The position numbers were made by a program, and so were the translations under genes. The notes under the pieces were generated by a model. The model searched no databases, was not told the DNA's origin, and was given only the letters and a program-made list of their open reading frames with translations. 64,000 bases of DNA from Takakia lepidozioides (lineage: Eukaryota; Plantae; Bryophyta). How positions within the stretch are numbered: position 1 is the stretch's first letter; each line of letters starts with the position of its first letter. The stretch spans positions 25,482,001-25,546,000 of the forward strand of contig CM060734.1 in assembly GCA_030704615.1 (NCBI GenBank). The letters run 5' to 3'. This document shows, piece after piece, positions 1 through 64,000 of the stretch.

Positions 1-2630
1 CTTTGGACCAAACAAAATAAAAAAGAAATGTTCTCTTCGCTCATTATTGCAAAACTCTCTATGAAGACTGCATGTAATAGAACGCAAATCAAGTTTGAAG
101 TGCAAAACAGGGAAGAAACTGTGGTTTTGGGTCCAATTGAATTTTGTTCACTCCCAAATTTGGCACGCACGTAACATATATTGTCGTTACACATACGGTT
201 CAAAAATAGAATGGAAAAAAAATCATGTGCACGCGAGACGCAGTTCAACAGGTCCCACAGTAATAGCAGATGAACCAGAATTCATCGAATGGGTCAACGG
301 ATGGTTGCCTATCCAAATCATTTTTGTTTCCTTTCAAGCTTTGCCAGTACGTTTGGTACACCCTCTCACAGGTCCCGCATTAATATGAGATGAAACGAAA
401 ATTTATTCAATGGCTCAACGAATGGTTGCCCATCGAAATGGTTTTGGTTCGCTTTGAGACTTGGCCAGTATGTTGAATGTACCATGTAAGAGGTCCCAGA
501 GTAATATGAGATGAAACAAAAATCGTTCAATGGGCCAACAGATGGTTGCCCATCGAAATGATTTTCGTTCGCGTTGAGACTTGGCCAGTATGTTCAATGT
601 ACCATCTGATAGGTCCCAGAGTAATATGAGATCCAATGAAATTCGTTCGATGGGCCAATGAGGCGTTCACCTGTCATCCAATTTTGTTCATTGGGAAAAA
701 GAAATGTTGTCATTGGTGAAAGGCTATTGCACCCATTGAACAGATGAGGTTGAGGCCCATCTTTTGCTCGCATGTGCTTGAACATGTGTGCAACACATGT
801 GAGGAGATACAACAGAAGAAAAAAAATCATTTGCCTCCGCAGGGACGCGCTCACCCCTCAACCAATTCGAGAATTTAATTGAATTTAAATGAATTTGAAG
901 CAAATAATTAGGTTTCCACTGCTTTTGATCGGGGATTTCTGCTACGTATCGATTTTATTTTTGGCTCAATTTTGTTGTGCGGCTTCAAGCCTCCCACCGC
1001 TACATCCCTGCAAAACTTTGGACCAAACAAAATTGAAAACAAAATAAAAAAGAAATGTTCTCTTCGCTCACTATTGCAAAACTCTCTATGAAGACTGCAT
1101 GTAATAGAACGCAAATCAAGTTTGAAGTGCAAAACAGGGAAGAAACTGTGGTTTTGGGTCCAATTGAATTTTGTTCACTCCCAAATTTGGCACGCACGTA
1201 ACATATGTTGTCGTTACACATACGGTTCAAAAATAGAATGGAAAAAAAATCATGTGCACGCGAGACGCAGTTCAACAGGTCCCACAGTAATAGCAGATGA
1301 ACCAGAATTCATTGAATGGGTCAACGGATGGTTGCCTATCCAAATCATTTTTGTTTCCTTTCAAGCTTTGCCAGTATGTTTGGTACACCCTCTCACAGGT
1401 CCCGCATTAATATGAGATGAAACGAAATTTATTCAATGGCTCAACGAATGGTTGCCCATCGAAATGGTTTTGGTTCGCTTTGAGACTTGGCCAGTATGTT
1501 GAATGTACCATGTAAGAGGTCCCAGAGTAATATGAGATGAAACAAAAATCGTTCAATGGGCCAACAGATGGTTGCCCATCGAAATGATTTTTGTCCGCGT
1601 TGAGACTTGGCCAGTATGTTCAATGTACCATCTGATAGGTCCCAGAGTAATATGAGATCCAATGAAATTCGTTCGATGGGCCAATGAGGCGTTCACCTGT
1701 CATCCAATTTTGTTCATTGGGAAAAAGAAATGTTGTCATTGGTGAAAGGCTATTGCACCCATTGAACAGATGAGGTTGAGGCCCATCTTTTGCTCGCATG
1801 TGCTTGAACATGTGTGCAACACATGTGAGGAGATACAACAGAAGAAAAAAATCATTTGCCTCCGCAGGGACGCGCTCACCCCTCAACCAATTCGAGAATT
1901 TAATTGAATTTAAATGAATTTGAAGCAAATAATTAGGTTTCCACTGCTTTTGATTGGGGATTTCTGCTACGTATCAATTTTATTTTTGGCTCAATTTTGT
2001 TGTGCGGCTTCAAGCCTCCCACCGCTACATCCATGCAAAACTTTGGACCAAACAAAATTGAAAACAAAATAAAAAAGAAATGTTCTCTTCGCTCATTATT
2101 GCAAAACTCTCTATGAAGACTGCATGTAATAGAACGCAAATCAAGTTTGAAGTGCAAAACAGGGAAGAAACTGTGGTTTTGGGTCCAATTGAATTTTGTT
2201 CACTCCCAAATTTGGCACGCACGTAACATATGTTGTCGTTACACATACAGTTCAAAAATAGAATGGAAAAAAAATCATGTGCATGCGAGACGCAGTTCAA
2301 CAGGTCCTATAGTAATAGCAAATGAACCAGAATTCATTGAATGGGTCAATCGATGGTTGCCCATCCAAATCATTTTTGTTTGCTTTCAAACTTTGCCAGT
2401 ACGTTTGGTACACCTTCTCACAAGTCCCGCACTAATATGAGATGAAACGAAATTCATTCGGTAGCTCAACAAATGGTTGCCCATCGAAATGATTTAGGTT
2501 CGCTTTGAGACTTGGCCAGTATGTTGAATATACCATATAAAAGGTTCCGGAGTAATATGAGATAAAATGGAAAACCGTTCAATGGGCCAACGGATGGTTG
2601 CCCATCCAAATGATTTTCGTTCGTCCTGAG
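1..2630. repeat. Higher-order tandem repeat: ~2.6 units of ~1015-1025 bp, each containing ~4 diverged 120-bp subunits
   Basis: CTTTGGACCAAACAAAA recurs at 1, 1016 and 2041, and near-identical spurious ORFs recur in each unit. The subunit GGTCCC..TAATATGAGATG..GGTTGCCCATC recurs at ~251, 371, 492 and 612. Confidence 0.95.
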
Positions 2631-3685
2631 GCATATGGTTGTCCGTCTTCTTTCTCATAGTAGTCACTCTTAAGGACGGGAGGTCTCCTGTGCCTCAATA
2701 TATTGCGAATGTTTGTTCGTGCCTGCATTCTATTTATGGAAATGAGTTTTTGTTTTTCATATCCCGAGGCATACGGCTGTTCACCTTCTTTATCATATAC
2801 TCTTCAGGACGGGGGATTGCTAGATCATGAGCGTCCAGGCGTGAGCATGTGAGCCTAGCTAAATAATTACCCTTTATTTTTTTCAACCGACCTCACATTT
2901 ATCATCCAGAGGATCTCCCAAAGCCCGAAATGTCTCCCAAGTTGCGAAAGACGCGATCTTTGTGACAAGATGCAGCACGACGTGAGCATGTGAGCCCAGC
3001 CAAATAATTGTCCTTTACCTTTATTCATCCGACCTTACCTTTATTATCCAAAGGATCTCCCAAAGCCGGAAATGCCTCCCAAGTTGCGGAAGACTCGGTC
3101 TTTGTAGCAAAACACAGCACGCCGTGGGACGACGTAGCACGACTTGGTCTTTGTGGCACGACGCAGCAGTACAAATGGATGCCTTGAAGTTCTTCTTTAG
3201 GGCAATGTTGCAAGGCGCTCGTCGTCCTTGCATCACTTCTTTGAAGCAAACGTTGTTGCATAGGGGTGAGTTGAACCACCAGGAGCTGTACTGCAACTTT
3301 TGCTTGCGTTGTAGTATACAACAAGATGGTTCATCTCAGCGTTTGGTTGTTTTGTATGAAAAGTCCATGGAGGTTGCTGCGAACACATAGGAATGACACA
3401 TTTTTCTGTGTGTCCGCAGCAACCATCTCGATCTTTAATACCATTAAAGATTATGGTGGCATGCTGGCACCATGCTAGACCATGCTGGCACACATCTTTC
3501 AATGATCTTGACACACAGGAATCATGATTCATCGAAAGGAAATGAGTGCATTTAGAAAGCACTGTTTGACCACACTACGCTGCTAATGGCGGCACCAGCA
3601 TGCTCCGGAATGTGAAGGGGAAGTGCAATGATTGGTTCGTCAAACTCGGCCCGAGGGCAGCTACGTCATGAGCCCAGAGGCGTGA

Positions 3686-3801
3686 GCCTGTGAAGGAAAC
3701 GAGGTTATGACCATGTTACCAAAGTATACATATGGTGGGTATGCCTGTGAAGGAAACGAGGTTTTGACCATGTCACCAAAGTATACATATGGTGGGTATG
3801 C
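3686..3801. repeat. 57-bp tandem duplication
   Basis: GCCTGTGAAGGAAACGAGGTT..ACCAAAGTATACATATGGTGGGTAT starts at 3686 and at 3743. Confidence 0.9.
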
Positions 3802-3850
3802 ATGAAGTATTAACGGAGGTGACAAAGATGATGGTGGCCACCTGCACAGT

Positions 3851-4060
3851 GTCACTACATACGCTGGCATTGATTGTAGAGGTGTCACTGTCATTATAGA
3901 ATCCAAGCAAAGTCATGGTGGTGCACCGGGAATCTGTAAAGCTTTGTTGATGTTCGCCACCAGGCAATTTTCGAGATTCTTTCCGCACCACCAACGTTTT
4001 GCTTGGATTCTTTGATCGCAGTGACACCTCTACAATCAATGCCAACGTATGTTGTGAGAC
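3851..4060. repeat. Long imperfect inverted repeat (fold-back, ~85-bp arms, ~38-nt loop)
   Basis: 3851-3935 is the imperfect reverse complement of ~3974-4060, e.g. GGCATTGATTGTAGAGGTGTCACTG vs CAGTGACACCTCTACAATCAATGCC. Confidence 0.85.
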
Positions 4061-5354
4061 CTCCGCAACCAGTACTACCAATGAATCGTAGGGTATTGAG
4101 TGACACCTCGACATCCAATGGTACCAAGCAGTGCTGGCACTCCAATGTAGCCCATTGTATATTTGACGTGGACGAAGAGAAACTTCACGAACTTCGTGGC
4201 ATTTCATCTCTTCTTCACCAAGTCTTGAGCTATTGTAGTGGAAGACGTCAAACCATGGAGATCCTTTTGTGCGGTATGATTCTCAAATTCATTTGTAGTT
4301 GACAGTATGCAGCCGATCTACCCCAATATGTTTCCCTTTCGATACTTCCTTGGTTTCCACATCCCTGTTTAGGTTGTTTGCACCTGAATGATATACATTT
4401 TCACATGTTTGCACCAGTGTTGTGCGGGTATATTGTTTTAAACATAGCCTCCGGGTCTAGGTAAGAATTAATTTATTTTGTCTTACCATCTGGGTCCGGA
4501 TATACCATATTTTTCATAATTATATTTACCCTCCGGGTAAGGATATATGACTGCTAGTGGAATCTGAAGGGATAAATAAATGGTAAAAATCCTCATTTAT
4601 ACCCTATGGGTATAAATAATTACCGAGTATAATTAGGTATATTTATTTATATTGTTTATCCAGTTATATATTCAAGATACCTATATCAGTGATATACTCA
4701 AGAATGCTTGCAATATTGATAAAATAATCCCTACATACCTACATAACACAGTTTTACGAGCTCCAAAAACTAAAATTTGTGTAGAGGACATGGGTGGAGC
4801 TAGCACAAGTTACTTTGGAAGTGCCACAAGAGACTTGGGGTTGGCGGAGCTTGAATACAGGGTGGGTGTACATAGAGTAGTGGGGCCCATCAAAACTCAA
4901 GTGATTGAGTGGATTGCCGTATGTTGCTCTCAGATTCGACAGCACAGTGCCGAAATAATTGGTTTCTGGAGGCTTAGTCCATTCGGCACCTCATATTTTA
5001 TACTCCAGGGTTCTAGTAGTTTAGGATTGAAATTTTTCGCCACCTACGATACAAGCTTGCCATATGAGGTCCACATCTGTAGAGGCTGCACTCGCCCTCT
5101 GCAATGATCAAGCAGTTCACGAGCACGAAATTGGCAAAAATAACAACTATGCGAAACTAACACATAAAGAACAAGTAGCCCCTATACCTGATGAAGGTGT
5201 TAACCTATAGGCGTGGCCTTTTCTCCATAACAGGTGCAAGAGTGGGTGGTGAGGCTTCACCTCAAATTTAAGGTCCTTGCCCATGGATAATTTCGCATGG
5301 CCAAACTTTGTACCAACCAGCCTGAGAAAAAATCGTGCATTGTTCAAACCCTAA

Positions 5355-5482
5355 ACATGACGGTGTGAAGCTTGGGGAGATGGAGCGCGATTGCATGCTT
5401 GGGCATGGAGCTGCATCCACCATGCAAGAACGACACTTTCTTGTTAGTGATCCGTACAAATGTTCAATTTGTTTAATTTGTA
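5355..5482 (+). pseudogene. Fragment of RNA polymerase second-largest subunit (RPB2/NRPD2-like, C-terminal region)
   Basis: GVKLGEMERDCMLGHGAASTMQERHFLVSDPYKCSICLIC matches the conserved GGxxFGEMERDCxIAHGAxxxLxERLFxxSD..C..C motif. The fragment is isolated. Confidence 0.8.
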
Positions 5483-5854
5483 TGCCCAACCACATCACAT
5501 CTCCTTTTCATATTGTTGCCAAAGGATTTCTGGAGACTGGTGCTGATTCTAAAAGTTCTCATATCCACTTAAATCAGGACATATGTAAATAGAATACTTC
5601 ATCCATATTTATAGATGAAACATGAAAATGATGTAGTTCATCCGATCAAGTTGGTGCGTGTTTGACAGGTCAAAGATATATTGTTCAGTAGTGGTGCAAC
5701 TTTAGAGTTTCGTGTAGCACGAGACTTTCTAATAGAGGTGCCACCTGGATTAGTGTGTACAATTGGGGATCACTTTACAACCAATTACAATAAGGCAGGG
5801 CTTGCTTGAATTCCATGCGTTTGTTTTCTTTGTGTCGCTTTGTCAGATTGGACT

Positions 5855-5940
5855 CACGTATGTTAAGGGCGGGAGAATTATGGATGCTCGACGTGTGTTC
5901 AACATAATGTTTCGATGATGTTTGATTACATGGAATATAA
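5855..5940 (+). pseudogene. Short PLS-class PPR motif relic
   Basis: YVKGGRIMDARRVFNIM..ITWN resembles MYAKCGxIEDARRVFDxM..VSWN. Confidence 0.4.
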
Positions 5941-5943
5941 TTA

Positions 5944-6045
5944 TGGCTATTCCCAGGGGGAAGTGGCTATTCCCCTCCTAACTCTACAAGGAAAAAGGAG
6001 GGGGAAATGGCTATTTGAGGGCTATTCCCAGGGGAAATGGCTACT
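5944..6045 (+). repeat. GGCTATTCCC-motif array (copy 1), probable DNA-transposon subterminal region
   Basis: Repeated TGGCTATTCCC/GGGGAAATGGCTA motifs, homologous to 21534-21635 and inverted relative to 27360-27571 and 43160-43310. Confidence 0.6.
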
Positions 6046-6762
6046 ACCAACTAGCAACACAAGTAATAAGAACTAAGTTCACTACTTCTTATGAGGTTAT
6101 TATATGTAAGTTGGTTCTTTTGGCGACAGTCTTCTGTCTCCAAGCTAAGAAACGAATTGTGCTGCACAATGTGTGATATTGGAGATGGATCTTATATGGA
6201 TTGGTGAGCAGGGTGCTCTAAAGGCTGGTAAGCTTGCACAATGAAAAACATGCATGGGGCACATTTGGATATGTTTGTTCATATATGTATTTTGTTGGCC
6301 CCTTGATGAAAAGGTTCTACTATACTCATTTGAACTAACATCTACATTCAACAGATTGAACAACGTGATTGTAATTTAAATTGATGTTCTCAAGTGCATA
6401 ACATTGGTGTCGAATTTGATATACTAATTGCAAGATCTAGATTTGACCTTCGAACATGTATCACACCATGGCAACTCCTCGATCTCAGCATTGCCCCAAC
6501 TGGATTATCTCCCTCTCAGCACAAGGTCCTTTGACGGGAACAACCAATTCATACTGTACGAGATAACAAAACAACAATGTAGTGAGTAGACTACGCATGC
6601 ATACTTAGATAGAATGTATGATCATTGCATGGTCATATGCAACACACAAGGTCTAGCATTTCCAATAAATACTAGCACAACTAGCACGACTAACGCAATT
6701 CACATGCTTCAATACTTGAATCCATGCAGCAGACATGCATGTTCGAGTAACATTGTACCTGC

Positions 6763-7812
6763 TTAAGTCGACGAGTACCTGTTGGCTGGATAATCAAAAT
6801 TATTATGCCAATTTAGGAGTGAGAAACTTTTGACAAAACGATGACCCTTTGTAGCATAAATAGCTTCACCCAAAAACTTCCACATGCGATTCCCCTTCAA
6901 CCAGAATGACACTAAAGTCCAACTCTTCACAACCCTTTCCCGTACTGCTAACGAATGGGGCGGGCAAATAAAACCTTTCCGCTTGGTGTCTGCAAGACCC
7001 ACCCGCTCCTGCATGAAGTTAGCTCCAGGGTACACTAATATGTCTCTGCCACAAAAAGGAAACTTGTCGTGACTCACCCCACACATGCGTTGATCCCAGC
7101 TGAAATCCTTAAGATGCATGAGACCATGCACCTTGCATGATGCAGGTCTTACTTTAGAGAACAATGCAACTGTGTCTCCTTTTACGAATTCCCATAACCT
7201 AAAAGAGCTGGGCTCTATAGGTGGAAGGAAACTCTCAAGTATTGTTGTGGGATGTCTTGAAACTACATATTCAGGTATCCCCAATTCTGGCCAGCTCAAA
7301 AACTCTCCTTTCATAAGCTTGGCTTGAATAATTTCCAACGGAAGTTACGGTAGGGTCCGATCATCAAACAACCGTCGTAAGACCTTTGGAGAGGATGTGT
7401 TTGCAAGGCTAGAAAATGTTTCATCCATCGTCATTGCTTCTCCCTCAGAGCAATCCAATTTCTTTGTTGCTTCAGCTGTATTGTCTTCTTCACACATCAA
7501 TTCCCACATCAACTGGCCCCCCAAGCTTCCCTCTGTATCACGCGCAACCATCTCCTTCCCCAATTCCTGCTCATTTTCACTCATCTTTTTTTGCCGCAGC
7601 CTCTTCACTTCTAGCTCTCGTTGCAACTCTCTCTCCCTCTCAGCAGGTGCCTCCCGCTCGCTTTCCGGTTCTGCCTCCATCTTCAAGACGTCGTCGATTT
7701 CTCAACGTATCGAGCTACTTCCTCTCTCAGATTGTGCTCCTCAGCTTCCAATTCCCTCTCAAATCGAGCTTATTTTTTCTCTTCTACCTTCACCACAAGG
7801 TAATTGAGCCAT
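6763..7812 (-). pseudogene. Degraded ORF of unknown function (acidic/coiled-coil N-terminus plus globular domain), probably TE-borne
   Basis: Adjacent ORFs 7345-7686 and 6763-7338 follow an ATG at 7812 with interruptions. They lie next to the palindromic repeat cluster at 8160-8340. Confidence 0.4.
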
Positions 7813-8159
7813 AGGTGTGCACCAAGCACAACCACAACATAAGGAAAATCATTATACAGGTCATGAGTTCTCCACCGTACAAATAGATATCACGCTTACA
7901 TATATAGATATATACCAGGCATAAATATTAGGCATACATAGATATCTAGATACATATCACGTATATATGTCATGGATATCTTCATAGATATCACGATATC
8001 TCCAAAGATATCATGTGATATCTTCATAGATATCTAGATAGATTTCAGGCAAACATATCATTCATAGATATCTAAGTAGATATCACGCATCTGTAAGTAT
8101 AGATCAATGAGATTTCTGCATAATAATCATTACTATGTATTCATCATGACAAGAACACA

Positions 8160-8340
8160 CTCTAAGAGTCCTTGTGGGACTCTTTTAACGGTAAGGTATC
8201 GCACATAAACAGTCCCCCAAGGACTCTTCGAACTGTTACGTGTTCAAAGAGTCTTTGGGGAACTGTTTATGTGCGATGTCGCGCAAAAAGATTCCTTTTT
8301 CTCTCCATGGATGTAAGAGTTCCCCATGACTCTCTTCTTT
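8160..8340. repeat. Cluster of AAGAGTCC(TTGGG/CCCAA)GGACTCTT palindromic motifs
   Basis: 8163-8231 is approximately the reverse complement of 21696-21765, and the motif core occurs in alternating orientation. Confidence 0.75.
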
Positions 8341-9449
8341 TTCTGGGGCACAAGAGAATAGATTGAAATGGAATTGCTTTGGTGCATTTCCTATTCCTTA
8401 CATCTATCTGAAGCATTGCACATTATTCTACTTCTGGCAATATGCCTCGAGTGGTATTGCCCTTACAAGATCTTAATAGTTGGATTCATATCTTTATCTT
8501 CACGTGCTTGGCATTTTGTGGATTTTTAGTTGTGATTGAACCAAAAGTAACATGCACATATGCAAGAAGGTATGGATGGAGTCATCTTATCCAATCTAAT
8601 GATTCGAGGTATCCTCTTGATGAGTCAGATAACACTGGTTTACTCTAAGAAATTTGCAAACATTCAGAGAGGAGGAAATCAGCTCCCTTCAGCTGATTGA
8701 ACTTGGTTAAGTGTGCTGCATTTAACACCTCATGTTGGCCTAGCTCATGTCCAGACTATGCATCACTTGGGCGGGCCTAGGGAAATTGCAACTGCAAGTC
8801 CAGACAGGCACCTAGAAATGGCGTACAGGGAAAAGGAAGTTATTTCTGCATGGTGGATGAGTATCACCCATTTGCATCACCAACAACAGGCCCAGACTTT
8901 GGGTTTCTTTGAAACAATAATGAGGTACATCCAAGAAAGGGTCATACGCTTACCTTGACTAGATTATATTGACCAAGGATCTTTTCCTCCCAAGCACACA
9001 GAGCAGCTATGGCTTCTTCAAGACTAGCTGTATTACCACCTGGGCCTTTCCATGTGCTACCCCCATTTGCCCTGCATTAAAGAGTCCGAGCCTGTTGTAA
9101 GGTCGTAAATTCTGGTGATTTTTTGCAGCTATCTTTGATTGCATGTAGACTGCTCAGGTTGACGGTGAGATGAAAAGAAACATCCTCTACCCGAAAACAA
9201 AGGAAATAGGGAAAGTTTCTAGTTTGTGTAGAAAATGAGAAGTCAAAATGGGATCTTCTAAAAAGAGAAATATGAGAAAGTTTACCCGAAATATGACCAA
9301 ACAAGTTGGTATTTGTTAGAGAGTTGGGGTCGGTGAGAATGTCTTGATGATTTGCTTATGTCAAAGATGTAAGACGAACTGCACCACAAATGCAGCTGTC
9401 ACCAAGGTCTGTGCTCTTGAAAGTAAATTTGGTGGTCTCTGTCTTGCAG

Positions 9450-10690
9450 GGACTGAAGCCTTGTTTGCTGATTTAGGCAACTTCTCCGTTCAATCCATTC
9501 AGGTAATTGCCCTCAGTTACATCTCTGCTTGACACAAGTTGTGGAATGCCAATAGGAGGCTGGTCTTGCAATCAATTTGTATTCATGTTTCATATGTAAA
9601 CGGGGGTGGAACGGACTGACCCTATAACAAGCTGCAATTGGCAATTGACTCTCTTGCTTAGGCAAAACATAAGAGGAAGGTAAGATTAGGGAGCATGACT
9701 CGGCACAACAGACATGCCTAAAATCCAAGCTTCAGATTCAAGGCTGGTGGATTAAAACCCTAATGACAGCTTCCAATGGCCTAAGAGCCTGCAGGGAGTA
9801 TCCCCTCAAGCATGCACAATAGAAACACCCCAGAGGAAATCAGAGGCTTGACACGGTGTAAGGTCCTTTGACCACATTTTCTCCATTGACTTGAACATGA
9901 TGCATAGTCTATCTCTACAAGAGAGCCAACAAAAAGTGGGGGCATTTATGTGGGTGCAGATTGCATTTTCTGACTTAGTGTTCCCCTGCCACAAGGTAGC
10001 TTATCTTATCAGGCGGCATACCTTTTGAAACATCCTGATCAAGTGGGAAACACGTTTTACAGTTCACTTCCAGGCAAGCTATGCCCATTTACTGTCCCTT
10101 ACTACCTTCCTTTGTACTCGCTCGTGCATAATCCAGACTGAAGCCATGATTGGTTGGTTCAGGTATTCTACACTGCTTTTAGAGTGGCTGGTGGGGTCTA
10201 AACGTGTGATCATTACATGATTGATATTTTACTTCCGTTTCTCAATTCATTTCAACAATGCACACAGGTTGCACTTTCTACTTCGTTATCACATTCGAGC
10301 TATGTCTCTTTCTTGTGATATTTAAGCTTCCGACAGATGGCCGAATGGGTAGGGCACTGTGGGCACATAGTAGGTGGTTCTGGGTTCTGCATCTTTTCTC
10401 TTGGTGTGGTAACTGTGATGTTGTGTGGTTTACAGACAAGCTGTATTGGCCCGTGTTTGTGCTGGCAACAGTAGCAGCTTTGATTGCAAGTCAGGCCATC
10501 ATATCAGCCACATTCTCTATTGTCAAGCAGTCATCAGCCCTTGGTTGCTTTCCCCCAATGAAGATTGTGCACACATCACATCGGATCCAGGGGCAGACCT
10601 ACATTCCTGAAATCAACTGGATCCTTATGATATTATGTCTTCTCATCAACGTGGGTTCCAAAGACACCAAACAAATTGGGAATGCATATG
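9450..10690 (+). pseudogene. HAK/KUP/KT potassium transporter, three internal exons (partial, frameshifted)
   Basis: Exon 9450-9502 GTEALFADLGNFSVQSIQ. Exon 9960-10073 IAFSDLVFPC..(frameshift)QAAYLLKHPDQVGNTFYSSLP. Exon 10436-10690 [45 protein letters not shown]. No 5' or 3' exons found. Confidence 0.88.
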
Positions 10691-11099
10691 GTTTGTACTC
10701 TGGCTGTGTACCGTAAACTTGCAAGGGTGCAGGCATGTTGCTTAGAAGAGTAGGACTGGTAGCTGAGTTTCTTCATTGATATAAAGTTCTAGAACTGTGG
10801 GATTGAGTTGTAGACTTGCGATCACCTTTTAAACCTTCTTGGAAAACTCACTTCAAGTGTGTCACCTAACATCAAGCTTAAACCTTCTGACTGATTTTCA
10901 TTTACAAGGTCATCAATCAGAATGTGTTTTTGTTCCGAAAACGATGACATCATTTGCATGTTGAGTTTCTACTAGCATATTATTGACATAGTCAGGGTTG
11001 CTACTTGTAACACTGTAACGAGGGTGTGAGCTTTGAGGTGGCATCCAAGAGCCCCTCAAGCACTTTAACTACAATTCTCATGGCAGGCCTCAGGGATGG

Positions 11100-11560
11100 A
11101 TCCTCTTGGATGCACCAGCGAACAATATCACATATCTCCAGGTGGTGGGTGCTGGTCGGCGACAAGAGAAACACGTGTCTTACTATCCTGACAACAACTG
11201 TTCCCCTGGACAGCTTGAAATACTTGTGCTGCTCCTCCTTCTAGCTGACCATCTATCCATGCAGGTTTATTGTAGCTTTCAATCCAGAGTGCCTCCTCAG
11301 TACGCTTATGCCTGAAATCTGGTCCTCTTGTATTGTTCCACACCCAAACACTCATTTTACGTACTGTCCTCACATCCCAAGAGCCAGAAGACTTCTTGTA
11401 ACCTCTCTCTCTTCGTCTGGAGGTATCTGATTCAAACAATTGTGCTGCTCCTACTTTCAGTTGACCATCGACCCATGTAGGTTTCTTGTAGCCTTCAATC
11501 GACAGTGCCTCTTCCGTGCCCTTCTGCCTTAAATCTAGTCCTCGGGATTGATCTGCACCA
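11100..11560 (-). pseudogene. Chimeric relic: two OSB-type PDF motifs followed by a short NRPD1/NRPE1-like segment
   Basis: RGPDFRHKRTEEALWIESYNKPAWIDGQL and a second degenerate motif. The reverse complement of 11100-11212 closely matches 40065-40170. Confidence 0.7.
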
Positions 11561-11877
11561 CACTCCAGCCCCCCCTCACTCAGCTCTCCCTCCATCCACA
11601 GAATTGTCAGGATAGATTCCCCCCCCGCCCCACGTACTTGACAAGCCTGGTATCTCAGAGGCTCCATCACAGGGTACAAGACCATCCAATCATTTTTTAG
11701 TGCCAAGACTCCGCACATGAAAAGAACCTCTGAAAACAATGAGTAAGAAACCTGAACATAGAACCATGAAGTGAACTGGACCTGCTCCACTAGTCCTCTC
11801 ACTTGCAAGTGATGTCATGGCACGTGCAAATGTGGTTGCACTGCCAGTCACAGTGTTGCTAGGGACATGAGAAGAAA

Positions 11878-13115
11878 TTAGCAGAAGACCTTACCAGGTG
11901 CTCTATAATCAATGAAAGCATCTGGGGTGCTTGTGCCTCCCTTTACTCCAGCATGAATTTGAATTCCGGTGAGCACCGCATAATCAGCATTAGCAGGGTC
12001 AACAGTCTTAGAGATCGAATCTTCGAGATCACTGGTGATAACCTGCATAACCCAATTCAAATTATCAACTTCACTTGCATGTGACAATTTTCTCGAGGTG
12101 TGGCTCGAGAAAGGAATTTTCATCAACTTAGCACCAAAGGCAGATCAGGTTGTGTGTCCATACCTCAGCTGTCATCGTTGTCAGTTCAAAATTGGTTGGG
12201 CTGGCACCAGGACTCTGCAGTCACCAGCGCAAGTAAGGTACTCCAGTCAACGAACCACTCGAGTGACAGCAGACAAGATGGTTGCGGATGAAGCAGCCAA
12301 CTCAGTCACAATCATTTACTACTGCCATTTCCATTTCAGATTGTGAATTGGATTACAAATCAGAAAATTGCATGGACTTTCATTAAACCTGCAAATTAAC
12401 CTTCATCGACATTTAAATATGGCCGAAGGACGATAAAAGAATGAGACAATCTAATCAAGAGGGTCACAGCGATCACCATGCAGAACCTTGTACCTTTGAG
12501 AAAATCTTTCTTTTCAAGGTATCATACTCGATATTATCATCCCGAATGGAGCCATCCCGTGTGACTCCAAAGTGAAATTGCCTGAATGGCTCCACATGCT
12601 TTTGAGACGTCCTTTTGCCCTTCTCTGGGCACACAACACCTCTGCACCTGAACGTCGGGAACAGACATTCTTTTGAGCCAGTAAAAACTGCAATTTTGAT
12701 TTATGTGAAGGGACCACTACCGGGTTAATTGAAGTAACAAGAACAACACAAACTGACACAAATGCACATATCCTTCTCATCCACAGTGGTGTCCGTTCAT
12801 GCGAAAAATACATCTGCAAACAGCACATTACAGTGAGGTCAGAGCCCCTTACATTGGCAGTGGGAAGGGCTTGATGCAAGGATTTTGCTTTCAAGTGGGA
12901 CAGATTATATACAATTGCGATTACTTGGCATCCCAATCACTGTACTAGCAATGTATAATATACAATTAGTACCAGCTGTACCTTGTGAAACCCAGCTCCT
13001 TGAGCGCGTCATATGCGGCGCTGAAGAAATTGCTGTCAACAAAGGCTAACGAGAAATACTTTGAGATCGTCTTCAAGGCCTCGGGAGAAGCCTGACAAGG
13101 ATCCACTTGGGCCAT
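11878..13115 (-). pseudogene. LCIB: LCIB/LCIC-family (limiting-CO2-inducible, carbonic anhydrase-like) gene, spliced but decayed
   Basis: Exons read MAQVDP..SKYFSLAFVDSNFFSAAYDALKELGFT (13115-12982), VFFA*, REGQKDVSKACGAI..DNIEYDTLKRKIF, FELTTMTAE, and VITSDLEDSISKTVDPANADYAVLTGIQIH. These match LCIB blocks (SCACGAL, EYSILKQRL, DLEYLISKAVDPKKADYAVxTGVQIH). A stop and frameshift are present and the CRDE-containing exon was not found. Confidence 0.8.
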
Positions 13116-13639
13116 TGTAACTCTTGGCTAGCTGCACTTCCAACCAGATTCAATAGTTTAAACAGGGAATTCCTGAAGAGATAGAGACAAACAATATGAA
13201 TAGCTGCTCCTCTGCCTCAATCTGAATAGCACAGAACAATGCAACGCAATGCATCCTAGCTTTGGGTTCTGTCTACATACTTCTGCAACCTCTGGCAGAT
13301 CCAGCTGGAAATAGTTTCAACGGAATAGTCAGGGTTTGTGCTATCTCATAGGGGATTGCAATCTCTTCCACTTTTATGAAGGGATCACTTGTGATGACAG
13401 CCCGTGCAGCATACTTACCACTTCCACCCAGAATGTTGTGGATAAGGGAGGTAGCAGAAAAACCTTGACCGGCTCGACTGATATGAGTATCATGTGTTCA
13501 CAAGATGGTCGCCAGACAAATAGGAAACGAGTGCAAGGGAAAACTGGAGAGGCCTTGATGTAACCAAGGAGTCGACACTATCAGTCGATACTAAAAGGGG
13601 GAAAGGGAACGGGAAAAGCATGCTTCGGAAAGGCAGCAA

Positions 13640-13757
13640 TACCTCCTCCTGGCTATCGCTATCAAGGTCAGCAGCTGCCACACCAATGGATTTACTTTCA
13701 AGATCACGTAAGGGACTTCCAATGTCAATATTTACCAATTCCTTGCCTGTCCACTGC
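13640..13757 (-). pseudogene. Exon-sized fragment of CRTAC1/ASPIC (FG-GAP repeat) family protein
   Basis: WTGKELVNIDIGSPLRDLESKSIGVAAADLDSDSQEE resembles CRTAC1 LVNIA..LRDxxGxAIGVxACDIDGDGREE. Confidence 0.55.
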
Positions 13758-13892
13758 AATCATCACCACCCTTGCATCAGCCAACACACTCTCTCATTCC
13801 AAGCTACATATTGCACACTACCACTTTTGAAAACCTAAAGGCAAATTGATCCACACAGACCACCTGGAATGTACTTACAATGCTCACAGATG

Positions 13893-15665
13893 TCACGCGG
13901 GTTGTATTAAGCGTTGACTTGCATAATCCGCGGCATGTAGTGCAACTTTCATAATTTGGGATTTATCTCCTTCGCCGCACTCCAAAAATAACTTGGACAA
14001 TGCCAAACAGTCTTCAACATGTTCAGGGGAGATAAAATCCATGGCTAGTTTCACAGATGCCTGCACATAACAAATTTCCGAGCAAAAACAATGGAAGCCA
14101 CACATATTAGTGTGCATATGCTTTTGGCATCTCTATAGATAATCATATATACACTTCCGCATCATACCTACTTTAAATAATCATGTATTTGTCTTTCACT
14201 TGAATATACACAACACTGACATCATGGGATTGCAATCCATACCGACAGATTTCGAACTTATGCGGACAACCTGCTGGAAGAAGTACTGCTTCGCCCATTT
14301 TTTGAACGTGCTCCCATGGCTTCAAACCTGTATGTATTAGAAAAATGTATTGGTGACATCTACAAACGCGTATCATAATAACACACAAACCTTAATATTC
14401 ATTTGCGAAAATGGTACATGCATAAGGAAGAGGTGTACCTGTTTCTTCCTGCAAAAGTTTCAACATGGATTTTTTCAAGTAGAACTGGAAAGATAACACT
14501 GGAGGTTTACTAAATGACTTTGGATTGTCGCCTTTTCGACTACCCAATAATTTTCTCTTGTGTTTATTCAAGAAGTCGTTCAAAGTGTCGACTGTGTTGG
14601 CAGGGAATATATGCCACGATGCTCCAGTTTCGGAAGGAACAATTGTTGTTGGAGTATGTACCATGATGTTAATCTGAAAGACAAACTTATATGAATACAG
14701 TGAAGCAAATGAGCTAACTACTATAAGCAACTTTAGGAATATAATCAGAGAAGTAGAACTAGAAAGAATGTAAAGCACGGGGGTGATGAGCTCATGATAG
14801 TACATACCGCATCGGAAAAGTCCATGTGGAGACAGGTAATTGAATCACCATCTCCCTTCTCTTTTTGTTGTCCATATGCAATGTAGGCCTTTGGTCCCAT
14901 GTCGGTTTTTTTAAGGCTACTAGGAAAATATGTAGTTAGGTTTAGAATCCCTTCCAGATGGGTATACTTTGAAATTGGTAAAAGATCTACAAATTCTCTA
15001 TAATGATTGGGAAACACTTCTTCAAAACTGTTGTTAGAAGGCCAATCTTTTAGTTTTAATAATTCATTCGGGACCTTCGAATCATATCCATCAATAAATG
15101 CTCGTAAAGTTAACTTTGGACTTGACTCCCAAGTAGAACATCTAATGATTGTAGGATTAATAGAGGTAGTATGTATATTAACCCTTTTCATACAAGTTCT
15201 CATTCCTCCGGGACTCCAATCTACCTTAGATGAAATAGATACATCATTTATTACCACAGGTTCTTTCAAACGCCAATGGAGTAAGAAATGCTTCAATTCC
15301 GACTCTACATTATTTCATCTAGAAGATGTGGTAGTATATGGCATTTGTTCACTCAAACACCCCTCCGAAATTGAACACATAGCCACAGACATCTCGTGAC
15401 CATACAAATTCTTGTGGTATGGTCCTTTGAGATATTTTGTAGATACGACACTTTGTTAGGTTCAAAAAATGTCTTCATTACTGCATGTTCGCTGGTGTTT
15501 ACACTACAACTATGCTTTAAGACCCCACCATCATCAATTGACCACTCTTCATGGATCTTATTCTCATCTTTTAACTGTAAATAACATGTCAAACATACTG
15601 CTTTATCTGGTTGTTTACGACATTGGATGTGGAAGTCTACTAAAGAGGCTTCGCACATATCACTG
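13893..15665 (-). pseudogene. KDM3/JHDM2-type (IBM1/JMJ24-29-like) JmjC histone demethylase, compact, spliced, with stops/frameshifts
   Basis: Cys-rich CxxCxxSLVDFH..C..VCLTC, HFxxHWxxxEPVVI, LKLKDWP, GILNL..DMGPKAYIAYG..GDSITCLHMDFSDAV|NIMVHT, GASWHIF, GEAVLLPAGCPH (1-bp deletion before VRNL), and SVKLAMDFISPEHV. Confidence 0.9.
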
Positions 15666-15851
15666 CATAACAAAACAAAGAAAGCAAGTGTTAGATTCAA
15701 ACAAACCAACAAACGAAAGACATTGACTCAACGTATTACGGTGTAGACATATCATGTGTACATGTAGTCTCCATCCAAAATTGCCATTTCCGGAGTATAG
15801 TGGCTATCACCTGCGCCCACAACGATTTAATTCATGATTGTTAAATCATCC

Positions 15852-16319
15852 CTACCATATGATCAATAGGATAACCAAGATTTTCTTGAAATCCAAAGAT
15901 CTACATATGAAGCAAATCATGTCATCTATTTTTACGACAACAGAAGACTTACCAATTCTTGACCGTTCAATAGACAATACTTTTTGTTGCAATGCATGTA
16001 GTTCTTGGATTGGCTTGTACAATCTCAACAAAATCTCCGACCAATGGAGTTGATTCTCTGCTTCTTTCAAACGCTTGGAAATTTCTTCTTGTTGGTTTCT
16101 CAAAGCCTTCAAGTTATCTTCCAATTGTGGAATGAATGGTAAAGAATTTGAAGACTCGCTAGCATGAGGTAACGGTTGCACGATGGTACCATGTCCTTCA
16201 ATACACAAAACAACCTCCAAACATGAAGCTAGATTTGCTTCGGATACCCATACTCCAGGCAATGGTATTGTTTTGTTTCTTTTGTTGTAGCCATAACTGC
16301 ACATCAACGTTCCACACAA
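15852..16319 (-). CDS. Hypothetical coiled-coil ORF upstream of the JmjC gene (possibly the same locus)
   Basis: 155-aa ORF with a heptad-rich segment LEDNLKALRNQQEEISKRLKEAENQL. No family recognised. Confidence 0.3.
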   Translation of the reverse strand: MCGTLMCSYGYNKRNKTIPLPGVWVSEANLASCLEVVLCIEGHGTIVQPLPHASESSNSLPFIPQLEDNLKALRNQQEEISKRLKEAENQLHWSEILLRLYKPIQELHALQQKVLSIERSRIGKSSVVVKIDDMICFICRSLDFKKILVILLIIW

Positions 16320-19300
16320 TCACAGAAACATAAGCAAACATTTCAATAGAATGATCGTCAAACAGATTAAACATAATGAAAACAAATAATATATATGTTT
16401 ATACGCTTGCTTCGGCAATGCGTCCTTTCATCATTATATATGTTTGTGTTCTATGAAATCACAACATACCTTGCAAATTCACATTTCTGTTTTTTCTTGA
16501 AGAACTGAGTGTGTCATCAGAGAGTACTAAGGCCCCCGCCTCAGGTTTCATCAAAAATATATTGTTAGGCAACGGTCTTGTGGTATGATGTGACATCTGA
16601 TGGCGATCATAGTCACGTTTCAATTGTGGTTTCCTTAACGGTCCGCCTTTATTGGTTTTCATGGATACAGGTTGGGTGCTACATTTTCAGCATTGAAACA
16701 TGAGAGGACGTGGGTCTTCAATGGGTACATTATGATTGCTATAATCCACACTCTTCTGCAGATCTTCCATATCACTCGCGAATTCTTCTTTAGTATAGTA
16801 GAAACACTCATCTGTTCCATTGATTTGAATCGTCCTCCTGTAGACATAAGTTGCTCCTACTTCGCTGCCCCTGTACATGTGCACCACATTTATATGTACA
16901 TTAGTTGTTTGAATGTAAATTTTTGCTCAACTCACAATTCAAGACATTCTCAATGATCTAAAGTTTAATCCGCGAGTCTTGACCCTGCTGGATAAATCTG
17001 TTCTCTCACCCAAGAGACGGTCTCCTCAATTCTATCAAATGAATTGTGTTTGTACCTCTCTTTACCAACTTTTAAAGTCTGGAGACTGAGCCAAAAGCCC
17101 AGGTCCTCTTGGGGCCTACTTATTGGGCATACCACATACACATGCTTGTGTGAAGGATTTCTAGAGGATGTCCAGAAAACTCGGAGCAATAGTTTATTTC
17201 AAGGTAAGTCTTACTACCGGCGTCAGCCCCTAACGAAGGTCGGTTCTGTCTCTTTGTGTTATGTTCAAACGTGCTGGGTCAATGGCCACAAGGCTACGAC
17301 AAACAACATATTATGAGTACATTCTCTCTCACTCATTTTGTTGAGGGCAGATTGATATGAGGCAGACCCCAAGGGCAGTTTCCGGATGCTCTAGGAGGAC
17401 CCTAGTGGGCAACCCTTGCAACCGCCATCGTTGATTACTGTCCCAAGGGGCTGTATCCTTTGGGGCATGTTGTAGGACCAACATATGAAACCGAACAAAA
17501 AAATCCTAACCTGCTGTTGTTGATATTGTTGTCGTCGGCCATCACTCTTGTCGCCTCCTCACTCATGGACACCTTATCAACCATTTATGCACCCCATTAA
17601 CAGTTGCATACTTAATTTAGGGTTCGTGTTAGACAGAGCTAGGTTAGGTCCCGAAGGCGCCGCCTAGCCCCGAGGGTGCTGCTAGTGTGGATTATAATTT
17701 TTCTATGTTATAGGTGTTTTGCGTTTGTAATTTGTAACCAACAGTTAGTACTAACTCACTGACGTATTTACAAAAACAATAGTCCAGGAATAAGCAATGC
17801 GAATGTATAATTACCCTTGGAATAAGAGTTATGGTTATTTTAGAGGAGAGATATCTAGTGTAAATATTAATTATTTAGTAAACAACAACAAATTAATTTC
17901 AATTAATCAACTTTAGTATTTCTTTTCTTTTTGAATAACTTTATGTATATGTTCAAAGGGTAGAGATACTGATTTATCTAGTTTTTACTAGTACCCATTA
18001 ATCTAGGTGAGTCAAGGATATATAATTAATTAGACCATTCTGAGGAAATGATCAGTCCAACTTACTATAACCAAAAATAAAAGAAGAGAGTCAAAACTAA
18101 CTATAGGAAGTAGTGCGGCAGCTATTGGGATTTGAAACCCCAACCGCAAATGTGCAAACGCAATCTCTAACCAGTAAGTCCCTCAAGTTATATTCAATAA
18201 CAATTTGTCTATCTAAGTACTTATAGGGCTATTACAAACGTTCTGAACAGATGAACAAAAATATATAAATTACAGCCTGCAGGAGTTTAACCCCAAACCA
18301 CGAGGGTGTAGACTACCGGACTAACCATCAAACTAATATAGAGATGTTGTTACAAGGTGGTTGCTTTTAATTATTTAAACACAATACTCCAAGCTCTCTT
18401 TAACATGGCCTGGCAGTTAGAATTCCTTGTTTTCAAAAATTCATAAGTCCCTGCTATATTCTTCGATTCACTTTCCGTAAAGCATCAGCTGTAACCTAAG
18501 CTTTACTCCACAAGATTCTAGAATTATTTTGTGAATCAAAGTTCATAAAAGGTTTTTAACTCAAATCGTATCTGTTCATAATAAATAAATAAATAAAAAC
18601 TATTTGCAGTCAAGATTTTCCCTTGTTCAAAAATTCATAATTCTGCACTCACCACTTGTTTTCCTTAAATTTGAATCAGATTCCCATTAACATTCTTCCT
18701 TCTATGAGATTCAATCAGCACCTCTTCTAGATCATCCAAACACTAATTAAGGTCTCAGCTTGAAGTTAGTAATTTAAGCAATAAGATTGGATGTGCTGGG
18801 TCAACAAAGAAAACAACTAAGTCACATCCTAGTATGATTTTCCAGTTGAAAATCGATAGGCCGGTATTTTGATGATTAGTCGCCTTCAACTTAAGTACCC
18901 CAGGCTCATTACATGGAAAAGATAGAAGAGAACAGAGCAGGGAAGAAAGAAGCAAAAGAAACAACCAACCAAAACGAGACAATTTTACAATGATTTGGCG
19001 GTAGCTTAGGAGTGCTAGATTTCCAAGGTCGTTTCCCCTAGCGCGGCGTAAATCTAGGACTGTCTAGGATACCTGAAATTCAGATTCAAGGCTGTCTCTA
19101 TAGAACTCCAAGTAGGTATAGAGGGTAATTTTCTACAACATAATCAACTATTCGAGGTAGATTTTCTTCACACGGTGCTCACCCGAGCACGAGTCCCAAG
19201 TTGATGTTGCTGATGGTGCAGGTTTGATGAATTCTGCTCACGGACTGATCTGAATTGTTATGGTACGAACGATCTATCAGATTATAAGAGGGTAAATCTA

Positions 19301-20174
19301 GACAGTAACAAGCTTCTTTACTTCAATCATGCAAGTCTCGGCGTATCACACGACTCACGTCCACTAACACGGCACCTTGATTCCAACGGCGTGCGGCTGC
19401 AATGTAAGAGAAAGAGAGCGAAGAGAAAGAGCGAGAGCGACAGAAAATAAGAACTCGATTGTCTGTTCTCTCTTTCGCCGGCTGATTTATATCAGTCCGT
19501 CGCCCTACATCCGTCACTTGTGTTGACCACTTTCATCCATCCCTTTCTCCAAAAAAATAATAAATTACTACTGGTGCATTTAAGCATCAACACCTAGTTA
19601 GAGTTTTTAATTAATTTTCCCTAGAGTGTTCATTAATATAAGATATAATCTTTTTTGTTTTAATCCTTCAGATCTACGCCCTCCACTTGAACGGTCCAGA
19701 TCGAACCATGTGTTTTTTCCTCCATCCATTGTCATCCGTCCAGAGATCCAGCCCGTAATCCATCCATCCATGGTCTCATCCGCTGATTTCATCCATTTTC
19801 ATTCTTCCTCATAATTTTCATCTATTTGTAACTTTCATCCATCCAGGGACATGACCAACTTAAATTGATACATGAACCGTTTTAAATCCTCATGAATGTT
19901 GTTCCTCATCCATGTCATTCATCCATTTGGGAAGTGGGGATCGCTACCCTTGATCAACCAATATCCAACGGTTCACATTTATCCTTGTTTTCCCATTAGA
20001 TCCCTTTCCCGTGCTATGTTGAGATCGGGGAGAGGTTCCCATGCTTGAAGTAGCGAGTTGTAGCGTTGTTCTGAGAGTCGTCTGCTGGTGAGATCCTCCA
20101 GCAAGATAAGCATATTTTCCTGCATTTGCTAACTTACAAAGACATCAATCCCGAATCATTCTTGGCGCTGAAGA

Positions 20175-20620
20175 CTATTCATTGATTTCTAGATCATACC
20201 TCCATACCATGTAATCTCTAGGGTATTGTCCGCAAACCAAAATCGGAGTTCCTGTAACTGCCGACTCTTTGTTGGAAACTTCCAAGGTATAATCCACAGG
20301 GCAGTCTGGCAGCCATTGCCAACGCGTACTAACGGAATCAAACACCCACCACTTCTGTGCACTTATGAGAGGCTGTACAGTGTGTGCAGGCCCAGCCAGC
20401 ATGTAAACCCATTCCTCCTTGATCTCTACCCGTTTTGCGAATCTCAAAGACGTCGTTGCGGCCTTCGTCATCAACCACCGCTAGCGCATTCTGCCATTTC
20501 TTACAACCACCTGTCAACGGTAAATAATAAGAGCGAGGAACCCGTGCAACGCATTCTAGTGTCACATGGTCTGTCAATCCTGGAATCAAGGAGTTGTCCT
20601 TCGACTAGTCCTCCGTCTCT
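20175..20620 (-). pseudogene. F-box/kelch-repeat protein 5' fragment (frameshifted, truncated)
   Basis: F-box LIPGLTDHVTLECVARVPRS..KKW, then in another frame IKEEWVYML..WWVFDSVSTRWQWLP..KESAVTGTPILVCG..VWRYDL. Confidence 0.8.
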
Positions 20621-21533
20621 GCCATTGCTAGAATTCCATTTTATTTATGATTTCTTAATATGATTTCATACTAAACTTCATAAAATATATACTAATGTAC
20701 ATCAAATGTGCTATTCTAAATTATGATCCGAAAAAGTGATCGACATACCTCAATGCAGGGATGTTGTTGTAGCCTTCAAACCTTCACGACAATGCTAGTT
20801 CAACTTTTGCATGAGGATACTAAACCCCAAAACAACTATTCACCAATTTCTTAGCCAACTAGACTGAAATTTGTCGGAGAGCCTACCTTTGAACAATAAA
20901 CAAATGCAGAGAGCAAATGGAGATACAACTAGCAAGGTAACTGCCGGAGTGAACCCCTCACAGAGTGATTTGTCTCTTACAGCCTATAAGACCAAAAGAA
21001 GGTTCCAGAGAGGGAAAAGAAGCAAAGATAAATTACTCTATGTAGTTGAAACCAGAGTATAATAAGAACAAAAGAAAACACTCAAGTGAAGAGAGAGAGA
21101 TACTGTACCACTATAGTACAATTTCAGGAAGGGTAGGCACTCACCAACCTGCCAGCCAAAGACTACACTCTGCGAATTAATGTGACTAACCAATACACTC
21201 TGAAATTTAACATACAACCAACATACATTAAAATGAAAACTTGGAGCTAGGTTTGAGTTTGGAGTCTTGACAACGTCGATGAAGCAGGTGGGCCCTGACG
21301 ATGTCGTTGAAGATATTGTCTACTTATGGTGAGCCTAAAATGACACAACTAAAATGACACATAATGTTGAGTTGAACACTTACAAGGAAGAGAAGGCGAG
21401 CGAACAAGTGATGCGCAGTGTCAATGCAGTGTCGAAGCAGAGTAATGTCAGTATCCCAGGTAAGCTTTGCCCTGAGCACGTCGATGAAGCACCCAAGGCA
21501 CCAAAGTGGCAAGCCAACAACATTTCGATGCTA

Positions 21534-21635
21534 CAGGGAAGAGTGGCTATTCCGAGGGGGAAATGGTTATTCCCCTCCTTATTCTACAAGGGAAATGGAG
21601 GGGGAAATGGAGGGAGATTTGCTATTCCCCCAATT
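21534..21635 (+). repeat. GGCTATTCCC-motif array (copy 2) starting with CAG, putative left TIR/subterminal region
   Basis: CAGGGAAGAGTGGCTATTCC resembles the reverse complements of the ends at 27571 (CAGCTGAAAAGTGGCTATTCC) and 43310 (CAGGATAAGTGGCTATTCCC). Confidence 0.6.
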
Positions 21636-21695
21636 TCTCGTGCAAGGGCAGAGAGACAAAAGTGAATATGTGTACCTCATGCGGTTCGCGCGGCG

Positions 21696-21990
21696 CGAAG
21701 AGTCCTTGGGGGACTGTTTATGTGCGATACCTAACGGTTCAAAGAGTCCCCCAAGGACTCTTTCTGCCCGACTCCCCGTTACCTAACGGTTCAAAGAGTC
21801 CTTGGGGGACTCTTTTTCCCATTACCTAACGGTTGGAAGAGTCATTCGGGGACTCTTTTTCCCCGTTACCTAACGGTTCGAAGAGTCCTTGGGGGACTCT
21901 TTCTCCTCGTTACCTAACGGTTCGAAGAGTCCTTGGGGGACTCTTTTCCCCAATACCTAACGTTTCGAAGAATCCCCCAAGGACCCTTTC
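21696..21990. repeat. Tandem array of ~7 x ~43-bp units with palindromic AAGAGTCC..GGACTCTT core
   Basis: Unit TACCTAACGGTTCGAAGAGTCCTTGGGGGACTCTTTT repeated; the core flips orientation in some units. Confidence 0.9.
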
Positions 21991-23280
21991 TTCGCTTGGA
22001 AAGGCTCTAAGTCGAGGAGGGGCTCGCAGGCCAACTTTTTCGAGGATCTACTACTACAAGATAGGTTCCTAAACGTCCTAGACAGGAAGAAATGGATTTT
22101 CTCCCTCTTGGTTCATCTTCCAGAGTCTGAATTTAGGCTGGGGTCAGGCAACACAATCAAAATTTGTTCAGAAGGATTCTTGCTTGGGATATTTCTCGTA
22201 GTTGCCATACCTCGTGAATGTACTGATTCCCCTTTCCTTGCTCTAGCCTTTAGCCTTGCGGCCATCGGCTGGGTGACACCACTGACTACCTGGTGGGCGA
22301 GAGAGAGAGGGTAAATCCAGAGAGCTGCAAAGGGGAAACGGCAAGGGTAGGAAGACCTTAACAAGATACTGAGCAGCCGCAGTGCGATTATTGAGGGCAC
22401 ACCATTGAAGCGCGAGGTACCCGCCAAACGTCTGGAGCTGATACGGAGCACCCTCCTTGCTCGACGATCCGCTGCAATTTGTCAACATCGTCATATGCAG
22501 CTGTCGTATACATATCATCTAGATCATGTTCTCGTGTCTCCTCATTTTCCTCCCGTTTCTCTTCCTCTTTAAGTGTTATATAGTGACTTCAGGGCCATAG
22601 TGTTGAGAGAGAGCACCACATACTAGCACATCTAGTACTGTTTGACAATAAACAAGAGAGGTCTCTATATGTCTCAAGATCCTACAGCTTCGTCTTGAGG
22701 TTCTACTGCAGCTTCTGGGTGTGAATTAGTTGGGGAGGTCCTGGGCAGAGAGATCATACCCTTTCAATTTCCTTTGTCCTCTACCAGTTTAGAAGTCCCA
22801 CACTCTTCTGGCCATGTTGCATTACGTCCCCGGTTGGATGTTGCACTTCACGCTCGGGTGAAAGCTTTGGACCCTAGACAACCACTCCCTGCATGGTATT
22901 TTAGAGAGATTGTGGGGTTGTCACACCATGGCATTGATCCCAAGAGGATTTTAAGAAGAATGAAGCAAAGAAGTTGGTAGAGGTAGATTTGCTTAAGATG
23001 TTTGGGCCCAAAACCGATCGCAATGGATACAAGGATCTGGACATCGCTGACCAAGCTCTCCTCCCTGAAATCGAGTCATTTGTACCGTAGGGTGTATTCA
23101 AGAGCTTTGCAACAGACTGCCATTCTTGGTACGGAATTCTGCAGGGGGTTTGTTGCGGAAAAATTGGGGAATGACGTGAACTAGGTCAATTTTGCTGCTG
23201 AAGCTTCCTTGCAAGTTGGTCGGAGTAAGGCGTAGTGTCTTGCTCCGGGAAGGCACGAAATCGAGCTTCAACAAGCGATT

Positions 23281-23829
23281 TTGCAAGTGGCTGACAAAGC
23301 CATCGTCCGAGAGGAAAAGTTGCATGCTCATATGCAACGATTGCATGAGGAGCACGAGGATACACTCTCAAAGAAAAACAGCAAAATTGAAGAGTTGAAT
23401 GAGCACATTGTATGCGTGAGGAATATGGTGGATGACAGAGAATTCGAGCTCCAGGAGGTGAGAGTGGCTATGGATGTGCTGCAGACGGAGAGACAAGAAA
23501 TAACCTCTCGATTGAAGAACTTTCGGTCTCAGTCCACTGAAACCAACATGGCATGGTCCAATGCCAAGATTGAGTTGGATAAGACAACCTGCGATTTGAA
23601 GAATGCCAGAGAACATCAAAAGCTATTGCAATCAAGACTCCTGTGGATGAAAAGTGTGGGCTACAAGGTCATGGGAGCATCTGCAATCGACTTTATCTGC
23701 GCACAACCACAAGTGGCTGTTGATGCAAAGAATGATGCAAAATTGTGGAAGGAACAAATGAACAATGTTCAATTGGAGAGGGAGCATCATATGCGTGAGC
23801 GTGAGTCTCTCTTCACTACAAATGTTTAA
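23281..23829 (+). CDS. Hypothetical coiled-coil protein (part of a degraded, probably TE-borne locus ~22050-24010)
   Basis: 182-aa E/K/L-rich heptad ORF downstream of the 21696-21990 repeat array. No family recognised. Confidence 0.35.
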   Translation: MQVADKAIVREEKLHAHMQRLHEEHEDTLSKKNSKIEELNEHIVCVRNMVDDREFELQEVRVAMDVLQTERQEITSRLKNFRSQSTETNMAWSNAKIELDKTTCDLKNAREHQKLLQSRLLWMKSVGYKVMGASAIDFICAQPQVAVDAKNDAKLWKEQMNNVQLEREHHMRERESLFTTNV

Positions 23830-24299
23830 TGCAAATCGTCCATTTACTTGAAATAAAATGAATGGCTCATATTTGTATTATCCTATGCTCTGCAGGTCAT
23901 ATGTCTTCACTTGCTGAGGCTAGTACAGCTCCTAAGGTTCAGATCCAGCAGCACATGAGACCTCAGGTTCAGCAGCACAAGAGACAACGCAAGGAAGGGC
24001 CGAGCAGGAACTAAACTGGTCTAGAGGTTCAATTTTTGTAGCATTCACTAGAGACCGAGATAGAGTGCATTTATACATTTGAATGTCTTCGGGCAACTTG
24101 GGGTTAGACATAGTTTCTGCACTTGTCTATCATCTCATAAACACGCGTATGAACTGGATGCCCTCTATGGATAAATTTTGAGCTGATTTTACTTAAGGCT
24201 TTTTGTATCTATTGGTGAATATGCTATGTGAATTGTGCTCTGTAAATTGTGAATGAGATGTAGTGTCGTGTAGCGGATATGCCCAGCAGGGGTGCGAGA

Positions 24300-24600
24300 T
24301 TCTGGTTTTGGAGACCTTCTTGGCCATGCAGGGTGATTGGATGAGGTAGAGGACTTTATGAACAGAATGCCAATTGAACCAAAATTTGCGGTGTTGGGGG
24401 CTTGCTGGGTATGTGCCTGACACCGCTTTGTATTGCACAATGTGGAAGAGGAGCTCAAGCAATTGTCGCTGTGCCACCATGGGGAGAGGCTGGCCATTGC
24501 TTTTGGGCTTATCATCATTAACAATATGAAACCAAATGCTGTGGTGTGGTTGTTTTGCTTTTTTTGGTGCCTCCAGACTGCAAGATGCCTGAACGTGCAT
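24300..24600 (+). pseudogene. PPR E/DYW-domain relic
   Basis: DLLGHAG*LDEVEDFMNRMPIEP..LGAC and [28 protein letters not shown] (DYW HxE motif). Confidence 0.8.
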
Positions 24601-25479
24601 CAACATCCCTTCTCATGAGGGACTATCTCAGAGTCAATGCCTCAAGCAGATATGCTGCTAAGCATTTTTTATCATTGCAATGGGAGTCCTCTGTGAAGAA
24701 AATGAAGAATTACATCTGTGGGGGACCCAAAGAACGTTGGTTTTGCCAAAAATCAAGGTTACCTGGTTATTTGTTGGTGCATGTTATGAAACAATGAGAT
24801 CATTACTTTTGCTTTTTACAGTGCCACTTGTAAAGGTTCCTCATCTGAACGGTGATGTTGCTACCCATGGGCCACATTTGGGGAGAACATGGAGAGAGCT
24901 GGATTTGGCACAAGCTGGGGGGGAGTACGTTTTTCCCCCCAACCCCGACCATCAAATGTGTGGTCTTACGAGATATGTGATGTAGACATGAGAGGGTTGT
25001 ATATGAAGAGTGAGTCAGTTCAGTATTTCTCAGGGTTCATGCGTGCAGATTTGTGATGGTCACTCACACAACCCACCTTGTAGTGACGTCAGCATTGACA
25101 ATGTATTTACCCTCGACAGCCTTCCACCAATTCCTAAAGTCCCCACTGGCTTTTGCCATTCCATCCACATTCATCTGTGGATTCATTTGATTTCACAATT
25201 CAAATCTGCAAGTTATCTTATATTTATGATAGTGGAATGCTGAGAATGTTTGCTTCAGACATTACTAGATTTGGAGTAGTTGTTTATGGCTGCCCTCAAG
25301 ACCAGAGAGACCATAATTTGATTGTAAAGCATAGAGGGGCTTAAAAAACAATTGGAAGATGGTTGTACCCCCTTTTGAACGTCTTATGATTTATTGAATG
25401 ACACCCTTGTATGCCCACATTTTACTTCATGAAGGTGTGCCAGATGCATTTGATGGTCTTGATAGCCTTCATCCAACTG

Positions 25480-26060
25480 AGATAAGATTTGGTTTGTGTG
25501 CATGGTGGAGTGTATCTGTTGCTTTTGTATTGGAGCTGTATCTTTTTACATTGCGTTTGCTTGCACAGGTACCCCATGGTTCATTTATGGAACTCTCAGT
25601 CTGATGCTTTTCATGGCAATATATGTTGGCCATAGTGCACGCATGCGAAGAAGATTCAACATCATTGTAAGTTTTAGCTGATTCTCCTCTCCCTGGACAC
25701 TTCACTTTTCTGACCCCTTCTGTTGTATCACAACAATGATTCCGCGCCCTTCTTGGCCTCTAGTGGAAATGTGGATTTTGAGAAGCTCATCGTAATGTGT
25801 TATTCTCACTTTTGCATGTTCCATTCCTTGTTGAATGTGTCAATGGGCTGTTCATTTCTTGTTTACCCACCAATACGATATATAGTTTTGGTCTTGTTCT
25901 GTAAGTTGGACTAGGCAAAACCTGAGCTAAAGCTTGAAGTAGAACACGAGTGCTGGGTGTACCTCTTTGGGACATGCAGGGCAATAAAGGTGCTGATGTC
26001 GTGAGCACAATAGATGACCATTTGTATCACCTCATGTGTGGCTTCTGCTCCCCATGTCAG
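25480..26060 (+). pseudogene. PLAC8-family protein exons (partial)
   Basis: Hydrophobic segment then YVGHSARMRRRFNII, intron (gtaag..cag), then GNKGADVVSTIDDHLYHLMCGFCSPCQ. This fits PLAC8 RxxIRxxFNI.G..DD..H..C..C..CQ. Confidence 0.6.
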
Positions 26061-26719
26061 GTTCACTGCTCTAGTGCCTTTCTCTTTCTATCTCTAATTT
26101 GCAAACTTGAAAATGGGTGGCCATATGTTTTGGTCTCGTCTATCCAATTCCATGAAACAGTTGACCTGCAACTCTGTGAATATAATAAAATTTTGGCTGT
26201 TGCCAACTCGCCCATTTTGGTGGCCGAGAGTGTGTGTATTGAACATCTTTTAAAGTACTTACAAATATCTAAACGAGCATGTACAGCCAATGGTGGGTAT
26301 GGGAGAGTGTACTGTTATGGAATTCAAACCATTATGGATTTCATGACAGTTTTTTTTATGAATTTATAACGTTATTCAACTAATGCGTTGAATTCTAGGA
26401 AGCAAGGACATTGAAATCCAGCAACGTGCACAATGGAGTATGACATGGGCGCAGTGATATCCTTGTCATTGGCAGCCAAGTGGTCTTTTCTGCTCCCGAT
26501 ATGCGAGAGCTGAATTCTGCAAGCATGAGGAGGCTACCATCTTGGAGAATGCGACCAGCTCCGTTTAAGAAACCAGTGGCTGCGATCATCAGATTTGGAA
26601 GAGCAGTATCCCTGGAGCCCAGTATGCAGTTTTGAAACAAGTGGTACAGTATCCACATGTATCCACCTGTACCCGAGTATCTAGTATGCAGTTTTGAAAC
26701 AACTGGTACAGTATCCACC

Positions 26720-26822
26720 TATAACTACTTAGTCCTCCGAGGACCGCCACTTGTAACTACTTAGTCCTTGGAGGACTGCCACTTGTAACTACATAGTCCT
26801 TGGAGGACTGCCACCTGTGACT
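26720..26822. repeat. 31-bp tandem repeats TAGTCCTTGGAGGACTGCCACTTGTAACTAC (x3)
   Basis: Directly visible. The same family occurs at 44130-44265. Confidence 0.85.
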
Positions 26823-27359
26823 ATGACTAATCGACAGTAATCTATTTCAACATCTCAGACTTTTAAGATATTTTTGGACATGCATCCATGCTTATGGGTT
26901 TCTCAGTGTAACTAGCTTGTTCTTGAAAGGTAGCTAAGTACATCAACCAGCCCCACCCGTTGTGTTTATGTTTGTCTAATTGCTGACCCTGCATCTCGAC
27001 AGGTTGTAGTCGAGGAAGAGAAGAAGTAATGTATAGATCCCGGCGGGGAACAACCAATCGAAATCAAAGAACAAGAAAACCTACCAATCCACAAACACCC
27101 GAATCGGAATAGAGAGGAAAATGAACAAACTTAACAATGTAAACTCAAAGCAGAAGAGCTTAGGGGAGAACCTGTGTACCTAACAAACAAACCTCGAGGA
27201 ACAAAAAACCAAAGAGTCATTGCCAAAGCTGCGGAAAACTTGCGAAGGCCTCACACAATGAGGGAGGGAAGGAGAGCACGTAAAGCAACACATGTATTCA
27301 GGCACTTGGATACACATGTTGGTTGACAGCATTTGAACGAGCATTGGCGCTTTGCCCTT

Positions 27360-27571
27360 AGGAGTAGCCATTTCCTAAGGGAATAGCCATTTCTCCTTGG
27401 GGAATAGCCTATTCCCCCTCCATTTCCCTTCTAGAGTTAGGCCATTTCCCCCTGGGAATAGCCATTTCTCCTTGGGGAATAGCCTATTCCCCCTCCATTT
27501 CCCTTTTAGAATTAGGCCATTTCCCCCTGGGAATAGCCATTCCCCCCATAGGAATAGCCACTTTTCAGCTG
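27360..27571 (-). repeat. GGCTATTCCC-motif array (copy 3, inverted), putative right TIR/subterminal region
   Basis: GGGAATAGCCATTT repeats with an internal duplication, ending GGAATAGCCACTTTTCAGCTG. Confidence 0.6.
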
Positions 27572-27889
27572 ATATTGCTACTCAGCTTCGACGATGCTTT
27601 GACATTTCTTCGCATTTTTGCTCGATTTCTCTTCTTTGTTCACTCTCAGACAATCACGTCACATTTGTGTGCATTTGCAATGCACGTGCATGCATGGCAA
27701 CCCTACAACTAAAGCTTCCGCTACACAACTACATCGCTGTCCAAAACCACACAACACATGTGCACACCACACACTAGTATACCACTAGTCCACCACTAGT
27801 CTAGCCACTAGTCCAACCACTAGGCTACAACTAGTCAGTCACTAGGCTGCCACTATGCTGCCCACTATGGCAATCACTAGTCCACACAA

Positions 27890-28216
27890 TGATAAAGAAG
27901 AAGAATACAAGCACAAGCTCATGCGAGCTCACAAAGCTGAAGCATAAACTCATGCATATATAACCTCATCACTCAAATACAAGTCAAGCCAAGTGCACCC
28001 CACGCCATGGGGAATCCACACTATGGCGCCATAGCTAGGCGCGGTGAGGCTCAACTCGAGAAAGATGAGCCTCCCGTGCTTGCCGTGAAGATAACCACTC
28101 CAAGGCCTAAATCTACCTTGACCCCTGGTTTGACACTTGGGCCAATCCCAAATGTCAATATGTAAAAGCTAGCTATTTCCTAGCTAGTTTCACACTAGTG
28201 GTAAATTAACTTGACA
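27890..28216 (-). repeat. Terminal repeat A (3' copy), TG..CA
   Basis: Near-identical to 38757-39080 (plus strand TGATAAAGAAG...AACTTGACA). Confidence 0.95.
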
Positions 28217-28218
28217 GT

Positions 28219-28394
28219 TGTCGTGTGCATACATATTGCTACACAACTACATCGCTGTCCAAAACCACACAACACATGTGCACACCACACACTAGTATAC
28301 CACTAGTCAACCACTAGTCCAACCACTAGGCTACAACTAGTCAGTCACTAGGCTGCCACTATGCTGCCCACTATGGCAGTCACTAGTCCACACA
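28219..28394 (-). repeat. Terminal repeat B (176 bp, TG..CA, rich in CACTAG), directly after the polypurine tract
   Basis: Repeated at 27720-27888 (lacking ~20 bp) and full length at 55530-55705. Confidence 0.92.
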
Positions 28395-28655
28395 ATCGCC
28401 CCCTAGCTGGTGCTTAGGTCCCTCTAAGTCCAGGTAGCCACAAGATGTGATAGTGACCATAGCCTCACTAAGTCCTCCACCACTATCCATACGACACTCA
28501 AACTCGATAGATCAAGAGGCCGGGTACAAGAGTTGCCCCATCGTTAGTCGCCGTCTTGCAACCTGTGAAGTTGAGCTTGGGATCTCATGTATTGACTCCT
28601 ATGAGCTTGGCCTCTCATGTCTTGTTAGTTGCCTCCAGTCATGTCCACTGCCACT

Positions 28656-31500
28656 ATCCCAAGCAGTGTGGACACAACCAATCTCCGTCAGGAACCTTCT
28701 CAAGAGGTGGTGTCAAGCATCCCATATGCCAACCCCTTGAGCATCAATCACACACTAGCATGGTGGCTGCCCCTTTGGCAGACCCACAGAGCATGCACCT
28801 CAAACCTGCAGGTACCACTGCTAAGTTTCGGTCAACTCTGCCATTGACATTGGGAAGGTGACATGGCGCACAATTACGCACATGATCCTTCCAAGTCATG
28901 CCATCCCGACCCTCCAAGATCAGGACCCCTGAGGGCAACACCTCTCAAACCCTCAGAATAACACGCCCTGCAGTAACATCCAGAGTCGTAGGAGCAGTCT
29001 GCTGCAAATAAACATAGTCACCAGGGACGATATCCTCCAAACCCCAGGACGATATCCTCCACCACGTATAGTGGCATACCTCAACGTATCACGGTGCTGT
29101 GCAATGACAAGGTTCTCAAAAGCCATGGGCATGACTTTCTTGAACAACTCTGCACGCTGATCATATGCACGTACCCACACGTCCGGATCATTAAGGTTAA
29201 GGACTTGAGCAGTGTCCCTACAAATGGCTGCAGGCAAATCCGGCTCTCGGCCAAAGAGAAGGAAATATGGTGAGAAGGAGGCAAGTGATGCTTGTTTGCT
29301 GAACCTGTAGCCCATGGCTAACCAAGGAACCTGAAGATCCCAATCTCCTAGGTGTCCCTTCTGCAAGCCATACTTGTGCAAACCCCTCTTCACCGTCTGA
29401 ACAACTCTCTTTGCTAAGCCATCAGCCTCATGATAATCCCGAGAAGTGGTGCGGTGGTCTATCAAGGCTTTATCACACAAAGCCTGAAACTCCCCCAAGA
29501 ACTCTCTCCCTTGGTCCGTGAGTACCTCAGCTGGAGCACCAAATCGGCTAAGCACACAATCCAAGAATGCATACGCAGCCCCCTCACTAGCTTTGTTAGG
29601 CAATGGAACCAACTCAATCCACTTGGAGAAGTGCTCCACCATCACCAACACATATCTGTGGTGGCGCATAGTCAGTGGCAACACATACCTGTGCACGCTG
29701 TGTGGGGTGAGGCACAATCCTCACCCGACCATCCTCCCACACTCGAAGTAGGTGTATCCCCTCCCACTTGAACCTCTTGGCTCGTTGCAGGATCCGATCC
29801 CTCTCCTTGGCAGTCACAGTGTCTCCCGTGTCTCCCGTGTCTCATGTGCGGAGGTAGTCCAACACAGCCGAATCCTCATGTATATCTCTGGCACCACCTG
29901 ACTCATCACTAGCCTCAGGGTCCTCAGACACTCCGTCTACAGTCATCCCTGTTGTAGGTCCAACCTGACCTCCCGATGCCAAGATACACAAAAATGCAGA
30001 TGCGTGCCATCCCGACACCATCTCCTCGTCCGTCTCACCATGCCACCGAGCTCCAATGTCATCCTGCTGGCTCATGCATGGATTGCGACTCAATCCATCC
30101 GCATCCCGATTGACCAAACCCGGTCGATGCACAACCTGAAAGTCATACTCCTGGAGTATGAGTTGAGTGGCTGGTGATCCGTGACAAGGGTGAAAAGATT
30201 GCCGTATAGATAGCACCTGAAGTGTGCCACGGCCCACATTGCAGCTAAGCACTCTCCCTTATATGAGCTGTACTTAGCCTCTGCAGCGTTGTTTGAGCGG
30301 CTAGCATAAGCCACTACGAACTCTCTTCCCTCATCATCCACCTGTGTGAGCACCGCTCCAAGCCCCACATGCTCCAATCCGTATGCAGCTGAAAGGGACG
30401 CCCCCTGATAGGTCGTCTCAGGATAGGCGCCGAGGTCAACCTCGCCTTGAGCTCTTGAAAAGCTCGTTCCTGCTCATCTTCCCACTGCCACTCCTGGTCC
30501 ACCTTGGTCAGCTTGGTTAGAGCCTTTGCAATGGTACTAAATCCCTTGACAAACCGTCTATAATAGTTTGCCAACCCCATGAAAGCTCGAACTCGGCTCA
30601 CATCCGTGGGGCGTGGAATTTGTGCAATGGCCTCTACCTTAGTCTGCTGTACCCCCAATCCTCCAGGATATATCATGTGACCCAGATACTCAATCTGGTT
30701 GTGGAAAAACTTGCATTTCCCCGGACAACTTCAATCCGTGCGCTCTCAAGCGCTCCAATACCACCTGAAGGTGTTTCTCTGCTCCTCCATCGTAACACTA
30801 AAGATGATGATGTCATCTATGTAGCACCGAGCAAAGTCCACCCCTGCTAGAATCCTATCCATGACTCTCTGAAACTCTGCAGGAGCATTCTTAAGCCCAA
30901 ATGGTAAGAACCGCCACTGATATAGGCAATCCTTGCCGTGCTCATTGATCCCCCAGAATGTCGTCTTCTGCTTGTCCGCCTCCTTGATGGCAACTGGTGA
31001 TATCCGGATCGTAAATCCAAAGTGCTAAAGACCTTAGCATGCCCGATGGCATCAAAGATCTCATCTGGTGTTGGCATGGCATACTTATCGGACTTGGTCT
31101 GACGATTTACAGGCCGGTAATCACCGCACATACGTCTCTCCCGTCCAATTGCCATAGACATTCTTCTTGGCTGGCATCACTGTGGCTGAAGCATACTCTC
31201 CACTAGAGAGCTCCAACAAACCAGCCTCCCAGAGATCTTGAGTCCTTATCTGAATCAAAAGACCTCTCCATGTCACTGTATCTATAGGGTCTCCGAAAGA
31301 TTGGCGTGTCAGTGGCCAACTCAATACGGATCTCTTGACCCTTCAGTGCTCCCAAGTCCTTCAAACTGAAGGCAAAGCAATTCCTGTAAGCCCTCAGGAA
31401 CCGCCGTATACGTCGTCTCTCTCCTCCGGTGACAATGGGTCCAATGTCAGGCTCCCAATTGTCCTCCGTAACTGCAACCTTAAGTCCAGTGGGCTTAGAG
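28656..31500 (-). pseudogene. pol 3' part: RT, RNase H, DDE integrase, C-terminal PHD finger (frameshifted, internal deletions)
   Basis: CGDYRPVN..FSTLDLRSGYHQ, YIDD, FMGLANYYRRF, LHTDWS, VEHFSKW..FGAPAEVLTDQGREF, and PHD [38 protein letters not shown]. Confidence 0.9.
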
Positions 31501-31523
31501 ATAGAGGACGCGTCCTGTGGTTG

Positions 31524-33041
31524 CTATGTTGCAACCTCTTGAGCAGTACTCCCTACTTGCTCAGTCAATGACAAGGCCTCATCCTGCCCCATCATCTCAT
31601 CCTCAAGGACTTCCTCCACTCGAGAAAAATCCCCAACCTCATCTTTCATCGCCACCTTGGCTGCCAACTCCCTCTGAACCTCGAGCACCTCCCACGTGTG
31701 CCATGGATGCCTGCACCCCGTGGTCCTCACATGCTCGCCCCCACTCACTGCCTGTACCGTCTCGGTAGGCAGAGAGACCATTGAGGGAAGTGTACTCCGC
31801 ACTTTGCGTTGCTCAGCCATAGCCAAGCTGATAATCCAGGTCAAGCAATTGAGATCCATTGCTTGCCCCAACACTTGACGACGTGATGCCTCAGAAAGAG
31901 ACGACACCGCCGTGGTACCAGTGGTAAAACCCATTGCCCGCTCACGCTCGTCAGCATTAGGCTCCACTAACTGCTGCAACTGAGCATCCCACAGGAGGCC
32001 AGGTCCACTATCCCGGAAAGCATGCGATCCTGGGAAGCTGAGCAGTGTAGGTAATGCTGCTCGTGGTTGACCCACCTTGTTGACCACTGCCAAAGGCGAA
32101 CGGTCATCATGTCTCACACGCTGAGACTGCCTCCCTGTGTCCAGAATGCTATCCACTGTGAGATGTGCTGGCCGCTGCACCCCATCAAATGCACGCTTGA
32201 GCAGTGCGGGTGGCATCAAGTTAGTCCACCATAGCCGTGGACGATGAGCCCGTGACCCCACTGTAGCTGTATCTAGCAACACTGCTGACCCAAGCCACGA
32301 CCGGACTTGATGCACACTGGCCATCACCCTGGCCCGAGAATCGCCCATCAGTGGCACATTCTCCAAGATGTATGCTGGAGATACAGCTTGATGAAGCTGC
32401 AAGTGGCGCAAAACCCGCACCATCTCCCAAAACAGACCCGACCTCGAGTCTCGCAATCCATTGCCATGCCCGGCTGATGAATGCCCTTGGCAGGGCCAAC
32501 CTGCCACTACCAGATCAATGGAGCCAACCCGCTCCAAATCCTGCGCCCCCAGCAACGAAATGTCTGCTGGCAAGGCCTGCTGATATCCACGAATTGCAAA
32601 CACTGACAACAACTCAGGGTACCGCTGCACCAACTGAGCAACATGGCGAAGTGAAACGTGTCGTGCAGTCTCATCCCTCTCCACATACAGGTAACGCCGA
32701 ACTCGTACACCTGCCTGTAACACAGCAGCCAATCCGGTGCTGATCCCGCCAAACAAGTCCAGAAGACAAATGTCTTCATCCGGATACTGCCACACAATAG
32801 GTGTGGTGTCCAATGGAGACAACTGAGGTGGTCCTGGTGCAATCCCCCACTCTCCTCCTCTCTGACGGTACAAAAGCCTCCACCCAGGCTTGTTGCACCC
32901 GTCGATCAGCATCCCGCTGCAAATCCTTGCTCGTGCCCCACAATGGAGTCTGAGCAACCATGGTAGGCAACTCCGCCATACCATACATGTCATCCTGCTC
33001 TCCCGGAGGTGGTACATCCTCTGAATGAGCGTTGCCCTCAA
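31524..33041 (-). CDS. C5 cytosine DNA methyltransferase domain (DNMT3-like) embedded in retrotransposon pol
   Basis: Uninterrupted 505-aa frame with motif I LLDLFGGISTG, II YVERD, IV AGWPCQ (catalytic PC), VI YILENV, VIII AHRPRLWWTN, IX ERERAMGF and X RRQVLGQAM. Confidence 0.93.
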   Translation of the reverse strand: MRATLIQRMYHLRESRMTCMVWRSCLPWLLRLHCGARARICSGMLIDGCNKPGWRLLYRQRGGEWGIAPGPPQLSPLDTTPIVWQYPDEDICLLDLFGGISTGLAAVLQAGVRVRRYLYVERDETARHVSLRHVAQLVQRYPELLSVFAIRGYQQALPADISLLGAQDLERVGSIDLVVAGWPCQGHSSAGHGNGLRDSRSGLFWEMVRVLRHLQLHQAVSPAYILENVPLMGDSRARVMASVHQVRSWLGSAVLLDTATVGSRAHRPRLWWTNLMPPALLKRAFDGVQRPAHLTVDSILDTGRQSQRVRHDDRSPLAVVNKVGQPRAALPTLLSFPGSHAFRDSGPGLLWDAQLQQLVEPNADERERAMGFTTGTTAVSSLSEASRRQVLGQAMDLNCLTWIISLAMAEQRKVRSTLPSMVSLPTETVQAVSGGEHVRTTGCRHPWHTWEVLEVQRELAAKVAMKDEVGDFSRVEEVLEDEMMGQDEALSLTEQVGSTAQEVAT

Positions 33042-33054
33042 GCAACTCTCTAGG

Positions 33055-33672
33055 TCAACTCACTGCCGCTGTGAATGCTGCTAGTGTCGGCATCTTGCCT
33101 CGCTGGGCAACCGCAACTCCTCCTATGAACGTCACAGGGAGCTGCACACGCCGGCCCTCCCCTGACTGCCATGCAGGCCTATAGGAAGCTGACTCCTCCC
33201 AAAAATCCAGGGTGAAGCCCATGGGGTACAACACTGCCCCACCAACCAGGACATCGTATGAGACCGCGTCTGTCACAATGGCCTTGGCTCGCATCACTGA
33301 GCCATCTGTAGGGTGATCCGGCCGTAGTCTGATAGCCAACTCACGCCGTGTCATGCCCCGAGCCTGCTCCAATCCTCCCAGAGACGTCTGTATCTGGAAA
33401 GGACAAGGCTCCATATCCGCCTCCGTGAGGCCCAAGCCTGCAATAGCAGCTCTGCCCAGCATCAATGGCTGAGCTCCCGAGTCCAACAAGACCCGCAGTG
33501 GCCGGTACCTCTTGCCTGCCGGTCCACTCAAACAGAAAATGTCATCCTGGTTGTCTAACATGACAACTCCAGGTGTCACCATGGCGCGCTCAATGGCTGG
33601 CCTAGCTGGCAGTTCCATCAACCTGGCAGCTGCAGCTTGCCATGGCGCCGCCGTGGCAGTCTTGACCCTCAA
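33055..33672 (-). CDS. Retropepsin aspartic protease
   Basis: VLLDSGAQ active-site motif and YDVLVG flap-distal motif. Confidence 0.85.
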   Translation of the reverse strand: MRVKTATAAPWQAAAARLMELPARPAIERAMVTPGVVMLDNQDDIFCLSGPAGKRYRPLRVLLDSGAQPLMLGRAAIAGLGLTEADMEPCPFQIQTSLGGLEQARGMTRRELAIRLRPDHPTDGSVMRAKAIVTDAVSYDVLVGGAVLYPMGFTLDFWEESASYRPAWQSGEGRRVQLPVTFIGGVAVAQRGKMPTLAAFTAAVS

Positions 33673-35670
33673 ATCGAGGATCCCTCCGGCACTACACCTC
33701 CCACTATCTCCGCAGAAGATGAAGTAACCTCCCCACTCTCACAGAGTGTAGCTGCCAGCCTGAACACCTCAGCTGTCTCCCCCGGCGTCGCAATCATGGT
33801 AGCCGAGAACAATGGAGCCTGGCACACAGATGTGGCCGCTCCTAGCAGCACACTAGCTGTCGTAGCCTTGGCAACACTAGGTAGTGGTGCTACCCGTGTA
33901 GCTCTCCCCAATGGCATAGTAACCTCCGCCTCGGTAACAGTCGGGCGAGAACTAGGTGCCATGGATGGCGTCGACACTGTCTCCGCCAATGTGAATGACT
34001 GAGGAAGCCTAGCCTGACGGCTTGCCTCCTCACGCTGTGGATCCAACTCCACCTCTGCACCTCGTGGCTCAGGAACTTGTGCTGCTCCTCGAGTCACGGC
34101 TGCAGCAGACTCCACCTGCACTAGTGGTAGTGCTGCTCCACACATGAATCCCATGCCTCCCATATCTCCTCCCTCAGGAGCAGGAGGTGGACCATCCGGC
34201 CTTAGAGCCGGTACCACCTGAGCTGTAGCCATGGCAGCGAGCCTCTGCTCTAGCTGCTGAAGCCGGTTGGCCATGCCTTGGTCAACACCCTGACCTCCGC
34301 GTCCTTGGCCATGTTGAGCTTGCCCTTGGCCTACACCTCGTGGCTGGCCACCTCGTCCTCTTTGGGCTGCTCCACCTCGCCCCCGGCCACCATTGTTCCC
34401 TTGGAACTGGCCTGGGCGCAACTCAGGATGCAAACCATAACACTGGGCCTCTCCATGCCCGTGCTTGCCACAATGCCCACACTGCAACTGTGCAGGCTGT
34501 GCATGTGCCGGCCCTTTGCCTCCCTCTGGGCAATCCTTCTTGACATGGGGTCCTCCACATGTCCAGCACACCACTCCGCCCATGTTGGCCAGCAAATGAA
34601 GGGAGAGACCCCTGCATCTGAGGTCCTCTCTGCCCTTCCCTGAGCTTCACCTGAGCCCCCTTGTTGCCTTGAGCACGTTGAGGTAGTGGTTGGCTAGGAG
34701 CACCACTACCCCGTGGTGTCTCCTTAGCAAATCCCACCATGACCACTCGTTCCTCCACCATGTTGAGCTCTATCCGCTCTGCCAGCAAAAACACATTTGC
34801 TAAGGTGGGTTGGGCCGCTTGTAGGAGAGTTGCATCCCGCACCCTTCTCCTCAGCTCCTTGTCCAATATCCCATACCAGAATTGGACTGCCTGAGCTTCC
34901 GTAACCCCTTGGGTTACATTTATCAAGCGCCTCATGCGAGTGAAAGCCTCCCTCAAGCTCTCAGTCGGCTTCCGTTGGAACTCTTGCAAGCTCCGCAACT
35001 TCTCTGTCCTCACCCCTTGGTAGTTCCCTCTCAACTCTTCGAAGAACTCCACAACAGGGTTGAAGGCAGGCACGGGTACTAGTGTTGGTGCGGTAGTGGC
35101 TTGGGTGGACGTCGTAGCTACTGTACCACCAGTCCCACTAGTCCCACTGCTACTTGCTGAAGCTGCCGGTGCAGCGGCAGGTGTAGCCACTGCCCTCGTG
35201 GCTCTAGTGCCCCTAGTGATGGAGACATAGTCGGGTGACCAGTACATCCTCCACTCCTCGATCTCAACCTCATGCCCCCGCCTGAACTCATGGTAATCAT
35301 CCATAAGCGGCCCCTCAAGGTGCTGAAACAGCCCCTTCCATGCCATGAAAGGCGTAAATAGTTGTGGATTGCGCATTTGCTGCAAATCACACCAACTATC
35401 AAACTCTTGGATAAAATCATCCAACTCGATGGTGCCCACCGCCCCAGAGTACCTTCGTGGCCCCTTGGTAGCTCCATACATCTCCTCCATTGTGTCCCAC
35501 AACAATGGCAAAGAAACAACTTGCACCGCCGGTATGAGTCCTCCTGATTCACAATCCGAATCAGAACCTTCCGTAGAAGACACAGGAGGTGAAGGTGGCC
35601 TAAACCGCACACCTCGTCTCGTGTACCCACTAGTATCGCTAGTGCTCGAACCGGCACTGTCCCCTAGCAA
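33669..35670 (-). CDS. gag with two CCHC zinc knuckles (frameshift near 34590)
   Basis: Capsid-like FQRKPTESLREAFTRM, then CWTCGGPHVKKDC and CGHCGKHGHGEAQC. Confidence 0.85.
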
Positions 35671-36359
35671 CTAGTGGCACCTCCGTGTTGACACTCAACC
35701 GGTCATGAACATGTCCCTAACCCCCTCTCCACAAGGTAACGGGTAGAGAACCTGTTGCGGCTTAGGTTTGGAATACTAAGTTCCTAACATAGCCTACACC
35801 TGTACCTGCATCCACCGCAAGCACTCCTATGGTTGGCTGGTCATCACCTCCAACCTCACCACAGGAGAAACAATGATGGTCTGGCTGGTCATCACACCCC
35901 CAGCCTCACACCATCGACAGCATGCTCTAGGACTGGCCGGTGATCAAATCCGGACCAATCACCTATAAAAACAAGCGCCCACACAAAACTAGCATGGCGC
36001 ACAGTCAAGCATGCAGGTATGGAGGGGATCCAAACACAAGAAATCAGAACGACAACTCCCCCACACCCAAAACAACTCCACGGTGTTGCTCCTGCAAGAA
36101 CACCCCAGCCCAAACCCGGACTGACTCTTGCCTCCACCTACTGAAAGGTCTTGGCCTAATGAGAGGGTGGAAACTACGAGGAAGAAGCTAAAGCAATGCC
36201 TACCCCAGCATGCCCTCATCCCAACACTCTTTCTCTCCTCTCTCTCTTCCCTCACTTGCATGACCATGGGAATATCATGAAGATACTCCTCAAACCGCCC
36301 TCCACGAGCTTCAAAATTCGGCTTCAAGACCACATGCCAGTCCTTAGGTAGTCCACCAG

Positions 36360-37385
36360 TGCCTCACGAGTCAGCACAGGCCGTCCACAGGTCAACACGG
36401 GCCACCACAGACCAGCACACACCCACACAGCTCACTGGTCACAGCCGTCACAGCACCCATCACAACCCCAAAGACCACAGGCACAGCCTGTCACAGCCCT
36501 ACAAAGGTCACAGGTCACAGCCCCAAAGGCCACAGCTGTCACAACCCCTCACCCACAAAGTCACAGCCACAGCCTGTCACACACCCACAGCCCTCCCACA
36601 CAGGGTCACAGCCCTCACAACGTCACACAACACCGTCAACAGCCTGTCACAGCCCTCACAGCCCTATCACAACCCACAGGCCACATGGCCAACCTGTCAT
36701 AGCCCCTCATAGCCCTACAAAGGTCCACAGGGGTCACACAGCCTCACAGCCCCTCACAGCCCCACAGGCCACATGGCATAGCCTGTCACAGCCCTTCACA
36801 GCCCGCCACTCACACACAGCCCGTCACACACAGCCCCACAGCCATGGGCACAACCTGTCACAGCCCTCACAAACATCCCCACAACCACAGGGCACAGCCT
36901 ATCACAGCCCGTCACAAGCCCCACAGTCCACAGGGCCAGCCTATCACAGCCCCTCCAGCCCGTCACAGCCCCACAGGCCATAGGGCACAGCCTGTCAGCC
37001 CCCACAGGCCACAGGCCACCAGCCTGTCACAGCCCCCACAGCCCATCATAGCCTTCACACAGCCCATCACGCCTGTCCACAGCTCGCCCACACAGCCTGT
37101 CACAAGCCCCTCACAGCCCATCACACCCCACGGGCCATAGGGAACAGCCTGTCACAACCCCTCACAACCCCACAAGCCACATGGCACAGCCCGTCACAGC
37201 CCCATAGGCCACAGGCACAGCCTACCACAGCCTGTCACAGCCCATCATAGCCTGTCACAGCTCGCCTCAGCCTGTCAGAGCGTCACAGCCCCACAGGCCA
37301 CAGGGCACAGCCCGTCATAGCCCCACAGGCCACTGGGCACAGCCTGTCACAGCCCCTCACAGCCCCACAGGCCACTCATGACAGT
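36360..37385. repeat. Low-complexity (CACAGCC/GTCACAGCCC)n tandem array in the retrotransposon 5' leader
   Basis: About 1 kb of degenerate CACAGCCTGTCACAGCCC repeats. Confidence 0.9.
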
Positions 37386-38756
37386 TTAGCCATTTCTCCA
37401 AGGGGTTTAGCCACGCCAAGCTAGGGTTTGTGTCTCTTGGACTCTAGGCTTCTTTGCACCGAGCTATGGCGGCTGTGAAGAAATCAGCAAGGTATTCTTG
37501 CTCTTTCGGCTCCCACACACCACCAATAGTAGACCTAAGCCATGAGGAAGATGGTTGCCACAAACCAAGCCTTCTTTCTCACTTAGACTCCCCAAACACG
37601 CCACTAAACTCAATGGCAAACAACCAAGCCTTGCTGGTTTCCAGCCCTTGTGAGCACTCATTCAAGCGTTTCCCTTGGCCATAGCATCTGTCTTAGAGCC
37701 TATTCCAGCCCCTACACCTGCCACTTCAAGAGCCATGCTCTATCTAGGCTTGAGGTTGAAACCCCAACTCAGAACACGCTCTACAAGTGTCGGACTGTCA
37801 CATAAGAGCAGATCAGCCCCTTACCTTCTCTTCTAGTTCTCTAAAGCTTGAAAACAAAAGCCCAATGGACTGAAGGCATGCTCCACACATGCCCCACTCT
37901 CACCACCAGAGAATCAGCCCCTTTGCTTTCTTTCTTGCACCCACCAACCTGAAAATACACGCTTCAGCGGGCTGGAAGCATGCTCCACACATGCCCTACA
38001 GGGAAACCAGCCCCTTCCTTCCTTTCTTGCACTCCCAAACCTGAAAGTACAAGACTTCAACAGGCTGAAAGCATGCTCCACACATGCATTGCTCTCACAT
38101 AAGGGAAGTCAGCCCTTCCCTCTTCCTTGCTTGCCCTCCAAGCTTGAAGATGGAAGCTTCAATGAGCTGAATACATGCTCCACACATGCAACCTCTTCAC
38201 ACAAGAGGTATCAGCCCCCTATCTTGGCTCCTTAGCTCCTTGATGCTCTCTAAGACAAGACTAAGCACTCCACAGCCCTTGCCAAGCCCCTGAAACCCTA
38301 AGGCTTACATTTCCAGCCGCAAGACACTCCTCTTGTGGTGCAAGAGCTCTTCTTCCAAGCTCTGAAACCCTAGGTGTACATTCCATGGCCTTGCCGCACC
38401 TCTTAGCTCTTGTTCCAGCCCTGCTCTTGCCATGACAAGAGCCCTCTCAATGCTGAAGCTCGAGATTGAAACCCAATCTCAACATACTCCACAAAGTGCA
38501 CTGATTTGCCCCAAGCCAAATCAGCCCTTTCGCTTGGTCTTGCAATCTTGCAGCATGGTGCTTTCATCTCTGAAGCTGAAGATCAAATGCCAAGGTCTAC
38601 CACCTCGTAACCCACATCGCCTCCGCTTCTAACAACCAAGAGCTCCACGGTGCTCCTTGCATAACAACCTGGTTTCTCTCATTCTCAAGCAAAAACCACA
38701 AGTGCTACAAGTAACTCGTATCTGGCACTCACAGATACGAGCTCATCTTTCTCGAG

Positions 38757-39080
38757 TGATAAAGAAGAAGAATACAAGCACAAGCTCATGCGAGCTCACA
38801 AAGCTGAAGCATAAACTCATGCATATATAACCTCATCACTCAAATACAAGTCAAGCCAAGTGCACCCCACGCCATGGGGACCCACACTACGGCGCCATAG
38901 CTAGGCGCGGTGAGGCTCAACTCGAGAAAGATGAGCCTCCCGCGCTTGCCGTGAAGATAACCACTCCAGGGCCTAAATCTACCTTGGCCTTCTTTGACAC
39001 TTGGGCCAATCTCAAATGTCAATATGTAAAAGCTAGCTATTTCCTAGCTAGTTTCACACTAGTGGTAAAATAACTTGACA
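38757..39080 (-). repeat. Terminal repeat A (5' copy)
   Basis: Direct repeat of 27890-28216. Sense reads TGTCAA...TTATCA. Confidence 0.95.
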
Positions 39081-39106
39081 TGCGCTTGCTTGAGTGTGCG
39101 AAGGGA

Positions 39107-39900
39107 CAATTGAAGTAGCAGGGATGGATTGTGGGTCCAGGTTCAGCCGAGAGGGGCAAATTTCAATTGAAGTAGCAGGGATGGATTGTGGGTCCAGATT
39201 CAGCCGAGAGGGGCAGATTTCAAGAACAAGCTAGAGTACCCTGATTCCCTGTGGATTGATACCTCCAACAAACCTGAATGGTAGATGGTCAACTGGAAGC
39301 AGTAGCAACGACACACTTTGACTACACACACAAGCAACACACACAAGAGGTCTTTTTGGGTTGACAGTCAAATCCTCCATGAGTCATGACACAACGTCGA
39401 GGACAATGTGGTGAGGGCACCTTTTTCTTCAACCTATTTCTGTAAGGTGCCTTGTTGGGTGGATATGTGGTGGTTTGGGGTGAATTAGACAAGATTCTGC
39501 CGATGTGGCAGCATGAAAGTATCCCAAAACAGACATGAGGAGAAGCATTGCAATGAACACTTTTCCAACCCCACTCAATGGTGGGACAATGAAGACAAAA
39601 AGGTGAATGCTCGTTGGACTACGGTGAGAAGCATATGCAATTCAGAATTGGAACCACCGTAATAAGTAGGGTTGGGGTGTTTGCTGGAAGAACTTCACGT
39701 CGTCAGTGTCAGCTGCTAGGAGCTTTGCCTCCAATGTATTCATGATTTGTACACAGGCAGGGAAGGACAAGGGATAGAGGTCCAGATTCATCGAAGAGGG
39801 CCGGATTTCAACCCCAACATTACTTCTGATTCCCTATGGATCAGTAGCTACAAGAAATTGGCGTGGGTAGATGGTCAACTGGAAATAACAGCGGCAACAG
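39107..39900 (+). pseudogene. OSB-type PDF-motif gene relics
   Basis: PRGADFKNKLEYPDSLWID, FSNPTQWWDNEDKKVN, and RGPDFNPNITSDSLWISSYKKLAWVDGQL. A ~57-bp tandem duplication lies at 39107-39220. Confidence 0.7.
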
Positions 39901-39959
39901 CACAATTGATAGAAGAAGGCACCTTCTTCAGCACATTTCAAGGACAAGGAAAATGTGGT

Positions 39960-42900
39960 GAGGCAATCCCCTATGACATAGCACAAACCCTGACTATTCC
40001 AGAGAGAGTCACCAGCTGGACTGCCAGAGGTTGCAGAAGTATGAAGACGGAACCCAAAGCTAGGAGCTGTCCAGGGGAACAGGTGTTGTCAGGATAGTAA
40101 GAGACGTGGTTCACCTGTCGCTTTGCCAGCACCCACCAGCTGGAGATATGTGATATAGTTCACCGGCGCCTCCGAAATGGAGATTTGGTGTATGCCAATG
40201 GGCCACCATCAGTCCATGCGCACTCTCCAATGGCCTAACAAGTGGTGTTACACTCAGGTATCGTGCTGGCGATAAATCCAATGATTTGTCCTCCATACAA
40301 TGCAGATTTTGATGGGGACATTCTTTCACCTTTTCGTTCCACAATCACTGGAAGCCATGGCTGAACTACAAGAGCTGATGACACTGCAACAACAAACGAT
40401 CAGCTCCGAAGGAGGGCAGCCGCTACTTGGACTTAGCCAGGATACTCTGCTTGCTGCTCACTTGATAACTAGCACTAAGGTGCTATTGGACAAAGTTCGT
40501 TTAGTGCAACAGTTGACTATGTGGGCATCGGTCCCACTGCTAGAAGAAACTATCGTCAAATCGCTTGAAGGAGGCCTTTCTAGACTGGAGTTCAAATGTA
40601 TGTGTTGACATTGCCAGCAGGTCTTGACCGAATCAGCTGATGACAAGGTTCTCATCAGGAATGGCGAGATTTGAAGTGCACCGACTCCAAATGGCTGCAA
40701 GGAGGTAATGACAGGTGGGGCGAAGAGGAGCCCTAGAGCTGTTAAAAGTCAGCCAAACGCATTCTACATACCTGGCTATCATTGCAAGGCTTCAGTGCAA
40801 GGCTGCCCGATTTCCTTGTGCCCTTGGACTCAAAGTAGAGACAGAATATGTTGTGCGTTGTCAACATTGAGTGTCTTGAAAGGGCGATGTACCAAGCTGT
40901 GGAGCAGATGCGATGCCTAATCATCCATGAAAGTGGATTTTGATCAATGCTTTGGTAGATCTATCGTTGACCTGACGAGCTTCACCAAAAAAGTGACTAA
41001 CGTGGAGGATGCCATAAAAAAGCATTTGAAGCCTCTGCTGCCCACATAGAAGATATTCTCTCTAATACCATGCAGGGTGGTGGAAGCTCACTGCTTGATA
41101 TGGCGAGGTCAGGAAGCAAAGGTTCTACGCGTAAACTGGTGGAGCAGTGTGCTTGCATGGGGCTTGAGCTATATAAAGGTGAGCATCTGCTTCCCTTCGC
41201 ACGAGTGCAACATGAGGCAAAGACAAAATTTCAACTGACCAAATGCTGGGAGGCTCATGGATTTGTACAAGGATCATTGGTAGATGGATTGAGAATTTTG
41301 GAGCTTTTCAACCACACCATTGCCAACAGAACTGGCATACTTCGCAAACATGTAGAGGTGATACAACCGGGAACTCTTTTCAACGCCTTTTATATGCTAT
41401 TCCTCAGAGATACATATTGCGTATGATGAAATTGTCCGTAGTCAGTAGTGGGCAAAATATTGTACAGTTCTGTTATGGTAGCTTCGACACAATGGACGAG
41501 GGCGGAAGTGACTCTGTGCAGGGGTTCAAATGGAGTCAGTCAAAACTGGCAAGTGAAGCAGTTGGAGTGTTGGCAGCCAGTGCCATATGTCAGGCAGCTT
41601 ATGAGGTTATGCTGGGATAATCCTTACTTGAGTGGGTCTTTCAAACATCGGCGGCTCGAGCGCGTGCAGGTATTTGAGTACCACTAAAAGGGCCATCTTC
41701 GTTTGAGAGCCTTAGCATGTGAAGTGCATAATCTAGTCTCACCTGCTGCAGATTTGGTGCATTTGATTTATGGAACCTGTTTACAAATATAGAGGACTGC
41801 TCTTTGAAGTCATTGGTGGACTAACATGTGCTCGTGCAAACCACAGGAACTCCATATCCCTGGTTGATGAATGCGTCATGATTAAGCTTGCCTTATGTGA
41901 CTGCTTGAAGCCTTGGTGTCACGAGAAGAAAGTGCTTGAAGTTCAAGACCACTTATGGAAGATTCCTCTCAAGATGCTTGTAAGGAAGCTCACTAAGAGG
42001 GGGATAAATTATAGTCATTTAATTGGTTTTACCATAGGCTTATGACTACATATATTGTGCCCAATGCACGTTATTATGCAATGTGCAGAAGGGGCCCATT
42101 GGGGTAGGGAGCATGAAGTATCAGTTTGGTAAGGAAGACAAAGGACCTGCCGGTAGCATGGTTTTAACTCCTCTAGTGTTGCAAGTTACTGGGTTGTCTC
42201 TTACCATGCATTCCACCCTGAAATTTTCATGTCTGTGCTCTAATAAGTGTTACAGAGTGGTTTTTGCATGCTCTCATATGATGAATCACTTGTTATATAC
42301 GAGGTTGGCAGGTTTTGGAACATGAAGAACCTCCGTGTGGGAATGAATGGTGCATTGGTGCGTTTGGCAGGGTCAACTGGGTTGGGTGTGTTGGGTTGTG
42401 AAGGGTAATATTCCCACCTGCAATTATATTAGGACAACCTCATGCCCGAGGCTTGGTGCCAAGTGATCCCTTTCAATGTTGTATGCGATGTCAGGGATGT
42501 ATGAACCTCAAGGAGAGAGCCCTAGATAGATGCAACAACTGGTGGGTGTGAGTGCATGAGCTGCAGCCAGAAATGTTCTTCCATAAATCCAGTATTCTAG
42601 GAACTGCCTGCAACGCAATTTCAAAAATATAACTTGGTGTAGACCAACATCTTTGCCTCTCTCTGCTTGTGCCAGCTCTTCTCACTACCCCCAACTCTGT
42701 TGTTTTTCAGTACTTGAACCACATATGTGAAAACTGATTATGACAATTGTGTTGAGAATTTCAGTGAGGGAAATGCCTCATGAGAGGCCACCCTTATTAA
42801 AAATAACATTGTCAATGGCAGTGGCAGATATGAAATGTGAAGTCTTTAGTCATGTCGATCCATGGATGGAAGGAAAATGAAGAGTGATTCTCCAAATCTA

Positions 42901-43040
42901 ATGTGCTGCCCCTTTTGCAGGTCAAATTGCAGCAATGTAAATTGACAATGGAAGAGATCTTGTGCTGCCACAGAAAAAAGTTCAGTGCCATCATGAGAAT
43001 CACGAAGAAAAATCCTGCCGAGCAGATATTTTCGGTCACA
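39960..43040 (+). pseudogene. RNA polymerase IV/V largest subunit (NRPD1/NRPE1-like), decayed
   Basis: IAQTLTIPERVT, VHRRLRNGDLVYANGPPSVHAHS, metal-A site CPPYNADFDGD, HLFVPQSLEAMAELQELM, LLDMARSGSKG..KLVEQ..CMGL, PGTLF..FLRD, and EAVGVLAASAICQAAY. Many frameshifts and stops. Confidence 0.87.
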
Positions 43041-43159
43041 GGCCTGATGTTGAAAATGAGCTCTTGTATTACTTATCGTGCCATTTTCAGGTTTAAGGGC
43101 CAGCAAGGCAATGAATGGATATCGATGGGAGGCTAAGAAATTTTGAATTCTTGACATAG

Positions 43160-43310
43160 CCAATAGCCCTCCAATATGCAATAGCCCTCCAATAGCCATT
43201 TCCCCTTGGGGAATAGCCATTACCCCTCCATTACCCTTGTAGAGTAAGGGGGAGAATAGCCATTTCCCCCTGGAAATCGCCATTCTCAGTGGGAATAGCC
43301 ACTTATCCTG
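43160..43310 (-). repeat. GGCTATTCCC-motif array (copy 4, inverted), ending in CTG
   Basis: Ends GGGAATAGCCACTTATCCTG and is homologous to copies 1-3. Confidence 0.6.
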
Positions 43311-44129
43311 GAATTATTTGTACGTGTACACATAATGATCACTTCGTGCAGATCCATAATCTTGAAAATAGAGTTTTAGATTCACATAGCTATTAGCTTG
43401 AATGTGCAGTGGATCACCTACAGGATAAGCTCCAACGATGACATGACCATGAATGTCTCTTAGTACACTATGATATTGTAGAACATTCTTACTACACTAG
43501 GATGTTGTGAGCACAAAATATGTGGTCTGCTCATGCATGGACGCTTTGCTGGTATAGCGTTGCCATGCGGGGAGTGATCCCCTACAACTGCGGTTGAGCG
43601 GTACTAAAGATGCTGTCCAGCTCCTTGAAATTTTAAGCTACCCCAACTGTTAAAATGTCTGAAAACATACCGGAAATAATTATACTGGAAAATTCAAAGC
43701 CTAATGGTCAATATCACGCACTAGTTCATGGCTAAAAGGTGGTGACTCCCACTTTGACGGCTAAAAGCCAGTGACTCAAACGTTCAGGCATTGCAGGTGG
43801 GTTCTTCGTCGTTTTGGGTTGCATGCTGTAGATCCCTTACACATCTCCAGCTCTCTAATTAATGTCGCATCAGCCGGGCAAAGGAGCATACCCTCTTAAC
43901 CTGAAAATCATGAAACAAATTGCGATATAAGTGTGAGCAAAATACCTTATAAGGGACTATGCCAACCGTCCATCTACGACAGTGATTCCTACATAAGTGT
44001 TATGATAGGGAATCTACAATCAGAAATTAGATTGCTATAAGTGTGAGCAAAATAAAAGGGACATGCCAAGAGTTTATTTACAAAAGTGTACCCTACATAA
44101 GTGTGCGGTGCAACGGTGCTATATTTACC

Positions 44130-44265
44130 AACTATCTAGTCCTTGGAGGACTGCCACTTACAGTAACTACCGAGTCCTCCAAGGACTGCCACTTGTAACT
44201 ACCCAGTCCTTGGAGGACTGCCACTTGTAACTACCTAGTCCTTGGAGGACTGTCACCTATAACTA
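44130..44265. repeat. 31-bp tandem repeats AGTCCTTGGAGGACTGCCACTTGTAACTAC (x4)
   Basis: Same family as 26720-26822. One core is inverted (AGTCCTCCAAGGACT). Confidence 0.85.
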
Positions 44266-44394
44266 ATTATTTAACAGAATCCACAATGAAATTTATTCTT
44301 TATTCACTGATTGAAAGACAAGATAGACTCTTTGTGAAATGTATACATATACCTGATGTAGATGTTGTTGTTCATCTACCCGATGTTGTTGGAC

Positions 44395-45611
44395 TTAAGC
44401 CATTCCATACACGCCCTCACCATCCGTAATAGCAAGCATGATTTTGCTGGTCATGGATTTCATGGTATCATAGTTGGGTATCATGAACTCCTGAAAACAT
44501 GTCCGAGCAAAAGGTAATGATAGTTTGGATATCGACGCATCATGCACAATGGAGATTTTGTCAACCTCCGAGAAGTAATGAGAGTCTATGATGAACTTGT
44601 GGAGACGATGTCTTTCATAGAACGTCATTGATTTCACAAGCTCCTCGAACCAAGAACATAATTGTACTGGAAAATCAGGGCTATATGTGCAAGACAATAG
44701 AAATTCATCCGTTGTAAAAGTCAGTTTTGCATTGAATACAGTGAGTAATGAGGTCACTGTCAACTGTGTCTTCACTTCAAATTGCTTCAGATCGTTGAGC
44801 ACATCCTGTGAGATTCGACCGGTATCATCCTTTTCTAAACTGTTGATGGCAAAGTAGAAACCTCTCTTAGAACTGCTCCAGTTGCAGAACATTTTGTAAA
44901 TAACAAATATTTCATGATGGATCTGTAAGTTGAATCAATTGAGCAAGGGGATCCCTCCACTTGAGATTTGTCCTTCACTTCCATCTTCAAGATGAACACT
45001 ATAATGTCCTAGAAACGATCATCCGTAATAAGTTCTTGTCTATACTCTTCTTTGGAGGTCTCATCTTCCATATTCTTGAGAACCTGGAAAGCATGAACAT
45101 GGTTGGGAAAACGCTCATTCATGTCTCTTTCATACAATAACAGCGTCTCCCGATTTACTCCTGTATCCCAATTTGGAATATCTCTGGTTGCATGGGCCAA
45201 TGTGCTCGTTGCTCAAAACCTCATTGTCTTTCAAATGATGGACAACACGGCGTATTTGGGGATTGCCAAAGACTGAGTGAACACACTGCACATGACAAAG
45301 GATATGATTATAAATTGGATCTATACCATTAAGCAACTACAACAACAATGTAATATAATATACACACACCCTATATGATAGATTATTAAAATGCTTACCC
45401 CTGAGTTATTGAAAAATTATTTCCATGCGGACGTTAAAAATTTTCGAGTAGGACCACCGATGTCAGTAGTGCCTTCCTCCAGAATACTGACTCCATTATG
45501 AAATTGGGATATTGCTATGTACTTCACAAATAACATTGGAATGCACAGTCCATCTCGGTTTTGGCCATCGAAGAAAGTCCATAATGTCTCCAACTCCATC
45601 CCTGCCTTCAC
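44395..45611 (-). pseudogene. Divergent HECT-domain E3 ubiquitin ligase (3' end of a longer degraded gene extending to ~48634)
   Basis: HECT N-lobe EEGTTDIGGPTRKFL and C-lobe WFEELVKSM..LHKFI..LPFARTCFQEFMIPNY..KIMLAI..GVYG with the catalytic Cys retained. Confidence 0.75.
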
Positions 45612-46679
45612 CTTTCAGCCAACGTAAGCAAATGGGTAAGAATTACTCGAGCAGTTTATCATGATTTAAATGCATGAAGCACCATCTATGGATTATAGGC
45701 AGATGAAATGAAACCACCTGTAATTCAGTTTTGTCCAACTGAAGTGCCGCAAGAGTGTAGGTAGTCATCCTATGTTTCAAGTGATGTTGTATGTGGGCTT
45801 CATATGCATCACCACACTTTCAATGCAATCCTTAGTTGTATGGCCCTCATGTCGATTTTTTGGTTGTCCTCCTTGTATCCATCCATTGCTTTGGTATAAT
45901 TAGCTTGTCTGGAAACCATAGCCTCCAGTCCCAATAAGCTTACACCCTTCGCTTTTGGCATCTCCTTGACTACTTGCCACAATTCAGCAGCTGACATGCT
46001 ACCAATTATAAATTTGCCATCGATTAAACTTGACAGTAATTCCCATTCTTCCCAATCAGGTTTTGCATGCCCTTCAAAGATGCTTTGTATTTCATATTTT
46101 GAGAACACAGACAATGACGGGTTGTTCTCCAACAAAATCTCCAAATGAGTATCCACGAGTTCATCACTTAGGCCAAGGTGATCGTTTCATCTTCCAAGCA
46201 ACATAGCCAATGTTGAGCTTGCTGCAAGATCACTCTTGTCTATTTCATGTTGTGAGCTCTCCATGCATCTGTAAAGGTTGTCCCATTTGATGAGCTTGTC
46301 AACATGTACATGGGGGTCACAAGTAGAATTAAAACCTTCTAACATTCCTTCACCAACTTGCAAAATTCAACATGAGAATTTAGGGACGACTCTGATAACA
46401 GGGAAAAACAAGGTGAAATGTGTTGAAGAAGGTGCCTTCATTGCAGTGCCTTGTTCTATCGATCCGAAATTGCATCTGCTTCTCTCTGTAGCCCAACAAG
46501 CATGCACCTTTTTGTCTCCATTGTCCCATCATTGACTGGGGTCGGAAAAGTGTTCATTCGAAAGCTTCTCCTCATCTCTGTTATCTGTTTTTGGATACTT
46601 TCCTGCTGCCACATTAGTAACTTGTCAAAGTCACTCCAAACCACCACAGATCCACCCAACGAGCTAACTTACAGAATTC

Positions 46680-46890
46680 AATATGCATCTCAGGACCGAG
46701 TCTGATGAGAGGGAAAAACAGGCTGAAATAGGTCGAAGAAGAAGGTGCCCTCACCACATTGTCCTTGACCTTGTGTCATGATGCATGGAGGATATGACCG
46801 ACCATCAACCCAAAAGGACCACTTGTGTGTGCTGCTTGTGTGTGTTAGTTAGGTCGGATTGGTCTGTGAGAACCACCACGGTGCATCTGA
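46680..46890 (-). repeat. Dispersed PDF-motif-derived repeat inside the HECT-gene region
   Basis: Homologous to 60200-60345 and 60580-60790, and (inverted) to 39340-39440. Confidence 0.7.
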
Positions 46891-49800
46891 ACATTCTTGC
46901 CTTACTTATCAACACCTTTCAGCTCACTCACTCGTATTATTCTCTACTGGCCGCTTGGTTTAGGACATGTAGTTCCCTGTCGGCTGCCTTCCACGTAGAT
47001 TCCAATAATATCACCCGTGAGGCAAAATCCTCTTCAAATTTATATCTGTTGGTTTTGGCCACAAGAGCTATTGTCATAGGTGTGTTTCCTGGAGAAAACA
47101 CATTCAACACGCTAGATGATTCCAGATCAATAAAATTAGTATGTGTTGACATACTAATGGGAGGTTCAACATGATCGGAACAATCCACTTCAACGCTTTC
47201 AGAAGATGCCATCGGTCGTTTGCGACGTGAACCATTTGAACTGGAGCAAACCTCGGGAATAGTCACACTTCTTACTCTTGGAAAGTGTGCCTGTATGGCA
47301 GTCCGGTGGTTATGCACAACGTTGGTTCCTGGAACAGACAATGCCACAACCTTGTCATTATTTAAGGACACGTGACAAGAAGTAGCTGTTGGTTGAGGGA
47401 ATGGAAAACATTGGAGGAGGATGGTGATCTTTTTGGTTCCATAGCCTCGTCCTCAACATCATCATCTTCGACTTGATCATTGTTGTTCACTGTATATTCC
47501 ACAACAAATTCCCTTCGTTGAAGTAGGCTTGCCGATTTCACATACTCGTCCACTTGATTTTGGACTAGAAGATAATAAGGATCAGGTATGTAAATATTCT
47601 GAACAAGCCCCACATCCAAAAATTTAGCATCACATAAATTTAAACATTATAATCAATACAAATCTCAAAAAGAAATGTGCACGTACTCTGCAGCTAAGTA
47701 AACTGGTTGTATTGAATACATGCAAAAAGGACAAGCAAATCAAAGACCATTTATTGTATTTGAAACTTACCTTTGGTCTCCCCCCTTTTTTTGTAGGAAG
47801 GTGTGACCAGATTTCATCTTTGCAAAGGTAGAAAATAGACTCCGGTAACACCAATCCAAGTCCTTTTCGTGCAACATCCTTCTCATTGGCAATGTAATAA
47901 AAGAACCCTGCAATGTTTGCAAACTCTGGTTTTTGATAAAAATTTGCAGCAACCTGAGCAATATACTTCTAACCAGTCCCCTCGGCAAAGCTCACGTTCG
48001 GATTTCCATACATCCCGCCCCACTTTGTTTCTGGCGGCAGACTAACAGTGAGACATTCTCGCGCAGTAGATTTAATTCTTCTTGTGACTGTACCTACCAA
48101 TGTTGGATGTTCAATCGTGTCAATCTCCAATGGAAGGGCTATGTGACGTTCCATAGATTGGGGCCTGCGATCACGGTTGCTTATGCCAGTATTGTGGCCA
48201 ACACTTGGAAATTGAAATCGGGGTGTGAGAGACCTAGATGTTCGGAGGGTGCTCCCTGTCGGTGTTCTTGGTCGGGGAAGTAAGCCATAATGTCTTCCAC
48301 CTACATGTTCAAAGGAAAAATTAAAAGCATAGCTATTGGTAACCTCGCTTGTCAGGCTTTGTGGATACGTGACAATGTTCACAGCAGGATCTTCTGGTCG
48401 TATTACAGTTGTAGCACTTGGTGAAGCTGTCATATTTAAGCAAGTTCTACTTTCAGAAGCAGCACCTGTTGCAGCGCCTGAAGTCCCTCGTGAGTGTGAG
48501 CGAGTTACACTTGCAACGCCAGTAGAAGTCCCCAGGGAGCCAACGTTGGGAGCCATCTCTCGACCATCAACTTGAATTGATTCACGACGTAATGTTTGTC
48601 CACGTGACGATTGTCTATACAAATTAGACTGCATTTTGTCGAGCTAAAAGGCCACACAAAACCAACGAAAATTCGCACCTACTTCTCCTTCAGAAACTTG
48701 TCATTTCAAGCATTCAGAACACACATCGTCCATCCTGAGAAACAACAGGAGAACCACCACCAAAGATTTTAGTGAGGGTTTCATTCTAATCATTTGATAT
48801 TGAACAACACCAACCGGAGTATGACCACACTGTCACACGATCGAGTTCCAAGTCACTGCAGTTAGAAAGGGCAACTGTAAGTTTCAATGTCTATCAATGA
48901 TAAGAGAGAGAGTATACGACGCTCCTAGTAACATTGAGGTTATATAATGACAAAGTCTGACCGTGAGGTTAGTGTTTATGAAGTCGGCTGTGTGGTCAGT
49001 CAGTATCATAGTCCTTGGCAAATTTGGGACAGAGAAAATAGCCAACAAGTTTTTCAATGAAGCATGAAAAGCCAAGCGGTTCTGAAGTAGTTAAGTTGCA
49101 AATATTTGTAACTTGTAGAAAGAAGCAAAGAACCGCCTTGGAAGAATATGTAGACGTGTCACTGTGAATAGCTCGTATACAAGCACCGGATCCGTAATGA
49201 TGTACCTGGTTGCAGGAGTAAGGGTCTCGAGCAATTACCTGAAAGTTGCGTTGGATTCTAGTCTTGCGCGTCAATCTTCCCAAGTGTCAATCTTCGCTAC
49301 TTCAGGCCTGCACAACAATAGCAGCATGAGCTTACATTTCCAAGTTATTCCTTTCTTTTGTATGAGATGATCCGAGCCTACAACAGCGCAATATCCATAG
49401 ACACGTCCAAACATAAAGGGTCCGGCTGCAGCATGACCGTGGCTAGCAAATGGACTTCAAAGTGGGTAAAGTGGTCCATTTATGGCAAACTCCGAGATGG
49501 ATGGACAAAGAACCTCCATCTCTCAATCAAAACGAACACGCCTTAATCTTCGAGTTAGAGTGTCGAATTATTGGATCTTGAGGTGGTGCACAAAAATTAC
49601 CTTCTCAGATATTAAGACTTCCCCACAACTTTCAAGCACAACCAGCAAGAGAGAAACACAAAAGAACCTACCATAATGCAAGGTAATTTGGGCAACTCGT
49701 GCATTCATTCATAAGGTTGGCAGCGGCAGATTAAATTCCTAATCACCTTAGCACTAAGTATGTGGTATTAGTATCATCTCCTTGTTCCTGCTGTAATTAG

Positions 49801-52222
49801 TGGATGCACCACGACATGCGCTTGATAGTGAAGCCCTCTAACAGCAAGAAACAACAATACTGAACATCAAGAGATTTCAAAGGTGCGACGTAGTATAGTG
49901 TCGTTGAAGATAGATTAATTGAAGATATTCGGATCAGCAGTTTGAATCTGGCTTCGTACGATATGGCAGATACAGACATTTATCAAAGTACAATCAAATT
50001 CAAATTGCAGGTGTTTCGCCACTATCTCCGTATGTACGTGGCTACAGCATATTGCCAGGCCTCAAGTATTATACTTAAACGCTAGACCATCACTGCCCAC
50101 CCACGGGCAGTACTTACAATCTCATATTTTTATTCAATATGTGCTTTGGTTGTTTCTTTGAATTAAGGGATATAATGAATACATCTATTTTTATAAATTG
50201 TATAAGAAAAATACATCTATTTTCCATAAAAAAATGGTTCTTGTCTCTCTTATCAAACTTTGAGTGGTTATGAGGTGGGACGGTTGTATGTTTGACATGA
50301 AACTGAGAAATTTAAATATAATTGTTATCAAATTTATTGATTAGTTCTGAGTACTAGGCTCAGTATGAACTCTAATATCATTATAGAGAGATAATCAGAT
50401 AATGTATTAAAAATTATTATATATTTAAACGTAATTCAAGACATATACTCGAATATAATTCTCGGGAAATAACATGGCATATTTAGACGTAATTCAGGAC
50501 ATATACTCGAATATAATTCTCAGGAAATAACATGGCATGTAGTGCAGTACCAGACTCCATAGTATGGGATCCCTGGAGATAGTACTTGAATATGTTGCCA
50601 TCAATGTATGGAAGTGCATATCAAAGACAGCATGAGATGGCCCACGAGCATACATCGCTGTGCATGACATTGAGCATGGGGCATGCGTGAAGAAGAGGGT
50701 TTTATTGTGAGAAATTTGCATTTTAAATCTGGAAAGTCGATTAGGTGCATCCAGGCCACACTTGGGGACTTGGCCCGCGCCACAGCTCCTCACATCACAG
50801 GTGAGAAGTGCAAATTGGCCGTTCCTGCCACAGGTGCAAACAGGACGCCATATTCAGCCCCATTTTGGGCAGCTAACCTGCCCTCCATCCTATGTGTCAA
50901 CTAGGGTCAGGTTAGGGAGAAATTCCAGGCACCCCCCACTTGCGCAGTGTGGCGGGTCTCCCAACACCCTTTATTTCGCCCCCTCCACCCTAAAGCGCCC
51001 CCATTGGCAGGCAAAGGCATCCCCCCAAAACCCACATACCTTAGGGCTACCAGCCAGAAAGTATAGGCAAACATAGGTGCACGTGGAGAAGTCATGGGCA
51101 GGGGAAAAAATCATATGAAGGGAAGCTCTGATTGGTGCGAAAGTTTTTTTGTGCTTACAAAAACCTGCCCACTACAGTACAACCGGAGCGATTGACAATT
51201 CAACGGTTCAGAGCTTTTCACCGAATTTTCTAATACAGTTTTGTGCTTGCCCCTTTGATATTGGGAAATTTGACCCCCCAAATTGGCCATACAAAGCAGC
51301 CCACATGAGAACATGTCAGAAAAAGCTGAAATTTTCAGGGCAGGTGTCTTACCTGGCAGGGTACAATAATATGGTTTGTGTCATGTCAAAAAATTTCACA
51401 GCTGGGAAATTCGATAAGAAAAGCTGTGTTTTTTACCCCATTGTAAATAGGAAATTTATTTTTGGCCCAACTTTCAACATTATAATCTTGCAATCCGGCG
51501 GTTCGATTTGGACCAGACTTTTTGTGGTCATAGCTGGGGTAGGTAGGAACATATTACAACGGGGTCAGTTCCTGATGAAATCTCAAGATATAAATTATTT
51601 AGTGGGGAAGGGTCAATTTTTTGGGGGTGGACCCAAAAATTGGGGTTAGTCCTTTAAGAGCCATGAGAGCATCTGGTCAATCATTAAATGCAGTGATTGT
51701 TTAGCCAATTATTCTAGGATTTCTCAGAGCTAAAGCACCACAAGCTCTAGGAAAATATTTTGTGCCCTTTTTTTTTGGAAAGGGGACGGAGGCCCTTTTA
51801 ATCAAATTAAATAAAAGGAGGTTACAAAATGGTGGAAAAAATAACCATGGAGAGGCCGTGAGGGTTACTGATGGGGAACATCCCACTCACGAAGCTAAGC
51901 GAGCTTTGTGCCTTGAAACATCTTTGAGTAGTTTGTTTGAGATTGTAGGCATTTTTTTATGAACTTTCTGAAATTTCAACAGTTTTTTCTAAATTTCCAC
52001 TTATTTATTAGGCATGTTCATTTCTAATTATTTATTGCGGAATCAGCCTGCCCACTACGGTATCTATAACACAAGTATATGTGTTGGTGGAAGGTGACAA
52101 AACTTTCCAACTTACAATTGAAAATATCCATGCTCAAGCATATGTGTCCAGTTCATAGGAGAACACATTATTATCAGTTGAGTCTTGTCAATGAACCTCT
52201 TCCGCTTATTCTACACTACGAG

Positions 52223-52397
52223 GACGACCAGCATGTAGCCCAGTGGTGATGGGCACATACCACGTTGGATGTGGTTGTGGGTTCAAACAACCGTCTGGTG
52301 TGTCATGAAGGTGTCCACCTTCCTACTGCAAGGTAGTAGCCTTCGAGGTCAAGTGACATCATAAGTTACGCTCCCTTGGGGAGGCGTCATACTTCTA
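52223..52397 (+). mobile_element. Putative tRNA-derived SINE with 11-bp target-site duplication
   Basis: A-box TAGCCCAGTGG (52236) and B-box-like GGTTCAAAC (52280). TACACTACGAG flanks it at 52212-52222 and 52398-52408. Confidence 0.6.
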
Positions 52398-52592
52398 TAC
52401 ACTACGAGACTGTGTGCTTACCAATAAAAATACCCTCACAAAGGTAATTCTACAAGTCGGTTCTACCGAAAATTATTCTAGGGGAGATACCCTCGTGAAG
52501 GTAATTTCTATATCATGTACAGCACCTCCTTGGCACAAGGGTCTCGGCTACAAGCAGGAAGGAAGAAAAGGGGAGAGAGGAGGGCGGCACCG

Positions 52593-55007
52593 ATGGCAGG
52601 CCCTGCAACGCCAGCCAACAGTGATAAGAAGGCAGTGAACTTGCACGACCCCTACTCCATCAAGCGTGTCCTCGATGACGCGATCTCCGAGGTTTGTTGC
52701 ATACCTTCCTTCCGGTTGTATTTTCATGTACTAACCTGTGTGCTATTCAGCTTGAGGGTGCTTCAGATTTGAAATAGGGCGGAGATTGTGGGCGCTCCTC
52801 AACTGGTGGTGGTAAACGTCAATTAGTGGAGATGACGGATTAGTCAGCAGTGGTAGGTTGATTTGAATCTGGAAGTGGGGGCAGAGAAAGAGAGGTCGAG
52901 AGAAAGGGACCTCTCAACGAACTCACTCTCAAATTCTCGTTTGTGATCAATCTGGTCCAGTCTTTCTGCTACCCTTCATTCACTTTGGCTCCCACCTCCC
53001 ACCCCTCTAGAATTGGACACGATTGAAGTGAGATTGCTTCATCTTCAAATTATTCTCACGCCTTCGAGTTAGGGCAATACTTGATCTTTAAACGGAGCAG
53101 ATCGGTGTCATACATGGTCAGAAAATTGATGTATTTAGGCAACACGTTGTGTTCATCATGGTTTGCAGATAATACTGGGACGAGGTTATGTGGAGAACGT
53201 GAGCATCAGCAATGTGAAGATGGGCATTGGCGTCATCACATGTGCCATTGCGCTTGCTGCCCAGTTCTATCCCAAAAAGTTTCCAGAAAACAAGTCATTC
53301 CTTATTGGCTGCATCATCTTATATCCTCCCAACTTTGCAGTTTGAGATTATGCTGGCCACTTTTCTGGACAGTTTCCGTGTCAGTGTCTTCTCTAGAACT
53401 GGGAGTGGTGCAAAGGGGAAAGGAACATTGGGAACATTAGTCTAGGTAGACAGACAAAAGTAACTCCAAACTAGTGCAAGAGGAGTGATGGTGGGGGGAA
53501 ATGGGACGTGGTAGGGTAAGTCCAGGGAAAGGGAATGAACACATATAGATATTCATTCGAAAGATCATGGATGCATGCATATCCTTGACTAGTGCAAGTA
53601 CGTGATATTCAACGCGATTTTGCAGTATATCATCCTCACCAAAGAAAAGCAGCACATCATTATAACCTACCCTTTCCCGGTATGTTATACCTACTCTGCA
53701 GTTCTCTTTTGTCCTCACTCTTGTAAAGTTATTAAGCTCTTTCTTTCTTGCAGAAATGCTTGGCCAGGATATCTGTGCGAGGCATTACACATCTTAGAGA
53801 AACCTTTGATGAATAGTTGTTTTTGGACTGCTTCTTGAGGGCCCCACTCTCTTTCTTGTGTCCTGCGTTCTTTTGTCCCATATGCTCTCTGAGCTTTCTG
53901 TATTATGAGATCCGTGGGAGATTCCACTGTCAATTCCGTGGTACTCAGTCTTTCACTGAAGTCTTCCATTATGGGGATCAGAAATGCTTGGCAGCTTACC
54001 TGCACAAGGCCTTGACCCTTAGGCAATCCCTTATGCGGTAGTTGCTTTTGGGCTGCTTTTTGGCCTGGTTTTGTCTCCTCTCTCTTGTTTTTTTCCGTCC
54101 AGACGTTATAAAGTACCATGTCATTTCATTTCTTTCTTTTCTCCCTTCTCTCTCCCTCCTCTCGTCTTTTGTAGTCAAACTTTGTCCCATTGGGCCCCTA
54201 GGCTGCCTGTGGATGTTGCAGAATAGAGTTAGGGGGGTCAAGCATCCATTGTTGTTAAAATACAATCAAAGAGGAAAGTATCTTGTATTGGTTAGGTTGT
54301 CTCATCACAATTTGTTGTCCTGGGCTTGAGGTACAGGGTTCATTTAGCAGTACTGGTTTGGCTGTGTCCTCAAAGCTACCCCGCTATTCAGACAAGTATA
54401 CTCTGTGGATAGCAAGCTCTGACCCGCAATCCATTGCTGCCCACTCACCTGTGGAGTTGACTAAGAGTGTGACCAAATGGTACGTAAATTGTGATGGCGA
54501 GATACCTATACATCTATTTACTTGCTGAGCGTAACAACTTATGAAAAAGGGTGACGCTTCACTGGGTAAGAAGCCTCTTGGTCACACTAGCTTCTCTGTT
54601 TGCTTCATGTTTTTTGTGGTTTTACTTGTTTGTTCTACTTCTGTCCCTCGGACAATGCTGGCCATTTGGGCTTCCCACGGATGTGATATCGTCTTTCTCT
54701 CTGCGTCTGTAGTTCTATGTGTCCTTGCTGACAGTTTAGTACAAGTGCTGAGGACTAAGGGTGCAGTGGTGACTTCAACGCTTTTCCTCTCTCTTCAACA
54801 TATGGCCGGTGACAGGGTCTGAGTGAACTGCAATCTCTTGACCTTTCTGTCAGTTGGTGGCTGACCTCAGAACTAAGAGTTTGAAGTGATGGGAAATGTT
54901 TATGGTGCAGGTTTACAAAAGATGGATTCCTTGCAGAGGGCATATTTGGGGATGATGTTGAGAGCTTAATGGATGATTTTGAAAAGGGATCTCGCAAGAA
55001 TAAGTGA
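52593..55007 (+). CDS. SPCS2: Signal peptidase complex subunit 2 (SPC25); exons 52593-52691, 53169-53320, 53598-53679, 54337-54479, 54911-55007
   Basis: The spliced ORF is intact: KAVNLHDPYSIKRVLDDAISE / RGYVENVSISNVK..AQFYPKKFPEN / TKEK / TGLAVSSKLPRYSDKYTL..KSVTKW / FTKDG..DVESL*. Confidence 0.93.
53321..53597 (+). other. U12-type (minor spliceosome) intron with AT-AA termini
   Basis: 5' site ATATCCTCC and branch point TCCTTGAC at 53582-53589. Of the nearby acceptors, only the AA at 53597 restores the frame (TT|G TAC GTG). Confidence 0.8.
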
Positions 55008-55529
55008 ATTCAAGGACAAATCCCATGAAGGGCTGATGGTGATAAAAGATTACGGTTGTTATCCAATGACCTTTTCAGTTATTTGACAGTTGTGGATTGA
55101 GGAGAAGTAATCAGTTTCTCCCATCGCCTGTCTCCTCAAAGCACGAAGTGTTTTGACCGGGAGATGGTGTGCATCTGCTAGTGAGTAATGTTGTTGACTA
55201 ATGCGCAAGTTTTAATGCATCATTTAATGCCTGTCGAAGCTACAGTTGCCATAAAACTCAAAACTGTAAAGTCGTTTACACATTGCGAAGTGGCAATAAA
55301 TGTACTCCATGGATGTGTGGCTGGTTATCATATTTTTGGGAAGTAATGTCAACATTAAGGATGTAAGGGGGATAAAGGGAGATCAAGGATTCATTTTTTA
55401 CCCATATGAAGGAGAAACTCGTGGAGAATGCAAGTCAGTCATCTGATTTTAAATGGAAGTGGGGTTCTCCAAGCTTGCATCTTGCACCATATTATTGTGT
55501 GCACACAGTTTGTATATTTCTAAACATCA

Positions 55530-57384
55530 TGTCGTGCGCATACATATCACTACACAACTACATCGTTGTCCAAAACCACACAACACATGTGCACGCCACA
55601 CACTAGTATACCACTAGTCCACCACTAGTCCAATCACTAGGCTACAACTAGTCAGTCACTAGGTTACCACTATGCTGCCCACTATGGCAGTCACTAGTCC
55701 ACACAATCCCAATCTCCTAGGTGTCCCTTCTGCAAGCCATACTTGCGCAAACCCCTCTTCACCGTCTGAACAACTCGCTCTGCCAAGCCATCGGCCTCAG
55801 GATGATCCCGAGAAGTGGTGCGGTGGTCTATCAAGGTTTTATCACACAAAGCCTGAAACTCCCCAAGAACTCTCTCTCTTCGTCCGTGAGTACCTCAGCT
55901 GGAGCACCGAATCGGCTAAGCACACGATCCAAGAATGCATACGCACCCCCCTCACTAGCCTTATCAGACAATGGAACCAACTCAATCCACTTGGAGAAGT
56001 GCTCCACCATCACCAACACATATCTGTGGTGGCGCATAGTCAGTGGCAACGGTCCTGCGAAATCAAGATTCCACCTGTAGCCCAATCCCATGATTGATAA
56101 AAGATGCAACTGTGGTGTAGGGGCGTTGAATGAAGCACACACCCTGTCACACACCATGCACCTAGCCACGAACTGTTGCACCTCTGTGTACATACCACGC
56201 CACCAATATTGCCCCTGCAGTAAACTGTGAGTGCGTCGCATTCCAAAATGCCCCAACTCTTCATGGGCATGCCTCACTAACCGTGCACGCTGTGTTGGGT
56301 GAGGCACGATCCTCACCCGACCATCCTCCCATACTCGAAGCAGGTGTATCCCCTCCCATTTGAACCTCTTGGCTCGTTGCAGGATCCGATCCCTCTCTCT
56401 GGCAGTCACAATGGCTCTCGTGTCTCCCGTGCGGAGGTAGTCCAACATAGCCGAATCCTCATGTATATCTTTGGCACCACCTGGCTCATCATTAGCCTCA
56501 GGGTCCTCAGACACTCCGTCTACAGTCATCCCTGTTGTAGGTTCAACCTGACCTCTCGATGCCAAGATACACAAAAATACAGATGCGTGCCATCCCAACA
56601 CCATCTCCTCGTCCGTCTCACCATGCCACCGAGCTCCAGTGTCATCTTGCTGGCTCGTGCATGGATTGCGACTCAATCCATCCGCAACCCGATTGACCAA
56701 ACCTGGTCGATGCACAACCTGAAAGTCATACTCCTGGAGTATGAGTGCCCACTATGCAAGCTTCCCCGTAAGCTTGTCTGACTCCATCAACCACTTGAGT
56801 GGCTGGTGATCCGTGACAAGGGTGAAAAGATTGCCGTATAGATAGCACCTGAAGTGTGCCACGGCCCACACTGTAGTTAAGCACTCTCCCTCATATGAGC
56901 TGTACTTAGCCTCTGCAGCGTTGTTCGAGCGACTAGCATAAGCCACTACGAACTCTCTTCCCTCATCATCCACCTGTGTGAGCACCGCTCCAAGCCCTAG
57001 CATGCTCCAATCCGTATGCAGCTGAAAGGGACGCCCCCTAATAGGTCATATCAGGATAGACGCCGAGGTCAACCTCGCCTTGAGCTCTTGAAAAGTTCGT
57101 TCCTGCTCATCTTCTCACTGCCACTCCTGGTCCACCTTGGTCAGCTTGGTTAGAGCCTTTGCAATGGCACTAAATCCCTTGACAAAACGTCTATAAATAG
57201 TTTGTCAACCCCATGAAAGCTCGAACTCGGCTTACATCCGTGGGGCGTGGAATTTGTGCAATAGCCTCTACCTTAGTCTGCTGTACCTCCAATCCTCCAG
57301 GATATATCATGTGACCCAGATACTCAATCTGGTTGTGGAAAAACTTGCACTTCCCTGGATGCAACTTCAATCCGTGCGCTCTCA
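55530..57384 (-). mobile_element. Second, partial copy of the DNMT-gypsy family (end of RT, RNaseH, integrase N-half, repeat B)
   Basis: High identity to 29340-30750. Retains the integrase HHCC (HAHEELGHFG..CMVCD). Ends at the full repeat B, 55530-55705. Confidence 0.92.
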
Positions 57385-57519
57385 GAAAATTTGAGAGGAA
57401 TATGTGACGAAATTCTTAAGGATTAATGGCTATGTGGAATGGATGAATGTAGAATGAATACATGATGACAAAAGATGGATGAATGAAGCATGGATGACAG
57501 CAACACGAGGTTAATTTCG

Positions 57520-58160
57520 GAGAACTTGAAATCAACCTTGTGTCAACACGAGGTTGATTTGCGAATGGAAGTGGATGATTACGGTTTTATTTTTTATTTT
57601 TTATTTTTTTCCCAATTGTTTTTAAAAAAAGACGCAGGATGCAAATCAACCTTGCGTTGACGCAAGGTTCATTTGAGGAATGAAAGCATCATTTTTCCAA
57701 AAAGAAAAAAAGAAGAAAAAAAAAATTGAAGTCGCAGGATGTAAATCAACCTTGCGTTGACGCAAGGTTGATTTGAGAAATGAAAGCATCATTTTCAAAA
57801 AAACAAAATTAAAATAAAATAAAAATTGGAGTCGCATGATGCAAAACAACCTTGCGTTGACGCAACCTTGATTTGAGAAATGAAAGCATATTTTTTCCCA
57901 AAAAAAAAGTTGAAGTCGCAGGATGCAAATCAACCTTGCATTGAGGCAACCTTGATTTGAGAAATGAAAGCATCATTTTTGCACTGTATTTTGCATTTTG
58001 TATGAGACACAATCAAGGTTGCGTTAACACAACCTTGATTATGCTATGGATTTCAATCGCCTCTTTCGGGAAATAAATCTTCGTCTTGCTTAGTGTTTCG
58101 TGTCTTCTAGTCTTTTGGGAAGTTCAGGGATCAACCTTGCATCAACGCGACATTGATTAC
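57520..58160. repeat. Array of palindromic AAATCAACCTTGCGT-TG-ACGCAAGGTTGATTT units (~85-100 bp period) with A-rich linkers
   Basis: Perfect 15-bp-arm hairpin at ~57743-57774, with degenerate copies near 57530, 57643, 57843, 57926, 58011 and 58130. Confidence 0.85.
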
Positions 58161-58577
58161 AAGGGGGTTTAATGGGAATTAACAAGCACCTGCTGCATCT
58201 GTGTTTTCTGAATGTATGGTTCAGGTACATCTACCATATCCTCATTCCGGGGAAGTACTTGAGCGATGATCCTTGATAATACATCCAGTCTTTAACCATC
58301 CATTCATCCATTGTTCATGCATTGCGAAGCATATGTCTATCCATCAGTCACCTCGCATTCAACCATTCATGAATTATTCCTCCATCATTCATCGATTATT
58401 CATCCAACATTCATCCAGCAGTCATCCAAGTACGCATGATATGTACACTCATTCCCACGGAAATAGGTCTCACGGGGCTTCCTTATCTGCGATTGTAGGC
58501 CCATGCACCCTATTACGTGAGCATCTTTCCGCTCACGGATTGGCATCTTCCCGCTCACGCATCTTTCCGCTCACGGA

Positions 58578-60190
58578 CTAGCATGCCCCAATGGGATGCA
58601 TCGCCACGTAAGAGGGTACTCCTTTAATTCGGTGTAGGACCATGCAAAGATGTCCCGAAATTCCTTGAACAGTGCCTGATACTCCAAAGCCTGCTCTGAT
58701 GTCAATTGGGCTCCCACCTTCACCATCTTGGATGATTCTCCTCCAACCGCCATGTCGACCAACTGCGAAGTTGGCTCTGACGTGAAAGTCGACCCGGTTC
58801 AAACCGCGATCCGCTTGATCCCTGCTGCAAATAGGGAATGTAGGGGGCGCTATGTTTCATGACATCCCTTTCCAAATCGACCTCCTCCACAATTCTCATA
58901 TAATGTTCTCGCCATTTTCCTCTTGAGGAATCTCCTGTTCTTGCAGACCAACCTGTTCGGCGGATATGGAAAAGAGCTCAGTTATCAATTTGAGCTCTGG
59001 AAGTGCCTCGGTCGATAACGAGTGTACCACACTTCCCTGCCTTGGTTTTCTCCGAACAACCAGGCGATGCAGTCTGCATCAGGACTCGCATTCATATAAT
59101 CCCGGTCCTAGAGACTTGACTGCATCTTCTAGTCCTACCTTTCTTTGCTTAACCTCCCTGTGAAGAGCGGTAGATGTTGTCAAAACTTGGTGGGCGTGCG
59201 AGGTGGGAAGGAGCTCTCCCTCTGACCACAAATCCTCCTCACTCAAGTCTGCAGATTCCTCTTCAGAGCCAATCATGCTGAGCTCATCTTTCTCTTCATG
59301 AGGTGCTCCAGAAAGAAATGCAACAGTGGTAATGTAAGGTCTTACTCCGTAAGTAATGGTACCTGCCCCCCAGTCCGTTCGTGCCTTGGACTGGACCAAC
59401 CATGGCCTCCCTAATATGAGTGTGTACAAATATTCATTGATGGGGAAGTCTATGATTTGGAAGTCTACCGCGTACGTATAGCCTCATGTCTTCATCTTGA
59501 CATTTGCTATGTGTCCCACCGGTCGGATCTTCCGCTAGTCAGCTAGCCTGATCGTCAGAGGGAATTCTCCTGTCATGTTCAAACCTAGTTTGGATAGGGT
59601 GGAGAGTGGCATGATGTTGACTGAGCTCCCATCATCCACCAACGCCGTATGAATCAATCAGCAATTTTCACTTCCATCTCCACCGGTCCTGGGTCGATGT
59701 GGGCATTAATGTGGTGGGCTTGAGCAGAAGAGCTTACCTGCTTCCTCACCAAAGATGGCTTGAGAGCGTGGCGAACGGTGGGCGCCATGGCTATGAGCTG
59801 CGAAAACGTAATGTTTGCCTGAATATGGCAAAGATCCTCCATTAGGTTGTATGGTTCTAATTCATCTGTGAACCGCATGGTTGAATACATTCTCCTCCGG
59901 AAAAATTGTTCTGGTGCCGCCGGCCGATTTGCCGAACTTTTCGCTCTTGCTACAGGTGGTCGGGAAAGGGTCGGTCGGACTACTTGAGATTCCGTTTCCG
60001 CGAATGCTACCTCCTTTTCTTTGGGGTGAATGTCATCCTCTTCCCAAAGCACAGTCTCCGTCACTTTTCGTGTGCATCTGACTTCATCACAGTGAAGTTC
60101 AGATCCTCGTGCTCTGATGCGGACGTGGCTGACTCCGACGCCACATACCCAGGGCCTTTCCCTAGCGTATCTCGTTGCTGCCGGGTCATC
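58578..60190 (-). mobile_element. Unrelated Ty3/gypsy remnant (gag C-term, protease, pre-RT linker)
   Basis: NLMEDLCHIQANITFSQL, ALVDDGSSVNIMPLSTL, LILGRPWL, and LFKEFRDIFAWSY. Truncated before RT. Confidence 0.8.
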
Positions 60191-60199
60191 ACGGTGTCC

Positions 60200-60900
60200 T
60201 CACCACATTGTCGACCTTGACCTTGTGTCATGACCCATGGAGGATTTGACCGACCATCAACCCAAAATGACCTCTTGTGTGTGCTGTTTGTGTCTGTAGT
60301 CAGGTAATATCAGATTGGTCCATGAGAACCACCACGGTGCAGCTGAGCAAGCAAAGATTGAAACACGGCCTGCTAAGACCAACCTGACTCTCCCAAGAAC
60401 CTTGTAAACATCAGGAAGAATACCAAATCATGGTACTAACAAGGGCCAAAAGCCCACATTTGGAGGATGAACAAACTTCTTCACATCCTACATTAATAAA
60501 GAGCCACACCTTGCAATTGCGATTGTCCCACCATCGTGAAGGATCTGTAAAAAACTCATGCCAGCTCTGCTCCGTGCTGCAAATTCAGGGCCGAGTCTGA
60601 TGAGAGGGCAAAACAGACTAAAATAGGTCAAAGAAGAAAGTGCCCTCACCACATTGTCCTCGACCTTGTGTCATGACCCATGGAGGATTTGACTAACCAT
60701 GAACCCAAATGGACCTCTTGTGTGTGCTGCTTGTGTCTGTAGTCCGGTAATGTCGGATTGGTCCATGAGAACCACCACGGTGCAGCTGAGCGAGGAGAGA
60801 TTGAAACACGACCTACTGAGACCAACCCGACTCTCCCAAGAACCTTCAGGAAGAATACCACATTTGCAGGATGGACAAACTCCTTCACATCGCCACCTCA
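60200..60900 (-). pseudogene. OSB-type PDF-motif relics with local duplication
   Basis: WHEFFTDPSRWWDNR at ~60520-60563 and NPTLPDYRHK. 60200-60415 is duplicated at 60645-60850. Confidence 0.72.
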
Positions 60901-62409
60901 ATGGATTCTAGAGACTTAGCCTGGTTGGAGTTATCGACGGTGAACACCAGCGAAGAGGACAAGGACTTAGTGTGCGCAACAACGATATGGCTTAGTAGGG
61001 CTTAGTGGGGCTTAGTGCACGAAGGGGAAAAAAAACGACGCAAATAGTTTGAGCCCGCGACGTCGCGGCGGGCAGGAAGAGCCCTTACCAGTACGCTACA
61101 TATACACATTTGAAATTCCCCCCAAAAGTATGTATATATTTTGAACATTTTCCAGCCCCTTTATATATACATAGTCTGTATGTGGGGTATTAAATTAACC
61201 CCCTTCTGTTCACACACGTGATAGGTACATCTCGATGGATGAATGTATTGAGAGATAGATGGATTTTGGGTTTTCCATCAATCTATGCATTCATAAGTTC
61301 ATCCAATAGTTGCCAGCAAGGCGTTTGCTTTTTCATTCGTTCATACGTTCATCCAGTGCACAAAAGTTATGTTTGATACGTTCATCCAATAGTTGCCGGC
61401 AAGGCGTTTGTGTATCATTCGTTGAGATAATACAGTTGTTTTGTTTCACTAACCTTAACCAGCAGTCAATTAGTTTACTATTAATCTGCTGGGTAGTGAA
61501 ACAATAGTTCAATGTTTTTACTACTTATTATCCACATACATATTGCTATATAAATTTATATATTGTAATTACACATGCCATAGCTTAAATGGTCGTCTCA
61601 TTCAACTGAATTTAGGTAGTCAAAGTCTCTCTCTGTGGCCTGACACAGTCAAAATTTTAGCGGTTGTGTGGCACCTCGAATATTTCAATATAATTTTTGA
61701 CTGCGGAATGGTTGGAACAATCGAAAGTGACAACAGTCGAAAAAAAACGTCAAACTGAAAGGTTGAAAATCCCAGGGTATGTTGTAGTGCGTACAGATGC
61801 TTGGCATGCAGGCCGTGGGCTACATAATTCCTCTTATCACAGATTAGTAGCTGACCGATCACCTAAGATCTCTGCCCTTTTGTTCAAGGATTTCTCTCTC
61901 TGATGTACTTTTGTTCTCAATACTGGCTCCAAATGGAATAGCAAGCTTCTACAAATTAGCAATGTTACTGAAGATCTAGTATCTAGCAAGCTAATATGCC
62001 CGGATTGTCATATGGAATCTATACTGAACATGAGTAACTTCAAATCCTACCTCATGATGGTAGCAACTACTTCTGAGAGCCTCTTCGAAAGCAATTGCAT
62101 TGTGAATATTTTCATATTAGGTCAGCAATGTAGGAACATGTATGTAGCTGCAAGTGCATTTACGGGGTTTTAACAATCATGTGTAGTAAGCTGAAGGTGT
62201 GAACTTCTAGCAAAGTTGAGTAGATCATCTTGACAATCACCATGTCATTTAAGATGCAGCTTCCATCTTTTCCATCCCTATGTCACAGTTACTCTGAACT
62301 GGGTGGCCCAACAATCTTTGGCTGAAGAGACTTCTTCCTGCACCTTCCAGTGGGATTCCTGGGGCAGAATGTGATTTTCTAGTACATTCACATATTTGGC
62401 TAAATTTGC

Positions 62410-63190
62410 ATGTTATCTCACACTGGAAGGTTTGTCAATGAGTTATTTCAACTGCCTGTTGTTGTAACACGGGCGGAAGCGTTGTTTGCACGGATGAATT
62501 CAGACACAAAAGTTGACACTGGATACAACCCGCTAAGGGAGCAGTCGACCCAAAGCATCATGTTTTTTGTGAGATCCCTCATGCTGATAGCTTTCCTTCT
62601 GATCATCCGCCTTGCCGTGAAGGTGTGGAAGGAACGTATGGTAGCTGCCGCTCAGGCAGAGCTCAAATCAGCTGCAGTGGAACTCCCGAGAGAAAGCAAT
62701 GTAATTTTGGTCTGTGGGATCACCTATGTTGTAAGTTTCCTGGTGGTGCTTCCTGTTCATGTTGCTATGACTAACCATGACCAAACAACATTGACCAAGG
62801 AAGTCAATGACTTGCAAATGTCCGAGACTCATGCCCTGCTGAAGGAAGCAAAGGAGTATTGGGTACTGGTGGAGGACCTGGTCCTGGTGCCGTAGGTTGT
62901 GGGTTCAGGTCTGTGGGTTGTGAAAGGGGAACCCCTTCATGTCATGTAATGAATTGGAGTTACAATGCTACGATTGCTGCCCCATATGTACGATAGGCTC
63001 CGCACACCTCCCTTCAACCCATACTTCAGTGATTATATATATGCAAACCCAGCCATGGATTTTTATTGGACAAAGCTGGTGATATGGTGATTCCGGTGTT
63101 TACATTGACTCTTGCAGCCATGGTCTACGTGTAGCAGATATGGAAGGGTTTGCTTGTGGTACAAACCCGAAGCTTGTACGATAGATTGCC
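62410..63190 (+). pseudogene. DUF2921-family membrane protein, 3' part with premature stops
   Basis: AFLLIIRLAVKVW..EYWVLVEDLVLVP*..IGVTMLRLLPHMYD..NPYFSDYIYANPAMDFY..GDMVIP. Confidence 0.75.
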
Positions 63191-64000
63191 TGCAATAGGT
63201 TAGTCCCTCTTGACCCGTATTTTGGCTTGGCTGGTTTCTCTCATATGGATCTGTTTCAATTCCAAAAAGTTGGCTGCGATGCGGGCCAATGCCGGGTGCA
63301 CAGGGTGAAAAAACTAGTGCCTCTGAACACATGGTACTCTTTCCCATTCTCATCAAGTTATTTGGCCTGGCAGCTGTCTCCCTCTAGTGTTGGTGCACTG
63401 TGTTCTACACCTTTGTGTGAGACCGCTTCTTCAATCTTTCTTACACTCCTGCTTTGCTTACAGACATTTGGCATTTGAAAATTTGAAGATTTTGTGAAGT
63501 ACGTCCATTTCCCAAAGTATCCTCTGATGCTCTCACTCACCTAGAACCTCAGACCCAGCCAAGGAGGGCTGCAACATTCAGTGTCTTTGTATGACTCTTA
63601 AGGTAGTCCTCAAGTTGTACGCTGTGGATAACTTCAGAGCATATCTCAGTTCCTCCTTTGAGCAGCATTTAATGCATGGGCCATTCTAATCTTAGCATCA
63701 ATGTCTGCTGGTAGAAGATGTTTACTTAGTTTGTCTTTTTCATGCTTTTATGGAGCAATCAATTTTGTATCCAGTTGTGAACCTGGAACTTTTGGGATGA
63801 CACAGGAGCCAATGTAAGAAACTTTGCAGAAAATATAGATATGTGGATTGGGCCATTTGGGTGATGCATGGCAAGCGAATACGTTGGAGGGTGGTGGAAA
63901 AAAGCCCATTCCCTCCCCGATGGAACTTGATGAGATAGAGTTCAAGTTAATGGCGTACCCCCTATCCTTGATTGGAGTGTCAATTCGTGCCATGCAGGTA

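What the first reader, a model, noticed from the sequence alone, without database searches (positions are those of the whole stretch)
31524..33041. Gypsy retrotransposon encoding its own intact-looking C5 DNA methyltransferase between protease and RT
Seen: the core C5-MTase motifs (FGG, PCQ, ENV, RxR, motifs IX and X) lie in an uninterrupted 505-aa frame, while gag, RT and IN of the same copy are frameshifted. Known: DNMT-bearing retrotransposons have been described in dinoflagellates and charophyte algae. The motif style (AHRxRxxWxN, ExERxxGF) is DNMT3-like and not the circularly permuted DRM type. Inference: this lineage persists in a land plant (probably a hornwort) and may methylate its own cDNA or insertion site.
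Basis: partly seen in the sequence, partly recalled or inferred. Interest (0 to 1): 0.9.

Follow-up and report, generated by a model that had tools for sequence, protein, structure and literature searches.

The report
Bryophyte retrotransposon carrying its own DNMT3
This is a dead copy of an abundant jumping-gene family of mosses and liverworts that encodes its own DNMT3-like DNA-methylating domain, an arrangement I found in print only for algae; a conserved, likely leaky stop codon would make the enzyme as plentiful as the particle protein, where it likely methylates the element's new DNA copies.

Summary
The methyltransferase is real: all catalytic motifs are present and the fold is DNMT3A-like. 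It is no one-off capture. Relatives with the same Gag-protease-DNMT layout occur in Marchantia, Calypogeia, Riccia and Sphagnum, the family is very abundant in the host, and the domain is under purifying selection between lineages (dN/dS 0.08-0.19).

The known type is Klebsormidium KnitGypsy-Dnmt3 (PMC5890265); this scan also met the family in two moss genomes. Not found in print: (1) a conserved in-frame TAG-CAR-YY stop after the DNMT (53 of 58 loci), likely read through, so the DNMT ends the Gag-level ORF; (2) predicted self-priming; (3) a PHD finger on integrase; (4) ends A...B-A-B with 4-bp target duplications, implying integration at an internal CA-NN-TG site. The host is a bryophyte; 'hornwort' is unresolved. 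Enzyme activity and expression are untested.

The parts
38757..39080 (-). 5' terminal repeat A1 (324 bp, TG...CA); left end of the element
   Evidence: 315 identities, 9 mismatches and 3 gap positions against A2
38920..38933 (-). Predicted 5' end of the RNA (self-primer) inside A1
   Evidence: 14 of 14 complementary to the site just after A1; 0 of 300 shuffles reach it; transcription start inferred
38744..38757 (-). Predicted self-priming primer-binding site; no tRNA-type site is apparent
35700..38743 (-). Long 5' leader (about 3 kb) with short tandem arrays (36350-37400) and about 100-bp repeats (37812-38217)
34426..35670 (-). gag (Retrotrans_gag, weak) followed by two CCHC knuckles (about 34570-34435); frameshift near 34580-34620
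   Evidence: 61% identical to Marchantia P0003
33100..33680 (-). Aspartic protease (DSG near 33483); frameshift near 33675-33685 upstream
32780..33099 (-). Protease-DNMT linker, broken by a premature stop (33055-33057) and a frameshift (about 32845-32865)
31800..32771 (-). DNMT3-like C5 cytosine methyltransferase domain, all catalytic motifs present (PC at 32495-32490, ENV from 32363)
   Evidence: pLDDT 91.5; DNMT3A, E 2.6e-19, TM 0.70/0.82
31518..31526 (-). Conserved in-frame stop with readthrough-type context, TAG CAA CCA, ending ORF1 (Gag-PR-DNMT)
   Evidence: motif UAG-CAR-YYA from PMC3159437; readthrough inferred
30165..31523 (-). Reverse transcriptase and RNase H, in frame after the stop; six frameshifts and a deletion
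28900..29850 (-). DDE integrase; zinc-binding part deleted (near 29690), with stops and a frameshift
   Evidence: the second window copy retains the H2C2 domain
28657..28797 (-). PHD finger at the integrase C-terminus, with one premature stop
   Evidence: PF00628 E 2.7e-12, read with X at the stop; intact in L029 ORF2
28397..28405 (-). Polypurine-tract-like G run directly before B1
   Evidence: conserved in the loci; function inferred
28219..28396 (-). Repeat B1, ending in CA
28212..28223 (-). Internal near-palindromic B1|A2 junction GACA-NN-TGTC, predicted integrase attachment site
   Evidence: the same in L016, L022, L024, L048, L068, L070, L029, L041
27890..28216 (-). Repeat A2
27720..27889 (-). 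Repeat B2, right end of the element; its last 19 or so bases are missing, so no target duplication can be read in this copy
   Evidence: 157 identities, 2 mismatches and a 12-base gap against B1
55530..57384 (-). Second, 5'-truncated and internally deleted copy of the family (part of RT, RH, part of IN, B); does not reach the DNMT
   Evidence: 90-95% identical to the first copy

Best explanation
This is a decayed copy of an abundant bryophyte Ty3/Gypsy family whose first reading frame encodes Gag, protease and a DNMT3-like methyltransferase and ends at a conserved stop that ribosomes likely read through to make RT, RNase H, integrase and a PHD finger, so the methyltransferase would be packed into the particle at Gag-like amounts and likely methylates the new cDNA before it integrates. 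Shown: domain order, conserved stop and its context, family-wide presence, purifying selection, matching DNMT and RT trees, A...B-A-B ends with 4-bp target duplications. Inferred: readthrough; protease release of the domain; self-primed reverse transcription; an LTR that is functionally B+A (from the purine tract to the primer site); integration by opening an internal CA-NN-TG junction, most simply on a two-LTR circle; cDNA as the substrate. This copy cannot make the polyprotein.
For: DNMT3 fold and motifs; catalytic C kept in 65 of 70 and E in 65 of 70 copies scored. Family trait: named Marchantia, Calypogeia, Riccia and Sphagnum proteins, up to 75% identical; 177 confirmed matches in metagenome contigs, 80 kept; 117,231 contigs of one host run laid on the element, all 30 bins covered. 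Selection: DNMT dN/dS 0.12 (L029/L031), 0.11 (L029/L041), 0.08 (window/L017, dS near saturation), 0.16-0.19 (L006 pairs), like protease 0.11-0.23. The DNMT and RT trees give the same main groups. Stop: in-frame TAG/TAA-CAR-YY in 53 of 58 loci that could be anchored (41 TAG, 12 TAA), in four divergent lineages; L029 has open ORFs of 1369 and 1047 aa in one frame separated only by TAG CAG TTA; none of the listed variants falls in the nine bases in three of four runs, one being a run with 1,528 contigs laid; 28 of 28 chosen ORF1-type proteins end without RT, 72-157 aa after motif X in the 26 where the motif was found; the first Met of ORF2 is not conserved (residues 117, 14 and 48). Ends: 5 of 5 loci with both ends have perfect 4-bp target duplications. 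Primer-site complementarity is 14 of 14 in three lineages with different sequences.
Against: No activity, expression or proteomic data. The Klebsormidium domain did not methylate yeast DNA (PMC5890265, section 10). The large, Sphagnum-like clade has CAA CCC, not CAR-YYA; only 4 of 58 loci plus the window have the full motif, and that clade has an ATG right after the stop. Many loci are re-assemblies of the same insertions, so counts overstate independence. Within that clade dN/dS is 0.56 for DNMT against 0.38-0.45 for RT, RH and IN (decay after insertion inflates all). Primer-site complementarity did not exceed shuffles in 7 of 18 repeats and was marginal in 2. The mirror product of a symmetric circle opening (A-B-A at the 5' end) was seen in 0 of 17 5' ends. 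CpG depletion of the element (0.40-0.61) is like that of flanking DNA (0.53). More distant relatives have the DNMT in one ORF with RT and IN (P0284, P0333) or between RH and IN (Hariotina), so Gag-level dosage is not universal.
Confidence: 0.6

Rival explanations
1. The domain is kept by the family but does not act on its cDNA: it methylates the insertion site or other host DNA, or binds DNA or host partners as a targeting module or decoy.
For: No activity of the Klebsormidium domain in yeast. The integrase PHD finger points to chromatin targeting. The discussion of PMC5890265 leaves the role open.
Against: Catalytic P-C, E-N and R-x-R are kept across lineages only 40-50% identical, which argues for catalysis; fusion to Gag would place the domain with the cDNA.
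Confidence: 0.3
2. ORF2 is made by splicing around the stop, or from an internal promoter or start codon, not by readthrough.
For: The large clade has the weaker CAA CCC context and an adjacent ATG. In Tca2 an in-frame gag stop gave no readthrough in yeast (PMC2194720, passages).
Against: There is exactly one stop, always in frame and followed by CAR-YY while the flanking codons diverge. The full CAR-YYA motif occurs in three of four lineages. In L029 the first Met lies 117 residues in, past conserved RT-proximal sequence.
Confidence: 0.15
3. The A...B-A-B ends arise without a ligated two-LTR circle, through an extra end-to-end template jump by RT, or by a split-repeat route as proposed for DIRS-type elements; integrase still cuts at the internal junction.
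For: 0 of 17 5' ends show the mirror form expected from opening either junction of a circle. The A2|B2 join is nearly precise in most loci.
Against: L068 has filler DNA at the A2|B2 join, as end-joining leaves. Integrase cleavage of palindromic LTR-LTR junctions has precedent in foamy virus (PMC1180852, abstract).
Confidence: 0.45
4. This copy's methyltransferase has been domesticated or is kept intact by host selection.
For: No break in about 1.3 kb around the domain; the chance frameshift brings an upstream ATG into frame.
Against: The break-free stretch is within chance (P 0.086-0.33); the domain is cut off from gag by a stop and a frameshift; the terminal repeats differ by only 11 of 483 bases, so the copy is young; no introns; ordinary position among family members.
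Confidence: 0.04

Closest known systems
KnitGypsy-Dnmt3 of Klebsormidium nitens (de Mendoza et al. 2018, PMC5890265; seen: abstract, passages of section 9 with the Fig. 4 legend, sections 10, 11, 15, term search of 3 supplements; the figure and the large supplement were not seen)
   Same: Intronless, non-permuted DNMT3-like domain in a Gypsy element; Ka/Ks under 0.2; repeats described as DIRS-like with a Gypsy domain set, which fits A...B-A-B.
   Different: The host is a land plant. The paper places the DNMT in the Pol ORF; here it ends the Gag-protease ORF before a conserved stop. The passages read mention no readthrough, self-priming, PHD finger, target duplication or internal attachment site. 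No Klebsormidium sequence came up, so descent from the same capture is untested.
SymbioDIRS-Dnmt3 and SymbioLINE-Dnmt (same paper); EpiLTRs (bioRxiv 10.64898/2026.05.21.726589, passages)
   Same: Retrotransposons carrying C5 methyltransferases; SymbioDIRS-Dnmt3 methylates CG de novo in yeast.
   Different: Other retrotransposon classes or DNMT4-related domains, algal hosts; EpiLTRs also carry an adenine methyltransferase and a chromodomain.
Type I stop-codon readthrough (UAG-CAR-YYA of tobamoviruses; PMC3159437, passages); in-frame stops of MuLV, Tca2 and SIRE1 (PMC2194720, passages)
   Same: One in-frame UAG with CAR-YY after it, separating an abundant from a rare product.
   Different: The stop lies after protease and an added enzyme, not directly after gag or before env; the largest clade has C at the sixth position.
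Self-priming Tf1/Sushi/Tcn1 chromoviruses (PMC6317226, passages)
   Same: No tRNA primer site; complementarity between the primer site and a stretch inside the LTR; Tcn1 occurs in mosses and club-mosses.
   Different: A PHD finger instead of a chromodomain, permuted terminal repeats, a DNMT; RT placement against reference lineages not tested.
Foamy-virus integrase cleavage of palindromic two-LTR junctions (PMC1180852, abstract)
   Same: A DDE integrase acting on an internal palindromic junction.
   Different: There the cut restores a normal linear DNA; here the integrated form itself is permuted and the junction has a 2-bp spacer.

Membership tests
Streptophyte Gypsy-DNMT3 (KnitGypsy-Dnmt3 type) | DNMT3-like catalytic domain, not permuted, key residues kept | tested here: met
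Streptophyte Gypsy-DNMT3 (KnitGypsy-Dnmt3 type) | Intronless domain inside a Gypsy element (PR-RT-RH-IN order, DDE integrase) | tested here: met
Streptophyte Gypsy-DNMT3 (KnitGypsy-Dnmt3 type) | DNMT within the Pol polyprotein ORF | tested here: inconclusive
   In frame with RT but separated by a conserved stop; part of the polyprotein only if read through. Fig. 4c itself was not seen.
Streptophyte Gypsy-DNMT3 (KnitGypsy-Dnmt3 type) | DIRS-like terminal repeat layout | tested here: met
   A1...B1-A2-B2 in the window and in L048, L068, L074/L077; compared with the figure legend's wording only
Streptophyte Gypsy-DNMT3 (KnitGypsy-Dnmt3 type) | Purifying selection on the DNMT (Ka/Ks under 0.2) | tested here: met
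   0.08-0.19 between lineages; 0.56 among decayed copies of one clade
Streptophyte Gypsy-DNMT3 (KnitGypsy-Dnmt3 type) | Groups with the Klebsormidium sequences in DNMT and RT trees | not testable with these tools
   No named Klebsormidium protein among the 74 and 120 listed hits or 20 clusters read; trees lack host DNMT3 outgroups
Streptophyte Gypsy-DNMT3 (KnitGypsy-Dnmt3 type) | De novo methyltransferase activity | not testable with these tools
   Not shown for the Klebsormidium domain either
Plant DRM methyltransferases | Circularly permuted motifs | tested here: not met
   Motifs I to X in standard order; DRM entries match the N-terminal part only
DIRS (tyrosine-recombinase) retrotransposons | Tyrosine recombinase in place of a DDE integrase | tested here: not met
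   rve and H2C2 integrase domains; 4-bp target duplications in 5 of 5 loci
Tcn1/Tf1-Sushi chromoviruses | Self-priming primer site | tested here: met
   By sequence only: 12-14 of 14 in 9 of 18 repeats, beyond shuffles
Tcn1/Tf1-Sushi chromoviruses | Chromodomain at the integrase C-terminus | tested here: not met
   PHD finger, no chromodomain hit in L029 ORF2
Tcn1/Tf1-Sushi chromoviruses | RT groups with Tcn1 references | not tested
   No reference lineage sequences in hand
Type I readthrough signal | UAG-CAR-YYA, single and in frame | tested here: met
   Window, L006, L029, L031, L041; the large clade has CAR-YYC
Type I readthrough signal | Measured readthrough | not testable with these tools
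   Needs a reporter or ribosome profiling

The most novel reading that the evidence does not exclude
Bryophytes carry a Gypsy lineage with its own life cycle: a leaky stop loads every particle with a DNMT3 at Gag dosage, the RNA primes its own reverse transcription, the cDNA is methylated in the particle, and a PHD-guided integrase inserts it by opening an internal CA-NN-TG site of a two-LTR circle, giving permuted ends. That would be a natural retroelement that integrates routinely from a circle and arrives already methylated, open to study in Marchantia.
Probability: 0.25. Interest if true: 0.85.

Novelty: new variant of a known kind. Interest (0 to 1): 0.62.

Why it matters
Why a transposon keeps the enzyme that normally silences it has been open since 2018, and the described hosts are algae. 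The family sits in Marchantia polymorpha as several open Gag-PR-DNMT genes annotated as hypothetical or as methyltransferases, so the question becomes testable in a land-plant model with methylation mutants, and DNMT counts in bryophyte genomes may be inflated by these copies. The conserved stop predicts a dosage (DNMT like Gag, RT and integrase low) that favours action inside the particle. The permuted ends imply an unusual integration route, and standard LTR finders would likely misread the element's boundaries.

Tried and rejected
No whole genome is held for this window, so genome-wide copy number and orthologous insertions could not be examined. Viral contigs: no relative. Sequencing runs: no RNA holder listed. 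One run guessed to be RNA has a contig over the stop region (X15), but its type is a guess. Contig depth was not used as a copy number. One probe (DNMT) was in the wrong frame; only the repeat and other-domain results of that call were used. The window's RT dN is inflated by an off-frame stretch and was not used. The DNMT tree is the quick version, midpoint-rooted, with long branches for Closterium and P0073, two named rows left out for short coverage (P0040, P0169) and no host DNMT3; the window's broken RT was left out of the RT tree. CpG and CHG depletion do not single out the element. The Atlas search, run with the Calypogeia relative, only repeated DNMT3A-like fold and a mostly streptophyte cluster. 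Short A...B forms (10 loci, 9 sites) were considered as one-LTR-circle products, but L052 and L070 share a flank (605 of 620 identical) in short and long form, so loss by B-B recombination or assembly collapse explains at least that case. Literature: searches found no description of the family in bryophytes, of its stop or of its ends; passages of 10.1101/363937, PMC11982613 and PMC5009743 gave nothing on it. The library lacks most subscription papers and Repbase; two later papers say 'streptophytes', and supplements I could not see (the large file of PMC5890265, bioRxiv supplements, tree files) may already hold bryophyte sequences.

Full report
Observation. A stop-free minus-strand frame spans 33059-31527 and holds a C5 methyltransferase domain (PF00145, E 2e-12) with motifs I, IV, VI, VIII, IX and X in standard order. 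A frameshift-aware comparison with open relatives lists 16 breaks: 4 in Gag-PR-DNMT and 12 in RT-RH-IN-PHD. Family contigs of the host differ from this copy at both places. A break-free 970-bp core has P=0.086 overall and P=0.33 within ORF1. The copy is dead and its DNMT is not specially preserved. The terminal repeats differ at 11 of 483 aligned bases, so it is young, roughly one to two million years at about 1e-8 per site per year (rate recalled).

The domain. A profile of 36 relatives scores DNMT3A at E 1e-25, DNMT3B at 1e-23, DRM-type entries at 1e-12 to 1e-9 over the N-terminal part only, and HhaI at 7e-7. The model (pLDDT 91.5) matches DNMT3A best (E 2.6e-19, TM 0.70/0.82). The window keeps all 11 motif positions scored; across 70 copies the catalytic Cys is kept in 65 and the motif VI Glu in 65.

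Family and hosts. The closest named proteins are from Calypogeia fissa (75%), Marchantia polymorpha (many, 61-74%), M. paleacea, Riccia sorocarpa and three Sphagnum species; Closterium (38-44%) and the chlorophyte Hariotina are distant. Metagenome contigs gave 177 confirmed matches, of which the best 80 were kept. In one host run 117,231 contigs lie on the element, covering all 30 bins. In the quick DNMT tree the window sits in a 20-row clade (SH-aLRT 99) with all named land-plant rows, inside a 47-row clade (97); the RT tree repeats the main groups. dN/dS of the DNMT between lineages is 0.08-0.19, like protease and above RT (0.04 for L029/L041); among 43 decayed loci of one clade it is 0.56 against 0.38-0.45 for RT, RH and IN. 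The host is a bryophyte: five exons of its SPCS2 gene are 79-80% identical to mosses, 76% to Marchantia and 58-73% to vascular plants. An LCIB-like fragment leans to a hornwort, since LCIB was reported only in hornworts among land plants (PMC8075897, passages), but no named hornwort SPCS2 was available; I leave it open.

The stop. The frame ends at TAG CAA CCA and RT continues in the same frame. Of the 80 loci, 58 could be anchored at this junction; 53 have an in-frame TAG or TAA followed by CAR-YY (41 TAG, 12 TAA), and 5 do not. Many are re-assemblies of the same insertions, but the signal spans four lineages whose DNMTs are about 50-70% identical: TAG CAA CCA (window, L006), TAG CAG TTA (L029, L031), TAG CAA TCA (L041) and TAG CAA CCC (the large clade). 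L029 has open frames of 1369 aa (to the DNMT) and 1047 aa (RT-RH-IN-PHD) separated by this codon alone. In four runs laid on 201 bases, the only listed variant in these nine bases was in one low-depth contig; one row was not shown. UAG-CAR-YYA is the consensus for efficient readthrough in plant cells (PMC3159437, passages). ORF2 has no conserved start. I infer readthrough, which would give DNMT at Gag dosage and RT and integrase at a few percent. Against: the largest clade has C in the sixth position and an adjacent ATG, and Tca2's in-frame stop gave no readthrough in yeast (PMC2194720, passages). Distant relatives have no such stop (P0284, P0333) or carry the DNMT between RH and IN (Hariotina).

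The ends. The window reads A1 (39080-38757), coding region, purine tract, B1, A2, B2. The same layout is complete in L048, L068 and L074/L077. All 5 loci checked with both ends have perfect 4-bp target duplications outside TG... and ...CA, so a DDE integrase made the insertions. B1 and A2 meet at a near-palindrome, GACA-NN-TGTC, conserved out to L029 and L041. The bases after A1 are complementary to a stretch inside A: 14 of 14 in the window, L027, L048 and L029, with three different sequences, 12-13 in five more, marginal in 2 and no better than shuffles in 7 of 18. In L029 and the large clade it lies about 30 bases after a TATA-like box. This is the pattern of self-priming elements (PMC6317226, passages). 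Since the purine tract precedes B and the primer site follows A, ordinary reverse transcription would give B-A at both ends; the integrated A...B-A-B is a circular permutation of that, opened at the internal junction. A two-LTR circle is the simplest intermediate, with precedent for junction cleavage in foamy virus (PMC1180852, abstract) and filler DNA at the A2|B2 join of L068. But the mirror product was seen in 0 of 17 5' ends, so either one junction is preferred or the route differs. Short A...B forms are common (10 loci), and at least one is a reduced allele or an assembly collapse of the long form.

How it likely works. Shown: anatomy, conservation and selection. Inferred: Gag-PR-DNMT is the main product and is packed with the RNA; the protease frees the DNMT; it methylates the new cDNA, probably at CG as SymbioDIRS-Dnmt3 does in yeast, which could hide it from surveillance or set its silent state; the PHD finger guides integration. 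Activity is untested, and the Klebsormidium domain was inactive in yeast, a result its authors call inconclusive.

Against what is known. It works like KnitGypsy-Dnmt3 of Klebsormidium and meets four of its described features; ORF placement is inconclusive and shared descent could not be tested. It is not a DRM, a DIRS or a chromodomain-bearing Tcn1. Searches found no account of the family in bryophytes, nor of the stop, the self-priming or the permuted ends; two later papers speak of 'streptophytes' without detail in the passages seen, and unseen supplements or Repbase may hold more. Two earlier notes of this scan reported dead copies in moss genomes; they agree and are not independent evidence.

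Verdict. A real feature, a new variant of a known kind; interest 0.62. The copy itself is ordinary debris; the value lies in the family's presence in bryophytes, Marchantia included, and in the translation and integration features that make the role of the enzyme testable.

Noticed in passing
window 28660-31523 against 31527-35490: Breaks are unevenly spread in this copy: 12 in ORF2 (2.9 kb) and 4 in ORF1 (4.0 kb), one-sided binomial P 0.008. Perhaps descent through non-autonomous copies that kept Gag-PR-DNMT; unexplained.
   Followed up: partly
window 11881-12144 (-): LCIB-like beta-carbonic anhydrase fragment (PF18599, E 1.2e-5); gene structure not worked out; bears on the host lineage.
   Followed up: partly
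window 52593-55004 (+): Five-exon signal peptidase subunit SPCS2 gene, apparently a true host gene, just downstream of which the second element copy lies; used to place the host.
   Followed up: yes
window 39720-41617 (+), with inverted short copies near 11108-11215 and 13254-13298: Fragments of an RNA polymerase largest subunit (Rpb1 domains 3 and 4) amid short duplicated pieces; looks like captured, decayed gene fragments.
   Followed up: no
window 10225-10713 (+), 14748-15314 (-), 44398-44934 (-), 45812-46186 (-), 62404-62892 (+): Isolated fragments: KUP/HAK potassium transporter, a JmjC-like stretch (my reading, no Pfam hit), two HECT pieces, a DUF2921 piece.
   Followed up: no
window 1-2700: Tandem array of about 1,026-bp units, 97-99% identical, each with internal 120-bp subrepeats.
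   Followed up: no
window 21691-21989, inverted copy at 8157-8241; 57629-58012: 44-bp tandem repeats with a distant inverted partner, and a 100-bp tandem array next to the second element copy.
   Followed up: no
window 58581-60199 (-): Decayed gag, protease and RT-like fragments of what seems another retroelement (my reading; no Pfam hit).
   Followed up: no
run X8, matching window 31305-33568: A 2.3-kb piece of a family copy (57 differences) flanked on both sides by vector-like polylinker (recognised from memory), in a run labelled with another organism: a cloned fragment or contaminant.
   Followed up: partly
proteins P0057, P0269 (Hariotina reticulata) and P0046-P0065: A second architecture with the DNMT3-like domain between RNase H and integrase, plus PHD, in a chlorophyte; not seen in the papers read.
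   Followed up: partly
protein P0098: Labelled as a bacterial MAG protein but nearly identical to the retrotransposon DNMT of L031: probably plant or algal DNA binned into a bacterial genome.
   Followed up: no

Follow-up and report, generated by a model that had tools for sequence, protein, structure and literature searches.

A decayed Ty3/Gypsy retrotransposon with split direct repeats in Takakia lepidozioides and evidence that it probably primed its own reverse transcription

The element and its coding regions

The window, by which we mean the whole 64,000-nt stretch of Takakia lepidozioides DNA analysed here, carries on its minus strand a decayed Ty3/Gypsy retrotransposon whose repeats are arranged A-ORFs-B-A-B. 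Profile searches of the ORFs in the window give the domain order gag-PR-DNMT-RT-RH-IN-PHD, in reading frames broken by frameshifts. The order gag-PR-RT-RH-IN with a DDE integrase, as expected of Ty3/Gypsy, is present both in the window and in its relatives; one full LTR at each end, also expected of that group, is absent, the layout being instead A-ORFs-B-A-B or A-ORFs-B. The 5' end of the element is formed by repeat A1 (38757..39080, minus strand, as are all features of the element given below), which is 324 bp long, starts with TGTCA, is 96% identical to 27890-28216 and has boundaries that were checked against the relatives. Within the 3-kb leader beyond it (window 36380-37410 and 37795-38220), short units form a degenerate tandem array and some four repeats of 100 bp are present.

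The gag region (33672..35670) is frameshifted and spread over two frames, with a weak match to PF03732 and homologues in Marchantia, Sphagnum and Calypogeia, and is followed by an aspartic protease region (33058..33738) that has an LLDSGA motif and is matched by PF13650 in the relative L001. Between protease and reverse transcriptase (RT) sits a C5 cytosine DNA methyltransferase (31527..33059; PF00145, E 2e-12), which is followed by an in-frame TAG. The RT and RNase H region (30093..31523; PF00078, PF17917, PF17919) is broken by frameshifts, and the decayed DDE integrase core carries a C-terminal PHD finger (28663..29720; PF00665, E 3e-12, and PF00628, E 9e-7). The 3' part of the element begins with a polypurine tract (PPT), a run of G at 28396..28404 that abuts repeat B1 (28219..28395, ending in CACGACA) and is found ahead of B1 in all families of relatives. 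A 2-nt spacer (28217..28218, CA-AC-TG) separates B1 from repeat A2 (27890..28216), and the end of A2 is abutted directly by repeat B2 (27720..27889), the last ~19 bases of which are missing from the window copy along with the target duplication.

Several minor features of the coding region may be recorded here. The in-frame stop between methyltransferase and RT lies at 31518-31526 (minus strand) in the window and at 3489-3497 in L001, the next codon is CAA in 20 of 35 rows (some of them duplicates), and the context in the window and in L001 fits the CARYYA readthrough motif. In one family of relatives (F2, see below) there is an ATG two codons past this stop, and in L059 (12386-12659) the protease nearly abuts the RT and a methyltransferase match is absent. 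The window also contains a second, deleted copy (55530..57384, minus strand), in which an RH-IN fragment is fused to B and which ends exactly at the CACGACA of B; we rejected it as proof of integration of a one-LTR circle, because a deletion into B2 explains it equally well. The family of the window element is multi-copy in organism A, where the summed contig depth exceeds that of the flank next to it by a factor of, roughly, several hundred (X1).

Relatives and phylogenetic placement

Relatives were collected at one locus from genome contigs and at 80 loci from metagenome contigs (the best 80 of at least 224 confirmed); four scans of viral contigs gave no match. The copies fall into four families of repeat A, namely F1 (the window), F2 (14 copies counted), F3 (10 copies) and F4 (L001). 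The last of these is a contig of 9285 bp with a plant-type element and long open frames in an assembly titled as a cyanobacterium, where it is probably a binning contaminant. The two ends of this contig overlap by 127 nt and it is probably collapsed, so that it was rejected as evidence of layout and used for junction and pairing sequences only.

Searches with the window proteins give named homologues in Calypogeia, Marchantia, Riccia and Sphagnum, which points to a bryophyte host. An RT tree built from 56 rows (45 of 120 homologues, picked by name or domain label, plus 11 loci; midpoint root) groups the window and the loci with Marchantia and Calypogeia proteins at a support of 100/98, and the long branch of the window in that tree is ascribed to its frameshifted RT. 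Rows that bear a chromodomain or SH3_Tf2 form a separate clade (100/100) in this tree, which is without named Tf1 or Tcn1 rows, and Klebsormidium nitens is joined weakly (80/77). The pol homologues include K. nitens proteins with 55% and 50% identity to L001, the best solved match of which is the Ty3 RT (E 2e-77). Elsewhere in the tree are three proteins (P0339, P0342 and P0349) that combine a Gypsy pol with a PHD finger and PF05869, which we take to be an adenine methylase family.

A primer-binding site that matches the element's own repeat

The original prediction was of an element that lacks a tRNA primer-binding site (PBS) and has in its place a perfect 16-nt complement to its own terminal repeat. 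That complement is real: the sequence directly after A1 (38741..38756, minus strand; plus-strand GCTCATCTTTCTCGAG) is the exact reverse complement of a site within A1 (38921-38936) and of its counterpart within A2 (28055-28070), and these three are the only such sites in the whole 64 kb. Pairing runs one base further inward, to the last base of repeat A, for a total of 17 nt, and then ends. Given the base composition, a 16-nt complement would arise by chance in a 324-nt repeat, with 6 offsets allowed, at a probability of ~5.5e-7, and none of 150 control 24-mers taken from the leader scores as high as the PBS. The absence of a TGG-type PBS was likewise borne out, since TGG does not occur in the first 8 nt past A in any of 23 copies (the window plus 22 related copies). 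ARAGORN found 0 tRNAs in the window and 2 doubtful "tRNA-Stop" calls across 37 relative loci, and a search of Rfam gave nothing meaningful.

Three parts of the prediction need to be qualified, of which two are treated here and the third, the DIRS alternative, further below. The 16-nt match stands as a feature of the window, but the working duplex is shorter, at 11-12 nt; this core is indicated because some copies of the window family break the pairing at position 13 (at least two contigs in X5 and at least one each in X2 and X4, all contig loose ends) and because the pairing of the relatives drops at position 12. The conserved core would thus occupy 38745/38746-38756 in the PBS and 38921-38931/38932 in the site in A (38921..38936, minus strand), which we predict to be the first 11-12 nt of the RNA, i.e., the self-primer. 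Among the matches listed for the window family, the sole change within either 16-mer preserves a G-U pair. The second part concerns a hairpin with a 10-bp stem just past the PBS, which does exist in the window (38715..38741, minus strand; arms 38715-38724 and 38732-38741, 7-nt loop; z -2.05 against shuffles in a 61-nt window) but is poorly conserved, with z at or below -2 in just 3 of 23 copies, and which we therefore rejected as a conserved element.

Covariation of the duplex across families

Conservation of the pairing among copies was one of the checks on which the original prediction was to stand or fall, and the pairing held across all four families. Since MAFFT misaligned F3 with respect to the other families, the end of A served as the anchor for the count of pairs, and the primer site was located by family motifs that were picked after the best matches had been seen. 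The count omits probable same-locus duplicates (L022, L037, L041, L044, L053 and L078), keeps two probable same-locus pairs (L020/L025 and L045/L052), and leaves out L006 because the family motif was not found there. In this anchored count of 26 copies (the window, L001 and relatives from the best 80), in which F1 and F4 rest on one locus each and copies inside a family are related, positions 1-11 are Watson-Crick paired in 81-100% and position 12 in 46%.

In every family the duplex starts at the first base past repeat A and its partner is a fixed site in the copy's own repeat A, so that the complementarity to its own repeat seen in the PBS of Tf1/sushi elements is found here too. With its own repeat a PBS forms on average 10.0 of 11 pairs, as against 3.5 with the repeat of another family (378 comparisons; the maximum of 9 is between F1 and F4), and 3.1-4.0 of 11 when slid 1-3 bases out of register; in old copies the pairing with the own repeat falls as low as 6 of 11. 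The corresponding unanchored score is a mean of 11.7 of 14 for the own repeat (27 copies) versus 9.3 for that of another family (402 comparisons, maximum 12). The majority duplexes of the four families differ on both sides of the duplex, with two double changes between the window and L001, and further double changes are seen inside families, in L065 and in the second element of L032. We observed separately that in L032 and L078 (~4600-8500) a complete F2 element has directly upstream of it an F3 fragment consisting of repeat A, PBS, RT and RH.

Predicted transcription start and folding

Of 33 repeat copies (36 tried), 23, belonging to F2, F3 and F4, have a TATA-like motif that starts 39-41 nt upstream of the primer 3' end. 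The usual spacing from TATA to start is ~30 nt, and the combination of this spacing with the observed offset would put the start 11-13 nt before the primer 3' end, at the edge of the duplex that is conserved. The motif is missing at -39 to -41 in the other 10 of the 33 copies, and other offsets recur as well (e.g., +129 in 15 copies). In the window, the position at which the relatives carry the TATA-like box is degenerate (TTATCT, 38955..38960, minus strand), and a better match lies ~95 nt downstream, beyond the primer site (38823..38830, minus strand), at an offset that the other families do not share.

When RNAs are folded from the predicted start, all 8 copies folded give the duplex a mean pairing probability of 0.67-1.00. 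Inclusion of the whole repeat lowers this to at most 0.02 in 4 of the 8, as the primer site is then enclosed by a local hairpin. This hairpin (38905..38945 in the window, minus strand; z -5.42) lies over the site in 7 of the 8 folded copies, with all four families represented, and on such folding models it may hide the primer site of A2, a masking that is seen in just 4 of the 8 whole-repeat folds.

Priming by the element's own RNA

In Tf1, the primer consists of the initial 11 bases of the element's own RNA and is released by RNase H (PMC7175516, PMC4600332). We consider it likely, on sequence grounds, that the window element primed in the same manner, i.e., with the 11-12 bases at the start of its own RNA rather than with a tRNA, because its repeat-matching PBS has been conserved by paired changes across relatives. 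The tRNA-independent priming of the original prediction, in its Tf1-like version, is thus supported by compensatory change across families, by the register of the duplex and by the spacing of the TATA-like motif. Transcription would start near 38932, and the 5' end of the RNA would fold back onto the PBS, where RNase H is predicted to cleave after base 11-12. Strong-stop DNA would then transfer to A2 and the plus strand would initiate at the PPT, to give an ordinary two-LTR cDNA in which each LTR equals B+A.

The site in A2 is identical to that in A1, and the two are indistinguishable from sequence alone, which leaves room for a scheme in which the 3' part of the RNA folds onto the PBS, is cut or terminated there and primes, with transcription starting elsewhere in A1. 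The better TATA match of the window, downstream of the A1 site, is in keeping with such a scheme; by the TATA spacing in three families, however, transcription would start at the duplex's 5' edge, and the local hairpin can enclose the site once upstream sequence is included, so that we regard an A2 partner as improbable. Slightly less probable still is a structural role for the duplex, as a fold for packaging, dimerisation or strand transfer, with priming by something else such as a tRNA fragment. Half-tRNA priming, which does not depend on a TGG, occurs in plant Copia lineages (PMC6317226), but the four different PBS sequences each follow their own repeat, and the duplex abuts the end of A exactly, at the point where A2 too terminates. 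Finally, the proposal that the 16-mer is a DIRS-like internal complementary region (ICR), which restores the termini and closes a circle, can be set aside as very improbable: the repeat layout is indeed DIRS/PAT-like (PMC5890265) and the primer of DIRS-1 is given as unknown (PMC7192593), but an ICR repeats the outer termini (PMC7192593) whereas the partner here is in the middle of A (145-160 of the 324-nt repeat), the integrase is of the DDE type with integrase-type ends and target duplications, and no tyrosine recombinase was found in the scanned ORFs of the window or in the two main ORFs of L001.

Ends, junctions and the origin of the split repeats

Among the best 80 loci there are 11 relatives with both ends, which start with TG (one mutated) and end with CA or its decay product TA. 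They are flanked by target duplications of 4 bp, 9 of the 11 perfect and 2 matching at 3 of 4 positions, and readings of 5 bp or 3 bp fail. The relatives thus have the TG...CA ends and 4-6 bp duplications of Ty3/Gypsy elements, and the window copy, from which the end of B2 is missing, has lost them. At each of the 11 distinct B-A junctions, CA and TG (or the decayed forms of these) stand 2 nt apart. The end of A2 corresponds to the start of the PBS after A1, and the start of B2 to that of B1 after the PPT, to within ~2 nt in 9 of 10 cases; among the matches listed, contigs across the A2-B2 junction have no inserted PBS remnants at a level of 1% or more.

The one exception is the rearranged copy L012, whose join contains 9 nt of the PBS plus 6 further bases. 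In this copy (15170-16066), which has a perfect target duplication, foreign sequence and an inverted stretch of A come before the second A fragment, and this fragment starts approximately at the first base past the predicted primer, with an ambiguity of several bases in the breakpoint. This rearrangement may be a fossil of mis-jumped strong-stop DNA.

Judged by transversions, the nearest neighbour of a repeat is usually the other copy in the same element (B1/B2 in 11 of 14 cases, A1/A2 in 12 of 14), as would be expected if both copies were remade in each cycle. The integrase likely cuts inside a former LTR, since the ends are TG...CA with 4-bp duplications, the B-A junction reads CA-nn-TG (the spacer at 28217..28218 being the predicted cutting site in the window), and the A-B junction joins a PBS-defined to a PPT-defined end. 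We lean towards a scheme in which the two blunt ends of the cDNA would be joined, with creation of the A2-B2 junction, and the integrase would then cut the internal CA-nn-TG of the left LTR, to yield A-ORFs-B-A-B with a 4-bp duplication.

Joining of the ends also predicts a mirror form, A-B-A-ORFs-B, and this was seen at 0 of 21 distinct 5' ends (relatives from the best 80, L001 excluded), an asymmetry that counts against the scheme. It could be accounted for if the extra B arose instead by a template jump of the RT between cDNA ends, or by host repair after integration, and there were no free two-LTR circle. The same explanation, which bears on the layout only, could account for the 9 distinct loci that end PPT-B-flank, without A2-B2, as compared with 10 that continue into A2; 4 of the 9 were checked and all have a target duplication. 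This short form could, however, also come from recombination between B1 and B2, from assembly collapse or from one-LTR circles, the nearly exact A2-B2 joins (to within ~2 nt in those same 9 of 10 cases) are compatible with either route, and direct evidence for a template jump or repair is lacking, so that we consider this origin of the layout rather unlikely.

Comparison with known elements

Both the type of element and self-priming are already known, each on its own. The Gypsy element KnitGypsy-Dnmt3 of K. nitens has a methyltransferase in pol and DIRS-like A-ORFs-B-A-B repeats (de Mendoza et al. 2018, PMC5890265), and the window element resembles it in both its C5 methyltransferase in a Gypsy pol and its A-coding-B-A-B repeats, with the difference that the nearest named homologues of the window are liverwort and moss proteins. 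In the accessible part of the main text of PMC5890265, the term "primer binding" does not occur and no mechanism of priming or integration is given. With Tf1/Tf2, Tj1 and the Tf1/sushi group, including the plant lineage Tcn1, the element shares a repeat-complementary PBS with an 11-nt core and the lack of a tRNA site (PMC7175516, PMC4600332, PMC6317226). In Tcn1 the LTRs are ordinary, a chromodomain is present (100%) and the duplications are of 5 bp (PMC6317226), whereas the window element has a PHD finger where a chromodomain would follow the integrase, a methyltransferase, split repeats and, judging from its relatives, 4-bp duplications. It would work like Tf1 and yet is not classed in the Tf1/sushi group, since it has no chromodomain, its repeats are split and the duplication is of 4 bp.

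The accessible part of PMC6317226 predicts self-priming in plants in Tcn1 and TAR only. In TAR, a lineage of Ty1/copia, it is predicted in 89% of elements, and this lineage differs from the present element in having the Copia domain order, ordinary LTRs and 5-bp duplications (PMC6317226). The split direct repeats, A1-ORFs-B1-A2-B2, are shared with PAT, Ngaro, VIPER and DIRS (PMC7192593); those elements use a tyrosine recombinase, whereas here there are a DDE integrase, a protease, a PPT, TG...CA ends and target duplications, and neither the recombinase nor an ICR matching the outer termini, by which DIRS, PAT and Ngaro are recognised, was found. The non-chromovirus Gypsy lineages Phygy and Selgy likewise have non-seed-plant hosts and 4-bp duplications, but their primer is tRNA-Trp or tRNA-Ala, and NCGN, the target of Phygy (PMC6317226), is found in 0 of 11 duplications here. 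Identity with Troyka, which has CG...CG ends, a 3-bp duplication and animal hosts (PMC12440569), was rejected in view of the TG...CA ends and 4-bp duplications found here.

We found no literature that joins this type of element with self-priming, in a search outside of which lay most subscription journals and Repbase; the accessible parts of bioRxiv 10.64898/2026.05.21.726589 and PMC2864245 do not do so, and no account was found of how methyltransferase-carrying Gypsy elements prime or integrate. We suggest, quite tentatively, that the element represents a green-plant Gypsy lineage with self-priming independent of Tf1/sushi and with an integrase that ignores the cDNA ends and cuts an internal CA-nn-TG after end joining, in which case a standard LTR cycle would yield DIRS-like split repeats by circular permutation. 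If this were true, a self-priming lineage would be added beyond Tcn1 and TAR, and ordinary LTR replication could yield split direct repeats without a tyrosine recombinase. The analysis predicts a primer, an integrase site and, to a precision of a few bases, a start site, all of which are testable in liverworts and mosses that carry relatives.

Neighbouring DNA

The window includes other features besides the element. Amid repeated DNA at 40250-41620 (plus strand) there are frameshifted fragments of an RNA polymerase largest subunit (Rpb1_3 and Rpb1_4, with NADFDGD at 40299-40319), which are possibly a captured or processed gene copy and of which partial inverted copies lie at 11108-11215 and 13254-13359. 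Tandem repeats are present as an array of 100-nt units with a palindromic core (57529-58169), an array of 43-44-nt units (21691-21989) with inverted copies at 8157-8277, and 1025-bp units with 120-bp subrepeats (10-2630).
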